62,971 nt of DNA from an uncultured Nitrospirota bacterium (GTDB lineage Bacteria > Nitrospirota > Thermodesulfovibrionia > Thermodesulfovibrionales > JdFR-85), in NCBI GenBank assembly GCA_964515925.1, contig CAZEYP010000007.1, positions 1 through 62,971 of the forward strand. The letters are read 5' to 3'. The notes beneath the pieces are model-generated. The model searched no databases. It saw only the letters and a program-made list of their open reading frames with translations, and was not told the origin of the DNA. Position numbers and translations under genes: made by a program. Shown here in pieces: positions 1-62,971 of this stretch (within the stretch, counting starts at the first letter, position 1; the number at the start of each line of letters is the position of its first letter).

Positions 1-80
1 GTTATTAGTGAGCATACCTATGTTATAAGGATAAAGAAGATAATAGAAACTATGAAAAGATTGTTTGGATAGTTGTGTAA

Positions 81-1592
81 ATGAATAGAAATATTACTGA
101 TAAGGTCAGAATGGATGAAGATATAATTGAACTATTTAGACAGGGACGGTTCAGAGAAATCATAAGAATACTTGGCGATATAGTCTCACAGAAAGGCAGC
201 ATTGACCTGGATCTATTGTTTTTATTGAGTGTTGCACATTATAAACAAAAAGAATTTGATCATGCACTTTTTTATCTTAAGAGAATAGAAAACATAGCAC
301 CATTGAATAAAGAAGCCAATTATTTATTAGCCCTGATATATGAGGATAGAAACGAAAAAGAAAAAGCTATAAAGTGCTATGAAAGGATACTTTTGGTTGA
401 ACCTGACAATGACACTGCCCACCTTGCACTTGCTCATCTGTATCAGAAGTTGAACAGCACTGAAAAGGCAATTGTTCATCTTGAAAAATATCTGTCTATT
501 CATCCCGAGAGTTTTAATGAGTTAAATACCTTAGGTACATTGTATTTGTCAATGGGGAGATTCGAGGATGCCCTTGATTATTATAACAGGACAATAGAGA
601 TTAATCCTGATATGGCCTTAGCAAGATTCAACAGGGCATTGATTTATCTTTTACAGGGCGATTATGAGAGAGGGTGGAGTGAGTATGAATGGAGGTGGAA
701 GACTGATGTTATAAAAAGCTCAATATTTCCATATAAGAGGAAAATAGATTCTCCAGTATGGAGTGGGGAAGACCTGAGAGGGAAGAGGATCCTTGTTCAT
801 GACGAGCAGGGATTTGGTGATACAATTCAGTTTATCAGATATGTCCCTGAACTGGCTAAAATGGATGCAGAGGTATTGGTACAGTGCCAGGATGCACTAA
901 TGAGACTGATAAATACGATTAGTGGTGTCACAAAGGTTTTGGGCCACACAGATGCTCCAGAAGAATGCGATTATCAGATTACCACTTTAGGTCTACCTCT
1001 ACGATTCAGAACATCTCTGGATAGTATACCTGTCAATATCCCTTACTTTCATCTGAAAAGAGAGGATGTAATAGATATAAGAGAAAGACTGAAAATAAGC
1101 GATAGATTTGTGAATGTAGGCATCGTCTGGGCTGGAAGGGCACAGCATAATTTTGATCGATATAGATCTCTTGGGTTTAATGATCTTGATTTTCTATCCA
1201 ATTACAACAGGATAAAGCTATACAGTCTACAAATGGATAAGGCAAAGGAAGATATCAAAGGTAATAAAAAAATAATTGATTGTTCCATTCTAATCAAAGA
1301 TTTTTACGATACAGCTTTAATAATAGAAAATCTTGATTTAGTGATAACTGTAGATACGGCTGTGGCTCATCTTGCAGGTGCTCTCGGAAAGCCAGTATGG
1401 ATATTACTTTCCTATGTACCAGACTGGAGATGGTTACTTAACAGAAGAGATAGTCCCTGGTATCCTACAGCGACACTTTTCCGACAGAGCAGGTTGGGCT
1501 CCTGGACTGAACCACTAAGAGAGTTAAGAATGGAAATAGAGAACTTTTTAGAGAGGCCCCATTCCTTCAAGGCAAATATACTTCATTGCTAA
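81..1592 (+). CDS. TPR-repeat protein with C-terminal glycosyltransferase (GT9-like) domain
   Basis: N-terminal TPR helices; HDEQGFGDTIQFIRY, VGIVWAG, DLVITVDTAVAHLAGALG and DWRW..R.DSPWYPT motifs typical of TPR-glycosyltransferase fusions. Confidence 0.85.
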   Translation: MNRNITDKVRMDEDIIELFRQGRFREIIRILGDIVSQKGSIDLDLLFLLSVAHYKQKEFDHALFYLKRIENIAPLNKEANYLLALIYEDRNEKEKAIKCYERILLVEPDNDTAHLALAHLYQKLNSTEKAIVHLEKYLSIHPESFNELNTLGTLYLSMGRFEDALDYYNRTIEINPDMALARFNRALIYLLQGDYERGWSEYEWRWKTDVIKSSIFPYKRKIDSPVWSGEDLRGKRILVHDEQGFGDTIQFIRYVPELAKMDAEVLVQCQDALMRLINTISGVTKVLGHTDAPEECDYQITTLGLPLRFRTSLDSIPVNIPYFHLKREDVIDIRERLKISDRFVNVGIVWAGRAQHNFDRYRSLGFNDLDFLSNYNRIKLYSLQMDKAKEDIKGNKKIIDCSILIKDFYDTALIIENLDLVITVDTAVAHLAGALGKPVWILLSYVPDWRWLLNRRDSPWYPTATLFRQSRLGSWTEPLRELRMEIENFLERPHSFKANILHC

Positions 1593-1759
1593 CCTTTCAA
1601 ACATTAACCTTCTGTTAATAGGATAATTTTTTGACTCATCCTGGAAAAATTTTCCTTCATAATGACAATAATATGTCATGTGCTGTTAAATTTGTTAATA
1701 AAAACAATAAGTTATAAAAATTAAAATTGCTGGCAAGATATTTGCTTAATTATTTGACG

Positions 1760-2743
1760 ATGAATAGATTCCCAAAGAAAAAGATTCTTGTAACTGGCGG
1801 TGCCGGTTTTCTTGGCTCCCATCTTTGCGAACGGTTACTTGAAGATGGTAACGAGGTAATCTGTGTAGATAATTTTTATACTGGACAGAAGGCAAATATT
1901 GCCCATTTATTAAATAGTCCTTATTTTGAGGTGATAAGGCATGATATAACCTTTCCACTCTATGTGGAGGTTGACGAGATATACAATCTGGCATGTCCGG
2001 CATCTCCTGTGCACTATCAGTTTGATCCTGTACAGACTACAAAGACCTCTGTTCATGGCTCAATTAACATGCTTGGGCTTGCAAAGCGTCTAAAGATAAA
2101 AATATTACAGGCATCCACATCTGAGGTATATGGCGATCCGTTAGTCCATCCTCAAAGGGAAGATTATTGGGGCAATGTTAATCCAATAGGTCCCCGTTCC
2201 TGTTATGACGAGGGGAAAAGGTGCGCTGAAACCCTGTTTTTCGATTATCACAGGCAATATCGTCTCAGAATAAAGATAGCAAGAATATTCAACACCTACG
2301 GACCAAGGATGTATCCAGACGATGGAAGGGTTGTTAGCAACTTTATAATGCAGGCACTGAGAGGTGAAGATATTACTATTTATGGAGATGGTTCTCAGAC
2401 AAGGTGCTTCTGTTTTGTAGATGATATGATCGATGGTCTCATTAAATTGATGAATAGCCCCGATAGTTTTACCGGACCTGTAAATCTTGGTAATCCTGTA
2501 GAAATAACCATCCTTGAACTGGCACAGATGATTATTGAGCTTACAGGTTCAAGCTCTAAAATTGAGTTTTTACCGCTTCCTGAAAATGATCCACGACGCC
2601 GCAGACCCGATATTACTCTGGCAAGAGAAAAACTCAGGTGGGAGCCAAAAACAGACCTGAGAACAGGACTTTTAAAGACCATAGAATATTTCAGGGGGAT
2701 TATGAATGAAGAAGCTGAGAGTTCTCACTTTCAACTGGCATGA
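1760..2743 (+). CDS. uxs: UDP-glucuronic acid decarboxylase (UDP-xylose synthase), extended SDR family
   Basis: [39 protein letters not shown] motifs; ATG at 1760 preferred to TTG at 1727. Confidence 0.92.
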
Positions 2744-4883
2744 AGGATATATCTATCTGCTTGCCAAGACAGGATTTGATTTTGACGTTGTTGAAGTATG
2801 GAAAGGTGGAAGGTTTGGCTGGATAAAAGAATTTCGTCCTGTTCCAGACAATTGTAGATTAATCCCTGAGGAAGAGGCTTTAGGCAATCTAAAAAAGAAT
2901 ATATATGATGTTGCGATATGTCACAACATTTCTGACCTGCTTAAAGTGGCAGAATTTCCTCTAAAAAAGATATTAATTCATCATAATAGAATTGAGATGG
3001 AGTTTGGTATAAATGATAATGAAAAGGATAGGTTATTAGAAAAGATAAAAGAGCTTTACAGTTCGGTCCAAAACTTAATACTTGTGTTTATCTCTGAGAT
3101 GAAGATGAACAACTGGGGTATTGATGGCGAGATAATATTGCCTGGCATTGATCTCAATGAGTATTACGGATACAGAGGAGAAATAGAGAATGTTTTAAGA
3201 GTGGGTAATATGTTGAAAGAGCGTGATATTATGCTTGGCTATTCAGTACAGGAGAAGCTCCTTAAAGGTCTGCCCTCAACCATTCTGGGACTTAATCCAT
3301 CCATTGAAGAGGCAATAATTCCGAAAGACTGGAACGAATACCGTGAGTATTTAAGAACACACCGTCTTTATCTTAATACAACAATGCCACCTCTTGAGGA
3401 TGGCTATAATCTTTCAATGCTTGAGGCAATGGCTACGGGGATGCCGGTAGTTAGCATTGCCAACCCATCTTCACCAATAGAAAATGGAATAAATGGTTAC
3501 ATATCTGAGGATGGGGATTATTTACAAGAGAGGATTAAAGAGCTACTGAGTAACCCGGAAAAGGCCAGAACTCTTGGCAGTAAGGCAAGAGAAACAGTAA
3601 GAGAAATGTTCTCAATGGAAAGGTTCATTGAATCGTGGACGAAGGTTATTTATGATACTAGTATATCTGTAGCCTCAGCTGTTAAGAAAAGATCAACATG
3701 TTCAAAAAGTAGAGGTGAGGGTTTAAGGATTTTCATGACCTATACGTCAAACCCCCAGACAACTGCCTATTATCTTGAACGAGCATTGAGACAGAACCAC
3801 GATGTTATTACTTTTGGTCCATCAATAGTTGATCCCATATGGGGGTTTGACATACTGAAACAATGGAAGCTTGAACCAATAAGAGAACGAGTGAGAGAGC
3901 ATGATATTCCATATGTAACCGAGAACATAGATGAAGTAGTAGAAAGGCTACAGAAAGAGTCTCTCTGGTATCCACATCTATTTTTCTTTGTTGACACTGG
4001 TATATGGTATCCACTTAATGGAATAGAAAGAATAAATTGTATTAAGGCGTGCTACCTGATCGATGTACATTTAGACATTGAAAGGAGAATAGAAGTTGGA
4101 AAAAACTTTGATTATGTATTCATTGCACAGAGGCAATACATTGATGATTTCAAAAAGGCAGGCATTGAGAGGGTATTCTGGTTGCCGCTTGGCTGTGATC
4201 CTGAAATACATGGTAAAAGAGAGGTTTCAAAGGTGTATGATGTTGGTTTTGTAGGCAGCCTGAACAACACAAAAAGGATAAAGATGTTAGAGAAAATATC
4301 CGAAAAGTTTAATCTACATTACGAGAGGTGCTTTCTTGAAAAGATGGCCGAGGTATACTCAAAGTCGAAAATTGTATTTAATATTTCAGTGAAAAATGAT
4401 CTTAACATGAGGGTGTTTGAGGCACTATGTTCTGGGAGTATGCTTATTACAGATGAGGCGGCAGGCAGTGGACTATCAGAAATGTTCGAGGACCGAAGGC
4501 ATTTAGTAGTTTACCATGATAGTAAGGAAATGCTTGGGTTAATAGAATACTATCTCAAGCATGAAGAAGAACGAGAAGAGATTGCAAGACAGGGGCGAAA
4601 AGAGGTCCTCAGAAAGCATACCTATAAGCATCGCGTTAACAGTATGTTAGAGACCATATTCAGTAATAAAGCCTTAGAGAATGATATGGAAAGTATTGAA
4701 GAAGTTGAAAGATATCTTATGGAGCATCCAGGAGACACAAAGGCACTCCTGAGGTATGCAAAGTTAGCAGCTAATGAAGGCCAGTATGAAATAGCAAAGG
4801 AATCTATTGAAACTGTTTTAGTTTTAGAACCCAATAACAAAAGAGCTTTGCAGCTGATAGACGAGTTGACCAATAAAAGGTAA
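2706..4883 (+). CDS. Two-domain glycosyltransferase (GT4-like plus CgeB/Glyco_trans_1_2-like) with C-terminal TPR
   Basis: First half has [15 protein letters not shown]; second half has [18 protein letters not shown] and [18 protein letters not shown]. Confidence 0.8.
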
Positions 4884-4896
4884 AGGTAAAAAAGAT

Positions 4897-5817
4897 ATGA
4901 AACTCCTGCTAAGCTGTCCTAACTCCAACTTTTCGCTATTAGGATACGATTGGACGAAAGAGGAACTTTTTTTTGCAATACCTTCATATATTTTTACTGC
5001 CTGTAGTATTGAATACTATAGCAATTCACTCCTTGTTAGCTCAGAAAATGAAATAAGAAGGATATCTCCTTATGAAGAGACAATTTACTATCTGGGCGGA
5101 AGATATAATAACCTTGCACATAGTGTCAAGATAATAGATAAAGATAAAATAGCAGTTGTTGATACAGGCAATACAAGGGTCATTGTCATAGATGCAAGTG
5201 GTAGGGTGATTAAGACTTATAATCCGCTTGAAAGCTGGGGGAATATACCACAGGATACTATTCACTTGAATGATGTGGTTCAGACTCCTTACGGATTATT
5301 GGCTTCATGTTTTGATTATCGTCCCTGGCGTTATGAGCGGGAAAAATTATCGTGGCAGCAGTGGTGTTCTGGCGGTTTTGGTTTAATTCTAAATCTTAGT
5401 GAAGAAGGCAGGGTGATTGGTTGTGGTCTGAATCACCCTCATTCATTAACGTATAAGCATCCTTATCTTTATGTATGTTCATCAGCAACAGGTGAGTTTC
5501 ATGTTTTTGAATTCAATAAGAATGGAATCTTGAGGGAAAAACAGAGGTATCGTATCTGCAATAACCACTTTTTGAGAGGGGCATTATATACAAAGATGGG
5601 ATGGTTTCTTGGCGGAAGTTGTAGAAGACATGAAGAGGTTATCTCTAAGAATATGAAAATATATCTGTTTAATCAGGATACCTGCAGTGTAGAAGGCAGA
5701 GTTTTAGATATGTGGGGTGAGATATATGATATATTGCCTTGGAGAGAGGATATTTTAGAGCCTATCATTAGAAATATTTTGAGTTATAAAGCTAAGGAGT
5801 ATGCAACTTCAAAATGA
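4897..5817 (+). CDS. Hypothetical beta-propeller-like protein (DUF4915/TIGR03032-like)
   Basis: 306-aa ORF coupled to its neighbours; HLND, HPHSL and FLRG motifs. Confidence 0.45.
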   Translation: MKLLLSCPNSNFSLLGYDWTKEELFFAIPSYIFTACSIEYYSNSLLVSSENEIRRISPYEETIYYLGGRYNNLAHSVKIIDKDKIAVVDTGNTRVIVIDASGRVIKTYNPLESWGNIPQDTIHLNDVVQTPYGLLASCFDYRPWRYEREKLSWQQWCSGGFGLILNLSEEGRVIGCGLNHPHSLTYKHPYLYVCSSATGEFHVFEFNKNGILREKQRYRICNNHFLRGALYTKMGWFLGGSCRRHEEVISKNMKIYLFNQDTCSVEGRVLDMWGEIYDILPWREDILEPIIRNILSYKAKEYATSK

Positions 5818-8417
5818 ATAAGTTAGTGAAGAATATATCTGTATATGACTGCTTTATATTATTTGATGAACTGGATCTTTTAGAATTAAGGCTACATACT
5901 CTATCGAAGGTAGTTGATTTCTTTGTGCTGGTTGAGGCGACAAGAACCTTCAGTGGAAGAACAAAGGAATTATATTATCTAAAAAACAAAGAAAGATATT
6001 CTGAATTTAATGAGAGAATAATTCATATTGTTGTGGATGATATGCCTGAAGATGTTGAACGGTGGGAAAGAGAATTTCATCAAAGAGATGCTATTATGCG
6101 TGGACTAAGAGGTTGCAGCCCAAATGATATAATTATCATATCTGATGTTGATGAAATACCAAAACCAGATGTTATAAAAAATTATACAACTGAAGATCCT
6201 TTAACATTAAAAATGAGGGTTTTTTATTATTATTTAAACTGTGAATCTGAAAGGCAAGAGGAAGCTTCTGTAATTGTAAGATATAAAAGATTGAAAACTC
6301 CACAAAGCTTGAGGAACAACAGAAATTCCTTTGCCAAAATAGAAGACGCTGGCTGGCACTTTTCCTATTTAGGTGGGATAAAAAAGATAAGAAAAAAGAT
6401 AGAAAGCTTCTCCCATTCTGAATACGACAGAGAAAGTTATAAGGATCCGGTTAAACTGTTTTATAAAATTAAAGGAGCCAAAGACCTTTTCGATAGAGAT
6501 ATAAGTTATAGATTTGTAAAAATAGATGAGACCTTTCCTGAGTATTTATTAGATAATATTCAACGATACAGTAAATATATAATTGAACCTAACAGAGAGA
6601 TAAACAATCAAGCCGTAAAAGAGGATGGTTATATGATTAAAAACCTTGAAATTTTAAGGAACAGAAATCCAGAGCTTGCAGAAGTATTAACATTTGAGGA
6701 TGATAAGGGATACAGGGTAATTTTTAGCAGGTCTGGCAAGCCAACTATTAAATATCATGGAATAACTCTACACAGTCAATATGACCCTGAAAGTGAAGCA
6801 AAAAGATGGGTAAAAACAAACAGAGATAGATTAGACGAAGGAAAAACGATTTGTGTGTTTGGTTTTGGCCTTGGATATCATATAGAAGAATTAGTTAAAT
6901 ATACAGATAAAGAGATCGTAGTCTTTGAAGCAGACATTGATATGATAAAAACCGCATTAAAGCATCGTGACCTTAGAGCGGTTCTGAGTAGAATAAGGCT
7001 TATTTGTGGGGAAGATGTTTCTGATATTAATAGCAATTACACAATTGTTAAATATTTACCATCAATAAAAATCAATGAAGGGTTTTATGATAGGATAGAG
7101 AGAAGGTTGATCGCAAAGAAGATAGCCAATAGATGTTTAAAGATATCTGTAATAGGGCCTATATATGGTGGCTCGCTTCCTATTGCTGAATACACTGCCA
7201 GGGCTCTTAAAAAATTAGGTCACAAGGTTCAATATATTGATAATAGTCCATTTAAAGAGGCTTTTTTGTTCATTTATGATGCCCATCTTGACCAGAATAT
7301 AAAGAAAAACCTGCATGAAGACTTTATTAAGCTTACTTCCAAGAGCGTTCTTGCCCATATAGAAAAATTCAAACCTGATCTCGTAATCGCACTTGCCCAG
7401 GCTCCAATAAACAATGAATTGCTCTCGGAACTAAAAAAAATTAACCTCAAAACAGCTTTCTGGTTTGTAGAAAACTATAGACATTTAACTTACTGGCAGG
7501 ATGCATTCAGGTATTATGATTATGTTTTTGTTATACAGAAAGGGGAATTTATCGATTCAGCAAGGAGGGTTTATAAAAAGTGTTTTCATTATTTACCGTT
7601 AGCCGCCCTTCCTGAGTTTCATAGACCAGTTGAATTGACTGCAGAAGAAAGGGAAGAATTTGGTAGTGATGTGTCCTTTGTTGGAGCTGGTTATAAAAAC
7701 AGGAGGGAGTTTTTGACGGGATTGTTAGATTATGACTTTAAGATCTGGGGAAATGAGTGGGATATGATGTCTCCGCTCAAGAGGGTTATACAGAGAGAGG
7801 GTGCCAGAGTAGAACCTGAGGAGATTGTAAAGATATTTAATGCTACAAAGATAAATATAAACCTTCATTCTTCTGCCGTCCATAGCGGCTTAGACCCTTT
7901 TGGTGATTTTGTTAACCCAAGGACCTTTGAGATACCTGCATGCAGTGGATTTCAACTGGTGGATATGAGGTCACCAATAAAAGAATTTTTTGAGATAGGC
8001 AAGGAGATAGAAACTTATGAGAGTATAGATGAACTCAGGAAAAAGATCAGTTATTACTTAAAACATCCCGACGAGCGATGTGAGATTGCAGAATCGGGAT
8101 ATAACAGGGTATTAAAGAACCATACTTACGAATTAAGAATGAAGGAAATGATAGAAGTTATTATAAAAAACGATTTTGAGTTGCCTAAATGGACTCAGGA
8201 TGAGCTCTTTATAGATGACTTAGTTTCAGAAGCAAAAGATGACAGAGAACTATCAGAGTTTTTTAAGGGGTTGGAGGCTAAATATAGCAGGGTAAAGATA
8301 GATGATATTGTAAGCAGTATTCAACAAATGGAGGGTAAGAAGGAACTGAATACTGTTGAAAAGGCATTTTTATATATGATGACCGTAAAAAAACAGTATA
8401 TAAAAGAGCAAGCTTAG
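5814..8417 (+). CDS. Fusion of GT17-like domain, Maf/DUF115-type N-terminal domain and CgeB-family glycosyltransferase
   Basis: YDCFILFDELDLLELRL, RE.HQRDAI, ISDVDEIP, GWHFSYLGG (GT17); LHSQYDPESEA and FGFGLGYHI (Maf N-terminal); DVSFVGAGY.NR and NPRTFEIPAC (CgeB). Confidence 0.75.
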   Translation: MNKLVKNISVYDCFILFDELDLLELRLHTLSKVVDFFVLVEATRTFSGRTKELYYLKNKERYSEFNERIIHIVVDDMPEDVERWEREFHQRDAIMRGLRGCSPNDIIIISDVDEIPKPDVIKNYTTEDPLTLKMRVFYYYLNCESERQEEASVIVRYKRLKTPQSLRNNRNSFAKIEDAGWHFSYLGGIKKIRKKIESFSHSEYDRESYKDPVKLFYKIKGAKDLFDRDISYRFVKIDETFPEYLLDNIQRYSKYIIEPNREINNQAVKEDGYMIKNLEILRNRNPELAEVLTFEDDKGYRVIFSRSGKPTIKYHGITLHSQYDPESEAKRWVKTNRDRLDEGKTICVFGFGLGYHIEELVKYTDKEIVVFEADIDMIKTALKHRDLRAVLSRIRLICGEDVSDINSNYTIVKYLPSIKINEGFYDRIERRLIAKKIANRCLKISVIGPIYGGSLPIAEYTARALKKLGHKVQYIDNSPFKEAFLFIYDAHLDQNIKKNLHEDFIKLTSKSVLAHIEKFKPDLVIALAQAPINNELLSELKKINLKTAFWFVENYRHLTYWQDAFRYYDYVFVIQKGEFIDSARRVYKKCFHYLPLAALPEFHRPVELTAEEREEFGSDVSFVGAGYKNRREFLTGLLDYDFKIWGNEWDMMSPLKRVIQREGARVEPEEIVKIFNATKININLHSSAVHSGLDPFGDFVNPRTFEIPACSGFQLVDMRSPIKEFFEIGKEIETYESIDELRKKISYYLKHPDERCEIAESGYNRVLKNHTYELRMKEMIEVIIKNDFELPKWTQDELFIDDLVSEAKDDRELSEFFKGLEAKYSRVKIDDIVSSIQQMEGKKELNTVEKAFLYMMTVKKQYIKEQA

Positions 8418-8420
8418 GGT

Positions 8421-10100
8421 ATGAAAGAGATTCTTATCATAAACCTGACTCGAATGGGTGATTTAATCCAAACGACACCGGCAATTGTTGCTCTTAAAGA
8501 GAGGTACCCTGAATCATATATAACGCTTCTGGCCAGTACACACTTTATAGAAATTTGCAATTCCATACCACTGGTTGATAGATGTATTGATCTGGATGAG
8601 ATATATATTGCTAAGGCAACAAAATCAAACAGATTGATGGAGGGATATAGGTATCTGAAAAGTGTTCTTGAGTTAATTAACGACAGATATTACGATCTGG
8701 TGATCAATTTTACAAATTCAACTGCCAGCGCAATTCTAACATCAATGATAAATGCACGGGAAAGAAGGGGGATATGCATAGATAAAAGAGGCTTTATTGT
8801 TAAATTTCATCCATGGATTAGATATATTTTTAATATAATTCCTTCAAGAAGTGTCAATCCCTTTCACCTTTGCGATCTTCATGTAAAGGCTTCAGGTGGT
8901 GTTTTGAATAATAAAGGATTACATATAGTAGTAGATGAAAAGAGTTCAAAATGGGTTGATGATTTTTTTAGGAGGTATGGGTTGGATGAAGATGAATTGA
9001 TTGTTGCCCTGCAACTTGGAGCAAGTGTTGAAGATAAGAGATGGCCTGTGGAGAGTTTTGCTAAACTTGCAGATAAACTTTCTGATGAACTAAACGCAAC
9101 AATCTTATTAACCGGTTCAAAGTCGGAGACAAAGCTTGGTGAAGAATTTGAAATAAAATCTTCTGCAAGGACCATAAATATGATTGGCAAGACAAGCCTT
9201 ACTCATCTGTCAGCCCTGCTTAAAAGGGCAGATTTACTTGTGAGTAATGATACAGGTACCCTTCATCTGGCAACAGCAGTTGGTACGAAAGTGATGGACA
9301 TATCTTTAGCATCAGTGCATTTCAGGGAGACTGGGCCATATGGTGAGGGTCATTATGTTGTTACTTCTACTTTGCCCTGCTATCCATGCCATTTTGAGTC
9401 GGGTTGCACATCCACCAAATGCAAAGAAACTATCACACCTGATGCAGTGTTTCAACTGTGTAAGGCTATATTAATGCAAGACCTTGAAATAATGGATACA
9501 AAGCACTTTGAAAACTTGCAGATTTATTGTCCTGTATTTGATAAAGACGGCCTCATTTGTTACCTTCCTTTATTAAAGAAAAAAATAGATATAAATGAGC
9601 TTTTTATATATATTTATAAGTATACATGGCAGGTAGTGTTAGACAGACGTCCTTTTGAAGAGGTTGACACAATTTTAGCACTTATTGAAGAAAAGATGGT
9701 ATTTTACGAAGAAAATCCTGAAAATTACGATAAATTACTTGAGTATGCGCAAGGGTTTAAAAGATTGACGGAGTTGATTGATGTAATGTTATCTGTAATG
9801 GGAGTTATGCATAGGCACACTATTAATGAGCATATTGATATCAATTTGATAGAGCGATTATGGGAAAACATAGAGCCGGTTGATCAGGAAATAGAAAGGT
9901 TAGCCTATGTAGTGCCATATATAAAGCCAATCTATATTATGCTTAAATATGAGAAAGAGGCTTTTAAAGGAGAAAACCTTAAAGCTGTAATTGAAGAAGC
10001 AATTAGGGCTTATAAATATGCTAAGTGGCAGGCGGATGTTATTTATAAAATACTGAAAGAATTTGTCGCAAATAGAAGGCTAAACTTGACTCAGGTATAA
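8421..10100 (+). CDS. Glycosyltransferase family 9 (heptosyltransferase-like) with C-terminal extension
   Basis: NLTRMGDLIQTTP, QLGAS..DKRWP and LVSNDTGTLHLATAVG motifs. Confidence 0.85.
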   Translation: MKEILIINLTRMGDLIQTTPAIVALKERYPESYITLLASTHFIEICNSIPLVDRCIDLDEIYIAKATKSNRLMEGYRYLKSVLELINDRYYDLVINFTNSTASAILTSMINARERRGICIDKRGFIVKFHPWIRYIFNIIPSRSVNPFHLCDLHVKASGGVLNNKGLHIVVDEKSSKWVDDFFRRYGLDEDELIVALQLGASVEDKRWPVESFAKLADKLSDELNATILLTGSKSETKLGEEFEIKSSARTINMIGKTSLTHLSALLKRADLLVSNDTGTLHLATAVGTKVMDISLASVHFRETGPYGEGHYVVTSTLPCYPCHFESGCTSTKCKETITPDAVFQLCKAILMQDLEIMDTKHFENLQIYCPVFDKDGLICYLPLLKKKIDINELFIYIYKYTWQVVLDRRPFEEVDTILALIEEKMVFYEENPENYDKLLEYAQGFKRLTELIDVMLSVMGVMHRHTINEHIDINLIERLWENIEPVDQEIERLAYVVPYIKPIYIMLKYEKEAFKGENLKAVIEEAIRAYKYAKWQADVIYKILKEFVANRRLNLTQV

Positions 10101-10174
10101 ATGTTTTTATATTTTATTTCAAATTTAAAAAATACCCCAGATTGAAAGGGGAATCTTTCAGAAGGAGTGATACC

Positions 10175-10606
10175 ATGACAGAAGATGTAAAAAATACCCT
10201 TGTTGAAACCCTTAAAGGTGGAATTGAAGAAGTTATAGAATTACTACAGCCTATATCTGATGGCCTGATGAATACCATGAGTATTTTAAGGTCTGAAGAG
10301 TCAGAAGATGTATTCAGGAACCTTTCAAACTGGCTTAAGGCTCTGGATTCTGTATACAAATTTGCCTTTGAGATGAAGAGGGGGCTGGAACAATTAAACA
10401 GTATGGGAATGAAATTGGATACAAACCGTCTGGATTTTCTGCTGGAGTCTAAAAGCTTACTGGAGGATATGCTTGGTGCCTTTGAGGCAAATGACTGGGT
10501 AACGGTTTGTGATTTGATAGAATATGAAATCGTGCCTATGCTTTCAAAAACTAAAGAAGCACTTGAGAATATCAGGGATGAACTATCTGTATTAATTGAG
10601 AAATAA
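10175..10606 (+). CDS. Hypothetical helical protein of flagellar-glycosylation-type loci
   Basis: AGGAG before ATG 10175; C-terminal DWVTVCDLIEYEIVP motif. Confidence 0.65.
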   Translation: MTEDVKNTLVETLKGGIEEVIELLQPISDGLMNTMSILRSEESEDVFRNLSNWLKALDSVYKFAFEMKRGLEQLNSMGMKLDTNRLDFLLESKSLLEDMLGAFEANDWVTVCDLIEYEIVPMLSKTKEALENIRDELSVLIEK

Positions 10607-10734
10607 TAGCTAATTTCATTTCTTCTTGCATCTTTTATTGAGTTATATTAAAAAGCTGTTTTTAACTATAATAATTAAAATGGTATATATAATCAGAAGT
10701 GGTTTTTCATGCCTCTATGAGGGGGGAAACTGAT

Positions 10735-10761
10735 TAAAGTTTTAAAGAAAATGGCCGATAA
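10735..10761 (+). promoter_or_regulatory. Sigma-28 (FliA) promoter
   Basis: TAAAGTTT(10735-10742)-N11-GCCGATAA(10754-10761), an exact match to the canonical FliA consensus. Confidence 0.9.
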
Positions 10762-10831
10762 GAAAAAGTAGCAGGGATGTAACCTATTGAAGAAGGGGTA
10801 AAAACCCTTTCATGAAAGGAGGCGGTTATTT

Positions 10832-11050
10832 ATGACCATTTTGCCTTCTCAGATAAGTTCCATGATAAAGCTGTACACAAAATATTCCAGGACCTCAGAG
10901 CCTATTTTCAATAAGGATTCTAATGAGATAAATGAAAGAGAGGATGTGGTCAGTATATCTGCAGAAGCAAAAAAGAAGCAGATACAGGAGATAACAAAAA
11001 ACGAGGTAATGAAAAAGATAAAGGAGAGTTTGTTAAATGAAAAAGTCTGA
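10832..11050 (+). CDS. Small protein resembling the DVU0524-type FlgM-associated family
   Basis: AGGAGG at 10817-10822; MTILPSQISSMIKLY...DVVSISAEAKK pattern; lies downstream of a sigma-28 promoter. Confidence 0.55.
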   Translation: MTILPSQISSMIKLYTKYSRTSEPIFNKDSNEINEREDVVSISAEAKKKQIQEITKNEVMKKIKESLLNEKV

Positions 11051-11639
11051 CTTTAAGATTCTAATTATCGATGATGATGAAATCGCAAGAGATGTTATTG
11101 TTAGCCTTCTTTCCAAAGAAGGCTTTTCTGTGAAATCAGCAAGAGATGGTATTGAAGGTTTAGCAACTATTAAGATGAACAACTTTGACCTGGTAATTAC
11201 TGATCTGAAGATGCCTGGTGCTGATGGAATTGAGGTGCTTAAAGAGGCTAAACGGGTGGATCCAAGGATAGCTGTGGTTATATTAACCGCCTATGGCACG
11301 CTTGATAATGCCCTTGAGGCAATAAGGCTTGGAGCCTTTGATTATATTACAAAGCCCTTTAAACTACAGGAACTCCTTTTTGTGGTTGAAAATGCTATGA
11401 AGACAGCAGAACTTATCAGGGAAAACGAAGAGTTAAGATACATGTTAAGAAAAACTATATCAGACCTCAATGTAATAAACAATGTTAATGCATCTGACCA
11501 TCCTGAAATTACAGTAAATCTGCTTGAAAGAATAGTCCGTTTGCAGCAGTTGGGGGTGTTAACTGCCGATGAGGTTGAGGTGTTGAAGGACAAACTATTA
11601 AGGAGCCGTGAAAATGCCGAAGGTATTGGTAGTAGATGA
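11037..11639 (+). CDS. Response regulator (receiver, coiled coil and short C-terminal helix; no recognisable DNA-binding domain)
   Basis: LIIDDD, DLVITDLKMPGADG and GAFDYITKPF motifs. Confidence 0.85.
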   Translation: MKKSDFKILIIDDDEIARDVIVSLLSKEGFSVKSARDGIEGLATIKMNNFDLVITDLKMPGADGIEVLKEAKRVDPRIAVVILTAYGTLDNALEAIRLGAFDYITKPFKLQELLFVVENAMKTAELIRENEELRYMLRKTISDLNVINNVNASDHPEITVNLLERIVRLQQLGVLTADEVEVLKDKLLRSRENAEGIGSR

Positions 11640-13092
11640 CGAGGAGTATGTTAGAGATATTCTCGCCCAGATGATAGAGCAGACAGGTGATTTTGAGGTT
11701 GATACTGCAAAGGATGGACTTGATGCCCTGAAATATATAAAAGACAATGAATATGATGTAGTTTTTACAGATATAATTATGCCCCGCCTCAGTGGTATCG
11801 AGCTTGTTCAGGAGTTAAAGCGAACAAAGCCTGCCATTCCTGTGGTTATGGTTACTGCTCTTAACAATCTTGATGCTGGTATTTCTGCCATGAGAGAGGG
11901 GGCTTCGGACTACATTACCAAGCCTTTCAAAACTGAAAAGATTAAAAGTGTCCTTACCCGGGTGCTAAGTGAGAGAAATATAATGAAGGCAGTGTCAGGC
12001 AATGGTGATGATAGATCTTCATTTAAAGTGGTTAATGCCGAACTCTATCGAAAACTCAGTGAGATTAATTCCCTTTTTGCAATAAGTTTAGAAATTGAAG
12101 AGATAACCGACAACAGAGAACTCCTTAAAAAGCTCCCAGAGATGTGCACAAAACTATTCAAGGTTGATAAAGTTGTATTTCTTATTTATGAAGATGGAAT
12201 GCTTCATTATTATAGTTCAATTGGTTTTCCCTACAAAGGCAGTATTGATATCAAAGGAAGTGTATTTGAGGAGTGTTTAAATGATTGTGAATATAGACTA
12301 TTAGAGCTTGGTGAGATAAATCCACTTGACAAGCTTCCACTTCGTTCTCAGATGCTGATATTGCCCCTGAAGATAAAAGATGAATTCCTTGGGGTTTTAT
12401 GTATTACAAATAGAGTGGATGGTTTTAATTTCAAGGAAGACGAAATACATATTGCTCTTACTTTTGTTCATAAGTTATTATTACGACTGGAAAACAATAC
12501 ACTTTACGAAATAACCTATAATAATTTGATCAATACTTTGAAAACCCTGATACTTACCATTGAAGCTCGTGACAAGTACACAAAGAATCACTCTGAAAGG
12601 GTTACATCCATTGCACTGGAGATTGCAAGGGAACTTGACTGTTCAGAACAGGAACGAGATGCAATAAGGTTTGGAGGATATTTGCACGATATTGGTAAAA
12701 TAGGTGTACGAGATATGGTTTTACTTAAACCAGGGAAGCTGACAAAGGAGGAATTTGAAGAGATCAAGCAACATCCTGTTATAGGAGATAACATAATACA
12801 GCCTCTTGGTTCATTCCCGCTCGAAAGATTACTTATAAGACATCACCACGAGAGATTTGATGGAAAAGGTTATCCTGATGGACTTGCAGGAGAGGATATC
12901 CCTTTGATTGCAAGGATTCTTGCAGTGGCTGATACCTATGATTCAATGACATCTACAAGACCTTACAGAAAGGGTCTCAGTCATCAGATTGCTGTGGACG
13001 AGATAAAGCGATGCTCTGGTACACAATTTGACCCTGCTGTTGCAAATGCTTTCTTTCATACTAAAACAGGAAAAGGAGGCAGCTACAGATGA
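11608..13092 (+). CDS. Response regulator with GAF and HD-GYP (c-di-GMP phosphodiesterase) domains
   Basis: Receiver motifs; YLHDIGKIG and HHERFDGKGYP. Confidence 0.9.
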   Translation: MKMPKVLVVDDEEYVRDILAQMIEQTGDFEVDTAKDGLDALKYIKDNEYDVVFTDIIMPRLSGIELVQELKRTKPAIPVVMVTALNNLDAGISAMREGASDYITKPFKTEKIKSVLTRVLSERNIMKAVSGNGDDRSSFKVVNAELYRKLSEINSLFAISLEIEEITDNRELLKKLPEMCTKLFKVDKVVFLIYEDGMLHYYSSIGFPYKGSIDIKGSVFEECLNDCEYRLLELGEINPLDKLPLRSQMLILPLKIKDEFLGVLCITNRVDGFNFKEDEIHIALTFVHKLLLRLENNTLYEITYNNLINTLKTLILTIEARDKYTKNHSERVTSIALEIARELDCSEQERDAIRFGGYLHDIGKIGVRDMVLLKPGKLTKEEFEEIKQHPVIGDNIIQPLGSFPLERLLIRHHHERFDGKGYPDGLAGEDIPLIARILAVADTYDSMTSTRPYRKGLSHQIAVDEIKRCSGTQFDPAVANAFFHTKTGKGGSYR

Positions 13093-13850
13093 TCGCAGAA
13101 GGTGAAAAAATAGTGCTTTCGATTATTGATGAAAAAAGGACTTTTGAAGGAGAGATCCTGTCTTATAACGGTAAAGATGGTATATGTAATATAAGAGTTG
13201 AAGGTGAAATAAGCAACCTGGAAAATAAAACGGTTATCCTTTATTATAATGACAAGATACTCACGGCTACTGTAGAGAGTGTAAACAACAATGAGTTAAT
13301 ACTGCTCATTTCTGGCGAGGAAAGAAGGTCTTTTTTCAGGGTCGATGATGCCTTTCCAATAAAGATAAGGAAGGTTAAAGAACGTCCTCTTGCGTCTCGA
13401 TTCCTCACATACTATGCTCCAAGCAAATTAAGCAGTATTAAAGCAGAGTACTATGAGGATGCTTTAATAAGAACAATGCAGGAGATTAACAGGAAACTGG
13501 ACTATTTAATCAATACTTTAATACTGAAGGAAGAAGGGCTTCTGTATGAAGATGTAAAACCTGTGAATATCTCAGCATCAGGAATGAGAATAGAAATGGA
13601 GGAAGAGGCTCAGGTTGGAGATGTAATAGAACTTAAGATGGTACTTCCATCCACACCTCCTATAGCACTTCTTACTTATGGAGAGGTTGTAAGGGTGCAG
13701 AAAAAAGAAAAGGAGGGTAAAACGGTATATGAAACAGCGCTGAGGTTTACTGAGATGTCTGAAGACATAAGAGATGAGATAATCCAGTATACCTTAAAAA
13801 GAGAAAGAGAAATTATAAAGAACAAGAAATTAAAAGAAAACCTGGGGTAA
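13089..13850 (+). CDS. PilZ-domain c-di-GMP receptor
   Basis: RRSFFR (RxxxR) and NISASG (D/NxSxxG) motifs; C-terminal beta-barrel pattern. Confidence 0.85.
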   Translation: MIAEGEKIVLSIIDEKRTFEGEILSYNGKDGICNIRVEGEISNLENKTVILYYNDKILTATVESVNNNELILLISGEERRSFFRVDDAFPIKIRKVKERPLASRFLTYYAPSKLSSIKAEYYEDALIRTMQEINRKLDYLINTLILKEEGLLYEDVKPVNISASGMRIEMEEEAQVGDVIELKMVLPSTPPIALLTYGEVVRVQKKEKEGKTVYETALRFTEMSEDIRDEIIQYTLKREREIIKNKKLKENLG

Positions 13851-13857
13851 CACTGGT

Positions 13858-15816
13858 GTGTCGAAAACTAAAGAAAGAACACTTCTTCCCTTTTTTCTCA
13901 ATTCTATCAGTTCCCGAATAATAATTATAGTTCTTTCCATCTTTTTTATTGCCGCTGTGTCCTTTGCATATTATCTATATAATATGCAGAGGGATTATAT
14001 AAGGCTTGCCTACGGAAACTTAACAGATACTATTACCAGACTTGTGTTTTCAGTAATAGTCACGGGCAGAATAAAAGACATCGGAGAACTAAATGGTTTT
14101 CTTGCTGATGTTGGAAGAACGAATCCATCTTTAACTGCACTTGTGTTTGACTCAGATCTCAAGGTTATTGCTTCAACAGATCGTGCCTATCTTGGGTTGA
14201 CTGCTGAAGAACTGAAAGAAAAAATTGAGGATGAGATCTACGATGAAGTATCACAGGTATTGATTAAGTTCAGTAAGATAAAAAAAACTTATTTTAAGAG
14301 AGGTGAATTTGAGACAATTGTTCCCTTCTCAAGCAGATCTATTGGGAAGGGAGTTATATATACATTGATTAACTTCAATTATCTTAGAAAGGCTCTTATT
14401 AGTGCGCTTGTAAAACAGATATTTACACTTTCTTTGGTGTTTGGTTTGTGTACTGCTGCAATTTATTTACTTATAAGGCGACTTGTTCTAAATCCTATGG
14501 CGGTTTTCCTCAGAGGGGTTGATGATGTTGCTAAGGGAATTTACAGGGATTTAAAAATAAATGTTGATATAAAGGAGTTCAAAAGCATGGCTGAGGCGTT
14601 TAACAATATGCTGTCAGCACTTAAGAGCAGGGAGGAGGTTATCAGAGCTCAGAACGAACAGCTTTCCACACTCTACTGGGTTAATGAGACCTTTCTTACC
14701 GAGAACTCTCTTAAAAGGGCCTTGGAGAAGATACTCTTACTTATGACTGCTGTTGGTGGAATAAAAAAGAAAGGAATTATTTTCCTGTCAAGACAGGGAC
14801 AACTGGAACCAGTTGCAACGATAGGATTTGATATAAATAAGCTAAAAGATAAGTGTAAAGAAAGAATCTTTCAATGTCTTTGTTCAAGGTCATACAATGA
14901 TAAAATCACTATTTTCATTGATTCTGACTCTGAAGAACACCTGCCTTGTCTTGAGCAGAGACATCATTACCACCTGATTTTTCCAATAATGACTGCAAGA
15001 AAGAGCTATGGAGTGGTCTGTCTTTACTTCACGGAAAAACCTTCAGAAGAGCTGAAAATTTTGCTGAATCACATCGGTGAAGAGGTGGCAGTAGCAATCG
15101 AGAGATACAATCTTATTGATGAATTAAATGAGACATCAAAAAAACTCGCTTCATTAAATGAAGAGATGAGAGCTCTTCTTAATGCTGTTTCTCACGATCT
15201 AAGAAACCCTCTTGTTTCAATAGAAGGCTATGCGGAAATGCTTTCAGAAGATGTAGAAGACAAACTTTTAGAGGAACAGAAGGAATATCTTATAGGTATT
15301 CACAGGAATGTTGCCTATATATCGGATATAGCTAATGCCCTTTTGCAGCTTTCAAGAATTGAAAGGAGAGAAGTAACACAAGAGCTTATAGACATAAAAG
15401 AGTTTTTTGATGAATTGTGCCTTGATATTTTAGCACGAGGCAATGATGTTGAAATAAAGATATTGGGCAGGACCTTGAAAATACAATCGGATAGGACACT
15501 GCTGTGGCATATTTTTTCTAATCTTATAAACAATTCCATAAAGTATGCAAAACCTGATGAATCTGCTATAATTGAAATTGACTGGCTCAGGAAGGACTGC
15601 AGTATAATGTTTACAGTAAAGGATAACGGGATTGGTATAGACAGGGAATTTATTAAGAGTGTATTTTTACCTTTTAGCAGGGCTACCACTGTGAAGGAGG
15701 GAGCAGGTCTGGGGTTAAGCATAGTGAAGAAGTCTGTTGAATTGCTTGGGGGCAGAGTGTGGATAGATTCTATAAAAGGAGAAGGGACCATTGTATATGT
15801 TGAGTTACCACTTTAA
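13858..15816 (+). CDS. Membrane sensor histidine kinase (HAMP-GAF-HisKA-HATPase)
   Basis: Two TM segments; SHDLRNPL H-box, NLINNSIKY, DNGIGI and GAGLGLSIV. Confidence 0.9.
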   Translation: MSKTKERTLLPFFLNSISSRIIIIVLSIFFIAAVSFAYYLYNMQRDYIRLAYGNLTDTITRLVFSVIVTGRIKDIGELNGFLADVGRTNPSLTALVFDSDLKVIASTDRAYLGLTAEELKEKIEDEIYDEVSQVLIKFSKIKKTYFKRGEFETIVPFSSRSIGKGVIYTLINFNYLRKALISALVKQIFTLSLVFGLCTAAIYLLIRRLVLNPMAVFLRGVDDVAKGIYRDLKINVDIKEFKSMAEAFNNMLSALKSREEVIRAQNEQLSTLYWVNETFLTENSLKRALEKILLLMTAVGGIKKKGIIFLSRQGQLEPVATIGFDINKLKDKCKERIFQCLCSRSYNDKITIFIDSDSEEHLPCLEQRHHYHLIFPIMTARKSYGVVCLYFTEKPSEELKILLNHIGEEVAVAIERYNLIDELNETSKKLASLNEEMRALLNAVSHDLRNPLVSIEGYAEMLSEDVEDKLLEEQKEYLIGIHRNVAYISDIANALLQLSRIERREVTQELIDIKEFFDELCLDILARGNDVEIKILGRTLKIQSDRTLLWHIFSNLINNSIKYAKPDESAIIEIDWLRKDCSIMFTVKDNGIGIDREFIKSVFLPFSRATTVKEGAGLGLSIVKKSVELLGGRVWIDSIKGEGTIVYVELPL

Positions 15817-15828
15817 AATGGAGGAATT

Positions 15829-17739
15829 ATGCCAAAGATTCTCGTGTTAGACGACAATGAAGACCAGCTTAAACTTATTAAAAGGGCCTTTGAGCGACAT
15901 GATCCTGAGATTGAAGTGTTTACAGCAGGCACTGCAGAGATGGCTTTTAACATACTTGATCAGGAAGAAATAGAGGTTATCTTTGTTGATTATGTGCTTA
16001 AGGACTCTAATGGCATAAAGTTTATAAAAGACCTGAATATGCATGGTCTGAAGATTCCAACGGTATTAATAACGGGCAGAGGTGACGAAAGAACTGCAGT
16101 TGAGGCGATGAAGGCAGGTGCCTACGATTATGTTATAAAGGATGTGGGCTATTTTAATTTACTCCCTCATGTATACAAGAAGGCAGCAGAAAAGTATTTA
16201 GCTGAAAGAGAAATAGAAAAGGTTCAACAGCGAATGGTACAGTTCAACGAAAAACTGCTGCTCATAAACTCCATTATAAAACAGTTGAATGAAGATTTAG
16301 ATCTTAAGAATACTGCCAGGGCATTTCTTGATGGAGCCATAAGGTTAACTGCTGCTGACTATGGGCTGGTAACCATATATGAAGGTGAAAAAAACAGAAT
16401 TACCATCCAGAGTGCAGTAGAGTTTCCGGAGACACTTGTGAGGGCCTTGTTGCTTGAAACAGAAGGGCTGAGTATAATTAATGATCTCTCAAAGGACGAT
16501 TCAATATTTTCAGGTCTTTTAAAATATAATATTAAGTCGCTGCTTTGTGCACCTCTTAGTTTGCTTGAAAATCATACTGGAATGATCCTCCTTATGTCTG
16601 ATGTAGAAAGTACCTTCTCAGAAACGGATTTCCGGTCGCTTGATATCTTTTTTGATTCAGGTTGTGCTTCTTTAAGAAACAGTTTGTTATTTCAGATAAT
16701 ATCAAAGAGCCAGAAGTTCTGGCAGGAAACCTTTGATGCCATCTCGGACATAATCTTTGCTGTTAATGACAGAAATGAAATTATTAAATGCAATAGGGCC
16801 TTTGCCAGGATGCTTAACACTGAAATCAGGGATATAATTGGTAAAAAGATAAACGAGCTAAACATAGATAATGCCCTCTTTTATTGTTGTAAAGACTATA
16901 TAAAGAAAAATGAAACAGATACCATGGAACTATCTCATGGAGGTGTTCAATGTCTTGCAAGCACTTTTAAAACAAACACACCAGATGGAGAAGATATAAG
17001 GATATTTGTTGTCAAGGATGTAACTGAGTTAAGGAGATTAAAAGAGCAACTCTATCATGCTGATAAACTTGCCTCCATTGGGCAGCTTGTATCTGGTGTT
17101 GCTCATGAAATAAATAATCCTTTAACAGGAATACTTGGTTATACAGAATTGTTGAAGATGAAGATAAAGGATCATGCAATAACCAAAGAGCTTGATAAGA
17201 TTTACAGGGCTGCTGAGCGTTGTAAAAGGATCGTTGAAAACCTGCTTACCTTTTCACGACAACGACCACCTGAGAGGACCTTTGTTGATATCAACGATCT
17301 AATAGAAAGTGCACTTGAACTCAGAATATATTGGTTACGATCAAACAACATTGAAGTAATACGTGAGTACGCAAATGATTTGCCGGCCATGTTTGTTGAT
17401 CCACAGCAGATTCAGCAGGTTTTTATTAACATGATTGTTAACGCCGAGTATGCTGTACAGGAAACAGACAAGGATGAAAAGTGGATAAAGATAAAGACCT
17501 ATAAGAAAGAAAACGAAGATAGGGTATGCATAGAATTTCATGACAATGGTGTCGGAATCCCATCAGATAGTATTCACAGAATATTTGATCCATTTTTTAC
17601 AACAAAGCCTGTTGATAAGGGTTCTGGTCTGGGGCTTTCCATCTCACATGGTATTATTAAAGAGCATGAGGGAGATATAAGAGTGCAAAGTACACCTGGA
17701 GAAGGTACAGTCTTCTACATTGAACTGCCTATAAAATAG
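15829..17739 (+). CDS. Soluble hybrid histidine kinase (receiver-GAF-PAS-HisKA-HATPase)
   Basis: N-terminal receiver; AHEINNPL, NMIVNA, DNGVGI, FDPFFTTK and GSGLGLSIS. Confidence 0.9.
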   Translation: MPKILVLDDNEDQLKLIKRAFERHDPEIEVFTAGTAEMAFNILDQEEIEVIFVDYVLKDSNGIKFIKDLNMHGLKIPTVLITGRGDERTAVEAMKAGAYDYVIKDVGYFNLLPHVYKKAAEKYLAEREIEKVQQRMVQFNEKLLLINSIIKQLNEDLDLKNTARAFLDGAIRLTAADYGLVTIYEGEKNRITIQSAVEFPETLVRALLLETEGLSIINDLSKDDSIFSGLLKYNIKSLLCAPLSLLENHTGMILLMSDVESTFSETDFRSLDIFFDSGCASLRNSLLFQIISKSQKFWQETFDAISDIIFAVNDRNEIIKCNRAFARMLNTEIRDIIGKKINELNIDNALFYCCKDYIKKNETDTMELSHGGVQCLASTFKTNTPDGEDIRIFVVKDVTELRRLKEQLYHADKLASIGQLVSGVAHEINNPLTGILGYTELLKMKIKDHAITKELDKIYRAAERCKRIVENLLTFSRQRPPERTFVDINDLIESALELRIYWLRSNNIEVIREYANDLPAMFVDPQQIQQVFINMIVNAEYAVQETDKDEKWIKIKTYKKENEDRVCIEFHDNGVGIPSDSIHRIFDPFFTTKPVDKGSGLGLSISHGIIKEHEGDIRVQSTPGEGTVFYIELPIK

Positions 17740-17746
17740 AATAGAT

Positions 17747-18844
17747 ATGAGAACCGGAATTGCCACAGCACCACTTCATCATGGTAGGGCTCCTGCCTGG
17801 CTCTTCAGAAGAATGAAATTACTTGCAGGAGCGATAATCACAGCCATAGCTGTGGAGTTTGGCACACAGGAGTTGTTGAGAAAACTTTCGGATCCCTTCT
17901 GGTTTCAGGCCTTTGGATGCACCCTTGGTTTCGACTGGCATTCAAGTGGCCTCACCACAACATTAACAGGCGCAATAAAGGAGGGACTGAAAGGAATAGC
18001 AAGTGAGATTGGGTTCTTTGTGGCCGGTGGGAAAGGCAGGGCCTCAAGAAAGACATTAGAGGAGATAAAAAGATATGGAGACGATGAGGAAATCGAGGTA
18101 GACCCACTGATATATGTAAGCCGAATTACCGCCAAGGTTGACAACTCGGCGCTTCAGGATGGATATCAGCTTTACCATCACAGTATTTTCTTTGACAGAC
18201 AGGGAAACTGGGCAGTTGTTCAACAGGGCATGAATACCGAAAACCGTATGGCTCGCCGTTATCACTGGTTGAGTGAAGGAGTAAAGAGTTTTGTAGAAGA
18301 ACCTCACAGTGCAGTTTGTTCTGACAAAAAGGGTGTAGCTCTTAATCTGGTGCATAATGACAGCAAGGAATGCAGAAAACTTTTACCTGAACTCATCCAG
18401 ATGCCACCGGAAAGGATCGTTGATGATCTGAAGGTTTTGTTGGAGGGTGAAAGTCTCTTTATGCCAGCACGACACAGAATTGCTCCCTCAATTGATATAA
18501 AACCTGAGCGGTTATACAAAACCCTATTGAAAACCTATGAACAGGAAGTAGATGATTTTGAGCAGTTGCTTTCCATTAAAGGTATCGGACCGAAGACAAT
18601 AAGGGCACTAAGTCTGATTGGAGAGCTTATATATGGAGTAAAGCCAAGCTATGAAGACCCTGCCCGATTCAGCTATGCAGTGGGAGGAAAGGATGGAACT
18701 CCATATCCGGTTGACAGAAAAACCTACGACAGTGTGATAGATATAATGAAAAGAGCAGTTGAAAGGTCATCAGTTGAGCACAGCGAAAAAACTAAGGCAA
18801 TTAAGAGGCTTTTTAAGTATTATGAGAAGTTAGGCAGTGATTGA
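17747..18844 (+). CDS. DUF763 domain protein
   Basis: LHHGRAPAWLF, DPFWFQAFGC.LGFDWHSSG.TTT and SYAVGGKDG.PYPVD motifs. Confidence 0.9.
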   Translation: MRTGIATAPLHHGRAPAWLFRRMKLLAGAIITAIAVEFGTQELLRKLSDPFWFQAFGCTLGFDWHSSGLTTTLTGAIKEGLKGIASEIGFFVAGGKGRASRKTLEEIKRYGDDEEIEVDPLIYVSRITAKVDNSALQDGYQLYHHSIFFDRQGNWAVVQQGMNTENRMARRYHWLSEGVKSFVEEPHSAVCSDKKGVALNLVHNDSKECRKLLPELIQMPPERIVDDLKVLLEGESLFMPARHRIAPSIDIKPERLYKTLLKTYEQEVDDFEQLLSIKGIGPKTIRALSLIGELIYGVKPSYEDPARFSYAVGGKDGTPYPVDRKTYDSVIDIMKRAVERSSVEHSEKTKAIKRLFKYYEKLGSD

Positions 18845-18866
18845 AAGTGGCCTTGGTTAAAATCCG

Positions 18867-19265
18867 TTACATCTTTTCTATTGCATCAAGTATAGGGCAC
18901 TCAGATATTGGTCCTTTTCCAGGACAGGTGTTTGAAATTTCTATTAATGCCTTTTTAATCTTTTGAAGCGATGTTATCTTCTGGTTGATATCTGCTATTT
19001 TTTCTTCTGCAATCTTCTTGACCTCAAGGCATGTCTTGTTTTTGTTTGTCTGAATTGAAAGTAATTCTGATATCTCCCTGAGTGAAAAACCAAGCTCCTG
19101 GGCATGTTTTATGAAGCGAATCCGTTTTACTGTATCTGGAGGCCAGAGCCTGTAACCGGAAGACTTCCTTGGTGGGAGTGGCAGAAGTCCCTGCCGTTCA
19201 TAGTAACGAATGGTTTCCACATTAACACCAGATTGTCTTGCAAGTTTTCCTGTTGTCAGATACAT
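18867..19265 (-). CDS. merR: MerR-family metal-responsive regulator (MerR/CadR/CueR-like)
   Basis: TGKLARQSGVNVETIRYYER helix-turn-helix; Cys in KTCLEV and CPGKGPISECPI. Confidence 0.85.
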   Translation of the reverse strand: MYLTTGKLARQSGVNVETIRYYERQGLLPLPPRKSSGYRLWPPDTVKRIRFIKHAQELGFSLREISELLSIQTNKNKTCLEVKKIAEEKIADINQKITSLQKIKKALIEISNTCPGKGPISECPILDAIEKM

Positions 19266-19296
19266 AATATATTTTACCTTATTAGAAGAAAGGATT

Positions 19297-19460
19297 TCAT
19301 AACTCTCTGGTTAGTTTTTTTACAAAGGGAAGCCGTGATATTAGTAACAAAACCACACCAGTTGCTGCAATAATAAGCCAGAGCTTCCATGAAGCAGCGG
19401 AGATGCTGCTACCCATTGTTACCATGATGATTGTTAAGGGTAAAATGCTGAATCCTTTCC
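19297..19460 (-). pseudogene. C-terminal remnant of a membrane protein, possibly VTT/TVP38-like
   Basis: Reads G.GFSILPLTIIMVTMGS...WLIIAATGVVLLL; no credible start; overlaps the tail of the upstream gene in another frame. Confidence 0.3.
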
Positions 19461-20305
19461 CTGTTCTTTGATGCAGGAAATGTTTCAGATGGTGTTTTTT
19501 GTGAATGAAGATCAAATATTCGTATACCGCCAACATATTCTACTGTTTTATAGGATGTTATGTTTAACATCTTTTTTATAATATCATCCATTCGAAGACA
19601 TTGCTGTTTTATTATTCTGAAGTCATGTTCTATGTCTTCATTATTTTTTAATTTATCATTTATTAGGTCAGTAAATCCTACTATTATCGAAAGTGGTTGT
19701 CTTAACTCATGAGCTGTTGCTCCCGCAAGCTCTATTAGTGCCCTGAGACGGTCTTATTCCATCTCCCTGTAGAGGTTATGACTGACCCTTTTAGACAGAC
19801 GCCAGAAGGCGAAGGAGATAAATATTATAGATAACAGACCTATAGTGATAAACGATATAATATCTCTTCTGATTCTTTTGTTATGAACTCTGTCAGATAC
19901 AGACATTGGAATGTCAATGCTCAACAATAATGGTGCAGTAGCTTCAGACTTCAGTATGGTCTGTTCGTAGTGAAAGACTCGACTGTTGTTTTTGCTGGTT
20001 ATTTTATATGTATAGTTGTTGTCCATTGAATCTGTAGCTGAGGTTTCGGGGAGATTATTTATTTTAAATTCAATTTTGGTCCCTGCTCCTGTATGAAATG
20101 GCAATACTACGGCATTGTTCTTATATGCAACATTTGATATTAAATGTTTTGCTATTGCCCTGCTTGTTGCAAGCAGCTCTGTTGTCTGTTCTTCTTTATG
20201 TTTTTGTATTGACCAGAAAGAAAGACCTGCAATTAGTAACACCAGTATTACGGTAAATGCAGCGGTGTATATAACTGTAAGATTTATTGGCTTTTTGTAA
20301 CTCAT
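19409..20305 (-). pseudogene. Membrane sensor with HisKA domain and no HATPase, interrupted by an in-frame TAA
   Basis: ORF 19754-20305 continues in frame after TAA (19754-19756): EME*DRLRALIELAGATAHELRQPL...MDDIIKKMLNITSYKTVEY, joining ORF 19409-19591. Confidence 0.85.
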
Positions 20306-20383
20306 TGTAGCTCCTTTCTTCTAAGTAAAAAAGTGGCAGCAGGCGGGAGGGATACCTGCTGCCAGGGAAGGAGGTGACGAGGC

Positions 20384-20716
20384 TTAACGCCAGAAGGGCA
20401 TTTCGTTGCCATTGTAATTTCCATGATACCCATTGTGTTTACCATAGTTTCTGTTATGATATCTCTGTCTGTAGTTATTATGATTGCCACCGTTTCTGTG
20501 TTGGTTGCCATAGGGAGCATGATTGTTTCCCCAGCCATACATACCGTAAGTACCCATCATACCAGGTCCCATACCATAGCCACCCATCATACCAGGTCCC
20601 ATACCATAGCCACCACCCATATGTCCACCACCCCAGCCACCTGGGCCAAAGGCAAAGGCACCTCCTGTTAGTGCCAGCACTGCCACTACTGTCAAAGTTA
20701 CCAGCAATCTTTTCAT
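20384..20716 (-). CDS. Exported Gly/Met-rich repeat protein (GYGMGPGMMG)
   Basis: AGGAGG before ATG 20716; signal peptide; exact 30-bp tandem repeat at 20552-20611. Confidence 0.75.
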   Translation of the reverse strand: MKRLLVTLTVVAVLALTGGAFAFGPGGWGGGHMGGGYGMGPGMMGGYGMGPGMMGTYGMYGWGNNHAPYGNQHRNGGNHNNYRQRYHNRNYGKHNGYHGNYNGNEMPFWR

Positions 20717-20773
20717 TTCAAACCTCCTTGAGTTTATTAAGGCTGCCAAGGCAACCCTGTTTTCTTAACTTCT

Positions 20774-20827
20774 ATCCTACTACTAAATTGTGAATCTAAT
20801 ATGAACATCCTGTGAAAAAATTGTGAA
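20774..20827 (-). promoter_or_regulatory. Four TTCAYA boxes at 11-bp spacing plus a TAGGAT -10 element
   Basis: Plus-strand TRTGAA at 20789, 20800, 20811 and 20822; -10 lies 9 nt downstream of the last box on the minus strand. Confidence 0.7.
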
Positions 20828-20831
20828 TCTC

Positions 20832-21392
20832 TCACCCGGAATTCTTCTCAATCAGACCCAATATCCTTTTTGCTTCTTTACCAACTGGATTGTCAGGGTT
20901 TAGATTGATTGCCCTGCTCAGAGAGTGCTTTGCCTCTTCTGTCTTGCCTGTAGATGCCAGTACAAAACCAAGACTAAGCCATGCCCTCTGATGATAGGGA
21001 TTGAAGGATGTAGCCTTTTTTAAAACCTCAATAGCTTTGTTGCTTTTTCCAGTGTAATGTAGTGCAAGACCAAGATCATTAAGTGTATCCACATCCTTTT
21101 CGATTATTTTGAGTATCCTATAGTAGATCTCTATTGCCTTCTGGTAACGGTTAGTTTCAAAATAAAGAGTTCCAAGTCTGAACAGAAGGTCTCGATTCTC
21201 TGGATCCTCTGCAATGGCTTTTTTGAGTCCCTGTTCTTTTGCATCTAAATTAAGAATATTTACTGGCACAGGTGGAGGAGTGTAGTCACTGTCTGGTGAG
21301 GTGGTGCTTTTTTGTTCTATCTTAATCAGAACAACAGTGAGTACCAGTATAACAACAGCTCCGAGGATTATTTTTTTTGTGAATTCTGACAT
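20832..21392 (-). CDS. Membrane-anchored TPR protein
   Basis: N-terminal TM segment followed by TPR repeats. Confidence 0.8.
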   Translation of the reverse strand: MSEFTKKIILGAVVILVLTVVLIKIEQKSTTSPDSDYTPPPVPVNILNLDAKEQGLKKAIAEDPENRDLLFRLGTLYFETNRYQKAIEIYYRILKIIEKDVDTLNDLGLALHYTGKSNKAIEVLKKATSFNPYHQRAWLSLGFVLASTGKTEEAKHSLSRAINLNPDNPVGKEAKRILGLIEKNSG

Positions 21393-21404
21393 ATGTCAAA
21401 CCTC

Positions 21405-21722
21405 CTAATAGATAGATCTTAATCGACCTGTATGACGATCGAAAATTACCGTGTCCACCACTGTTTTCCCTTTAAGCACATTTATTTTCATAAATCTTCT
21501 GGTCACCTTGATAACCTTTATACTGTATCCCTTTTTGCTGTAGTACTCTGAGAGGGCATGCTCTGCATCGGGAACACTTATGTTATGACTGTGCATCCCA
21601 TATCGAGAAGCCATAGGACAGTAATCACCAAATGGCGTGACAGCCATCCTGTTATGCCATGCGTAAGAAGTGGCAGTCGTCAAAAATAACAAACTGATAA
21701 TTATGAGAACTCTTTTAATCAT
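21405..21722 (-). CDS. Exported hypothetical protein (PepSY-like C-terminus)
   Basis: Signal peptide; GDYCP motif; VDTVIFDRHTG. Confidence 0.6.
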   Translation of the reverse strand: MIKRVLIIISLLFLTTATSYAWHNRMAVTPFGDYCPMASRYGMHSHNISVPDAEHALSEYYSKKGYSIKVIKVTRRFMKINVLKGKTVVDTVIFDRHTGRLRSIY

Positions 21723-21746
21723 AGCCAATTTACCTATCTGCTCTTA

Positions 21747-21778
21747 TTTATAGCATGAAAAAATGAATAAATTATGAA
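21747..21778 (-). promoter_or_regulatory. TTCATA-N5-TTCATT-N9-TATAAA promoter element
   Basis: Same geometry as the other boxes; lies upstream of 21722. Confidence 0.5.
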
Positions 21779-21809
21779 GAGGGGATAGCAGGTATATTCT
21801 TTTTCTGTT

Positions 21810-22286
21810 ATGATTAAAGAAAACACCATGGAGGCACGTATGATGAGGTTTGCAAGTTTTATAATTGTTCTATGTTTATTCTCTTTGGTTAGCTGTTCTG
21901 CAAAGTACACACCCAGGTTAGTTCAACACATCAGGGGAAGCAGTTTTAGTGCAACAGAGCATGGCTATTATACAACCGAGCTTGTTATGAAGCCAAGACA
22001 TCCTCATGTGGGTGCAAACAGTGCACACCTGATAATCCACAACTATGATGGTATTGACATGCCAGGGTTAAGGATTTACATTGAGCCCTATCTGCCCTCT
22101 AAAGATATCACCTCACCTGAGAAGCCACATGTTAAGGACGCAGGCAGGGGGCTTTATATTATTGACAACATAGTTTTCCCTGAGCCAGGTGATTGGGTAT
22201 TGAGGCTTAAGATATTTGGAGAGGAGCTTTCAGATCGTGTAACCTTAAAGATTCCAACGGTATCGAATATGTCCATGATGAAATGA
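21810..22286 (+). CDS. YtkA/FixH-like lipoprotein
   Basis: Lipobox LVSC; DAGRGLY...FPEPGDWVL pattern. Confidence 0.6.
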   Translation: MIKENTMEARMMRFASFIIVLCLFSLVSCSAKYTPRLVQHIRGSSFSATEHGYYTTELVMKPRHPHVGANSAHLIIHNYDGIDMPGLRIYIEPYLPSKDITSPEKPHVKDAGRGLYIIDNIVFPEPGDWVLRLKIFGEELSDRVTLKIPTVSNMSMMK

Positions 22287-22290
22287 TAAT

Positions 22291-22626
22291 TTATTTGAAT
22301 TGAGTGAACCTCCCCGACCTTTGGTCGGGGAGGTTCACTGTGTATTTGCCAGGTGGAAGGTTTTTCTTTAACTTAGTCTCCATGATGGTATCATCTTCCC
22401 TGAAAATGGTCCTGCCTGATACCTTTTTTCCTCTTTCATTATAGACCTCGATTTTTGAAAAGGCTGGCTCTACCGAACCAACAAAGGTTATTGTTACCCT
22501 GTCAGGAGGTGTTGTTAATGATGAGCCTGGTTCAGGACTGTACTGAAGGGTATAAATATGTGCCCTGGCTTTTACGGAAATCAGTATCAACAGAAATAAG
22601 AAAATTATTGTAATTGACCTTTTCAT
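22291..22626 (-). pseudogene. copC: CopC copper-resistance protein, C-terminus lost at a palindrome
   Basis: Signal peptide and mature N-terminal His (ARA-H), P.PG...PD.V.I.F; the sequence after PPGKYT is palindrome-derived and lacks the usual C-terminal DGH strand. Confidence 0.8.
22303..22339. repeat. 37-bp palindrome, copy 1 (IS200/IS605 right-end-like hairpin)
   Basis: AGTGAACCTCCCCGACC-TTT-GGTCGGGGAGGTTCACT; exact reverse complement of 30155-30191. Confidence 0.95.
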
Positions 22627-22684
22627 GTTACCTACTCCTTAATACTTAATTTTAGCACAAAAATATAAAAGTTAGAATATGCTA

Positions 22685-25471
22685 TCAGTGTATATGCCTT
22701 CCGTTCATTGGTAGCCCAATCATATAAAATGTGACAGTTACTGTTATTACTGCATATATAACCATAGTTAACGCTATTTTAGCCATGCTGTAAAAAGTTA
22801 TATTAAGTCGCTTGAGTGTTCTGTAAAGCAGGTATAAGGCAAAAATAAAGCCTGATACAATACTTAACATCTGAAGAGTAAATGCAAGCTTACTTCCTAT
22901 GATTGGCATTGGGTTCCAGTTTATACTGTAGGAACTGAAAAGCCCGACTTTTCTAAGTAGCCTTATCGTTGCAGGAACTGCAACAGGAGCCTCAACAAAG
23001 AGATGATTCATGTTATGAGCTAAATGTAATCCAATCCCAAGGGGTATAAAGGGAAAGGCAAGCTCCTTTATGAGCAGCTTTGCACTAATCTCTTCTTTGA
23101 CGATCCATCTTGAAAGTCCATAGCAGAAGATAATAAATAGAAGAGCTGGCAATGTAATAATTATTATGTATGTAATGCTGAATATGGTTGTGCCTGATGT
23201 GTAGATTCCAAGAAGACCAGCAAGGTATTTCTTTATTTGAGGAAATGCAGAGGTCATTGAAAGTGTTTCAAATAAAACTATGCCGAATAATATGAGCGAT
23301 GCCATAGCTTCGATCGATGATCTTCTCATACCATTGATAATATCCCTGCCAAATCCTCTGTATTTGATGCTCAGGTTGTTGCCTGGACAGGAATGAAGAC
23401 ATTTCATGCAAAAATTACAGTATAAATTGCTGTCTAAGTTGTAGGGGTCTTCAAGCATAGGGCAGGTTGATGAGCAGGTTTTGCTCCTGTGATTAGTGCA
23501 TTTAATTTTACTGTTTGAGGTGATCTTGAATGGTGAAATAAGGGAGTAAAGTCCTATAACAGCACCTATAGGACAGATATATCTGCAGAAGGTTCTCCTC
23601 TGGAATATTATGCTTACCATGACAGAAGCAACAAGTATCCCTATTATTAAAAGCGATGTTGCAAAGGGCTTCTGATAGAGTGAATAATGGGCATAGGCAA
23701 AGGTGAGGGCTACAAAAGCAATTATCTGAAAGCCCATGTTTTGCAGCCACTGTGGAAGTCTTTTCTTTAATGATATAAACCTTTGTGCAATATCTCCTAT
23801 AAAGGCAAAGGGACACATCATGCACCAGAGTCTTCCAAACAGGATAAAACTGAAGATTATCAAACTCCACCATAATGTCCATGTATAGACAGTTGCAATG
23901 TTCTGTCTTCCATCCTGTGTATCAAGAGCTCCTGCAAAAATAATTACAATGAAAATCAGAAGAACCGGTATTGTAAAAATACTTCTGTAGTACTTTGAAC
24001 TGACCAACCCTTTCAATGCTTGGTATCTGAAAAGGTCAACATCCTTTGTTTTCCGAGATGTATCAATTCGAGTGTCCTTTGTTTTTATAAAAAGAAAGGC
24101 CATTCCCAGAAGCCCTATAAATATTGTTGAAATATTAATGTAGTTAACCAGCAATGCACGATTGCTAATACCTGAAGTTATATGTCCAGCATAATGGTAA
24201 TGGGTTTCATTGCGTGATGGATCAAGTCCTGATACATAAGTTGTAAATGAGGGCTCTGCTTTATTGCCAAAGATATCTGTTTGTGGTGGTGTGCCAATTC
24301 TTAGAGTGGTTTCATTACTTGCCCAGACATCTGCATGTTCTTTGTTGTTTTTAGAATGGGCGTGATTTTTATGCGCTGGATCCATAGTGAATATCCCGTA
24401 ATGCTCAAGTGTATTCCCTACCACAACAAGCATGTTGTATGCCCTTCCTTTGATAAATTCTATATCCTCTCTGTCACCGGTATTAAGCGGAAATGCAAAT
24501 TCATAGGTGTATAGATTATCCTGTCTTGATGAAGCAGCAATGATATTATCCATCCTGTCTCTCTTAAGAAAGAAAGTTCCGTTCTGTCTCTGTATGAAGT
24601 GTCTATCGGTAATCTCACCATTTGACTTCAACACCTTCGCATCCTTGTATGACCAGAGCATCCCCAGATTCGGATCGTCTTTGAACAGAAGACCTATCCA
24701 GTAGGGAGTATCAGTTTTTACTGCAAAGTATATGTTGCCATTGGATATTTGTGACCATATCTCTACATGGTAAAAGGGCTTTTTATGGGGTTGATTTTGC
24801 TTGTGAGGACTGAACTCTCCAATATAGAAGTACCTGTGTCCCGTATTTTTCCATTCATCTTCAGAGATAATGCCATCGATTTTGATGGTATTGCCTGTAT
24901 TTCTTGCTATAAAGTTTGTGTCGTCAGAAATGTATGGACCGTATTTCAGTTGTTCTACCTCATGTATATCTTCAGGATTATACCTTGCCAGTAACTGTCC
25001 AGGTGCCGCTCCACAACCGTTTGCTATGAAGAGTTCACCTGTCAGGGCATCCACATCAAGTATCAGGTGATCAACGATAAAGTTGACAGGACCTAAGTGA
25101 TACTTACCATTGTACCCAGAAAGTTGATCAATTGATTCATATTGATATATAAGCCTTCCGTGGACAAGTTCCAGTTTGCGAAATTTGAACCCCCTCTTAA
25201 GATAAGGCACCTTCTCTCTGACAAATTTATTTACTATTGCTTCAGCCCTGGCAGGAGATATTTTTACCTTTGAACGATTAAAAAGGAGATTGCCATTGCG
25301 GTCAAAGTACATATGGCCCCTTGAGGTGGAGATTTTTTTGAATGCAGATTCTGATGGTTTATCATCAAGTATTACATTGACCCCTCCACAGGCAATTGCC
25401 AGTGAATACAAAAGAAGCAGAAAAACAATTGCAAGGTTTGATAAAAGAAGATATTTTTTCCTTAATATCAT
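22685..25471 (-). CDS. 928-aa exported/membrane protein: soluble N-terminal domains (DOMON-like) fused to a NapH/MauN-type 4Fe-4S polyferredoxin membrane domain
   Basis: IDGIISEDEW; WCMMCP, FCRYICPIG and CNFCMKCLHSCP motifs; many TM segments. Confidence 0.75.
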   Translation of the reverse strand: MILRKKYLLLSNLAIVFLLLLYSLAIACGGVNVILDDKPSESAFKKISTSRGHMYFDRNGNLLFNRSKVKISPARAEAIVNKFVREKVPYLKRGFKFRKLELVHGRLIYQYESIDQLSGYNGKYHLGPVNFIVDHLILDVDALTGELFIANGCGAAPGQLLARYNPEDIHEVEQLKYGPYISDDTNFIARNTGNTIKIDGIISEDEWKNTGHRYFYIGEFSPHKQNQPHKKPFYHVEIWSQISNGNIYFAVKTDTPYWIGLLFKDDPNLGMLWSYKDAKVLKSNGEITDRHFIQRQNGTFFLKRDRMDNIIAASSRQDNLYTYEFAFPLNTGDREDIEFIKGRAYNMLVVVGNTLEHYGIFTMDPAHKNHAHSKNNKEHADVWASNETTLRIGTPPQTDIFGNKAEPSFTTYVSGLDPSRNETHYHYAGHITSGISNRALLVNYINISTIFIGLLGMAFLFIKTKDTRIDTSRKTKDVDLFRYQALKGLVSSKYYRSIFTIPVLLIFIVIIFAGALDTQDGRQNIATVYTWTLWWSLIIFSFILFGRLWCMMCPFAFIGDIAQRFISLKKRLPQWLQNMGFQIIAFVALTFAYAHYSLYQKPFATSLLIIGILVASVMVSIIFQRRTFCRYICPIGAVIGLYSLISPFKITSNSKIKCTNHRSKTCSSTCPMLEDPYNLDSNLYCNFCMKCLHSCPGNNLSIKYRGFGRDIINGMRRSSIEAMASLILFGIVLFETLSMTSAFPQIKKYLAGLLGIYTSGTTIFSITYIIIITLPALLFIIFCYGLSRWIVKEEISAKLLIKELAFPFIPLGIGLHLAHNMNHLFVEAPVAVPATIRLLRKVGLFSSYSINWNPMPIIGSKLAFTLQMLSIVSGFIFALYLLYRTLKRLNITFYSMAKIALTMVIYAVITVTVTFYMIGLPMNGRHIH

Positions 25472-25506
25472 TGATAAAATACCTCAGCAAAGTTATTAAC
25501 TGTTTT

Positions 25507-25588
25507 AGCCTAACTTATAATTATGAAAAAATTATGAAGAAGTTATGTTTATCCTCTTCACATTTTTTTCACATTTGGACATTACAAT
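25507..25588. promoter_or_regulatory. Divergent pair of TTCAYA-N5-TTCAYA-N9-(-10) promoters
   Basis: Minus strand: boxes 25533-25538 and 25522-25527 with TAGGCT. Plus strand: TTCACA 25557 and 25568 with TACAAT 25583-25588. Confidence 0.7.
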
Positions 25589-25589
25589 T

Positions 25590-26330
25590 ATGGAAATGGT
25601 AGAAATATCCTATCCATTAGCCTTTATGGCTGGCATCGTATCTTTTATTTCTCCCTGTGTCCTTCCTCTTATTCCATCTTATCTCTCTTATATAACGGGT
25701 ATATCCTTTGAGGAACTGACAAATAAAGCCAGCATAAATAAGGTCTGATACCTGAGTCTTGCTCATGCAATCTTTTTTGTAACTGGTTTTTCTATTGTAT
25801 TTATATCGTTAGGAGCTTCTTCATCAGTAATTGGTAAGGTCTTAAATAATTATCAGGATGCGATAAGGATTTCTGGTGGAATAATGATAATTATCTTCGG
25901 ACTGTTTATTGCAGATGTAATCAAGATAGATTTCCTGCTCAGAGAGAGAAGGCTTAACTTTGCAGAAAAACCTGCGGGGTATTTAGGAACTTCCCTGGTA
26001 GGAATGGGCTTTGCTGCAGGCTGGACTCCCTGCATTGGTCCGATTCTCGGCAGCATTCTGATGTATGCTGGTGCACATGGCTCTGTATCCTATGGTGTTA
26101 AACTACTTGGTGTATATTCGTTTGGTCTTTCCTTACCATTTATAATATCGGCCGTTGGATTTAACTTCTTTTTAAGTTATTCCAGAAAAATTTTAAGACA
26201 CATGAAGACCATCAAGATTATTTCAGGAATTTTTCTTATTATTTTTGGTATCCTTCTGTTTTCTAATATGATTAGCGAACTTTCTGGTCTTTTCCCTGAT
26301 TTCGGTCTTGATCTTCCTCTTCCAAAATAA
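25590..26330 (+). pseudogene. ccdA: Cytochrome c biogenesis protein CcdA with an in-frame TGA
   Basis: SFISPCVLPLIPSYLS and FAAGWTPCIGPILG motifs lie in one frame across TGA 25746-25748 (NKV*YLS). Confidence 0.88.
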
Positions 26331-26338
26331 ATTTAAGT

Positions 26339-26381
26339 TTCATAATGCTTTCATATTTTCTTCATATTTTATTTTTAGAAT
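26339..26381 (+). promoter_or_regulatory. Three TTCATA boxes at 11-bp spacing plus a TAGAAT -10 element
   Basis: Boxes at 26339, 26350 and 26361; TAGAAT at 26376-26381. Confidence 0.75.
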
Positions 26382-26389
26382 ACCCCTGA

Positions 26390-26887
26390 ATGATGAGGTA
26401 CAAAAAGCACATTGGTTTTTTAGTCTTGTTGGCAGTATTTCTTACCTTTAATGGCAAGGGTGTACAGGCAAAGGAGGTTACATTAATGGATGTGGAAAGG
26501 GTTACTGACCTGCTTATGAGCCCGGGGTGTAATTATATGTACACACTGACCAACTGTCCATCGGCTGAGGCAGAGCAGATGAGAGAAATCGTAAGAGATA
26601 AACTGTGAAACGGTGAGTCCACCGAGGCCATACTGAATTACTTTGAAGAGATTTATGGCCCCAGGATGCTGGCACAGCCAAAGAAAAAAGGCTTTTATTT
26701 CATTGCCTGGTGGTTTCCCTATTTTTTGATATTTGATGTATTCCTCCTGATAGGTCTGATTTTATATATCTGGCAAAAAAGGGGTAAAAGTGATAGTACA
26801 ACTTCAGAGCGGTCTGAACCTGACGACAGGGATGAGGCTGAAATAGAGGCGCTCCTTGAAGAGGAGCTGAGGATGTTTAAGGGATGA
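26390..26887 (+). pseudogene. ccmH: CcmH/NrfF-like protein with an in-frame TGA
   Basis: LMSPGC...NCPSAEAEQMR; frame continues over TGA 26606-26608 (DKL*NGESTEAILNYFEEIYGPRMLAQP). Confidence 0.75.
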
Positions 26888-27448
26888 AGAACTTTCTGAG
26901 AAGCCTATTTATTATCCCTTTTTTCATACTGGTGGTTGCACTATTAACCGGAGTATTTTCAGGTAAAGAAAAAACAGCTAAAAAACACCCCCGCCCAACA
27001 ATAGGTGAGAAGGCAAGAGACTTTGCCTATCCAGACCTGAATGGAAAAAGTAAGGCTTTCGGATTACTTTGGCAAGAAAGTGATATTTTTGAATATCTGG
27101 GCAACCTGGTGTACTTCCTGTAAAAAGGAGTTACCAACCGTGCAGAGGATGTACGAGAAACTAAAAGGCGACGACCTTGTGGTTCTTGCAGTAAGCATAG
27201 ATGCACTTGGCAAGAAGGCTGTTGAGCCCTTCATGAAGAAATACGGCTCAGATTTTCCTGTTTTGCTCGACACCACAGGCTCGATTCAGCTTCTCTATGG
27301 AACCACTGGTGTGTCTGAGACCTTCATTATAGACAAAAGCGGAAAGATTGCCTATGTGGAGATTGGCGCAGGAGACTGGACCGACCCAGAAAAAGAGGCA
27401 CTGCATAGTGATTCCCTACAGGACAATGGTTATTTCACCTCAGGATGA
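26884..27448 (+). pseudogene. TlpA/ResA thiol-disulfide oxidoreductase, frameshifted
   Basis: TM anchor and ARDFAYPDLNG in one frame, NIWATWCTSC in the next; shift at A-run 27045-27049; C-terminus appears to run into the next gene near 27395. Confidence 0.8.
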
Positions 27449-28146
27449 GCATACATTACAGGTATTCGAGGTGATAATTGTAAAGAATACGGGGAAGACC
27501 ACATTTGTTGGGAGATTTAATGATGAACTTGATACCGAGCAGGTGCTGTTCGTACCTCTTCCCATGGGCTACAGGTTGAGCCAGGTTATGGGTTTAAATA
27601 CCAGAAAGATACTCACATTCAATGGTGGTATTGTTACACAGGATGTTGTAACACCAGGAGAAAGGGAGATTGTTATTGGATATCTACTAAAAAGCGATAC
27701 AGGTTTTTTGACCTAACGCTTCACCCTGCAGACAACAGCCCTTATCCAGAAAGATTTAACCTCCTTGTCAGAGACGACAGCAGGTGGAAACTAAAGGTTT
27801 CGGGTCTTGAAGAGTCGGGAAAAACAAATTTTTACGGAAAACAGTTCAGGGTATGGACCGGAATGCCAGGGCCTGGACTGAGGGCAGCTCTTTACAGCCC
27901 TGCTTACAAAAGTGCATATAGCAGCTGGTTTCTTGTGTTAATTTCAGGTGTCCTGGTTACCACAGTTATTCTTTTTGCTGGTAGAAAAAGGATCATGGCC
28001 TACTATCAAAAAAGGGAAAAAGAGGAACTGGAAGAGGTTCTTTCTTATCTTGAAGCCAATTCCCCAGAGGGTTCAACGGATACAGAACTTTTGCAGAGCT
28101 TTTAAAGAAAAGGCTAACAGCTCTATCAGAAAGGACAGAGCAATAG
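27395..28146 (+). pseudogene. 5'-truncated, frameshifted ccm-associated membrane protein
   Basis: No start or signal; frame shifts at T-run 27704-27709 and possibly at G-run near 28069; the alternate-frame tail ends with TAG immediately before the ccmA ATG. Confidence 0.5.
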
Positions 28147-28821
28147 ATGCTGTACATGAAGGATGTATCAAAGACCTATGGGCTGAGACCTGTATTAAAT
28201 GGGATAAATATAAACATTAATAAGGCAGAGGTCTTTGTGCTTTTTGGTCACAATGGCGCTGGAAAGACCACCATGCTCAAAATAGCCGCTGGTATTATGT
28301 CACCTACCAGTGGAAAGGTGGTCTATGAAGACGATACATTAAGAAAGGGTGGTATCTTCTACCTCGGCCACAAAAACAGCCTCTATACTGAACTGACCGT
28401 GTTGGAGAATATAAGATTTTTCCTCAGCTTAAGAAACGTTGCAGGTGCCGCTGTAAGAGACACTCTTTCAGAGTTTGGTCTCTGGCAGAGAAGAAACGCC
28501 CCCGTGAAGTCGCTCTCACAGGGAATGAAGAGGAGGCTTGCCCTCATGAAGGCAATATTAAGTGGTGCCAGGTTGATTGTGCTTGACGAGCCCTTCTCGG
28601 GGCTTGACCTCAGATGGAAGGATACGGTGTTGGAGTGGCTGCTTGCTCTTAGTGCAGAGGGGCGTTCACTGCTTGTTGCAACTCATCTGGTTCAAGAGGG
28701 CTGTCAGATTGCAGACAGGGTGGGGCTACTTGAAAGGGGGGAACTGACGGTGATGCACGAAAAGTCACAGATTGATGATGCCCTTATACAGGAGAGGTTA
28801 AAGCATGAGGTTTGTAAGTAA
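28147..28821 (+). CDS. ccmA: Heme exporter ATP-binding subunit CcmA
   Basis: GHNGAGKTT Walker A, LSQGMKRR and LDEPFSGLD; context. Confidence 0.85.
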   Translation: MLYMKDVSKTYGLRPVLNGINININKAEVFVLFGHNGAGKTTMLKIAAGIMSPTSGKVVYEDDTLRKGGIFYLGHKNSLYTELTVLENIRFFLSLRNVAGAAVRDTLSEFGLWQRRNAPVKSLSQGMKRRLALMKAILSGARLIVLDEPFSGLDLRWKDTVLEWLLALSAEGRSLLVATHLVQEGCQIADRVGLLERGELTVMHEKSQIDDALIQERLKHEVCK

Positions 28822-29486
28822 CACGATTTCCATTGTAAGAAATGACATACTTCTTGAGCTAAGGGCAAAAGAGGCCCTGAGCATAATGGTCTTTCTTTCT
28901 CTTTTACTGCTTGTTGTGTTCAACCTTGCCGTTGACATAGACAGAGAAAATGTTTCCTCCCTTGCATCAGGTATCCTCTGGGTGGTATTTGCCTTCTCAG
29001 GTGTGCTGGGCATGGGTAAGACATCACTTTCTGAACGTGAAGACAGTGCCTATCTGAATGTGTTTTTCTCAGCCGTTTCAATGGAGACCTTTTACATTGC
29101 AAAGGTTATTAGCAACCTGATATTTCTGCTCCTGATGGAGTTTTTTACCATGGTATCATTTGTGGTGCTTTTCAATTACGAGCCCCTGGTAGGGAAATTG
29201 CCATCTCTTGTGCTTCCCATTGTGCTTGGAAGTATTGGGTTTTCTGCGGTAGGCACCCTGTTTTCTTTCCTATCAACGGGTTCGAGGTTTGGCGAGATAA
29301 TACTCCCCTTTCTGTTTTTTACCTGTGGTGGTGCCGGTGATTATAGGAGGTGTGTCAGCAACTGACCTTATCCTGAATGATACAACAGTGGAGTCACCCA
29401 TTAAGTGGATAAAGCTACTTGTTGTGTTCGACCTGTTATATATGAGCATATCGCTAATGCTTTTCAGGTTTATTGTGGAGGAGTAA
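28805..29486 (+). pseudogene. ccmB: Heme exporter permease CcmB, +1 frameshift
   Basis: GILWV.FAFSG; removing one T from run 29315-29320 gives LPVVVPVIIG...FRFIVEE* ending at 29486. Confidence 0.88.
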
Positions 29487-29490
29487 TGGT

Positions 29491-30154
29491 ATGAAATCTA
29501 TTAAGCTAACGAGGGCACTGCTTGTAGTGCTGTTTTTTATGTTTCCACTCTGCTTCTATTTGATCTTTCAGGTGCTCCGACCGAGAGAATCATGGGCGAT
29601 GTGCAGCGGATATTTTATCTGCATGTTTCATTGGCAGTAAGCGCTTATCTTGGATTTGGTGTGCTGTTTTTTTCAAGCATACTATATCTGATTAAGAAGA
29701 GCCTTTACTGGGACAGCCTTGCAAGTTCAGCAGGTGAGGTGGGACTTCTGTTTTCTACCCTTGTTCTCATAACCGGCTCGTTATGGGCACGGCCTGTCTG
29801 GAATGTGTGGTGGACTTGGGACCCCAGGCTTGTTACCATGCTGATACTCTGGTTTATCTACATTGGCTATTTCATGATAAGAAAGGCGGTTACAGAGAAG
29901 ACCAGAAGGGCGAGGTATTCGGCAATTGTTGGAATTATCGGGTTTCTTGATGTCCCGGTGGTGAGGCTTGCCACCAGGTGGTGGAGGTCAATACACCCAC
30001 GACTGGACAGGGAATCAGGTGGCCTTGATCCACTGATGGTAAAGGTTATGATCTTCAGTCTTGTAACATTTTTGATATTTGCAGCGGTATTGATATTTGT
30101 GAGATTCAGGATTGCCTGGACTGAAGAGCGTTTGAACACAATAATCTCTCTATC
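29491..30154 (+). pseudogene. ccmC: Heme exporter CcmC, frameshifted near the 5' end; 3' end fused to a palindrome
   Basis: ATG 29491; shift near 29566-29568; QRIFYLHV, GSLWARPVWNVWWTWDPRL and WWRSIHP (WWD motif). Confidence 0.88.
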
Positions 30155-30191
30155 AGTGAACCTCCCCGACCAAAGGTCGGGGAGGTTCACT
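30155..30191. repeat. 37-bp palindrome, copy 2
   Basis: AGTGAACCTCCCCGACC-AAA-GGTCGGGGAGGTTCACT. Confidence 0.95.
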
Positions 30192-30503
30192 TTAGCAGGG
30201 TTTGGGCTTGCCTTTCTCCTTGGCATACCCTTTTCCATGTCATTCTGTCCATTCTGCGTGCCTGTGGTTCTTAGTATTCTGACAGTGGCTGCTGCCACTG
30301 GAAAACTATGGTACTCTGCCCTTCTTATGTTATTCTTCTCACTTGGCAGGGGGATTCCGCTTGTTATTGCAGGGGTATAGGTTGGTGCATTTAAAAAACT
30401 GCAAAGATTAAAAGCCTACCTCAAGTGGATTGAAAAGTTAGGAGGGGTAATACTTCTGCTAATGGGCCTTTATTATCTTTACGATGTGTTGACCCTCTAC
30501 TGA
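30192..30503 (+). pseudogene. 3' fragment of a second CcdA/DsbD-family gene with an internal TAG
   Basis: FCPFCVPVV, GRGIPL, then AGV*VGAFKK...WIEKLGGVILLLMGLYYL*; TAG at 30378-30380. Confidence 0.75.
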
Positions 30504-30562
30504 GAAGAAAGTAATATAATTTAAAATTACGATATGCTTTTCTGAACTGATAAATCAGCCTT

Positions 30563-31165
30563 TCAGCTTATTCCTTGCCCCGGTCCGCCGGTAGTGTTTG
30601 ACGACTTTGAAAGCTCCTTCTCAAAGACCTCATAGAGTCTGAGTTCCATCCTGAATGTCCTGAGTTTCAGGGTCTCATCCCAGTTGTAAATCTCTGGTGG
30701 GCCGTATTTTTTGTTTTTCAGCACATACCGCTCAAGATACTCCCTGTCAGGAAAAACTATTATATATTCCTTAACGCCAAACCTCTCATAAAGGGCCTTC
30801 TTTTCCCGACGGTCCTTCAGTTCCGTGGCAGGAGAGGTTATCTCTATTACAAGATCAGGGGCGCCCTGAATATTGTCTTCTGTGATCTTCTTCTTTGAGC
30901 AGACAACGAACAGATCAGGCTGAACCACATTGAACTCATCAAGCACCACATCCGTGGGGGCATAAAAGGGAATACAACTTTTTAAGGCATCCTTGTTGTT
31001 TACAAATACCTCGGTTAGTCTCCACAAAATCCTCTGGTGTCTGGTCTTAGGTGCAGGTGACATAGAGTAGGCCTGCCCATCAATCAACTCCCACCTCTCA
31101 TCATCAGGCCATCTGAGGTAGTCCTGGTAGGTGAACCGCCTCTGTTTCTTAAGTGCAAGTGGTAT
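30563..31165 (-). CDS. Uma2/DUF820 endonuclease-fold protein, copy 1 (start codon position reads ATA; possibly inactive)
   Basis: WELIDG...MSPAP, VVQPDL, PDLVIEITSP; ATA at 31163-31165 aligns with the ATG of copy 2. Confidence 0.8.
   Translation of the reverse strand: MPLALKKQRRFTYQDYLRWPDDERWELIDGQAYSMSPAPKTRHQRILWRLTEVFVNNKDALKSCIPFYAPTDVVLDEFNVVQPDLFVVCSKKKITEDNIQGAPDLVIEITSPATELKDRREKKALYERFGVKEYIIVFPDREYLERYVLKNKKYGPPEIYNWDETLKLRTFRMELRLYEVFEKELSKSSNTTGGPGQGIS
30614..31158. repeat. 545-bp direct repeat, copy 1 (Uma2 coding sequence)
   Basis: Appears identical by eye to 34683-35227 (offset 4069). Confidence 0.92.
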
Positions 31166-31213
31166 AGTTAATTATAAAGGTTCCTTTCTGGATTTAACAT
31201 GGGTTGTTTTGAA

Positions 31214-31264
31214 TTGACAAATGATATTTTAAACGATATAATATGAGTAATTACTCATATGAGT
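31214..31264 (+). promoter_or_regulatory. Consensus sigma-70 promoter with an overlapping palindromic operator
   Basis: TTGACA(31214)-17-TATAAT(31237); perfect palindrome ATATGAGTAATTACTCATAT at 31241-31260 and overlapping ACTCATATGAGT at 31253-31264. Confidence 0.85.
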
Positions 31265-31278
31265 TAAGGCTAATATGT

Positions 31279-31611
31279 ATGAATCAGTGGATTGAAGACA
31301 CGGCAAGACTTTTAAAGGTACTTGGAGAGCCCAACCGACTTGGCATCCTGTTTGCCATTGGTAAGGAGTCAAGGTCGGTTACAGAGATAATCCGCATCAC
31401 AGGGCTTTCGCAGACCCTTGTGTCTTTTCATCTCAGGGCATTGAGGCGAGCAGATATCGTAAGAACAAGACGGGATGGGCCTTTTATTTACTATAGCCTG
31501 AAAAACCCACATCTTATAGACATACTTATGGAAATCTCAGAGTTAATAGGAAAGACAATGCCCGTAGAGACTGTTTCGCCAGAGATGGTAAATAGTATAA
31601 AGAGGAGGTAG
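31279..31611 (+). CDS. ArsR/SmtB-family repressor
   Basis: LKVLGEPNRLGIL, SQTLVSFHLRAL and RRDG.FIYYSL; ATG 31279 preferred because ATG 31243 precedes the predicted start site. Confidence 0.9.
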   Translation: MNQWIEDTARLLKVLGEPNRLGILFAIGKESRSVTEIIRITGLSQTLVSFHLRALRRADIVRTRRDGPFIYYSLKNPHLIDILMEISELIGKTMPVETVSPEMVNSIKRR

Positions 31612-31614
31612 CCA

Positions 31615-32097
31615 ATGAAAAAAGAATTACTGTTAATAGGAGTATTTATTGTGTTGTTATTTACCGGATGTAACGAAAGCAGTGCTAAAGGTGTCCTGAA
31701 AGATTATACCTTTGTCACCGTAGATGGTAAGAGTATAAACTTTAACAATCTCAAAGGGGCTCTTATAGTAGTAATCAATATAGGTGGGCATTGGTGAAGG
31801 ATATGCAAAAGAGAAGCTCCCGAACTTCAGAGGGCCTATGCGAAATTCAAAGACAGAGGTGTAATCTTTATTGGTGCCTTTGTCCTTGGAAACAACCAGC
31901 AGATAAAAAAGTTTCGGGAGCGATATCATCTGACCTTTCCAGTTGGGAAGGAAAATGGTCTGTCAAAAAAACTTCACATTATTGCACTTCCAACTACAGT
32001 ATTTATAGGAAAAGACGGAAGAATAAAAAAACGCCATATTGGAGAGATTACATTTGAAGATTTAGATAGAGAAATTAAGAAGTTACTTAAACAATAA
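31615..32097 (+). CDS. Putative selenoprotein: TlpA/AhpC-TSA-like lipoprotein with UxxC
   Basis: Lipobox FTGC; reading through TGA 31795-31797 gives HW-U-RIC-KREAPEL...ALPTTVFIGKDG, a complete 160-aa thioredoxin fold. Confidence 0.85.
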
Positions 32098-32112
32098 AAG
32101 GAGGTTTAAAAA

Positions 32113-32382
32113 ATGAAGATGTTTGAGGAAATGATGAAGAAAATAATGGGCGGGATGATGAAGCCAGAGGACATGCCCGAGATGATGACTGCTATGATGG
32201 ACAGGTGTTTCAGTGAGATGAAACCCAATGACAAAATGGCATTTATGGAGAACATGATGCCCAGATGTATGAATATGATGTTTAAGGATATGTCTGTAAA
32301 GGAAAGGAAAAGATTTGCAGAAAAGATGCTTAACAGGATGTTTGGAGAGTTAAAAAAACATGCGGAAGAGGATACTCAATGA
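32113..32382 (+). CDS. Very Met-rich small protein with two Cys
   Basis: GGAGG SD; about a quarter of residues are Met. Confidence 0.75.
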   Translation: MKMFEEMMKKIMGGMMKPEDMPEMMTAMMDRCFSEMKPNDKMAFMENMMPRCMNMMFKDMSVKERKRFAEKMLNRMFGELKKHAEEDTQ

Positions 32383-32395
32383 GGAGGTGATAAAG

Positions 32396-32581
32396 GTGAG
32401 TGGTGAGACAATAAGGGATGTCATTGCCAGTCTTGAGCCTTCTGTTAAAAAGGAACTGCTTAACAGCCTTGTTAGTATGCTAATTGAGGAACTTACAGAG
32501 GCTGAAAAAAAGGAACTCCTTCAGAGGGTTGCTGCAGGGGGCAGAAAAGGCCGAGAGATGATAGAGATGGTTGAGCATTGA
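32396..32581 (+). CDS. Small helical hypothetical protein
   Basis: GAGGAGG before GTG 32396; position within the operon. Confidence 0.65.
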   Translation: MSGETIRDVIASLEPSVKKELLNSLVSMLIEELTEAEKKELLQRVAAGGRKGREMIEMVEH

Positions 32582-32605
32582 ATAAAGGAATGCACGGATT
32601 CAGGT

Positions 32606-32875
32606 GTGAATCCGCTTGAGATGAGCAAGGAACTTATTTCTGCATTCAGTCATTCCTATGAACTGGCAACATACTCAACACCTGAATTGAGGACATTGTT
32701 TAATGACTGGCTTTCAGAGATTGAGCAGGAGGTGGTCTCCTTTCTTAAAGACAGACACAGGGTTGACCCTGACGAGGTGGCAGGACATCTGAGGATAGGC
32801 CGTGAGAGTGCAATATTCATCCTGAGCAAACTTGCCAGGGAAGGAAAGATAAACATGCAGGCATATGGGTTTTAA
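32606..32875 (+). CDS. Hypothetical protein with C-terminal winged-helix-like segment
   Basis: TPELRTLFNDWL and A.HLRIGRESAIFILSKLAREGKI. Confidence 0.65.
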   Translation: MNPLEMSKELISAFSHSYELATYSTPELRTLFNDWLSEIEQEVVSFLKDRHRVDPDEVAGHLRIGRESAIFILSKLAREGKINMQAYGF

Positions 32876-32899
32876 CATATCTTATTGGGAGGTTATTCC

Positions 32900-33190
32900 A
32901 TGAAACTATTTGATTTCAAAAGTGGTGCCATTGCTTCTGCACTGGCATATGCATTTTGTTGACAGCTACCGCTGGTCCTGGCCAGTGTGGGGCTGGGGAG
33001 TTTTACATTTTCCTTATGGTTTATAAAGTACAGATGGCTCTTTCTTGTAATTACTTTTGTATTTCTTGCTATTGCGTGGTATATGACCTTCAAAGGTCAG
33101 AGGAAACCGGGCAAATGGAGCAAAGCAATACTTTATGGTACCACAGTGTTGAGTATTACACTTGTGCTTTACAGTTTTATAACCACATAA
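32900..33190 (+). CDS. Putative selenoprotein: MerT/MerF-like transporter with Cys-Sec in place of Cys-Cys
   Basis: GGAGG and ATG 32900; AYAFC-U(32960-32962)-QLPLVLASVGLG aligns with the MerT CC..PLVL..LG motif; three TM helices; hairpin directly 3' of the TGA. Confidence 0.8.
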
Positions 33191-33201
33191 AGGAGGCAGT
33201 G

Positions 33202-34638
33202 ATGTCGGACAAAGACAGAAAAACAAAACCTGACAGTTGCTGACCCTCAACCGACTCTGCCAGTGGGCAGGACAGGATAAGTCAGGAGTCAGGAGTCAGA
33301 AGTCAGGAGGGGGATGCAGAAAAGGGCGCTCCAAAGGCCGAGCACTGCATGGTCTGTGGTGAGAAGCTGCAGTATCTTGAGACCTCACGCAGTTTGAAGT
33401 GTCTATACTGCGGCAAGGAAGAGGAAGGTCACATTACCTGCCCTAAGGGACACTACATCTGTGAGCACTGCCACAACCAGGACGCAATGCGGATGATAGA
33501 GGATGTGGCCTTCAGCACTAAATCTCAAAATCCAGTTGAGATAGCCGAGCTGATGCTCTCCTTTCCAGGGCTTCCAATGCTTGGCTGCCATCATGCCTAC
33601 ATCGCAGGTGGTGCACTCATGGCGGTAATAAAAAACTCTGGCACAAGAAAGATAACCAATGATGATATAAAGGAGGTCTTTAAGAGGACTAAACGCCAGG
33701 CACATGGTGGATACTGCGGCCTTACCGGGGTTTGCGGCATTGCCCCTGCAATAGGAGCGGTTTTTGCTGTATTGACTGGGTCAAAGTGTGGCACAGACAG
33801 AGAGCAGCGGATTACAATGGAGGCAGTCACGAGGGTTACAAGGGCGATAACAGAACTAACAGGGCCCAGTTGCTGCAAGGCATATGTGAAAAGCTCCCTT
33901 GAGGTGGCCACAGAATCTCTCAGGGAATCCCTTGGAATTGAACTTCCCACGCAGAGGGTGTCGGCCTGTCTTCATTCCGAGAAACATCCCCACGGCTGCC
34001 GGGAGATGAAATGTCCATACTTTGGCAGTAGTGGTTCAGATAATGACAGGCTCGAAAGTCAGGTTGAAAACCCGCTTCCGTCACTCAATGATTTTTCCTC
34101 TAAGGATGAGACAATGGATTTTCTCATTAAAAAGGCCCTTGAACTCGGTGCTGAGAGGGCAAAGTTAATTGACACAAATACAGTGGTTGTTCAAGAGTGG
34201 GTTAGATGGAAATGCCGTTACGGCTGTCCTCTTTATGGAAAAGATGCCTATCATCCTCCCTGTGCTCCTGATGCAGAGACCACCCATAGGATGCTTTCTG
34301 AATACAAAAGAGCCATACTGATGAACTGCCCAAAGGGAAAGCCTCTTACAGAGGTGGCGGTAAGACTTGAAGGTATTGCCTACAGGATGGGATTTTATAA
34401 GGCATTTGCGATGACAGCACTTTCCTCAGGACCTCCTGGCATGACCTGACCTTCGGGTGAGGAGGATGCCCGGGAGGACTCCGAGAGAGAGGCACAGAAG
34501 GAGATGAGGATCAGACCCCTTATGGAGGCATGTGGTATTGATGTCTTTAAGACCGCCCGTGCAAATGGCTTTGAGATTGACACCAGGAAAGAAACTTACG
34601 GCAGGTGGAACTACTTTGCCCTCTTACTGATTGAGTAA
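33202..34638 (+). CDS. Putative double-Sec protein: N-terminal CU, DUF5714 and DUF2284 (478 aa)
   Basis: AGGAGG and ATG 33202; in-frame TGAs at 33241-33243 (SC-U-P) and 34447-34449 (GMT-U-P); readthrough restores the DUF2284 tail RPLMEACGIDVF. Confidence 0.8.
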
Positions 34639-35240
34639 TTCCCTGAACTTTTTCCGGGTTCTTTATCATTGCCCTCTTTTGACTCCTTCTCAAAGACCTC
34701 ATAGAGTCTGAGTTCCATCCTGAATGTCCTGAGTTTCAGGGTCTCATCCCAGTTGTAAATCTCTGGTGGGCCGTATTTTTTGTTTTTCAGCACATACCGC
34801 TCAAGATACTCCCTGTCAGGAAAAACTATTATATATTCCTTAACGCCAAACCTCTCATAAAGGGCCTTCTTTTCCCGACGGTCCTTCAGTTCCGTGGCAG
34901 GAGAGGTTATCTCTATTACAAGATCAGGGGCGCCCTGAATATTGTCTTCTGTGATCTTCTTCTTTGAGCAGACAACGAACAGATCAGGCTGAACCACATT
35001 GAACTCATCAAGCACCACATCCGTGGGGGCATAAAAGGGAATACAACTTTTTAAGGCATCCTTGTTGTTTACAAATACCTCGGTTAGTCTCCACAAAATC
35101 CTCTGGTGTCTGGTCTTAGGTGCAGGTGACATAGAGTAGGCCTGCCCATCAATCAACTCCCACCTCTCATCATCAGGCCATCTGAGGTAGTCCTGGTAGG
35201 TGAACCGCCTCTGTTTCTTAAGTGCAACCGGCATGTTCAA
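34611..35240 (-). CDS. Uma2/DUF820 endonuclease-fold protein, copy 2
   Basis: Same motifs as copy 1; intact ATG. Confidence 0.88.
   Translation of the reverse strand: MNMPVALKKQRRFTYQDYLRWPDDERWELIDGQAYSMSPAPKTRHQRILWRLTEVFVNNKDALKSCIPFYAPTDVVLDEFNVVQPDLFVVCSKKKITEDNIQGAPDLVIEITSPATELKDRREKKALYERFGVKEYIIVFPDREYLERYVLKNKKYGPPEIYNWDETLKLRTFRMELRLYEVFEKESKEGNDKEPGKSSGNYSISKRAK
34683..35227. repeat. 545-bp direct repeat, copy 2
   Basis: Matches 30614-31158. Confidence 0.92.
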
Positions 35241-35308
35241 TTATAACATACTTTAAAGATTTCCTTAACATGGCCGACTTAGGTTATTAACTATGTTTTT
35301 TTATGTTC

Positions 35309-35340
35309 TTCACAATTTCTTCGCAATTAAGTGTTATGGT
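35309..35340 (+). promoter_or_regulatory. TTCACA-N5-TTCGCA-N9-TATGGT promoter element
   Basis: Same geometry as the boxes at 20.8, 21.8, 25.5 and 26.3 kb. Confidence 0.6.
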
Positions 35341-35474
35341 AATAATCAAGAGTGCAGGGTTGTGGTCGTCAAGTGAGAAGTGAAATATAGTTACTATGAA
35401 AGAAATTTAATGTTGTAAGTTCATATAAAAACAAGTATAATGAACACTGAAGGAAAGAAAGGAGGGGAAAGATT

Positions 35475-35726
35475 ATGCATGGCACCGGTTTTGGTATGGG
35501 ATTTGGTGGATTTGGTCTGGGCTGGGTCTTCATGATACTTTTCTGGGGAGTAATCATCCTTGTTGCTGTTTACCTGATAAAAGCTGTATTTACTGATAAA
35601 AAATCAGATAGCCCTGGTAAGGATTCTGAGACAGCCGAGGATATACTCAAGAGAAGACTTGCAAGTGGTGATATTTCTACTGAGGAGTATGAAGAAAAAC
35701 TAAGAATACTTAGAGAAGGGAGGTGA
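35475..35726 (+). CDS. SHOCT-domain small membrane protein
   Basis: MG.GG.G..FMILFW TM segment; AEDILKRRLASGDISTEEYEEK. Confidence 0.85.
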   Translation: MHGTGFGMGFGGFGLGWVFMILFWGVIILVAVYLIKAVFTDKKSDSPGKDSETAEDILKRRLASGDISTEEYEEKLRILREGR

Positions 35727-35730
35727 AGGA

Positions 35731-35793
35731 ATGAAGATAAAGAAGGTCACAAAGCAGGCATCATCAACCTGCAAGTGCCACAGTTCCTGTTAA
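35731..35793 (+). CDS. Candidate 20-aa Cys-rich peptide MKIKKVTKQASSTCKCHSSC
   Basis: GGAGGT SD 6 nt upstream, overlapping the previous stop codon. Confidence 0.4.
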   Translation: MKIKKVTKQASSTCKCHSSC

Positions 35794-35868
35794 GAAAAAG
35801 GGCGATAGGCAATGGGCAAATTAACCAATAACTAATTACCAATAACGAATTTAAGGAGGTTTCAGTAT

Positions 35869-36516
35869 ATGAAACGAATGTTGTTATTAATTATTGTAGC
35901 CCTTGGGTTAATGGCAGGTTCAGCCTTTGCTCAGATGGGTAATATGATGGGGCAGGGTATGATGGGACAGCCTCAGCAGGAGCAGGCACCTGTACAGCAG
36001 ATGCCCTACCAGATGGGCCCTGGTGCAGGATATGGTTACGGAATGATGGGTCCAGGTATGATGGGTGGTTATGGAATGGGCTATGGAATGATGGGGCAAG
36101 GTTATGGTATGGGCCCTGGCATGATGGGTGGTTACGGCATGGGGCCTGGCATGATGGGTTATGGTGGCGGCTATGGAATGATGGGTAGAGGAATGGGCCC
36201 CGGAATGATGATGGGCCCTGGGATGATGGGAATGATGCACAGAATGATGATGGGCCCGGGAATGATGGGTTATGGAATGATGGGCCCTGGCTATGGAATG
36301 GTTCCTGGATACTCAAAGGAGTATCAGAAATTTCTTGATGAAACCCGTGATCTCAGAAAAAAGTTGAATGAAAAGAGGTTTGAGTATTTTGAGGCTCTGA
36401 GGGACCCAAAAACAAAGCCTGAGACTTTAACAAAGTTAAGAGACGAGATAGTTAAACTTCGCAGAGAGATATACAAAAAGAACCCCTTTGCAGGTTTCGG
36501 CTGTTATGGTTATTAA
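35869..36516 (+). CDS. Exported Gly/Met-repeat protein with ZraP/Spy-like helical C-terminus
   Basis: Signal peptide; many GMMGPG repeats; YQKFLDETRDLRKKL...EIVKLRREI. Confidence 0.75.
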   Translation: MKRMLLLIIVALGLMAGSAFAQMGNMMGQGMMGQPQQEQAPVQQMPYQMGPGAGYGYGMMGPGMMGGYGMGYGMMGQGYGMGPGMMGGYGMGPGMMGYGGGYGMMGRGMGPGMMMGPGMMGMMHRMMMGPGMMGYGMMGPGYGMVPGYSKEYQKFLDETRDLRKKLNEKRFEYFEALRDPKTKPETLTKLRDEIVKLRREIYKKNPFAGFGCYGY

Positions 36517-36585
36517 ATGATCCTTCCACCCGATGCCCTGCACAGGGCACCGGGTGAACAGACATGCAAGGAAACGGGGATATGA

Positions 36586-37416
36586 ATGTTACAGGGTGTA
36601 ATGCTCTTGTGGTTTTTACTTACTGCAGTTTCTGTGGTTTTTGTAGCAATAGATATTGTAAAAACACCTGAGTCTACAGTGCTTAAATGGGGATTTGTAT
36701 TGATTACTGCTTACATCGGTCCGGTTGGTGCATTCCTTTATGTGCTTGGTTGCAGAGAGCCACTTCCAGGTCTTCATAAACAATATACCTCACATAGATG
36801 GCGTCAGGTATTGGGCTCTACCATGCACTGCGTATCTGGTGATGGGTTGGGAATTCTTGTAGGTGCAGTTATTGGTGGGCTAATTCATTTTTCCAGACCA
36901 CTTGAGATAGGTCTTGAGTATCTTCTTGGGTTTGGTTTTGGATGGACCATCTTTCAGGCACTCTTTATGAAAGACACTGCTGGAGGCTCCTTTTTAAAGG
37001 CATTGAAGAAGACCTTTATTCCAGAACTTGTTTCAATGAATTATCTGATGGCTGCAATGGTGGTGGTAATGTCGTTTGGAATGAAGATGATTCCAGACAG
37101 TAATAACCCTTTGACCATGGGTTTTTGGTTTGTTATGTCAATGTCTTTATTAACCGGTTTTGTCTTTGCCTATCCGGTGAACTGGTGGCTGGTATCAAAC
37201 AATCTAAAACACGGAATGATGACAGTAAGACCTGCAGGAACGGCTCATAACATTGAGAAACAAGGTGGCAGTAATGCAAAACATGGCTTGGATATGAATA
37301 CTCATTCAACAGATATGCAGACGGCCAGGGTTTCTACCACCTCTTTGGTTTTAACGGTGGTTATGTCATTTATTGTTTTTGGCATTGGTATTGGAGTTGC
37401 ATTTGCATGGGGGTAG
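36586..37416 (+). CDS. DUF4396-domain membrane protein
   Basis: STMHCVSGDG.G and FAYPVNWWLV..NLKHGM. Confidence 0.85.
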   Translation: MLQGVMLLWFLLTAVSVVFVAIDIVKTPESTVLKWGFVLITAYIGPVGAFLYVLGCREPLPGLHKQYTSHRWRQVLGSTMHCVSGDGLGILVGAVIGGLIHFSRPLEIGLEYLLGFGFGWTIFQALFMKDTAGGSFLKALKKTFIPELVSMNYLMAAMVVVMSFGMKMIPDSNNPLTMGFWFVMSMSLLTGFVFAYPVNWWLVSNNLKHGMMTVRPAGTAHNIEKQGGSNAKHGLDMNTHSTDMQTARVSTTSLVLTVVMSFIVFGIGIGVAFAWG

Positions 37417-37453
37417 GATAAAAGTAAATTAAAATTATATAAAGAGGAGTCAA

Positions 37454-38647
37454 CTATAAAGAATTAACCTCCTTAACGAGGAATTTAGATTTATGAGAAA
37501 GCATAGCGAAAAGGGTTCTCAGGAGTTTATGAGCAGTGGCCAGGATGGCTTTTTTATAAGGCAGGCCGTCAGCTCTTCTTTTAAGGAAGTAAGACTTAAA
37601 AGTGTCATTGAATCTAACAACACTTGTGGTCATAAGATAAATGACTCTTCTGAGGTGACGATTACCTCGTTTAGATATTCTGCTTGTGCCTTGAAACTTA
37701 CCCGACTGATAGACAGAGGGGTCGATACCTGCATAGGCAATAAGGCTTTTATGGGAAGAGAAGTTTTCAATACTACCGATTTCAGCAAGGAAAGTGGCAC
37801 CTGTAGTGGAATCAATGCCATCAATGGAGGTAATGATTTCGAGTTCATCAATGGCAATGCTCTGGCATTGCTCTTTGAGGGCTCTGTCGAAGGTTTCGAG
37901 TCTTTTCATAAGGTGCAGAAGGGTGGAAATTTTCTCACTGAGGATGAGTTCTTTAGCAGGGCTTATGGAGGCGATAGAGTTTTTAGCGGCATGGATGAGC
38001 TTTGTAGGGGACACAGAGGCTCTTCTGCCTCTACCATTAAGACTGAAGGCCTCAGAGAGGGTTTCGGGATTAGAGACGGCAATAATGCGAGCAGAGGGGA
38101 ATTGCTGAAGGAACTGGAGCATGGTTTTAGTGAAGGGGTTACAGAGGCTGAGGAGTTCAGGGAAGGTAGTTTGAAGGAGTCTTTTGATTTCGTTTTTAGT
38201 AGAGGCGATAAGGGAGGCGATGGATTCTCTTTCTCTGGCAATATCTCTAAGGTCAGAGAGGTTCTGGGAGATATGGGTCTGGGAGATGGAGTCTTTATGG
38301 AGGAGGATAAAACGGGCAATGGTGAGGGAGTCTTTTTTGTCGGTTTTGGTTTTTCTGAGGGTGAGTTTAGCGAAGTTAAAGATTAGAAGGGGATTGATAA
38401 CGACGGTATTAAGGCCTTTGTTGGAGAGGAAGGAGAAGAGATTGATGTGGTAACAGCCTGTGGATTCCATGGCAATGAGTGCAGAGGGAGGGCTGCAGCA
38501 GTGGGAGGAAATGTGTTTAAGGAGGGTGGAGAAGCCCTCTTTGTCCATACTGGCAGAGAAAGAGAAGAGGGGCTGGCCTTTTGTGTCAATACCAGTAGCA
38601 GAGAAGGAATCCCTGGAGACATCGATACCGACGAAGAGACTATACAA
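37454..38647 (-). CDS. IS110-family transposase/recombinase
   Basis: GIDVS, MESTGCY, KTKTDKKD (DEDD) and AYAGIDPSVYQSG...ISKRGNRHLR; AAGGAGG before TTG. Confidence 0.95.
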   Translation of the reverse strand: MYSLFVGIDVSRDSFSATGIDTKGQPLFSFSASMDKEGFSTLLKHISSHCCSPPSALIAMESTGCYHINLFSFLSNKGLNTVVINPLLIFNFAKLTLRKTKTDKKDSLTIARFILLHKDSISQTHISQNLSDLRDIARERESIASLIASTKNEIKRLLQTTFPELLSLCNPFTKTMLQFLQQFPSARIIAVSNPETLSEAFSLNGRGRRASVSPTKLIHAAKNSIASISPAKELILSEKISTLLHLMKRLETFDRALKEQCQSIAIDELEIITSIDGIDSTTGATFLAEIGSIENFSSHKSLIAYAGIDPSVYQSGKFQGTSRISKRGNRHLRRVIYLMTTSVVRFNDTFKSYFLKRRADGLPYKKAILATAHKLLRTLFAMLSHKSKFLVKEVNSL

Positions 38648-38689
38648 TTTGGCACCTCCTTGAGGTATTCAATTGGTAAGGCAGGGGAA

Positions 38690-38816
38690 GCCTCCCGACC
38701 AATCCTCCATAGTGACGAGGGTTCATTGACCCAATCAACCTATGATGGTTATGGGAGGCAGGGAACAGACTCCTCTAAGGGTTCAAAGACCCAGGGAAAT
38801 TGGAGTTCTCCTGCCT
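38690..38816 (-). ncRNA. Candidate IS110 bridge RNA region
   Basis: Two nested stem-loops, each capped by GGGTCWWTGAACCC (38719-38732 and 38779-38792), upstream of the recombinase. Confidence 0.5.
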
Positions 38817-38889
38817 TTCCACCTTTGAGATATACAGGTAAAACCTGCTTTCTTTATAACAATAACACAAATTCATTGTAGGAGGAAAA

Positions 38890-39957
38890 ATGCCGAAAGA
38901 CCCCATATGTAATATGGAAGTAGATGAAAAGGATGCCCTTACAACGGAATGTGATGGACAGACCTACTATTTCTGCTCCGAAGGTTGCAGGGATAGGTTT
39001 CTTAAAGACAAGGCATGTAAACTTCCAAGAACCACCTACGACCTGATAATTATCGGTGGTGGTCCTGCAGGGCTTACTGCTGCAGTGTATGCCGCCACTT
39101 TGAAAATAGATGCATTCCTGATAGCAAAAGACCTGGGTGGACAGGCAATTGATAGCACCAAGATAGAAAACTACATGGGATACGATTTCATAACAGGCCC
39201 TGAATTGACAAAGCGTTTTCAGGACCAGTTGATACGCTCCCACTACATAGATCACCTTATGTCGCAGGTTGAAAAGATCGAGCCCTTTGAGGAGGGCTTC
39301 AGGGTGATTACATCAGAGTTGCGGAAATACACCGCAAAGGCACTGATTGTGGCAACCGGTATGACCAGAAGAAAATTGAAGATTCCTGGTGAGGAGGAGT
39401 TCCAACGAAGAGGTGTGTTTTATGGCAATATCCAGGACCTTGCCTTTGTTCAGGGTGAGGATGCAGTGGTTGTTGGTGGTGGCAACTCGGCAATGCAGAT
39501 AGTTGAAAATCTTCATACAGTGGCAAGGAATATCCACCTGGTTTCCGATTCCGAATTGAAGGCAGACCCTGTGATAATCGATAGGATAAAGAGATTCAAA
39601 AATCTCAGGATTTACGAGGGCTACAGAACCATTGAGTTTAAAGGCAACAGGACCCTGAGTGCTGTGGTCATTAAAAAGATGGCATCAGATGAAAAACTGG
39701 AATTACCTGCAAAGGGTGTGTTTGTGGCTATCGGGCTTCAACCGAATTCCTCGCTTGTTTCAGACCTGTGTGACCTGAATGAGCGGGGTGAGATAATTAT
39801 TAATCCCGACTGCTCAACATCTTATCCTGGAATCTTTGCTGCCGGTGATGTAACTAATGCCTTTGGAAAAAGAATCATCATAGCCTCTGGTGAAGGAGCT
39901 AAGGCTTCAATGGCAGCAAGACAGTATCTGCTTGATTTAAGAAAGAAAGAGAAGTAG
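38890..39957 (+). CDS. YHS domain fused to a thioredoxin-reductase-like flavoprotein lacking CxxC
   Basis: KDPICNM...YYFCSEGC; GGGPAG, GGGNSA and GIFAAGD; GVFYGNIQD where CxxC is expected. Confidence 0.85.
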   Translation: MPKDPICNMEVDEKDALTTECDGQTYYFCSEGCRDRFLKDKACKLPRTTYDLIIIGGGPAGLTAAVYAATLKIDAFLIAKDLGGQAIDSTKIENYMGYDFITGPELTKRFQDQLIRSHYIDHLMSQVEKIEPFEEGFRVITSELRKYTAKALIVATGMTRRKLKIPGEEEFQRRGVFYGNIQDLAFVQGEDAVVVGGGNSAMQIVENLHTVARNIHLVSDSELKADPVIIDRIKRFKNLRIYEGYRTIEFKGNRTLSAVVIKKMASDEKLELPAKGVFVAIGLQPNSSLVSDLCDLNERGEIIINPDCSTSYPGIFAAGDVTNAFGKRIIIASGEGAKASMAARQYLLDLRKKEK

Positions 39958-39960
39958 TTT

Positions 39961-41025
39961 TTGAAGGTTCTTGAGAGCATAGAAAAGAGCCTGTTTGTTC
40001 TTCATACAGGTCAGGTTACCTGCCATGACACAAATGGTAATCAAATCCCCTGTGCGGGGACAGGTCAGGATGGAGAATATAGAACCGGCATCAAATGGCC
40101 TGAGCCTCGTTTCCAGGTCTCAGGCAACACAGTGCTTGACCGGCTTACAGGTCTTATATGGACCAGGAATGCAAATCCTTTAGAACTACCGCTTACATGG
40201 CAGGAGGCCTTTGAATACATTGAGAAGATGAACAGAGAGAGAGCCTTTGGTTATTCAGACTGGCGTATGCCCAACAGAAGAGAACTCAGAAGTCTCCTCA
40301 GTTATCAAACGAAAAAGCCGGCATTACCGGAGAGTCACCCCTTTGAAAATGTCTTCAGTGGATGGTACTGGACATCTACCACAGCTGCAATCAATCCAGC
40401 CTATGCCTGGTATATCCATATGGAAGGTGCCAGGATGTTTTATGGTGAAAAGAGGCAGTTTTTTCTCCTCTGGCCTGTAAGAGGCAGTGGCTCTTCGGTG
40501 CTTGCTGCCACAGGACAAAGAGGATGTTTTGATCAGGATGGGCGTCAGGTTCCCTGTTCTGGTACCGGGCAGGATGGGGAGTTTCAATATGGAATTCACT
40601 GGCCTGTACCAAGATTTCAGGTGCACGGTGAGGTGGTGCTTGACAGACTAACCAACCTGTGCTGGCTTAAAAGGGCAGACCTTGCAGGAAAGACGGTTAC
40701 ATGGCAGGAGGCATTATTGATTGTTAAAGAACTGAATGCAGGCAGGGGAACTATTACATTATGGCGTCTGCCAAATATAAATGAACTTGAAACACTTATT
40801 GACTGCAGCACCCACAGCCCGGCCCTGCCCGAAGGACATCCCTTTGAAGATGTTCGGGAGGGATACTGGTCGTCAACCACCAGCATGTATGAGCCCGACT
40901 GGGCCTGGGCTTTGTATCTTAAAAAGGGTGCCCTTGGAGTGGGACAGAAAAGAGGTACCTATTTTCATGTGTGGCCGGTTTGCAATGCTTCAGATATGTT
41001 AGAAAAAAGGATATTAGATGGATAA
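39961..41025 (+). CDS. Tandem DUF1566 (Lcl) domain protein
   Basis: Two repeats of D.LT.L.W, WR.P...EL and YWSSTT, each preceded by TGQ..C.D..G..C.GTGQDGE. Confidence 0.85.
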   Translation: MKVLESIEKSLFVLHTGQVTCHDTNGNQIPCAGTGQDGEYRTGIKWPEPRFQVSGNTVLDRLTGLIWTRNANPLELPLTWQEAFEYIEKMNRERAFGYSDWRMPNRRELRSLLSYQTKKPALPESHPFENVFSGWYWTSTTAAINPAYAWYIHMEGARMFYGEKRQFFLLWPVRGSGSSVLAATGQRGCFDQDGRQVPCSGTGQDGEFQYGIHWPVPRFQVHGEVVLDRLTNLCWLKRADLAGKTVTWQEALLIVKELNAGRGTITLWRLPNINELETLIDCSTHSPALPEGHPFEDVREGYWSSTTSMYEPDWAWALYLKKGALGVGQKRGTYFHVWPVCNASDMLEKRILDG

Positions 41026-41890
41026 AATTAATGAAAATAAGACATACAATCATGCTACAGACCCTGTATGTGGTATGAGGGTAAACAGTGATAGTCCTTT
41101 TTCCTTTTTGTACAACCAGAAGGAATACAGATTTTGCTCTGATAAATGCAGAGACCTGTTTCAGCAGGAGCCGGAACTTTTTCTTTCTATGCAGAACAAA
41201 AGGCAGATGCTTTTTGAACAGGAGCGTACCAGGAGTTTGAAAAAGATGGCTGACCAGATAACCCATGAGATTAGAAATCCCCTTACCTCAATAGGTGGTT
41301 TTGCAAGAAGAATATTGAAGAACCTTCCAGAGGACGCACCTGACAGGGAGTACATGAAGAGGGTTATTGAGGATGTAGAAAGGCTTGAACAGATGGTAAA
41401 CAGGATTGTCAGATTTGAATCCGAGCAGTTGATATTGGAGAAAACAGACCTGAATGCACTCATTAAGGAAATAGTTGATATGTTTGATGTGCTATTGAGG
41501 GGAAACAGGATTACTCTCAAACTGTCGCTGGAGGAACTGCCCGAGATTTTTTTGGATAGGGCAAAGATGAAGTCTGCACTGTCAAATATAGTAAAAAATG
41601 CCATTGAGGCAATGGAAGGTGCGAAGAGGATACTGACTATTTCTACCCATCTGGTGGGTGATGAGGTTTTAATTTCTATATCGGATACTGGCAAGGGAAT
41701 ACCCACGGATAAGATCAAATACATCTTTGATCCCTTCTTTACCTCAAAGATATACGGTCCGGGCCTGGGCCTTTCCTTTGTAAAAGAAGTTTTGCAGGCT
41801 CATAAAGGTAGAATAGAGGTGCAAAGCACCCCGGGCAGGGGAACAACCTTTAAGATTAAAATTCCTGCAGGAAGGGAGGCCAGAAGATGA
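41018..41890 (+). CDS. Soluble histidine kinase with N-terminal YHS domain
   Basis: TDPVCGM...FCSDKC; HEIRNPL, NAIEAM, DTGKGI, FDPFFTSK and GPGLGL. Confidence 0.88.
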   Translation: MDKINENKTYNHATDPVCGMRVNSDSPFSFLYNQKEYRFCSDKCRDLFQQEPELFLSMQNKRQMLFEQERTRSLKKMADQITHEIRNPLTSIGGFARRILKNLPEDAPDREYMKRVIEDVERLEQMVNRIVRFESEQLILEKTDLNALIKEIVDMFDVLLRGNRITLKLSLEELPEIFLDRAKMKSALSNIVKNAIEAMEGAKRILTISTHLVGDEVLISISDTGKGIPTDKIKYIFDPFFTSKIYGPGLGLSFVKEVLQAHKGRIEVQSTPGRGTTFKIKIPAGREARR

Positions 41891-42849
41891 AAAAGATTAT
41901 TATTCATATTATCCTTCTATTTGCTGCTCTTTGTTTTCTGCCCCTTACTGTTCAGGCTGAAGTGATATTTGTTAATAACCGCGACTCTGGAGAGCTCTCT
42001 GTAATTAATCCTGAAAAAGCAAAAACAGTGAAACGAACAGTAGTGGGCAGAAAGTCCACTTATGTTGCAGTTAGCCCTGACGGCAGGTTTGCCTTTTCTG
42101 TCTCAACCGGTGAAAGGAAACTCTATGTAATAGATGCCTCTGAATTCATGGTTATAAAGACACTGTCTCTTTCAGATGCTCCAAAGGGTGTTGGGGTGAG
42201 TCCTGACAGCAAATTTGTTTATGTGGTAAACGAAGCAAAGAGGGCAAGCAATCTATATGTGTTTAAAACAGGAGTATGGGAAAGGGTTAAAACTATTAAG
42301 GTTGGGAGCATGCCTCATAATATTGTGTTCAACCCTGTAAAGCCATGTGCCTATGTTACCAATGGCGCCTCTAAAAGTATAAGCGTAATAGATACAAAAG
42401 AGCAAAAAGTGGTGGATGAGATAAAGATTCCAGGCTCAGGGGTGCCTCATAACCTTGATATAACGCCTGATGGTAGATTCCTTGTTGTAACACTGAAAAA
42501 GACCGATGAAGTAGCCGTGATAGATTTAAATAACAGAGCGGTCATCAAAAAGATAAGGGTATCAAAGGGGCATCATGGAGTGGCAATAAGTCCTGATGGC
42601 AGGTGGGCTTATGTTTCGGGAGTTGGCTCGGATGTGATAACCGTGATAGATACATCAGACTGGCAGATAAGAAAGACCATCAGGGTAGGTAATGGCCCTC
42701 ATGGTGTAAGGTTCTCAGGAGACGGCAGAAGAGCCTATGTTGCAGTGAGTAAGGAGGACAAGATGGTGGTGATTGATACAGAGGGCCATCGGGTAATAAA
42801 GGAGATTAGTTCACCGGGGTTTCCATTCTGGATAGCAATAAAGAGATAA
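41887..42849 (+). CDS. YncE/YVTN beta-propeller protein
   Basis: Signal peptide; repeated PH..A.SPDG..AYV blades. Confidence 0.85.
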   Translation: MKKIIIHIILLFAALCFLPLTVQAEVIFVNNRDSGELSVINPEKAKTVKRTVVGRKSTYVAVSPDGRFAFSVSTGERKLYVIDASEFMVIKTLSLSDAPKGVGVSPDSKFVYVVNEAKRASNLYVFKTGVWERVKTIKVGSMPHNIVFNPVKPCAYVTNGASKSISVIDTKEQKVVDEIKIPGSGVPHNLDITPDGRFLVVTLKKTDEVAVIDLNNRAVIKKIRVSKGHHGVAISPDGRWAYVSGVGSDVITVIDTSDWQIRKTIRVGNGPHGVRFSGDGRRAYVAVSKEDKMVVIDTEGHRVIKEISSPGFPFWIAIKR

Positions 42850-42866
42850 GGATTTGGTAAGGCTAC

Positions 42867-43328
42867 ATGAAAACCATAGTTACTAAAAAGATGTGGTATG
42901 GCCTGAACGCAACGGTTATATTAGGGCCTGGCTTTCTTCACAGGGCAGGCTATGGATTGCTGCTGTTACCACATCCACCGCTGGTTAATTCCCTTTTGCG
43001 GTATGGACTGCCTGAAGATGCACAGGAGAGGCTGAGCATTATCCATGAATTTGCTCATCTTAAGACAGCATCCTTTGCATTACCCTATACGGCTCTGGTT
43101 TTTTATCTGGCCTATAGCCTTATTGGCTCCCTTGACTGGATGACCATAGTTGTTCTTATTTTAAGCACCCATGCAGCATGGGAAATGCTTGCTGAAACTG
43201 CTACCATAATAGAAAGTGGGCACATCTATGGAAATATATATAAACATACCCCAATTACTCCAAGGCTTCTGTTCTGGGGAATAACCACTCTGCTTACACT
43301 CTGGGGATGGTATATAATTTTAATGTAA
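42867..43328 (+). CDS. Hypothetical membrane protein (HEFAH motif)
   Basis: 153-aa ORF with hydrophobic segments in operon position. Confidence 0.6.
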
Positions 43329-43350
43329 AGCAATAAACAAAGGAGGCAAG

Positions 43351-45789
43351 ATGAAGGTAAAAGATCCCGTATGTGGTATGGAGATCGAAGAGTCCGAGGC
43401 AAAGGCAAGGGAAACCCACAATGGGCAAACCTACTATTTCTGCTCAGAAGGCTGCAGAGATAAATTTGTTAAATCCCCCGAGACCTATGTGCATCACAAG
43501 CACGATCATCGTGAACACACCACCAGCGAAGAGCCGTTAAAAACCTCAGAAGAGACAGAATACACTTGTCCCATGCATCCTGAGGTCAGACAGAAAGGGC
43601 CAGGTAATTGTCCCAGGTGTGGTATGGCACTGGAGCCTGTAATCCCTGTTACCAAAAAGGCTCCCGAGGGTGAAACCCTGTGGACATGCCCCATGCATCC
43701 AGAGATTATAAAAGACAGCCCTGGCAACTGTCCTATATGTGGTATGGCACTTGAGCCAAAAACTGCTACATCGGAGGATGAGGAAAATCCAGAACTCATT
43801 GACATGACCCGAAGGTTTAAACTTGGTGTTGTGCTCACAATACCTCTTTTAATCATAGCAATGGGTGAATATGTGCCCGGGGTGTCAAATCTTCTTGATA
43901 TGCTGCCAGCAGGAGTTCTTAAATGGACAGAGTTGATTCTGGCAACGCCTGTTGTGCTCTGGTCAGGCTTGCCCTTTTTTGTGAGGTTCTGGCAGTCAAT
44001 AGTCAATAAAAGCCCCAATATGTTTACCCTGATCGGGCTTGGCGTGGGAGTGGGGTATATCTACAGTGTGGTGGCAACTGTGTTTCCAGGAATTTTCCCC
44101 GAGGCATTCAGAGATGCCGAGGGAGGAGTTGGTGTGTATTTTGAGGCATCAGCCGTGATTGTGGTGCTTGTTCTCCTTGGTCAGGTGCTTGAACTGAGGG
44201 CACGAAGCAAGACAGGTGCTGCCATCAAGGCCCTGCTGGGACTTGCTCCGAAGACTGCCCGTAGAATAAAGGATGGTGTGGAAGAGGACATTCCCCTTGA
44301 GCATGTTAAACCTGGCGATCTGTTAAGGGTCAGACCAGGGGAGAAGATTCCTGTTGATGGGGTGGTTGTGGAAGGCACAACAAGCGTGGATGAATCTATG
44401 GTAACTGGCGAGCCGATTCCTGTTACCAAAGGCCCTGGAGACAGGGTTATTGGAGCGACCGTAAATGGAACAGGTTCTATTGTGATTAAGGCTGAAAAGG
44501 TTGGTGCCGATACCCTGCTATCGCAGATTGTGCAGATGGTGGCAGAGGCACAGCGTAGCCGTGCCCCAATACAGAAACTTGCTGATGTGGTGGCAAAGTA
44601 TTTCGTTCAGATAGTGGTGGCAATTGCGGTTGCAACCTTTGTGGTGTGGGCATGGATTGGGCCTGACCCCAGGATGGCCCATGCACTTATAAATGCAGTG
44701 GCTGTGCTGATAATCGCATGCCCCTGCGCCCTTGGGCTTGCCACACCCATGTCTATAATGGTTGCCACTGGAAAGGGTGCCACAATGGGTGTGCTTTTCA
44801 AGAATGCAGAGGCAATAGAGATAATGCGTAAGGTCGATACCCTGGTTGTGGACAAAACCGGCACCCTCACCGAGGGAAGACCAAAACTTGTTAAGGTGTA
44901 CCCTGCCGAGGGTATGGATGAGAAGGAACTGCTCAAATATGCCTCTTCAATCGAGCAGGCAAGTGAGCATCCCCTTGCCGAGGCTATAGTAAAAGGTGCA
45001 AAGGAAAAGGGTATTGAGCCGGCAAAGATAGATGATTTTGAGTCTGTTACAGGTAAGGGTGTAAAGGGAAAGGTTCAGGGCCATGAGGTTGCCCTTGGTA
45101 ATCAGAAACTGCTTGAGGACCTTGGAATTGATGTAACGGCTCTGAACAGGGTTGCTCAGGAGATGAGGGCTGAGGGACAGACGGTGATGTTTGTTGCAGT
45201 GGATGGAAGGCCTGCCGGGCTTATTGGGGTGGCTGATCCGATTAAAGAGACCACGCCTCTGGCCATTAAGGAACTCCATGAGGAGGGCATAAGGGTTGTA
45301 ATGATGACAGGGGATAACAAAACCACAGCAGAGGCAGTGGCAAGAAGGCTTGGCATAGACGATGTTATTGCAGGTGTGCTGCCTGATCAGAAGGCAGAGA
45401 AGGTAAAGGAACTCCAGGCACAGGGAAGAATTGTTGCAATGGCTGGCGATGGCATTAATGATGCACCTGCCCTTGCACAGGCTCATGTGGGTATTGCTAT
45501 GGGAACCGGAACTGATGTGGCAATGGAATCAGCAGGGGTAACTTTGATAAAGGGAGACCTTAGAGGCATAGTAAGGGCAAGAAGACTTAGCCGTGCCACC
45601 ATGCGTAACATCAAGCAGAACCTGTTCTGGGCCTTTGCATACAACGCCCTCGGTGTACCCATCGCAGCAGGGGTGTTATATCCATTCTTTGGGCTGCTCC
45701 TCAGTCCTGTATTTGCAGCAGCAGCCATGAGCTTCAGCTCTGTCTCTGTGGTAGGAAATGCCCTCAGGCTTAAGAGAGTGAGGATTTAG
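43351..45789 (+). CDS. copA: Cu(I)-translocating P1B-type ATPase with YHS and two CPMHP metal-binding domains
   Basis: [25 protein letters not shown] and YN...MSFSS; N-terminal DPVCGM/FCSEGC and two CPMHP..C..CGM repeats. Confidence 0.95.
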
Positions 45790-45892
45790 ATAGATTGATT
45801 CAGGATATAGCAATTCTGCAGAAAAGGTGGTATAATTAAATCAAGGTGATGGAGCCACACTACCTTAATAATATAAAAGGGAGAATTCTGAG

Positions 45893-47269
45893 ATGAGTAT
45901 CACCATTGTTGGTGGTGGTATCTCAGGACTGTCGCTTGCCTTCCTTCTGCATAAAAAAGACGAAACCCTCGATATACAGGTTCTTGAGGCCAGGGAAAGA
46001 CCTGGTGGAAAGATATGGACAGACAGGGCAGATGGCTTTCTCTGTGAAAGCGGAGTTAACGGTTTTTTAGATAACAAACCCACAACCTTTGATTTTATAA
46101 AAAACCTTTCTCTTGAGCCTCTCCGAAGCAACGATGCGGCAAGAAAGCGCTACATATACCGTGGGGGAAAACTTCACAGACTTCCTGAAAATCCCCAGGC
46201 ATTCTTTTTATCAGGGCTTTTAACACCCTGTGGAAAGGGACGCATAATTTACGAACTCATTGCACCAAAGGGCAGACAGGAGGATGAAACTCTTGCCTCC
46301 TTTGCTACAAGACGACTGGGTAGAGAGGTTTATGAGTATTTTATAGATCCAATGGCATCAGGTATATATGCCGGGGATGCTACAAAACTGAGTCTCAAGA
46401 GCTGTTTTCCGAGGATCTATGAACTGGAAAAGCAGTACGGAAGCCTTATAAGGGCGATGATTCGGCTTCAGAAGGAGGCAAAAAAGACAGGTAAGAAGGT
46501 TGGCCCTTCTCCAGGTGGTGTGCTTACATCCTTTCGTGATGGTATGGAAGTGGTGATAGATGCCCTGAAAGAGGCACTTGGAGAAAGGATTGTTACCTCA
46601 AAGAGGGTTTCAGGCATAGATAAAAGTGGCAGTGGCAACACCTATACAATTTACACAGAAGATGGTAAGAGCTTTGAGACTGAGCAGGTTGTGCTTGCAT
46701 GCCCGGCGCACGATGCTGAAAAGATATTCAGGGAACTTGACCCAGAGGTTTCAGGGCTTATGAAGAGAATACCCTATCCTCCTGTGTCGGTTGTCTGCCT
46801 TGGTTTCAGGTATGAAGATATAGAGTTTGATATTAACGGTTTTGGTTTTCTTGTGCCCTCTGTTGAAGGCCGAAGGATACTTGGAACTCTGTGGGATTCA
46901 AGTATCTTTCCAAACCGTGCGCCCGAGGGCTATGTGCTTTTCAGGACAATGCTTGGTGGTGCACGTCAGCCTGATATTGCACTTCAGGATGAGCAGAAGC
47001 TGATAGACACCGTGCTTTCAGAACTTAAAGATATAATGAATGTGGATGTTAAACCGGAGTTTGCAAGAGTGTATGTGCATGAGAAGGCAATACCCCAGTA
47101 TAATGTGGGGCATGCAGCACTGGTTGATGATATAAGGAGGAGGATTAAAGAGAGGTTCAATGGGCTTTACATTACAGGCAATGCCTACGGTGGAATTGGT
47201 TTTAATGATTGTATTTATAATTCCTATAAACTGACCGATGAGTTACTGAATGATTTAACCCAACAATAA
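45893..47269 (+). CDS. hemY: Protoporphyrinogen/coproporphyrinogen oxidase (HemY type)
   Basis: GGGISGL, SGIYAGD, GFGFLVP and AIPQY.VGH. Confidence 0.9.
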   Translation: MSITIVGGGISGLSLAFLLHKKDETLDIQVLEARERPGGKIWTDRADGFLCESGVNGFLDNKPTTFDFIKNLSLEPLRSNDAARKRYIYRGGKLHRLPENPQAFFLSGLLTPCGKGRIIYELIAPKGRQEDETLASFATRRLGREVYEYFIDPMASGIYAGDATKLSLKSCFPRIYELEKQYGSLIRAMIRLQKEAKKTGKKVGPSPGGVLTSFRDGMEVVIDALKEALGERIVTSKRVSGIDKSGSGNTYTIYTEDGKSFETEQVVLACPAHDAEKIFRELDPEVSGLMKRIPYPPVSVVCLGFRYEDIEFDINGFGFLVPSVEGRRILGTLWDSSIFPNRAPEGYVLFRTMLGGARQPDIALQDEQKLIDTVLSELKDIMNVDVKPEFARVYVHEKAIPQYNVGHAALVDDIRRRIKERFNGLYITGNAYGGIGFNDCIYNSYKLTDELLNDLTQQ

Positions 47270-47310
47270 ATCCCCATTCACCCATTATAGGGTGAGAAAG
47301 GAGGCAACCA

Positions 47311-47541
47311 ATGAGAGAGCAGGAAATCAGAGAGGTTCTGAGAGCAGAAAACCCTGAGTTTCAGCAGCTTGAGGCCGAACACAGGGCGCTGGAGAACAGG
47401 CTTTCAGAGCTTGAGGGCAAGGCATTTCTTACAACCGACGAGGAACTGGAAATTAAACAGATAAAAAAACAGAAGCTTATCAGAAAAGACAAGATGGCAA
47501 TGCTGATAAGAGAGTATAAAAAGGCAGTCCTGCAGAACTAA
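47311..47541 (+). CDS. DUF465/YdcH family protein
   Basis: L...HR.LE...K..KL..KD.M pattern. Confidence 0.8.
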   Translation: MREQEIREVLRAENPEFQQLEAEHRALENRLSELEGKAFLTTDEELEIKQIKKQKLIRKDKMAMLIREYKKAVLQN

Positions 47542-47686
47542 TCTCTTTAAAAATTTCTTTGCTTTAAACCTATAAGGTGGGGAGGGGCATCTTTGTGTTC
47601 AAAATGAGTTGGAATAATTTCATTATATTTGTTTAGAATTTAGTATCTGGAAATTAGAATTTTTAATTATAAGGAGGACAGGAAGA

Positions 47687-49339
47687 TTGAGAAGCGATGA
47701 CATCAAAAAGGGTCTGGAGCGAGTGCCACACAGGGCACTACTTTATGCAACAGGAATACCACCCACAGAGATGAACAAGCCTTTCATCGGAGTGGCAACC
47801 AGCTTTACAGACATCATCCCGGGCCACATTGGTATGAGAGACCTTGAGAGGTTTATCGAAAAGGGTATCCATGCCGGTGGTGGTTATCCCTTTTTCTTTG
47901 GTGTGCCTGGCATCTGTGATGGAATTGCCATGGGACACAGTGGTATGCACTACTCACTTCCCTCAAGAGAGCTAATTGCAGATATGGTTGAGACCATAGC
48001 AGAGGCACACAAGTTCGATGGATTAGTGCTTTTAACCAACTGTGACAAGATTACCCCTGGAATGCTGATGGCTGCTGGAAGGGTGAATATTCCCACAATC
48101 ATCGTAACTGCAGGTCCAATGCATTCTGGACATCTAAAGGGCAAGAGGCTGAGTCTTGTTAACGACACCTTTGAGGCTGTGGGTAAATACAAGAAGGGCT
48201 TGATAGACGACAGAGAGCTTTCCTCTCTTGAGATGTGTGCCTGTCCAGGGGCGGGCTCCTGTCAGGGAATGTACACTGCAAACACCATGGCCTGTGTAAC
48301 CGAGGCACTTGGTATGAGCCTTCCCTATTGTGCAACTGCCCTTGCCATTGATTCAGAAAAGAGAAGGATAGCCTTTGAAAGCGGCCGCAGGGTGGTTGAA
48401 CTGGTGAAAAAAGGCATCACTCCAAGAAAGATAATGACCCGTAAGGCCTTCGAAAACGCCATTATGGTTGACATGGCACTTGGTGGTTCAACTAACACGG
48501 TGCTTCACATTCCAGCAATTGCAAAGGATGCAGGGGTGAGGCTTCCACTTGAGGTGTTTGATGAACTTAGCAAAAGGACACCCCATCTATGTAACATGCT
48601 CCCTGGCGGTGTGCATTACATGGAAGACCTGCATCACGCAGGTGGAGTGCCTGCTTTGCTTAAAAGGCTGAAGGAACAGATACACAACACAGCCACTGTA
48701 AGTGGCATCAGAACACACAGGATAGCTGATAGGGCTGAGGTCTTTGATGATGAGGTAATAAGGCCACTTAACAGGGCTCATCACAGAGAAGGTGGTATTG
48801 CCATCCTTCGTGGAAACCTTGCACCTGATGGAGCAGTGGTAAAGCAGTCTGCAGTTAGTAAGAATATGATGCGTTTTGAGGGCACGTCAAAGGTCTTTGA
48901 TTCAGAAGAGGAGGGCATGAAGGCAATACTTGCAGGGAAGATAAAACCAGGTGATGTTGTGGTTATCAGATACGAGGGGCCAAAGGGAGGCCCTGGAATG
49001 CGTGAGATGCTCTCTCCCACTGCAACCATTGCAGGAATGGGGCTCAGTGATTCGGTTGCTCTGATTACAGATGGAAGATTCTCTGGCGGCACAAGAGGCC
49101 CCTGTATCGGGCACATATCTCCAGAGGCCATGGAGGGTGGCCCTATTGCAATAATAAAGGATGGTGACAGGATAAGGATAGACATTCCAAAGAGAAGGCT
49201 TGACCTCTTACTGTCAGAGGAGGAGATAAAGGACAGACTCAGAAGGTGGAAGGCACCAAGACCAAAGATAACAAAGGGCTATCTTGCAAGGTATTCACAG
49301 ATGGTAAGCTCTGCTTCATCAGGGGCAGTGATGAAGTAG
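47687..49339 (+). CDS. ilvD: Dihydroxy-acid dehydratase
   Basis: [28 protein letters not shown] and TDGRFSG. Confidence 0.97.
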
Positions 49340-49391
49340 TGATGTAGGGCGTAGTGATTTGAGTTTATACAGGATTTCAGAGCAGTGAAGA

Positions 49392-49871
49392 GTGGGACGA
49401 GTGAAGAAAGACTTAAAAATAGTGATTGGTGCTGACCATGGGGGATATCATCTTAAAAGTGCCCTAATTGACTATCTCCTGATGCAGGGATATGAGATTA
49501 TTGATGTGGGTGCCTATAATGATGAGTCCTCGGACTACCCTGACTTTGCAAAGATGGTTGCCGAGCGGATTATAAAAGGTGAGGCACAAAGAGGCATAAT
49601 GATCTGTGGAAGCGGCGTTGGTGCCTCTGTAGCAGCAAATAAATTCAAAGGCATAAGGGCATCGGTCTGCCACGATACCTACTCGGCAAGGCAGGGCATT
49701 GAGGACGACAACATGAATGTGCTCTGCCTTGGCGCCCGAATAGTGGGGGAATATCTTGCAAGAGAGATAGTCACGGCTTTTTTGAATGCAGAGTTTAAAG
49801 ACGAAGAGCGTTACAAAAGAAGATTGAAAAAGATAGAGGAGTTTGAGAGACAATGGACGAAGAAAAACTGA
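49392..49871 (+). CDS. rpiB: Ribose-5-phosphate isomerase B
   Basis: GADHGG, DYPD, CGSGVG and ANKFKGIRA. Confidence 0.95.
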   Translation: MGRVKKDLKIVIGADHGGYHLKSALIDYLLMQGYEIIDVGAYNDESSDYPDFAKMVAERIIKGEAQRGIMICGSGVGASVAANKFKGIRASVCHDTYSARQGIEDDNMNVLCLGARIVGEYLAREIVTAFLNAEFKDEERYKRRLKKIEEFERQWTKKN

Positions 49872-50212
49872 TTCATGACTGGCTTGTTCGGACACTTAAA
49901 AAGAGACTTTCCAGGGATTATAAGGATATCAAGGACAATCTGGAAGGACAGAAAGAGGAGTTTCAGGGGCTTTATCCTGACCTGATACTTGGTAACCACG
50001 GCATGGTCCTTTCAGTGGTTGAGGTTGAGACAGAAAGCACCATCAAAGAAGAGGCAGCAAAGAGGTGGAAGAAACTTGTTTCAGGCCCGGTAAAGCTTGT
50101 GCTCATGGTGCCAAAGGCTTCAGTTAAAGATGTAACAACGCTCCTGTGGAATGAGGGGATTGCCGATAAGGTCTCCATAGGCACCTATGATATAGTGTTA
50201 AAGATGCCCTGA
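49853..50212 (+). CDS. Hypothetical protein (PD-(D/E)xK-like pattern)
   Basis: YPDLIL...VVEVET; overlaps rpiB. Confidence 0.6.
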   Translation: MDEEKLIHDWLVRTLKKRLSRDYKDIKDNLEGQKEEFQGLYPDLILGNHGMVLSVVEVETESTIKEEAAKRWKKLVSGPVKLVLMVPKASVKDVTTLLWNEGIADKVSIGTYDIVLKMP

Positions 50213-50225
50213 TGAGAGGGGGTAT

Positions 50226-50765
50226 TCAGGAAAATATCTCTTTTACATCTAACTCAATGGCGCAGTCCTTACAGAGAGTGAGTTTTAATATACCGCTGTC
50301 ACTGTCAAAGACCTTGTCATACCTGCCTGAGCGGAGTTCAAATACTCGCACCTTTTTTATATCAGGGTAGGCAAGTATATAAAACCTTACCTTTTCTCTT
50401 TCGTATAGCTGAAACTTGAGATTTTCATCTTTTTGAGCAGTGTTTTTTGAGACCACCTCAACGGCAACCTCGGGGGGCTCTTTAAGATGCTCACTGACCT
50501 CCTTGCATACCACCATCAGGTCGGGTCTTACCACCGTGTTTTCATCAACAATCCAGTCGAGTTCGGGATATATATAGACATTGGAAGTGCAATCTTTAGT
50601 CTGATTAGACAACTGTCTGCCTATCTCCATCTCAATTTTTTGATGAAGTCCCATAGGCGATGGTGCCATGGCATAGGGTATGCCATCAATCAATTCCCAG
50701 TCGCCTTCCCAGCTCATGTAGTCCTGCACTGTGTATTGGGGCAGGTATTTTTCAGCCAGAGACAT
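50226..50765 (-). CDS. Uma2/DUF820 protein (divergent third paralogue)
   Basis: WELIDG.PYAMAPSP, VVRPDL and EVAVEVVS. Confidence 0.88.
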   Translation of the reverse strand: MSLAEKYLPQYTVQDYMSWEGDWELIDGIPYAMAPSPMGLHQKIEMEIGRQLSNQTKDCTSNVYIYPELDWIVDENTVVRPDLMVVCKEVSEHLKEPPEVAVEVVSKNTAQKDENLKFQLYEREKVRFYILAYPDIKKVRVFELRSGRYDKVFDSDSGILKLTLCKDCAIELDVKEIFS

Positions 50766-50794
50766 GGAAACCTCCTTTTGTTAATTATATCATA

Positions 50795-51694
50795 TCAATA
50801 AACCCTGAAGGGTGTGGGTGTGAATGTGAGTATAAATATAAGGATGGCAGCCCAGCCCATTATCATTCGACCCCGGCTGAGTGGGACCTCCCAGTAAATA
50901 ACTGGTGGATGACTTAGTCCCAGCATGTACAGAAGAAATGCCCATACAAGCCAGCCCTCCCAGAGGTAGTCTTTAAGTGTTGAGAGGGCTGGCTGGTCAA
51001 GGATGCTATTGTAAAGAAATATCCTCAATATGCCTGCAGTTGCAAGCACTACTGTGAGGACAGTAGAGAAGCGTTTATGCCTTTGGGGGCCAAACAATGC
51101 ATAGGCTACATGTCCTCCATCAAGCTGCCCTATGGGAAGCAGATTCATGGAGGTAACGAAAAAGCCGATCCATCCTGCAAAGGCGACCTGATTGAGCATC
51201 ACATCCTTTCCCTCTGGAGGTGTTCCCAGTATCAGTTTTGAAAGGGTGCTAAAAAGAATGGAATCTCCCAGGATGAGACCACCTGTAGTGTTTTTAATTG
51301 ATACTATGTGTGAGTGGCTGAGCCCGTAAATGGTTACAAATAGTGCTACAATAAAACCACCTATGGGTCCAGATGCCCCTATATCCACAAGGGCACGACG
51401 GTTTATGATAGGGGATTTCATCTTTATAAAGGCACCAAAGGTTCCTATGATTGACGGAGCAGGGATAAAATAGGGTAGGGTGGCCCTGGTATGATTCGCC
51501 CTTGATGCAAAGTAATGGGAAAACTCATGGGTAAGTAAGATTGCAAGAAGAGAGATGCTGAAGGGATAACCCTCTATAATCCTTGATGGCTCTGCCACTA
51601 TGTTTATTCCCTTCTGAAGTGCTCCTGCTATGAGAGTGGAAAAAACGGTAAGGACAAAGAGAATGATGTGTATTATATACTGTTTTAATCTCAT
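50795..51694 (-). CDS. Site-2 protease, peptidase M50
   Basis: HEFSH and NLLPIGQLDGGH. Confidence 0.92.
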   Translation of the reverse strand: MRLKQYIIHIILFVLTVFSTLIAGALQKGINIVAEPSRIIEGYPFSISLLAILLTHEFSHYFASRANHTRATLPYFIPAPSIIGTFGAFIKMKSPIINRRALVDIGASGPIGGFIVALFVTIYGLSHSHIVSIKNTTGGLILGDSILFSTLSKLILGTPPEGKDVMLNQVAFAGWIGFFVTSMNLLPIGQLDGGHVAYALFGPQRHKRFSTVLTVVLATAGILRIFLYNSILDQPALSTLKDYLWEGWLVWAFLLYMLGLSHPPVIYWEVPLSRGRMIMGWAAILIFILTFTPTPFRVY

Positions 51695-52974
51695 TGAACC
51701 ACCTCTGCCTCAAGGTCGTAATCATGAGCACTGGTTACTAAGACATCAACAAACTCTCCCTTTTTCAGTTGCTCTCCTCTGTTTTTTACAACTGTAATCC
51801 CGTCAATCTCTGGTGCCTGCCCATAGTATCTGCAGTAGGCTAATTTGTTGTCTGTCTCATCCACAAGCACCCGGAGTCTTTTGCCCACAAGCTCAAGATT
51901 TTTCCTGTAAGATATCTCAGCCTGAAGGGTCATCAATCGGTGGTAACGCTGCTTTTTTACCTCTTCAGGCACCTGCTCTTTAAGTTCGTATGCTGGTGTG
52001 CCTTCTTCAGGGGAGTAGGTAAAGGCACCGAGTCTGTCAAAGCCCACCTCTCTGACAAAGTCAAGTAGCCCTTCAAACTCCTCGTCACTTTCCGTGGGAA
52101 AGCCAACGATAAAGGATGTCCTGAGCACCACATCAGGTATCTCTTTGCGGATGTGCTCAATGCTCTTAAGTAACTGTTCTTTGCTGCCCGGTCGTCTCAT
52201 GAGTCTTAAGATTCTGTCTTCAGAGTGCTGAAGTGGAAGGTCAATGTAATGGCAAACCTTCTGGTTTTCCTTGACTGCCTGAATAAGCTCTTCATCTATT
52301 GAGTCAGGAAACAGATAAAGGAGCCTTATCCAAAAATCCCCTGAAAGGCTGTTTAAATCGTAGAGGAGCCTTGCAAGGCTGTATCCACCTGAGTCTCTGC
52401 CATAGGATGTGATGTCCTGAGCAATGAGTATCAGTTCCCTGACACCAGTGCTTATCAGTTCTTCAGCCCTCCCTAAAATCTCTTCAGGGTCTTTGCTTCT
52501 CAGTGGCCCCCTGATAGAGGGTATGGCACAGAAACTGCATCTTCGGTTACAGCCCTCGGATATCTTAAGATAGGCATAACCCGGTGTGGGCTCATCAGGA
52601 GGGGTTATCCTTTGCGGGTCTGCTCCATTTTTGAACCTTCTTGCGTAGGCCAGGATATCTTCAAAGTCATCAACTCCAAAAAAGGCATCAACCTCTGGTA
52701 GTTCTGCTTTCAGTTCATCCATGTACCTCTTTGCAAGACATCCAAATACAATTAGTTTCTGCTCGGGTGATTTTGTTTGAGCAACGGTCAGTATCTCTTC
52801 AATGGATTCCTCCTTCGCAGCCTGTATAAATCCACAGGTGTTTACAAGAATAAGGGATGCCTCTTTTATGTCAGGGCCTGGGATTATCCCCTCGGAGATT
52901 AACCTCTTTTTCAGCTCCTCTGAGTCAACCTGATTCTTCGGACAACCCAGGGTGTGTATGTAAAAGTTCAACAT
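51691..52974 (-). CDS. rimO: Ribosomal protein uS12 methylthiotransferase
   Basis: LGCPKNQVDSE, NTCGFI, EGCNRRCSFC and QAPEIDG. Confidence 0.95.
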   Translation of the reverse strand: MLNFYIHTLGCPKNQVDSEELKKRLISEGIIPGPDIKEASLILVNTCGFIQAAKEESIEEILTVAQTKSPEQKLIVFGCLAKRYMDELKAELPEVDAFFGVDDFEDILAYARRFKNGADPQRITPPDEPTPGYAYLKISEGCNRRCSFCAIPSIRGPLRSKDPEEILGRAEELISTGVRELILIAQDITSYGRDSGGYSLARLLYDLNSLSGDFWIRLLYLFPDSIDEELIQAVKENQKVCHYIDLPLQHSEDRILRLMRRPGSKEQLLKSIEHIRKEIPDVVLRTSFIVGFPTESDEEFEGLLDFVREVGFDRLGAFTYSPEEGTPAYELKEQVPEEVKKQRYHRLMTLQAEISYRKNLELVGKRLRVLVDETDNKLAYCRYYGQAPEIDGITVVKNRGEQLKKGEFVDVLVTSAHDYDLEAEVVQ

Positions 52975-52979
52975 ATTTA

Positions 52980-53087
52980 TTTAAGATTTAAGATTTCAGA
53001 TTTCAGATTTAACTCAACTAACTTAATCAATGTAATTAACGCAATCACCGCAATTAACCCGAAGAACGCAAACAACGCAACAAACGC
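52980..53087. repeat. Intergenic tandem degenerate 7-mers followed by 9-mers
   Basis: TTT(A/C)AGA x4 at 52980-53007; AACGCAAYY-like x8 at 53011-53087. Confidence 0.8.
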
Positions 53088-53089
53088 TA

Positions 53090-54073
53090 TTAAAGCACCT
53101 CAAGCATCCTGTCCAGTGCCTTCACTGCCCGAACCCTTATGTCCTCTGGCACCTTTACCTCGTGTGTCATGTCCTTTAGTGCCCGTAAGACACTCTCAAG
53201 TCGGGTCTTCTTCATGTTCGGACAGATCATATCTTTCCTGAGAGGATGGAATATCTTGTCAGGATTTTCCTTTCTGAGTCTGTATAAAAGACCAACCTCA
53301 GTTCCAACAATAAACTCCTTTGCATCAGACTGGCGGGCATACCTAAGCATCCCAGAAGTGCTTGTGACATGGTCGGCAAGCTCAAGCACCTCAAGCCTGC
53401 ATTCAGGGTGAGCCATCACCACTGCATCAGGATGCTCTGCCCTTGCACGCTCAACATCCTCAGCCCTGACCCTGTCGTGAACATGGCAGAAGCCATCCCA
53501 GGTGATTATCTTTTTGCCTGTGTTTTTCTGTGCCCAGGCAGATAGATTTCTGTCAGGCACACAGATAACAGTGTCTGAATCAGCCGACTCAACCACCTTT
53601 ACCACATTTGCCGAGGTGCAGCATATATCACTTTCTGCCTTTACATTAGCGGTGGTGTTTACATAGGTAACCACAGGCACTCCAGGGTATTTCTCCTTCA
53701 TATCAAGAAGGGTGAACTCGTGAGGAAACACAAAGGTTGGCTGCTCTTCATAACCGGGAAAGCTCTTCCAGACCTTCCTCACCCCTGATACCCTTATCAT
53801 GTCGGCCATGGGGCAGTTTGCATCAAGCTCGGGCAAAAGCACCACCTTGTCAGGCGAGAGTATGGAGGCACTTTCTGCCATGAAGTTTACACCACAGAAT
53901 ACGATTACATCGCAATCAACCTTAGCAGCTTCCCGGGAAAGCTCAAGGGAATCTCCTGTGAAGTCAGCAATCTCCTGAACCTCCTCACGCTGATAATTAT
54001 GGGCGATTATTATAGCCCTTCTTTGCTCTTTAAGCCTTAAAATTTCATCTACTATCTGCTGATTCTCACTCAC
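53090..54073 (-). CDS. nadA: Quinolinate synthase
   Basis: AHNYQ, GDSLEL, CPMA, C.VH, HPEC and CPNMK. Confidence 0.95.
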   Translation of the reverse strand: MSENQQIVDEILRLKEQRRAIIIAHNYQREEVQEIADFTGDSLELSREAAKVDCDVIVFCGVNFMAESASILSPDKVVLLPELDANCPMADMIRVSGVRKVWKSFPGYEEQPTFVFPHEFTLLDMKEKYPGVPVVTYVNTTANVKAESDICCTSANVVKVVESADSDTVICVPDRNLSAWAQKNTGKKIITWDGFCHVHDRVRAEDVERARAEHPDAVVMAHPECRLEVLELADHVTSTSGMLRYARQSDAKEFIVGTEVGLLYRLRKENPDKIFHPLRKDMICPNMKKTRLESVLRALKDMTHEVKVPEDIRVRAVKALDRMLEVL

Positions 54074-54101
54074 CTTGGTTAAACCCCCTTTTAGAGAGAT
54101 A

Positions 54102-54788
54102 TTAGAAGGACGACAGATCCTTCAGATAGATAGAAGAGTTGGTGTAAAGGACGGTGCCATCATCAAGGTAGACCCTGTATATCTTTTGAGATTTTTTGTT
54201 TCGCTCTGGTAAGTAATCTCTTTTATACAAAAAAAGAATGTTTTTTACATACTGTTTTGTCTCCCTGTATGGTGGCACATCCTGGTATCTTTCAACAACT
54301 GTGGGCCCTGCATTGTATGCTGCAAGGGCAAGCCTTAGATTGCCAAACCGGTCCATAAGGTAGCGTAGGTAGCGGGCACCTGCATCAATGTTTTCATAAG
54401 GATCGTATGGATTTAAAACGCCAAGTTCTCTTAAGGTATCTGGCATGAGCTGCATAAGTCCGATGGCTCCCCTTCTTGAGACTGCATATGGATTCCAGCC
54501 CGACTCCACCGTGATAATCGACTTTATAAGCTCTGCATCCAGTGAGTATCTCCTTGCGGTCTTTCTGATAAAAGAGGAAAGCTCCTCATCAGATTCGGTG
54601 TTTGTATGTTTGCGGATTTTCTTTGTTCTTATAACCTTATAGGGAACATCCGCGGGTGGGGTGTCTGTGAAGTGGATAACACCCTTTGAATCAACATATT
54701 TATAAATCTCAGCGCCAGAGGGAGTGGGCACTAAAAGACACAAAAAAAACAGTATTATAAAGCAGTTATACATAGAAAAATATAACAT
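54102..54788 (-). CDS. Lytic transglycosylase (SLT) with DUF4124-like N-terminus
   Basis: VESGWNPYAVS..GAIGLMQLMP and ALAAYNAG; IYKYVD..GVIHFTD. Confidence 0.9.
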   Translation of the reverse strand: MLYFSMYNCFIILFFLCLLVPTPSGAEIYKYVDSKGVIHFTDTPPADVPYKVIRTKKIRKHTNTESDEELSSFIRKTARRYSLDAELIKSIITVESGWNPYAVSRRGAIGLMQLMPDTLRELGVLNPYDPYENIDAGARYLRYLMDRFGNLRLALAAYNAGPTVVERYQDVPPYRETKQYVKNILFLYKRDYLPERNKKSQKIYRVYLDDGTVLYTNSSIYLKDLSSF

Positions 54789-54819
54789 TATTTAGGGGAT
54801 TTCTTCAAATTAGCAAACT

Positions 54820-55221
54820 TTATTCGCTTTTAAGAAAATTACGAATAACCTCATCTGAGATTTCAGAACTCTCCCAGTCTTCATCAACAAGTAAATCACG
54901 GTAAACATCTTTGAAGACATAAACATATGCCTCTTCCTTGCCATCAGGGGTTTTTACAATGACCTTTTTTCTCTCATACTCATTACCTTCAAAGCTGTCA
55001 ATTAATATCAGTTCTTCGTACTTTAAGCCACGGATTAATTTGCCATTTACACTATAAGAAGGTGCCCTTATCAACGCAGGATAAATTACACCTTTTATTT
55101 TTAACCTTCTATAGCCTTCAATAACTGCATCCTCCATATGAGGAAGCCTTCCTATCACTGTCTTTAAAACATCGGGCCACATTAGGGTGCCATAAACAAA
55201 AAGTGGCAGCATCAGCGGCAT
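54820..55221 (-). CDS. Gamma-glutamylcyclotransferase (AIG2-like)
   Basis: FVYGTL, YPAL and D.FEG..YER. Confidence 0.88.
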   Translation of the reverse strand: MPLMLPLFVYGTLMWPDVLKTVIGRLPHMEDAVIEGYRRLKIKGVIYPALIRAPSYSVNGKLIRGLKYEELILIDSFEGNEYERKKVIVKTPDGKEEAYVYVFKDVYRDLLVDEDWESSEISDEVIRNFLKSE

Positions 55222-55959
55222 CTAACCAATCCTCACCGAAGAAAGCAGTTTTTTTAAACTTGTCATTACAGTAAAATAACCTGTAAAAAGTGCAACAGCC
55301 ACTAACATATACATAATGGCAAGTTGATAGGAAACTGCCTTTAAAGGGCTGACTCCGGCAATAAGCATCCCTGTTGCTATCCCCGGAATATGTATCACAC
55401 CAACAGTCTGAAGACTGTTAAGTATCGGGATAAAGGCGGCCTTAACCGATGTCCTTGCCGAAGGATTAAGCGCCTCCTTCAGTGTGGCTCCAAGCGCAAT
55501 ACGACTTTCAATAAGGTCGATGGTGTTTCTTACCTCTCCCTTGAGCCTGTCAACTACCAGGGTGTAAATGTTAAGTGAATTTCCAATTATCATACCACCA
55601 AGCGGAATAAGTTCATTAGCCTTCAAGGAGACAACCCTTACAAGTAGCATTGATGAAAGCACTATTGCAGATGATAGTGAAATTGATATAAAGGCAACCA
55701 TGATTCCGCCTGGCTCAAGAGAGACCCTCCGTTGTGCTGTCCATGAAGCAAATGCACACATAAAAACAAGTATCAATATAAGCCCTTCGATTTGCCTGAT
55801 TTTGAAGACATAATGAAGTATGTACCCAAGAAGGAGCAATTGAATAAATGCCCTCACTGTATTTACTGCAATTCTTTTGTGAATGCCCAGTCCTTCTCTG
55901 TAGGTGTAATATATTGCTATCAAAACAAGTATATAGGAAAATAGAAATCTGTACTGCAT
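55222..55959 (-). CDS. fetB: FetB/UPF0014 ABC permease
   Basis: RAFIQL, IPLGGMIIGNS and GVIHIPG...GMLIAG.SP. Confidence 0.85.
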   Translation of the reverse strand: MQYRFLFSYILVLIAIYYTYREGLGIHKRIAVNTVRAFIQLLLLGYILHYVFKIRQIEGLILILVFMCAFASWTAQRRVSLEPGGIMVAFISISLSSAIVLSSMLLVRVVSLKANELIPLGGMIIGNSLNIYTLVVDRLKGEVRNTIDLIESRIALGATLKEALNPSARTSVKAAFIPILNSLQTVGVIHIPGIATGMLIAGVSPLKAVSYQLAIMYMLVAVALFTGYFTVMTSLKKLLSSVRIG

Positions 55960-56071
55960 AGCTTAAATTATGCCATATCTGACAACTTTCTCTCATACCT
56001 TAATGCTCGTCAGTTAAACAGGCAATATGTATTATTGATAAACGATGGAATCGCAGGGTAACAATATGATA

Positions 56072-56100
56072 TTGACAAGATTAAAGAAATATGTTTTAAT
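56072..56100 (+). promoter_or_regulatory. Sigma-70 promoter of glnK-amt-nifA-like operon
   Basis: TTGACA(56072)-17-TTTAAT(56095). Confidence 0.7.
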
Positions 56101-56106
56101 ACAGGA

Positions 56107-56499
56107 AAACGGCAACCAATAGCCGAATACCTTATGGGAGGATAGGGTTATGAAGATGGTATCTGCAGTTATTAAACATTACAGGCTTGATGAGGTAAGG
56201 GCAGAGTTGATAAAGGTTGGGGTGCAGGGGATGACAATTGTGGATGTAAAGGGATTCGGTCGTCAGAAGGGTCAGCTTGAGGTTTACAGAGGTGTTCAAT
56301 ATGAGGTGCAGTTTCTACCCAAGGTGAAGATTGAGGTAGCAGTGCCGGCTGAGAAGGTGGAGGAGGTAATAGATGCTATTACAAAAGGAGCCCGCACAGG
56401 AGAGATCGGAGACGGCAAGATATTTGTTTACAATCTGCAAGATGTGGTAAGGATAAGGACAGGAAGGAGGGGGAGAGAAGCGATATAAATATAGGGGGT
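56107..56499 (+). repeat. 393-bp exact duplication (leader plus P-II gene), copy 1
   Basis: Identical to 62532-62924 (offset 6425). Confidence 0.93.
56150..56488 (+). CDS. glnK: P-II nitrogen regulatory protein (Tyr51 present)
   Basis: GFGRQKG, YRG.QY and TGEIGDGKIF; lies upstream of amt. Confidence 0.95.
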   Translation: MKMVSAVIKHYRLDEVRAELIKVGVQGMTIVDVKGFGRQKGQLEVYRGVQYEVQFLPKVKIEVAVPAEKVEEVIDAITKGARTGEIGDGKIFVYNLQDVVRIRTGRRGREAI

Positions 56500-56595
56500 G
56501 GGGTGTAGGGGGTAGTGTTGATAGAAAAAAGACTATACCCTACACGCTATGCCCTATGCCCTGTAGTTTAGGATTTAGAGATTAGAATTTTAACG

Positions 56596-57912
56596 GTGAG
56601 GAGGTTTATGGAAATGAAAGGGCTATGGAGAAGGAGTTTATTTTTATTGCCAGTAGTTTTAATTCCATCTGTGGCAATGGCAGCAGAAGGAAAGATAAGT
56701 GCAGGAGATACTGCCTGGATGCTTGTCTCCTCAGCACTTGTAATGCTCATGACACCAGGGCTTGCATTCTTTTATGCAGGCATGGTCAGGCGAAAAAATG
56801 TCCTTGGCACTATTATGCACAGTTTCATTATCCTCTGTATAATGAGTGTGGTGTGGGTATTGTGGGGATACACACTTGCCTTTGGACCTGATATTGGTGG
56901 GTTTATAGGTGGTCTTAAGTGGTTCGGCCTTAATGGTATTGGCGCTGAGGGTGCCCCTACTGCACCTACAATACCTCATCTTGTTTTCATGATGTTTCAG
57001 GGAATGTTTGCCATAATAACACCGGCACTGATTACGGGAGCCTTTGCTGAGAGGATGAAATTTTCAGCACTCCTTGTGTTTACTGTTTTGTGGGCAACCC
57101 TTGTTTACTCTCCAGTGGCACACTGGGTCTGGGGTGGTGGATGGATAGCTACCAGGCTGGGAGCGCTGGATTTTGCAGGTGGAACTGTAGTTCACATAAA
57201 TTCGGCAATTGCTGCAATTGTGGCTGCTCTGGTTATTGGTAGAAGAAAGGGATACTTACAGGAGCACATGCCTCCGCATAATCTCCCGATGACTATACTT
57301 GGTGCAGCACTTCTGTGGTTTGGTTGGTTTGGATTCAATGCAGGTAGTGCCCTTGCCTCTGATTCTCTTGCTGCACTCGCCTTTGTGACGACAAATACAG
57401 CAGCAGCCGCTGCAGCGCTTTCCTGGACCTTTGTGGAGTGGCTCCAGCGCGGCAAACCCACTGCCCTTGGTGCAGTAAGTGGTGCTGTAGCCGGATTGGT
57501 TGCCATAACTCCTGCTGCAGGATTTGTTACTCCGCTTTCCTCCATTGCCATAGGTTTAGTAGCCGGGGTGCTCTGTTATTTAGCTGTAAATATGAAGACA
57601 AAGATTGGATACGATGATTCCCTTGATGTGCTTGGTGTTCACGGTGTGGGCGGAACCTGGGGCGCAATTGCAACCGGTATTTTTGCCTCTCTATCTGTAA
57701 ATTCTGCAGGTGCAAATGGTTTGATACATGGAAATGCCTCTCTTGTTGGTATTCAGGCACTTGCTGTTCTTGCCACTATTGTTTATTCTGCAGTTGTAAG
57801 TCTTGTGATATTAAAGATTATAGACTGGACAATCGGTCTGAGAGTGAAAGAGCATGAAGAGATTCAGGGGCTCGATATCTCTCAGCATGGTGAGGAAGGT
57901 TACTCATTATAG
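56596..57912 (+). CDS. amtB: Ammonium transporter
   Basis: [30 protein letters not shown]; both channel His residues present. Confidence 0.96.
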
Positions 57913-57923
57913 AGCTTTGTGAA

Positions 57924-59456
57924 ATGAAGGATGGTAGAAGCAGGGAACTTTCTGCACTGCTTGAGGTGAGCAGGGCACTGACAAGGAGCTTTTCTCTTGA
58001 GGAAAACCTGACACAGGCAATGCGCATCCTCTCTGAGATGCTGGATATGCAGAGGGGATGCGTATATCTGCTTGGACCGCTATCAGGAGAATTGAAAATA
58101 GTTGCTGCCCACGGGCTCAGCAAGGATGAAATACAGAAGGGAAAGTATCGTATCGGTGAGGGAATTGTTGGCACTGTTATGAAAAAGGGTCAACCCATGT
58201 TCATTCCTGACATTGGTGAGGAGGCAAGGTTTCTGAATAGAACAGGCTCAAGACCTGACAAAGAAGGAATATCCTTTCTCTGCTACCCGATCAGGTTGAA
58301 AGATGAGGTTTTTGGTGTGATAAGTGTTGACAGGATTTATTCAAGTATTCACGGAGGGGTAGAAGACGACCTCAGAGTGCTTGGTATTGTTTCTTCACTG
58401 ATTGCACAATTTGTTGGACTGTGGCGTATGTTCAAAGAGGCAGATGCTGAGCGTGAAGAACTGAGAAAACAGCTTACCGATAGATTCAGCTTACCCAATC
58501 TTGTTGGGGAGTCTCCTGCATTTCAGGCTGTGCTGAAGATAGTTACAAAGGTTTCGGTCACAGATGCCACGGTGCTTCTTCTCGGAGAAAGTGGAACAGG
58601 AAAAGAGCTTATTGCAAGGACAATCCATTTTCAGAGCCCAAGGTCGAAGGGGCCCTTTGTTGCAGTAAACTGTGCGGCGCTGCCGGAGAATCTACTTGAG
58701 CTTGAGCTGTTTGGAGCAGAAAAGGGCGCCTTCACCGGGGCCACTGAAAGAAGAATCGGTAGATTTGAAAGGGCAAGGGGCGGCACTCTGTTCCTTGATG
58801 AGATAGGCGAGATGCCACTAAATCTGCAGGCTAAACTGCTAAGGGTGCTTCAGGAGAAGACCTTTGAAAGGCTTGGATCATCTGAACCTGTAAAGGCAGA
58901 TGTCAGAGTGATTGCAGCCACTAACCGTGATCTCCTTGAAGAGGTAAGAAAGGGAGCATTCAGGGAGGACCTGTACTGGCGTCTCAATGTGGTTGCAATA
59001 AGACTACCTGCCTTAAGGGAGAGAGCAGAAGACATCCCCTATCTGATTAATTATTATTTAAAAAAATTCAACAGGAAATATCATAAGGGGATATCAATTT
59101 CTGCTGATGCCATAGATGTGCTGACAAATTACAAATGGCCTGGAAACATAAGAGAGCTTGCTAATATGCTTGAAAGGCTTGTTATTATGTCTGAAAGAGA
59201 CACTATAACTGCTGATGACCTGAAAGGAGAGATAATCTGGCCTGAAAGCACATATAGTGGTGTATCTATAACATGCGGGAATCATCAATCACTTCACAGG
59301 GTGGTTGAGGATATAGAGAAAGAACGGATTATCAATGCCCTTAAAGAGCACAACTATATCCAGAGCCGCGCAGCCCATGCTCTGGGAATAACCCCAAGAC
59401 AGCTTGGATATAGAATAAAGAAATATGGAATAAGGATTGTAAAGCAAAAAGATTAG
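57924..59456 (+). CDS. NifA-like sigma-54 enhancer-binding protein (GAF-AAA+-HTH)
   Basis: [22 protein letters not shown] and C-terminal HTH ([16 protein letters not shown]). Confidence 0.9.
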
Positions 59457-59495
59457 AGTAAGTTTTAAATAATCTGAAGTAAACAGCATTATTTA

Positions 59496-59528
59496 AAGAG
59501 GCACTGCAGATACACTACAGTGCCTCTT
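59496..59528. terminator. Probable bidirectional terminator hairpin between convergent operons
   Basis: AAGAGGCACTG-N11-CAGTGCCTCTT, a perfect 11-bp stem. Confidence 0.7.
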
Positions 59529-59556
59529 AACGGGGAAGGAGGGCTATGGAGCCTTA

Positions 59557-61235
<1,679 letters not shown>

Positions 61236-61338
61236 TTTTGAAATCCTCCTTATCTTTCTTCAGAGCACAAAACACCCCTGTGTCTCTTTTTAAGAGATTT
61301 TCAGTTCGGAAGTCCTGTGCCCTGAAAGTTTTAGTCTG

Positions 61339-62088
61339 TTAGAAACTCAGAGTAATGGTAACTCCACCGTAGATGATGTCGTCGTCGCCGTCATCACTTA
61401 TGCCCTGAAGTGCATCCTCTGCATCGTTGCTGAGTGGAAAGGAATAGGCAATAGAGGGCTCCACTGTTACATCCTTCCATACTGGAATACTCAAAGAGGC
61501 CGATACCTCGCCATTGTAAAAGTTACTGAAGTCGTCACCACCTGAGTCATAACCCATTACCTTGTTATTGAGGTTATAACTCGCAGAGGCACCAAGGGAG
61601 AGAGTGGATTTGTAGGGAAGCTCAAAGTCATACCCAACAGAAGCCACCACAAAGGCACCATGACCTTCGTCGAAGTCATAATAGACCGTAAGTGTGGGGT
61701 TAAGCACCATATCGTAAGATACACTGAGATAGACCTCCTGGGTGTCGTCTGCCCCTTCAAGTGCATAATAGATGTAGCCTGCATCAAAACTGAATTTATC
61801 ATAACCGAACGAATAGTCCAGGGTAAGGTCTGTTTCGGTATGCTCACCATGGTCGCTATAATCGGAGTCGTAGTTAGCCCAGAGATTGGCGCCAAAACCA
61901 TTGTAGGTGATGCCAACCGAAGGCTGAACAACAAAGGAGTTTGATAGTTTCTGACCACGCCATACATAATTACTGAAGATACCAACCGATGTTGAACCGC
62001 CTGCCTGCGGGCCCTCTGCAAAGGCAGTTGCAATGCCAAGGAAAACTGTTAAAACTACTGATAGAGTAATCGCTGAAATCTTTTTCAT
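61339..62088 (-). CDS. TorF-like putative outer-membrane porin (TIGR02001-like)
   Basis: Signal peptide; SNYVWRG..L, ETDLTLDY; C-terminal Phe. Confidence 0.8.
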   Translation of the reverse strand: MKKISAITLSVVLTVFLGIATAFAEGPQAGGSTSVGIFSNYVWRGQKLSNSFVVQPSVGITYNGFGANLWANYDSDYSDHGEHTETDLTLDYSFGYDKFSFDAGYIYYALEGADDTQEVYLSVSYDMVLNPTLTVYYDFDEGHGAFVVASVGYDFELPYKSTLSLGASASYNLNNKVMGYDSGGDDFSNFYNGEVSASLSIPVWKDVTVEPSIAYSFPLSNDAEDALQGISDDGDDDIIYGGVTITLSF

Positions 62089-62404
62089 AACCAGTTCCTC
62101 CTCTAAATTGAATTTTTGATGTTGCCGGCTTCTTCCTGGAAATCCAGAATCATACCCCTAAATCTGAAATCCTAAATCCTTAAGTCTCCTTCACCTCCTT
62201 TCTCTTGATGCCATATTTTTTATCTTGTTTTATCTTGTAGCGAATCATCCTCTCTGTAATACAGAACTCTCTTGCAGCCCTGGCCTTCACCTCTTAACAC
62301 TTCTCAAGAGCCTTGATAATTTCTTTTCTCTTGATTTCTTCAATCTTTTATTTAAGTGTATTTTTAATTCTTCTTTCGTTTCCCGATGAGCTTTATAGAG
62401 TGTA

Positions 62405-62421
62405 CTACAATTTTCATGCCA
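62405..62421 (-). promoter_or_regulatory. Sigma-54 (-24/-12) promoter candidate for torF-amt-glnK
   Basis: TGGCATG-AAAA-TTGTA versus consensus TGGCACG-N4-TTGCW; the -12 GC is GT here. Confidence 0.6.
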
Positions 62422-62483
62422 GATAGGGAAATATTGTAAATAAAGGGTTTGAGCAAATAAAAGAGCAACAAAAATGTAGAAAC

Positions 62484-62524
62484 GACAATTTTGTATTGAC
62501 AAAATTGTCATAATCTGCTTTAAT
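62484..62524 (+). promoter_or_regulatory. Perfect 11-4-11 inverted repeat overlapping a sigma-70 -35 element
   Basis: GACAATTTTGT-ATTG-ACAAAATTGTC at 62484-62509; TTGACA(62496)-17-TTTAAT(62519). Confidence 0.7.
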
Positions 62525-62531
62525 AATCTGC

Positions 62532-62924
62532 AAACGGCAACCAATAGCCGAATACCTTATGGGAGGATAGGGTTATGAAGATGGTATCTGCAGTTATTAA
62601 ACATTACAGGCTTGATGAGGTAAGGGCAGAGTTGATAAAGGTTGGGGTGCAGGGGATGACAATTGTGGATGTAAAGGGATTCGGTCGTCAGAAGGGTCAG
62701 CTTGAGGTTTACAGAGGTGTTCAATATGAGGTGCAGTTTCTACCCAAGGTGAAGATTGAGGTAGCAGTGCCGGCTGAGAAGGTGGAGGAGGTAATAGATG
62801 CTATTACAAAAGGAGCCCGCACAGGAGAGATCGGAGACGGCAAGATATTTGTTTACAATCTGCAAGATGTGGTAAGGATAAGGACAGGAAGGAGGGGGAG
62901 AGAAGCGATATAAATATAGGGGGT
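62532..62924 (+). repeat. 393-bp exact duplication, copy 2
   Basis: Identical to 56107-56499. Confidence 0.93.
62575..62913 (+). CDS. glnK: P-II protein identical to 56150-56488
   Basis: Identical DNA and protein sequence. Confidence 0.95.
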   Translation: MKMVSAVIKHYRLDEVRAELIKVGVQGMTIVDVKGFGRQKGQLEVYRGVQYEVQFLPKVKIEVAVPAEKVEEVIDAITKGARTGEIGDGKIFVYNLQDVVRIRTGRRGREAI

Positions 62925-62971
62925 AGCGTGTAGGGGGTAGGGACATGAGTGGTGAGTTTAGGATTTCAGAT

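What the first reader, a model, noticed from the sequence alone, without database searches (positions are those of the whole stretch)
32900..33190. MerT/MerF-like membrane transporter with Cys-Sec instead of the Cys-Cys mercury-binding pair
Seen: ATG 32900 reads ...AYAFC-U-QLPLVLASVGLG... with three TM helices. Directly after the TGA is a hairpin, CAGCU..CC-GCUGGU(CCUG)GCCAGU..GG-GGCUG. Known: MerT uses a vicinal CC in TM1 to bind Hg(II), and Se has a much higher affinity for Hg than S. Inference: a very-high-affinity soft-metal importer. It sits under ArsR rather than MerR control, and no merA or merP is in the window, so its substrate and purpose are open.
Basis: partly seen in the sequence, partly recalled or inferred. 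Interest (0 to 1): 0.75.

Follow-up and report, generated by a model that had tools for sequence, protein, structure and literature searches.

The report
Selenocysteine MerT-like membrane metal transporter
This is a real small membrane protein of the mercury-transporter (MerT) superfamily whose metal-binding Cys-Cys pair is replaced by Cys-selenocysteine, part of a conserved operon of selenoproteins in hydrothermal-vent bacteria; the type has been mentioned in the literature, but this subfamily is truncated and unnamed in public records.

Summary
ORF 32900-33190 (+) encodes 96 aa with an in-frame TGA at 32960-32962, directly after a Cys. All 14 related loci I recovered keep the TGA in that column, with conserved coding sequence on both sides. 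Cys-containing homologues place the second Cys of a vicinal CC pair there.

The family is homologous over its full length to MerT-type proteins (hhalign 99.8%). The closest annotated relative is the 97-aa Bacillus RC607-type MerT (44% identity over 61 residues by BLASTP). It scores below every curated MerT cut-off.

The conserved SECIS-like hairpin is 32976-32998, with an (A/G)GU loop and frozen synonymous sites.

The gene lies in a tightly packed operon: ArsR, a TlpA-like UxxC lipoprotein, a TsoA-like selenoprotein, this protein, then the curated double selenoprotein MbdU. MbdU carries its own N-terminal Cys-Sec. The window has no merA, merP or hgcA.

Most likely it is a thiophilic metal(loid) transporter that hands its cargo to MbdU. 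The substrate is unknown.

MerT-family Cys-Sec selenoproteins were already noted by Haft and Gwadz (2022 preprint), so this is a new member of a known kind. Interest is moderate.

The parts
32900..33190 (+). MerT-like selenoprotein gene, 96 aa, three predicted TM helices. Cys20-Sec21 lies in TM1. The short basic TM2-TM3 loop has no Cys.
32960..32962 (+). In-frame TGA read as selenocysteine (codon 21). It aligns with the second Cys of the CC pair in Cys-type homologues.
   Evidence: The TGA is conserved in 14 of 14 loci. CC alignment.
32976..32998 (+). Conserved SECIS-like hairpin. The stem starts 17 nt from the U of UGA and the loop is AGUGUGG, with G-U at +26/+27.
   Evidence: RNAalifold consensus. 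93.8% of cells paired. Folds at -11.1 kcal/mol on its own. Synonymous sites are frozen: Ala GCC 13/13, Leu CTG 12/13 and 12/12, Ser AGT 9/9.
32963..32995 (+). It is the MFE fold in this window but is not conserved.
31214..31242 (+). Sigma-70-type promoter match, TTGACA-17-TATAAT (12 of 12), just upstream of the ArsR gene.
   Evidence: consensus match only
31243..31611 (+). ArsR-family HTH regulator, first gene of the operon. The true start is probably the ATG at 31279, which leaves no Cys in the protein.
   Evidence: Pfam HTH_5 E = 1.6e-12. Homologues in L001 and L004-L007. Start inferred.
31615..32097 (+). TlpA/ResA-like thioredoxin-fold lipoprotein with a W-U-R-I-C motif (TGA 31795-31797).
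   Evidence: Homologues lie upstream of the MerT-like gene in L004, L005 and L007.
32113..32382 (+). 89-aa Met-rich protein of unknown family. Not seen in the other loci.
32360..32875 (+). TsoA-like selenoprotein (H-U-IKEC, TGA 32579-32581) with a perfect 8-bp hairpin, loop GGUG, at +17 to +36.
   Evidence: NCBIfam NF045695 at 103 bits, below the 170 cut-off. Hairpin. Synteny.
33202..34638 (+). MbdU, the metal-binding double selenoprotein (Zn-ribbon + DUF5714 + DUF2284). Sec at 33241-33243 (DSC-U-PS in the N-terminal tail) and at 34447-34449.
   Evidence: NCBIfam NF045648 at 760.9 bits, above the 600 cut-off. Also. It lies immediately downstream of the MerT-like gene in the window and 8 other loci.
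30614..31158 (.). Left copy of a 545-bp exact direct repeat (partial Uma2 gene) bracketing the operon.
34683..35227 (.). Right copy of the 545-bp exact direct repeat (Uma2 gene).

Best explanation
Shown:
- The gene encodes a 96-aa, three-helix inner-membrane protein of the MerT superfamily.
- Its architecture is that of the short Bacillus RC607-type MerT: the same length, and no Cys pair in the TM2-TM3 loop.
- UGA codon 21 is almost certainly decoded as selenocysteine, giving a Cys-Sec pair in the middle of TM1 where MerT has Cys-Cys.
- Decoding is most likely directed by a conserved hairpin 17-39 nt downstream, with an (A/G)GU loop. This hairpin has the same position and the same loop type as the hairpins after the Sec codons of the two flanking genes.

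Inferred mechanism:
- As in MerT, the selenolate/thiolate pair binds a soft, thiophilic metal or metalloid ion inside the membrane.
- It passes the ion by ligand exchange to a cytoplasmic acceptor.
- The acceptor is not MerA. It is MbdU, encoded 12 nt downstream, which carries its own Cys-Sec pair on a flexible N-terminal tail.
- Where present, the periplasmic TlpA-like U-x-x-C lipoprotein may play the MerP role.
- The operon starts with an ArsR-family repressor gene.
- The substrate is not identified. Candidates include Hg, As/Sb, Cd, Cu(I) and Ag.
For: Sec decoding:
- The TGA is in the same column in 14 of 14 loci, with amino-acid conservation on both sides and an SD before the upstream ATG.
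- Two gene-caller products spell W at that column (P0005, P0058). For P0005 the DNA (L006) carries TGA there; P0058's DNA was not read.
- Most database relatives are N-terminally truncated ORFs of 48-78 aa.

Cys/Sec pairing:
- Cys-type homologues have CC aligned to C-U.

SECIS:
- Third-position entropy falls to 0-0.4 bit at codons +5 to +8 and at codon +11, against 1.5-2.0 bit elsewhere.
- The TsoA-like and MbdU Sec codons have hairpins with GGUG and AGUG loops at the same distance.

Family:
- merT_RC607 E = 3.5e-11, covering residues 9-94 of the protein and 8-94 of the 97-position profile.
- 8 of 28 family members hit Pfam MerT, best E = 3.9e-7.
- 39.8% identity to annotated Bacillus cereus merT, which sits in a merR-E-T-P-A operon.
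- hhalign 99.8%, E = 2e-29, over 95 columns.

Partner:
- MbdU lies immediately downstream in the window and 8 other loci. An ArsM-type selenoprotein takes that position in L011.
- The MbdU N-terminal C-U is conserved.

Setting:
- The window comes from a hydrothermal-vent metagenome and the gene lies in a metal-homeostasis island.
Against: - There is no direct evidence of selenium incorporation, of transport, or of any substrate.
- The hairpin shows no compensatory changes. Its support is conservation only.
- Scores are below the curated MerT, MerC and MerT/CopZ-selenoprotein cut-offs.
- No merA, merP or merR is adjacent.
- The ArsR protein has no conserved Cys, so it is not an obvious thiophilic-metal sensor.
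- The first Cys of the pair is missing in L015 (A-U) and L017 (L-U).
- L006 and L012 lack MbdU.
- The window contains no Sec machinery (selA/B/D, tRNA-Sec).
Confidence: 0.6

Rival explanations
1. Transmembrane redox relay. The vicinal Cys-Sec pair cycles between selenenylsulfide and selenol/thiol, as in the GCUG end of mammalian thioredoxin reductase. It would carry reducing equivalents from the cytoplasm to the periplasmic TlpA-like U-x-x-C lipoprotein, doing the job of CcdA/DsbD rather than transporting metal.
For: - A TlpA/ResA-like selenoprotein is encoded in the same operon in the window, L004, L005 and L007.
- The Sec subfamily lacks the cytoplasmic Cys pair found in the Cys-type MerT homologues recovered here.
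- Vicinal C-U is an established redox motif (general knowledge).
Against: - The protein is homologous to MerT, not to CcdA/DsbD.
- The TlpA-like gene is absent from L001 and L006, whereas MbdU is the near-constant neighbour.
- The window has separate DsbD/CcdA-like genes at 25590-26330 and 29592-30380.
Confidence: 0.12
2. Classical mercury-resistance importer. It is a Hg(II)-specific MerT orthologue feeding a MerA encoded elsewhere in the genome.
For: - The best annotated match is Bacillus merT.
- A MerR-family regulator close to the MerR cut-off (139 bits against 151) lies 13.6 kb upstream.
- Selenium has a very high affinity for Hg (general knowledge).
Against: - There is no merA, merP or merB in 63 kb.
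- The only large flavoprotein near a homologue (L006) is a dihydrolipoyl dehydrogenase, not MerA: 517 bits against a 409 cut-off, versus 344 bits against the 454 MerA cut-off.
- The conserved partners are MbdU or ArsM-type selenoproteins under ArsR.
Confidence: 0.08
3. Membrane anchor, sequestration or export role. The protein holds or exports a metal(loid) or selenium species, or docks MbdU at the membrane, without net import.
For: - MerT-type proteins are small and have no energy coupling, so direction depends on the sink (general knowledge).
- The MbdU tail is long, of low complexity and variable between strains.
Against: - Every characterised member of the MerT, MerF and MerC group mediates uptake (general knowledge).
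- A P1B-ATPase for efflux is already present at 43351-45789.
Confidence: 0.1
4. The TGA is a genuine stop. The locus is a pseudogene, or it is two unrelated small ORFs.
For: - Gene callers annotate only the downstream 48-78 aa pieces, as 'hypothetical protein'.
- The window contains no Sec machinery.
Against: - 14 of 14 loci keep the TGA with conserved peptide upstream and an SD at the upstream ATG.
- Cys aligns at that column in homologues.
- The RNA hairpin is conserved and its synonymous sites are frozen.
- The next gene passes a curated selenoprotein model.
Confidence: 0.02

Closest known systems
Bacillus RC607-type MerT (NCBIfam NF033560; for example merT on B. cereus plasmid pJ62_2, NZ_AP022966.1)
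   Same: - Length (97 against 96 aa).
- Three TM helices.
- A vicinal pair at the same TM1 position, followed by x-x-P-L.
- The K-Y-R motif before TM2.
- A short basic TM2-TM3 loop without Cys.
- 44% identity over 61 residues.
   Different: - CC instead of CU.
- It sits in a merR-merE-merT-merP-merA operon.
- The window protein scores only 43 bits against a 130-bit cut-off.
MerT-family Cys-Sec selenoproteins noted by Haft and Gwadz (bioRxiv 10.1101/2022.07.06.499078; example WP_250634603.1), and NCBIfam NF045683 'MerT/CopZ fusion-like heavy metal transport selenoprotein'
   Same: The same idea: a MerT-related transporter carrying selenocysteine in a CU motif.
   Different: - The curated model describes a 235-aa fusion with a CopZ-like domain. 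The window protein has no such domain and scores 17 bits against a 375-bit cut-off.
- I could not retrieve WP_250634603.1, so I cannot say whether it belongs to this short subfamily.
Tn501/Tn21 MerT (Pfam PF02411), and the MerTP-type fusions found here (P0035, P0038, P0039, P0046)
   Same: Homologous TM1-TM3 core and a CC pair in TM1.
   Different: - The MerT-like Cys homologues recovered here carry a second Cys pair in the TM2-TM3 loop, often with a C-terminal HMA domain. That canonical Tn501/Tn21 MerT also has such a loop pair is from memory.
- The Sec subfamily has neither feature.
- Pfam score is 17.5 bits against a 32.9-bit cut-off.
'Putative mercuric transport protein' selenoprotein of Zhang and Gladyshev 2007 (ABB16073.1, motif C/SxxU; listed in PMC13188914)
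   Same: A MerT-annotated selenoprotein.
   Different: The Sec is in a CxxU-type motif, not in the vicinal TM1 pair.
MerF (PDB 2M67/2MOZ) and MerC (PF03203)
   Same: Small mercury uptake proteins with a Cys pair in TM1.
   Different: The matches are not significant: MerF E = 0.52, and MerC 20 bits against a 27.6-bit cut-off. They have two and four TM helices, respectively.

Membership tests
Bacterial selenoprotein | In-frame UGA conserved among orthologues, with coding sequence conserved on both sides | tested here: met
   14 of 14 loci
Bacterial selenoprotein | Cys-containing homologues with Cys aligned to the UGA column | tested here: met
   CC in 11 Cys-type homologues aligns with C-U, as it does in Bacillus MerT
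Bacterial selenoprotein | SECIS hairpin shortly downstream of UGA, with G/U in the apical loop | tested here: met
   - Conserved hairpin at +17 to +39 with an (A/G)GU loop.
- Synonymous sites frozen.
- No covariation, and no Rfam match.
Bacterial selenoprotein | Sec machinery (selA, selB, selC, selD) in the genome | not testable with these tools
   None is in the window. Indirect support: the adjacent gene passes the curated MbdU selenoprotein model.
Bacterial selenoprotein | Selenium demonstrably incorporated | not testable with these tools
   Needs 75Se labelling or mass spectrometry.
MerT (Pfam PF02411 / NCBIfam NF033560, NF010314) | Profile score above the curated cut-off | tested here: not met
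   - PF02411: 17.5 bits against 32.9.
- NF033560: 43.3 bits against 130.
- NF010314: 21.1 bits against 150.
MerT (superfamily level) | Significant full-length homology to MerT proteins | tested here: met
   - NF033560 E = 3.5e-11 over residues 9-94.
- hhalign 99.8%.
- 8 of 28 members hit PF02411.
MerT | Three TM helices with a vicinal Cys pair in TM1 | tested here: inconclusive
   Three helices are predicted (low-confidence model). The pair is Cys-Sec, not Cys-Cys.
MerT (Tn501 type) | Second Cys pair in the cytoplasmic TM2-TM3 loop | tested here: not met
   The loop KGQRKPGKWSK has no Cys. Bacillus RC607 MerT also lacks the pair.
MerT | Encoded in a mer operon with merR, merP and merA | tested here: not met
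   No MerA, or MerP/HMA in the window. The neighbours are ArsR, TlpA-like, TsoA-like and MbdU.
MerT | Transports Hg(II) | not testable with these tools
   Needs an uptake or hypersensitivity assay.
NCBIfam NF045683 MerT/CopZ fusion-like heavy metal transport selenoprotein | Score above cut-off, and a CopZ/HMA-like domain | tested here: not met
   17.2 bits against 375. The protein is 96 aa with no HMA domain.
MerF / MerC | Significant profile or sequence match | tested here: not met
   MerF (PDB) E = 0.52. MerC 20 bits against 27.6.

The most novel reading that the evidence does not exclude
The operon may encode a complete selenolate-based hand-off pathway across the cell envelope. The proposed route is a periplasmic U-x-x-C lipoprotein, then the Cys-Sec pair in the membrane helix, then the Cys-Sec pair on the flexible N-terminal tail of MbdU, and finally the DUF5714/DUF2284 metal site of MbdU. 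In this reading the pathway captures and processes a scarce or toxic soft metal(loid) rather than detoxifying mercury. It would travel as a strain-variable cassette in hydrothermal-vent Nitrospirota and Desulfobacterota.
Probability: 0.25. Interest if true: 0.7.

Novelty: new member of a known kind. Interest (0 to 1): 0.45.

Why it matters
If Sec21 really is the metal ligand, this subfamily offers a natural experiment on what selenium adds to a membrane metal-transfer site, in affinity, exchange kinetics or resistance to oxidation. MerT is a minimal and well-studied scaffold on which to test that.

The constant pairing with MbdU gives that uncharacterised double selenoprotein a testable upstream supplier.

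There is also a practical annotation point. Every public record of this subfamily that I recovered is a truncated 'hypothetical protein'. The current curated models do not cover it, so selenoproteome counts in vent and sediment MAGs miss it.

Tried and rejected
- **Rfam** scan of 31000-35000 at E <= 10: only two chance-level hits and no SECIS family.
- **ARAGORN**: no tRNA-Sec in the window.
- **Word-indexed protein search** with the single protein found only 2 relatives.
I therefore searched with the post-Sec part only.
- **The search for related loci** with the broad alignment failed because no stretch was conserved enough. With the narrow alignment it gave 1 genome locus and 2 metagenome loci.
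- **AlphaFold2** model of homologue P0058 had pLDDT 61.5 and pTM 0.30. That is too weak for a fold search, so I used only its secondary structure.
- **PDB profile search**: MerF at E = 0.52, not significant.
- **RNA sequencing runs**: none hold the locus.
- **Haft and Tolstoy 2025** (mSystems; the source of MbdU and TsoA) and the J Bacteriol version of Haft and Gwadz are not held. I could not check whether this exact subfamily is described there.
- **MerA in L006**, rejected: that protein is a dihydrolipoyl dehydrogenase.
- **ResA-like ORF 27041-27448 as a selenoprotein**, rejected: it has an ordinary WCTSC motif.

Full report
**1. What is in the sequence**

ATG 32900 to TAA 33190 on the + strand translates to MKLFDFKSGAIASALAYAFC*QLPLVLASVGLGSFTFSLWFIKYRWLFLVITFVFLAIAWYMTFKGQRKPGKWSKAILYGTTVLSITLVLYSFITT. 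The single internal stop is TGA at 32960-32962. A GGGAGG Shine-Dalgarno lies 7 nt before the ATG.

Hydropathy shows three hydrophobic segments and one strongly basic loop at residues 61-75. An AlphaFold2 model of the 58%-identical homologue P0058 gives helices 7-31, 34-43, 45-65 and 72-95. Its confidence is low (pLDDT 61.5), so I use only the secondary structure.

It is no better than shuffled sequence: z = -1.08, with 25 of 200 shuffles as good.

**2. Is the TGA a selenocysteine codon?**

I recovered 13 further loci encoding relatives at roughly 41-90% identity (tblastn best segments), using protein searches, contig look-ups and collection scans.

- In all 14 loci an in-frame TGA sits in the same column.
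- The 18-20 residues before it are conserved (consensus MK..L..GGA.TSA.AY.FC), and an SD precedes that upstream ATG.
- Eleven of the 13 loci in the codon table, and also the end-cut L010, have Cys just before the TGA. L015 has Ala and L017 has Leu.
- Two database proteins (P0005, P0058) are called full-length with W at that column. For P0005 the locus does not translate to the query under table 11, so the caller read TGA as Trp.
- Of 55 representative clusters (50% identity level), most are 47-78-aa fragments that begin just after the TGA. This is the usual signature of an unrecognised selenoprotein.
- Full-length Cys-type homologues, several with a precomputed Pfam MerT hit and many fused to an HMA domain, have C-C aligned to C-U. 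Sec therefore replaces the second Cys.

**3. The SECIS element**

RNAalifold instead finds a stem at columns 17-24 with 31-39, counted from the U of UGA. This is window 32976-32998, with loop (A/G)GUNNN, and 93.8% of its cells pair. There are no compensatory changes, because the stem hardly varies.

The evidence for an RNA-level constraint comes from the synonymous sites:

| Codon | Usage |
|---|---|
| Ala +7 | GCC in 13/13 |
| Leu +6 | CTG in 12/13 |
| Ser +8 | AGT in 9/9 (never TCN) |
| Leu +11 | CTG in 12/12 |

Elsewhere in the same alignment, Ala, Leu, Ser, Thr and Arg codons use 3-5 synonyms. Third-position entropy is 0-0.4 bit in the stem against 1.5-2.0 bit elsewhere.

In the window this hairpin folds alone at -11.1 kcal/mol, with G-U at +26/+27. 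The Sec codons of the two flanking genes have hairpins at the same distance and with the same loop type:
- TsoA-like: 8 perfect pairs, loop GGUG at +25 to +28.
- MbdU: loop AGUG at +22 to +25.

From general knowledge, this matches the bacterial SECIS layout: an apical stem-loop starting about 11-20 nt after UGA with G/U in the loop.

**4. What family is it?**

| Test | Result |
|---|---|
| Pfam MerC | 20 bits (cut-off 27.6) |
| Pfam MerT | 17.5 bits (cut-off 32.9) |
| NCBIfam merT_RC607 | E = 3.5e-11, 43 bits (cut-off 130), residues 9-94 on 8-94 of a 97-position profile |
| NCBIfam MerT/CopZ fusion-like selenoprotein (NF045683) | 17 bits (cut-off 375) |
| Family members hitting Pfam MerT | 8 of 28, best E = 3.9e-7 |
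| hhalign, Sec subfamily against Cys-type MerT homologues including Bacillus MerT | 99.8% probability, E = 2e-29, 95 columns |
| PDB MerF | E = 0.52, not significant |

tblastn against plasmids finds annotated Bacillus cereus merT at 39.8% identity over residues 13-93. That gene lies in a merR1-merE-merT-merP-merA operon. Its product is 97 aa, has CC in TM1 and a Cys-free basic loop, so it has the same architecture as the window protein.

The protein is therefore a distant branch of the MerT superfamily with the RC607-type short architecture. It is not a MerT equivalog.

**5. Context**

The gene is the fifth of six tightly packed, same-strand genes. A 12/12 sigma-70 consensus match at 31214-31242 precedes them.

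| Coordinates | Gene |
|---|---|
| 31243/31279-31611 | ArsR-family regulator |
| 31615-32097 | TlpA/ResA-like lipoprotein, W-U-R-I-C |
| 32113-32382 | Met-rich 89-aa protein |
| 32360-32875 | TsoA-like selenoprotein, H-U-IKEC (103 bits, cut-off 170) |
| 32900-33190 | This gene |
| 33202-34638 | MbdU, two Sec codons (760.9 bits, cut-off 600) |

These assignments rest.

tblastn of these proteins on the other loci gave the following:
- MbdU lies immediately downstream of the MerT-like gene in L001-L005, L007, L010 and L015.
- A TsoA-like gene lies upstream in seven loci.
- A TlpA-like gene lies upstream in L004, L005 and L007.
- ArsR lies upstream in L001 and L004-L007.

In L011 the downstream gene is an ArsM-type selenoprotein. 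L012 has no metal context.

MbdU has a conserved C-U in a low-complexity N-terminal tail, DSC-U-PS.

The window contains no MerA, MerP/HMA motif, HgcA or Sec machinery. It does hold a metal island:
- a MerR-family regulator;
- CopC;
- three YHS-domain proteins, one of them a P1B-ATPase.

The source is a hydrothermal-vent metagenome. The closest genome locus is a Nitrospirae MAG. Other members come from Desulfobacterales and Desulfobulbus MAGs, and all are annotated as hypothetical proteins.

**6. Mechanism**

Shown: MerT homology, the Cys-Sec pair in mid-TM1, and the conserved adjacency to MbdU with its own Cys-Sec tail.

Inferred from established MerT biology: metal is passed by ligand exchange from a periplasmic CxxC protein, to the TM1 pair, to a cytoplasmic acceptor. 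By analogy, this protein binds a soft metal(loid) at the selenolate/thiolate pair and hands it to the MbdU tail. The TlpA-like UxxC lipoprotein is a possible MerP analogue.

The substrate is open:
- The ArsR protein has no conserved Cys.
- The ArsM-type partner in L011, and the DUF2284 domain that MbdU shares with ArsM fusions (306 bits), point as much to metalloids as to mercury.

The main rival is a redox relay to the TlpA-like protein. I rate it lower because MbdU, not TlpA, is the constant partner, and because the homology is to MerT rather than to CcdA/DsbD.

**7. Novelty**

- A 2026 review lists a 'putative mercuric transport protein' selenoprotein, together with MbdU and TsoA.
- NCBIfam holds a MerT/CopZ fusion selenoprotein model.

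The kind is therefore known.

This short, HMA-less subfamily is not covered by any curated model I could test. It forms a clade of about 50 clusters in which I saw no Cys orthologue, it sits in a conserved multi-selenoprotein operon, and it is truncated in every public record I saw. I could not read Haft and Tolstoy 2025, which may describe it as an MbdU neighbour.

Verdict: a real feature, well supported as a selenoprotein, and a new member of a known kind. Function is untested and interest is moderate.

Noticed in passing
window 30614-31158 and 34683-35227: A 545-bp exact direct repeat, each copy covering most of a Uma2 gene, brackets the whole ArsR-to-MbdU operon (unit length 4069 bp). In two hydrothermal-vent metagenome runs the operon unitig has about half the k-mer depth of the flanks (57.8 against 120-127, and about 6-7 against 11-13). 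The operon therefore appears to be present in only part of the population, as expected for a cassette gained or lost by recombination between the repeats.
   Followed up: partly
window 31615-32097: A TlpA/ResA-like thioredoxin-fold lipoprotein with an in-frame TGA at 31795, giving W-U-R-I-C. It is probably a selenoprotein, but no obvious hairpin follows this TGA.
   Followed up: partly
window 32360-32875: A TsoA-like selenoprotein: H-U-IKEC rather than the LULAxC motif, and 103 bits against a 170-bit cut-off. A perfect 8-bp hairpin with a GGUG loop follows the TGA at 32579. The C-terminal half has a weak FeoC-like winged-helix match, so it could be a sensor or a chaperone.
   Followed up: partly
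window 33202-34638: MbdU double selenoprotein, with Sec codons at 33241 and 34447. The low-complexity linker around 33270-33320 (GTCAGGAG repeats) shows alternative sequences in the metagenome contigs and differs between homologous loci.
   Followed up: partly
window 31214-31279: A perfect TTGACA-17-TATAAT match ends one base before the annotated ArsR ATG. Homologues suggest the real start is the ATG at 31279. That would leave the regulator without any Cys, which is unusual for a sensor of thiophilic metals.
   Followed up: partly
window 32976-33008: The conserved SECIS-like hairpin is followed by AGUUUUAC. The simple terminator scan flagged it as terminator-like. This is probably a coincidence of Ser-Phe-Thr codons.
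   Followed up: no
window 25590-26330: A CcdA/DsbD-like membrane protein ORF is interrupted by an in-frame TGA at 25746-25748 (INKV-TGA-YLSLAH). It is unclear whether this is a Sec codon, a pseudogene or an error.
   Followed up: no
window 18867-45789: A metal-homeostasis island. It contains:
- a MerR-family regulator, 18867-19265 (-), 139 bits against a 151-bit MerR cut-off;
- CopC, 22291-22626 (-);
- a 928-aa NapH-like Fe-S membrane protein;
- Ccm ABC genes;
- a SHOCT protein, 35475-35726;
- a Gly/Met-rich repeat protein, 35869-36516;
- DUF4396, 36586-37416;
- an IS110 transposase, 37454-38647 (-);
- a YHS-thioredoxin-reductase-like protein, 38890-39957;
- a YHS-histidine kinase, 41018-41890;
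- a YHS/HMBD P1B-ATPase, 43351-45789.
   Followed up: partly
L006 181-5563: A more distant MerT-like Sec gene sits in a different context: ArsR, a distant TsoA-like gene, three DsrE-like genes, a dihydrolipoyl-dehydrogenase-type flavoprotein and two SHOCT proteins. This hints at a link to sulfur or selenium trafficking.
   Followed up: partly
window 32113-32382: An 89-aa protein very rich in Met, with MMxxC-like motifs. It overlaps the start of the TsoA-like gene, matches no family, and is absent from the homologous operons.
   Followed up: no

Follow-up and report, generated by a model that had tools for sequence, protein, structure and literature searches.

IS621 of E. coli couples a bridge recombinase with a bridge RNA (Durrant 2024, PMC11208160; Hiraizumi 2024, PMC11208158; PDB 8WT6), and this RNA has a 5′ stem–loop analogous to that of the element analysed here (PMC11208158). 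ISEc21, also of the IS110 type, has a seekRNA (Siddiquee 2024, PMC11187229); the RNA derived from its upstream non-coding region (NCR) is needed for circle formation and targeting (PMC11187229). A further comparison is offered by the group of IS900, IS901 and IS902 (Doran et al. 1997, Microbiology 143:547, as cited in a passage of PMC2942039; described in PMC8141618).

The window, i.e. the whole stretch of 62,971 nucleotides that was analysed, belongs to a hydrothermal-vent Nitrospirota bacterium (genome G000), the host of the element. At 37448..38882 on its minus strand lies an IS110-family element of 1435 bp, one copy of the CT core (37449-37448) counted in. We read it as a complete insertion sequence which, by analogy with IS621, would move by bridge-RNA-guided recombination, and we put the probability of this reading at about 0.9. 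The features of the element and of its insertion site are as follows.

38882, minus strand: LE start CCTACAATG; CCTAC stands at LE in the family and at the junctions
37448, minus strand: RE end TAGTTGACT, placed by the family RE tips and the junctions
38883..38884, minus strand: left CT core copy at the target–LE junction; CTCCT is common to both junctions and is resolved by the family
37454..38647, minus strand: recombinase gene, 397 aa, TTG start, Shine–Dalgarno (SD) sequence GGAGGTG at 38659-38653
38885..38891, minus strand: left target half LT, ATTTTTC; on the plus strand the SD-to-ATG spacer of the host gene starting at 38890
37439..37447, minus strand: right target half RT, CCTCTTTAT; on the plus strand the 5′ part of the original host SD (AAAGAGG)
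38850..38858, minus strand: LE half of a 9-bp inverted repeat, partner at 37455-37463

The layout is that of the IS110 group, with a long non-coding LE (235 nt, 38882-38648), a very short RE (6 nt past the stop codon) and no terminal inverted repeats. In the IS1111 group the long upstream non-coding region and the very short RE of the IS110 group are found in the reverse arrangement. With ISEc21, compared by description, the element shares the NCR upstream of the recombinase, the promoter at the abutted ends (here predicted) and the lack of both terminal inverted repeats and a target duplication; it differs in its target, which in ISEc21 is a conserved segment of IS3 transposases.

The recombinase matches the NCBIfam model NF033542 'IS110 family RNA-guided transposase' at 234.6 bits (cut-off 140), as well as the Pfam families PF01548 (1e-35) and PF02371 (4e-27), and its TTG start is aligned with the ATG of the homologues. 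By alignment to the structures of IS621 and ISCro4 the catalytic set was placed at D9, E61, D103, D106 and S315. All five IS621 catalytic positions are conserved, in a protein whose similarity to IS621 is distant (E about 1e-14). We assign the predicted product to the IS110-family RNA-guided transposases with the DEDD and Ser catalytic set, as in IS621.

The ends and the CT core could be fixed from other copies and from empty sites. The orthologous site of a sister species of the same genus (G014) is empty and has the sequence ..ATTTTAC-CT-CCTATTTAT..; in the window, where it is occupied, the sequence is ..ATTTTTC-CT-[CCTAC...TTGA-CT]-CCTCTTTAT... The sole sequence shared in this comparison of empty and occupied site is CT, and there is no duplication besides the core. 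An independent contig of run X5 omits 37411-38885 and carries the same filler sequence as the empty site of the sister species; both element junctions are spanned by contigs of another study. All runs compared here consisted of contigs, and among the runs that contain the locus there was none of RNA. Besides the empty site, 11 further junctions place the ends, and the copies in G016, which are 93–95% identical, contribute four LE and three RE junctions concordant with the assigned ends. Family-wide, the RE tip is always TTGAC(T/A) and the LE start always CCTAC, and the flanks of the family members diverge immediately after TTGA-CT. We take the CT of TTGA-CT to be the crossover core. Stand-alone contigs of 1433–1440 bp are also present in public assemblies.

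In the first-pass annotation the left boundary had been drawn at 38858. The true LE end lies 24 nt further, at 38882 (38884 with the core copy). That annotation had also pointed to the 9-bp inverted repeat TATAAAGAA (38858-38850; complement 37463-37455), which is present but is not the element end and is probably incidental. It is asymmetric and subterminal, an exact repeat as long or longer was obtained in 43 of 2000 shuffles, and it is down to 7 bp in the 93–95% identical G016 copies and absent from other relatives. As a functional end this weak and unconserved repeat was rejected.

The element is single-copy in its own genome, and near-identical copies are multi-copy in another genus. Since the orthologous site is empty in a species of the same genus, the insertion is evolutionarily recent. 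We considered whether the architecture is right and the copy is nevertheless a fixed, immobile passenger, intact yet no longer transposing in its lineage, for example with a junction promoter that rarely forms or a guide without a perfect target. Its single-copy state would agree with this, as would the search of its own genome for targets, in which there was no perfect 12-mer and single-mismatch sites were no commoner than in a reversed-pattern control; the identical insertion in runs of two studies and a stop in an antisense frame that is open in relatives point the same way. We nevertheless regard immobility as unlikely, against which speak the intact ORF, catalytic residues, guides and ends, the recent date of the insertion and the multi-copy state of its near-identical relatives. 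What counts against the mobile reading is that the element is single-copy even though at least five equivalent unoccupied sites (TTTTCCTCCTCT) exist in its own genome. A complete IS110-group insertion sequence thought to move like IS621 is the reading that we follow below, and the description 'intact' given in the first-pass annotation holds, at the level of sequence, for the ORF, the catalytic residues, the guides and the ends alike.

The RNA region of about 200 nt upstream of the recombinase comprises two modules of the IS621 type, each made of a stem, an internal loop and a hairpin. Applying the guide layout of Hiraizumi 2024 (PMC11208158), we assigned the following features.

38834..38849, minus strand: putative 5′ stem–loop of the bridge RNA, AGCAGG-UUUUA-CCUGU, conserved in close relatives, where it shows compensatory changes
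38756..38816, minus strand: target-binding loop module (loop 1) with basal stem, LTG, hairpin, RTG, core-pairing AG and handshake UC
38801-38793, minus strand: LTG AAUUUCCC(U), in the target-binding loop
38792-38779, minus strand: target-loop hairpin with cap GGGTCTTTGAACCC
38778-38768, minus strand: UU-AGAGG-AG-UC, i.e. RTG, core-pairing AG and handshake UC
38691..38755, minus strand: donor-binding loop module (loop 2) with basal stem, LDG, hairpin, RDG and handshake GA
38740-38733, minus strand: LDG GGUUGAU(U), in the donor-binding loop
38732-38719, minus strand: donor-loop hairpin with cap GGGTCAATGAACCC
38708-38705, minus strand: RDG GGAG, in the donor-binding loop
38704-38703, minus strand: handshake GA, in the donor-binding loop

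The hairpins 60 nt apart, their caps GGGTCTTTGAACCC and GGGTCAATGAACCC and the stems AGGCAGG/CCTGCCT and CTCCC/GGGAG all lie where the first-pass annotation had placed them. A covariance analysis of 61 homologous regions with RNAalifold recovered both modules with 26 pairs and left the guide strands unpaired; double-sided compensatory changes occur at 11 of these pairs, in both hairpins and in both basal stems. The fold of the single sequence departs from shuffled sequences by z = -2.3 only, and an Rfam search (evalue mode, 3.5 kb) gave no bridge-RNA family and chance snoRNA-like matches only. Judged by the alignment, the hairpins and basal stems are beyond chance. We regard the region as a candidate bridge RNA of the IS621 type in which loop 1 is target-binding and loop 2 donor-binding. 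Two features left unassigned in the first-pass annotation, the target loop and the core, can thus be given a place. The correspondence to IS621 extends to a non-coding RNA in LE with a 5′ stem–loop and two internal-loop modules, the first for the target and the second for the donor, to left guides in top-strand sense and right guides complementary to the top strand, to the CT core and to a handshake dinucleotide 3′ of each right guide. In one detail it differs: the base before each hairpin acts as a linker, and the LTG therefore spans positions 1-8.

If the loops are guides, they should follow the DNA with which they pair. In the window, six of the eight LTG positions match the left target half, with mismatches at positions 2 and 6, and the RTG is fully complementary to positions 10-14 of the right flank (CCTCT). 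The RNA regions of the window and of the G016 copies differ almost only in the LTG (AATTTCCC -> ATTTGCCC) and the RTG (TTAGAGG -> TCTAAGG), and the right flank reads CCTTAG.. at the G016 copies as against CCTCT.. in the window. Across about 60 relatives the mean identity of LTG and flank is 5.91 of 8 (n=55; 4.24 when shuffled) and that of RTG and flank 4.48 of 7 (n=46; 2.65 when shuffled); none of 10,000 shuffles, which ignore sequence kinship, attained the observed match for either guide. One relative (L021) has an LTG that matches its left flank at all eight positions. Positions 4-8 and 10-14 seem to be the ones that are effective in guiding, a further departure from IS621 besides the distant protein.

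On the donor side, the first-pass annotation had noticed that GTTGATT (38739-38733) resembles GTTGACT (37454-37448), which stands straight after the stop codon. The pair is present, conserved and covarying in relatives, and GTTGATT can be assigned as the left donor guide. Between LDG and RE there is no non-wobble mismatch in 43 of the 51 parsed elements, and changes in the one track changes in the other (GATGAT with ATGAC in L037 and L082, GTTAAT with GTTAAC in L086). The RDG GGAG is complementary to CT-CC; its distal part showed no consistent pairing register with LE positions 12-14. In the two elements with the RE end TTGACA, UG replaces AG in both RTG and RDG. Of 51 cases, 48 have U as the first handshake base of the target loop, facing donor A7. 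For the first handshake base of the donor loop, pairing with position 7 of the target was seen in 53 of 60 cases, three A:U switches included, the six A:A exceptions all falling within one subclade. The second handshake position is paired only sometimes. Across the relatives, the guides are found to covary with the element ends and the target flanks.

The first-pass annotation had staked its reading on such covariation among homologues; the loops do covary with donor ends and target flanks, and the reading therefore stands. It is very improbable that the structured region is a mere cis-acting leader of the transposase mRNA, serving translation or stability, with guide matches due to chance: the modest z of the single-sequence fold, the want of an Rfam match and the lack of a terminator between region and ORF would suit a leader, but it is unpaired loop strands, besides stems, that covary with DNA beyond the RNA (flanks and RE), and the CT-to-CA core change is mirrored in two separate loops. 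Hardly any weight can be given to a core and ends moved by 3 nt, with crossover at the last CT of CTCCT (element 37445-38878, LE start ACAATG, RE end GACTCCT), which is ruled out by the family junctions: CTCCT (5 nt) stands at both junctions of the window, so that the crossover is not placeable from this copy alone, and the G016 junction alignments reach 37445 and 38885, but more than 40 relatives with other targets have flanks diverging right after TTGACT and right before CCTAC, and the registers of RTG, RDG and handshake are compatible with the TTGA-CT core only.

For a bridge-RNA-guided element with a TTGA-CT core, the two ends also contain the parts of a putative promoter.

37448..37453, minus strand: RE tip TTGACT, which combines the left donor half with the core; putative −35 box of a promoter formed at the circle junction
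38859..38867, minus strand: extended −10 box TGT-TATTGT in LE; family consensus TGnTATAA

The RE tip reads TTGACT throughout the family (with the T/A alternative at its last base given above), and the extended −10 box is conserved in an alignment of 72 upstream regions. With the ends joined, TTGACT is followed by 18 nt and then TGT-TATTGT. A promoter scan of the integrated copy returned 0 sites, and no complete sigma-70-like promoter was evident in the linear form. As in IS621, a −35 box, here putative, is placed in RE and a −10 box in LE, and a promoter is predicted from the sequence only at the circle junction.

By analogy with IS621 we propose the following course of events. The element would be excised as a circle in which RE (...TAGTTGA-CT) abuts LE (CCTACAATG...). 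The joint would put the TTGACT of RE 18 nt upstream of the extended −10 box of LE, and since the two boxes meet only there, a junction promoter would arise in the circle only. Transcription would start near 38852 and run through the 5′ stem–loop, the target-binding loop and the donor-binding loop into the recombinase mRNA. The donor loop would bind AGTTGAC through GGUUGAU (bottom strand, the core C being met by a U.G wobble) and CT-CC through GGAG (top strand); the target loop would bind the left target half through AAUUUCCC (bottom strand) and CT-CCTCT.. through UUAGAGG-AG (top strand). Cleavage would occur after CT. After strand exchange the handshakes (UC of the target loop, GA of the donor loop) would form pairs at positions 6-7 of the non-cognate DNA (GA of the donor, TC of the target). 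That the system is programmable, as the first-pass annotation had suggested, we infer from its homology to IS621.

The programmed target AATTTCC-CT-CCTCTAA is the reverse complement of a Shine–Dalgarno region, TTAGAGG-AG-GGAAATT, not a REP element as in IS621. With a guide programmed for the reverse complement of an SD, the element comes to lie antisense and inside the SD of the gene at 38890 (plus strand), which codes for a YHS-domain flavin oxidoreductase; an SD-like sequence is regenerated at both junctions. Within the clade of the window, 10 of 12 insertions have a start codon 7-13 nt past the core together with an opposite-strand ORF, as compared with 2 of 54 in the other clades. The guide of this clade is, on this evidence, read as programmed for Shine–Dalgarno sequences. 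We also considered CCTCCT as the target of the whole family, which proved wrong: the CCTCC of most clades is composed of ..CCT of LT and CCTAC of LE. The targets of these clades resemble short palindromes (ACTAC-TTCCT-GTAGT), and it is the clade of the window alone that targets SDs. In the host genome, the element lies between a DUF4396 gene on one side and, on the other, the YHS-domain oxidoreductase with the copper-handling genes that follow it.

The IS900 group, to which we compared the element by description, likewise inserts in a specific orientation at the translation-initiation signals of its hosts. IS900 is described as inserting between SD and ATG, whereas the crossover here falls inside the SD. 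A second property, found in the relatives of this clade and interrupted by a stop in the window copy, is an ORF on the opposite strand, called hed (host-expression-dependent) in the IS900 group, that spans the element without clear start signals of its own; such a whole-element antisense ORF, which sets the clade of the window apart from IS621, is made up here of the following pieces.

37493..38386, plus strand: first antisense piece (297 aa), its start codon, an ATG, at the conserved MRKHS
38387-38389, plus strand: TAG ending the first piece, equal to the sense Leu codon CTA
38390..38881, plus strand: second piece, open through the bridge-RNA region

The TAG that closes the second piece (38879-38881) runs into the regenerated host SD GGAGG (38881-38885), and the host ATG at 38890 follows 8 nt after this TAG. 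In all six complete relatives the frame is open over 427-476 codons, and one TAG interrupts the copy in the window, a stop that also distinguishes it from the IS900 group. Another 36 clusters (90% identity) have full-length antisense products of 413-464 aa. The hosts, Nitrospirota and relatives, are of low to moderate GC (0.41-0.54) and not GC-rich like the mycobacteria of the IS900 group, and the open frame is therefore not attributable to base composition. Identity at synonymous sites is 0.43-0.52 in the SD clade against 0.31-0.37 at equal protein identity, a difference partly explained by a stronger T/C bias at third positions. The antisense product matched no Pfam family, and AlphaFold2, run with a 37-sequence alignment, predicted no secondary structure (mean pLDDT 25). 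We also considered that translation might enter from the host SD at the RE junction, and rejected this: TAA is the second codon, and in the window the ATA frame closes after 3 codons.

We tentatively suggest, as an idea that may well prove wrong, that the SD clade has evolved a 'stealth' device, in which some 460 codons, antisense to both the recombinase gene and the bridge RNA, are kept open over the full length of the element, and the closing TAG is set on the host SD regenerated at the LE junction, 7-13 nt ahead of the host ATG. Host read-through transcripts would be translated across the element, and the ribosomes would be passed to the host gene by translational coupling. Because coupling would avoid Rho-type polarity, insertion into operons would become cheaper. 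The property under selection would be translatability and not a folded protein. This would be the logic of the IS900 'hed' frame, reached in an unrelated lineage of low GC and tied to the programming of a bridge RNA; in the window copy a single stop would break the device.

The element thus appears as an ordinary member of the known IS110 bridge-RNA systems, with a guide legible to the single base; to the bridge-RNA systems described in 2024 it contributes a further natural case that is decoded in full. Its roughly 60 relatives show which guide positions (4-8 and 10-14) are used in nature, which is useful for the choice of orthologues and for reprogramming, as is the natural switch of the core from CT to CA with compensation in both loops. 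An old observation, the homing of some IS110 elements to ribosome-binding sites in a single orientation, is also accounted for base by base. If the suggestion of a stealth device is true, the antisense frame would neatly exemplify how a mobile element can minimise its own polarity. For the host strain, the separation of the DUF4396 gene from the oxidoreductase and copper-handling genes may alter their expression.

The insertion sequence is present as a single copy in its own genome (a 2.3-Mb assembly of 72 contigs). Because the sequence CTCCT occurs at both junctions in the window, this copy does not by itself show where the crossover lies. In a genome of the same genus (G014) we found an empty site with directly joined flanks (..ATTTTAC-CT-CCTATTTATATG..), and a related-strain contig of the sequencing run X5 lacks the element and has the same filler sequence as G014. 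A genome of another genus of the same family (G016) contains at least four left-end and at least three right-end junctions of copies that are 93-95% identical, all located at contig ends. The ends were fixed with 80 relatives obtained via the recombinase protein (47-72% identity). The right end always reads TAGTTGAC(T/A), with the flanks diverging immediately beyond, and the left end always starts with CCTAC. As these ends are constant in the family, the element and its core can be delimited as follows:

38882 to 37448, minus strand: element, 1435 bp including one copy of the core; core CT

The true left end is thus 24 nt farther out than position 38858, where the first-pass annotation had placed it. 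Relatives on stand-alone contigs in public assemblies measure 1433-1440 bp, consistent with the 1435-bp element, and the same fixed insertion was found in contigs of two studies.

The element encodes one recombinase:

37454-38647, minus strand: recombinase, 397 codons, TTG start, Shine-Dalgarno sequence GGAGGTG 7 nt upstream

The TTG start aligns with the ATG of the homologues. The protein matches the Pfam families DEDD_Tnp_IS110 (1e-35) and Transposase_20 (4e-27) and reaches 234.6 bits (cut-off 140) with NCBIfam NF033542, the IS110 family RNA-guided transposase. It aligns distantly to the solved IS621 (8WT6) and ISCro4 (9T56) structures with E values of 1e-14 to 2e-18, and D9, E61, D103, D106, and S315 correspond to the DEDD and serine catalytic positions.

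The hairpins, caps, and stems of a candidate bridge RNA described in the first-pass annotation are all present in the sequence. Folding 61 homologous regions of 130 nt to a consensus gives two modules, both built from basal stem, internal loop, and distal hairpin. Double-sided compensatory changes were observed in 11 of the 26 pairs of this fold (e.g., in both hairpins G-C/A-U and U-A/C-G), whose loop strands remain unpaired. In one of three otherwise identical copies of one genome (L029:1831-1964) a G-to-C change (CTCGGTC vs CTGGGTC) disrupts the first base pair of the target-loop hairpin.

We applied the guide layout of IS621 (Hiraizumi 2024, PMC11208158), in which a left guide with top-strand sense is combined with a right guide that is reverse-complementary to core and right half together; the two handshake bases that follow the right guide on its 3' side have positions 6-7 of the other DNA as their partners. 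The two loops then read:

38816-38756, minus strand: loop 1 (target), left target guide AAUUUCCC(U), right strand UU-AGAGG-AG-UC
38755-38691, minus strand: loop 2 (donor), left donor guide GGUUGAU(U), right strand GGAG-GA

The reverse complement of the right strand of loop 1, GA-CT-CCTCTAA, equals donor positions 6-7, the core, and the right target half, and that of loop 2, TC-CT-CC, equals target positions 6-7, the core, and the first two bases of the left end. The left donor guide corresponds to AGTTGAC(T), the core C being matched through a U.G wobble; the internal-loop strand GTTGATT, singled out earlier for its likeness to the right end, is this guide. From these strand readings loop 1 is the predicted target-binding loop and loop 2 the predicted donor-binding loop. 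For the distal right donor guide no consistent pairing was found.

The first-pass annotation had named a lack of covariation between the loops and donor or target sequences among homologues as grounds for refutation; the loops do covary. From the window to the G016 copies, changes in the RNA region are almost confined to the left (AATTTCCC to ATTTGCCC) and right target guides (TTAGAGG to TCTAAGG), and two of the three G016 right flanks read CCTTAG.. as compared with CCTCT.. in the window. Family-wide, left target guide and left flank share 5.91 of 8 bases (55 distinct pairs; 4.24 with shuffled flanks), right target guide and right flank 4.48 of 7 (46 pairs; 2.65 with shuffled flanks). For either guide none of 10,000 shuffles, which ignore relatedness, reached the observed match. 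The signal is located at positions 4-8 and 10-14. Guides of more than ten different classes match the flanks of their own elements, some exactly (e.g., L021 TATCACC, L072 AATTCTC, L051 TGCAAC, L074 TAACTAC).

The core and donor positions vary in the same manner. Two relatives (L033 and L050) have the right end TTGACA and left junctions ending in CA, i.e., a natural CA core, and in both their right guides the core-pairing bases are UG in place of AG; the base preceding their target-loop hairpin is still U. Changes in the left donor guide follow those of the right end (GATGAT with ATGAC in L037 and L082, GTTAAT with GTTAAC in L086). In 53 of 60 cases, A:U switches included, target position 7 forms a pair with the first donor-loop handshake base, the exception being one subclade with six A:A cases.

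A promoter scan found no complete sigma-70-like site in the integrated copy. The left end carries a -10 box:

38867-38859, minus strand: extended -10 box TGT-TATTGT, 18 nt inside the left end, conserved (family TGnTATAA)

The right-end tip TTGACT is invariant. A circle with joined ends would combine both into a promoter (-35 TTGACT, 18 nt, -10). Such a putative circle-junction promoter agrees with the published biology of IS621 and ISEc21 (PMC11208158, PMC11187229).

The element is flanked by two host genes:

36586-37416, plus strand: DUF4396 gene
38890-39957, plus strand: gene with YHS and pyridine-nucleotide disulfide oxidoreductase domains

In the sister species (G014), where the site is empty, about 30 nt separate the two genes; the element has therefore probably interrupted an operon. 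The target programmed by the window guide is AATTTCC-CT-CCTCTAA. Read on the complementary strand, this is a Shine-Dalgarno region (TTAGAGG-AG-GGAAATT). The left target guide mismatches the occupied site at two positions. The element lies antisense to the oxidoreductase gene, 8 nt upstream of its ATG, and since the left end and the right target half both begin with CCT, GGAGG is regenerated before this ATG. In 10 of 12 insertions of the window's clade, to which four G016 sites, L021-L027, and L098 also belong, an ATG opening an opposite-strand reading frame lies 7-13 nt beyond the core, as opposed to 2 of 54 in other clades. The L021 guide spells the consensus AAAGGAGGTGAT. The 12-mer of the occupied site recurs in at least five sites TTTTCCTCCTCT on several contigs of the window's genome; these are unoccupied, the element still being single-copy. 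Guides of most other clades specify short palindromic targets (e.g., ACTAC-TTC-CT-GTAGT; L028, L029, L062-L067, L100, and others), which are hairpin-like and resemble REP sequences or terminators, with several copies per genome at such sites.

Many clades (most of L021-L100) have AAGGAGG 12-20 nt upstream of the right-end TTGACT (window 37466-37472, minus strand). It is kept although the C-terminal protein sequences differ there, and its complement resembles the target of the window's clade. A conserved nucleic-acid signal, not a coding constraint, could explain this motif.

The opposite strand of the element carries a long reading frame:

37493-38881, plus strand: antisense frame, one TAG at 38387-38389
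1770-3161 of L021, minus strand: antisense frame, open across the whole element

Aligned by codon, it is open over 427-476 codons in all six complete close relatives (L021, L022, L024, L025, L027, and L098; GC 0.41-0.54), whereas about 65 other family members have at most 224 open codons each. The frame starts just inside the right end, crosses the recombinase gene as well as the region of the bridge RNA, and stops with TAG (or TAG TAG) at the left-end tip, overlapping the regenerated host Shine-Dalgarno sequence. The next host gene begins 0-11 nt past this stop in the fetched loci. Sense TTA, CTA, and TCA codons number 0-2 per gene in the window's clade, compared with a mean of 11.1 outside it, and the usage of other A-ending codons is normal. 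A database search with the product gave 48 clusters, all of them unnamed, with identities reaching down to 39-41%; 36 are full-length (413-464 aa). It has no match in Pfam, and AlphaFold2 predicted no fold (pLDDT 25). The conserved property seems to be openness, not a fold. Speculatively, the frame might act as an anti-polarity, translational-coupling device. Within the frame and facing the host gene, the complement of the 5' stem-loop of the RNA followed by CTTTCTTTAT scores weakly as a terminator-like site (38835-38847, plus strand), not above shuffle expectation.

The 'hed' ORF of IS900 is a parallel to this antisense frame. That translation-initiation signals are targeted in one orientation has long been known for IS900 and IS901 (Doran 1997, via PMC2942039; PMC8141618); the present analysis adds the way in which the bridge RNA encodes such targeting.
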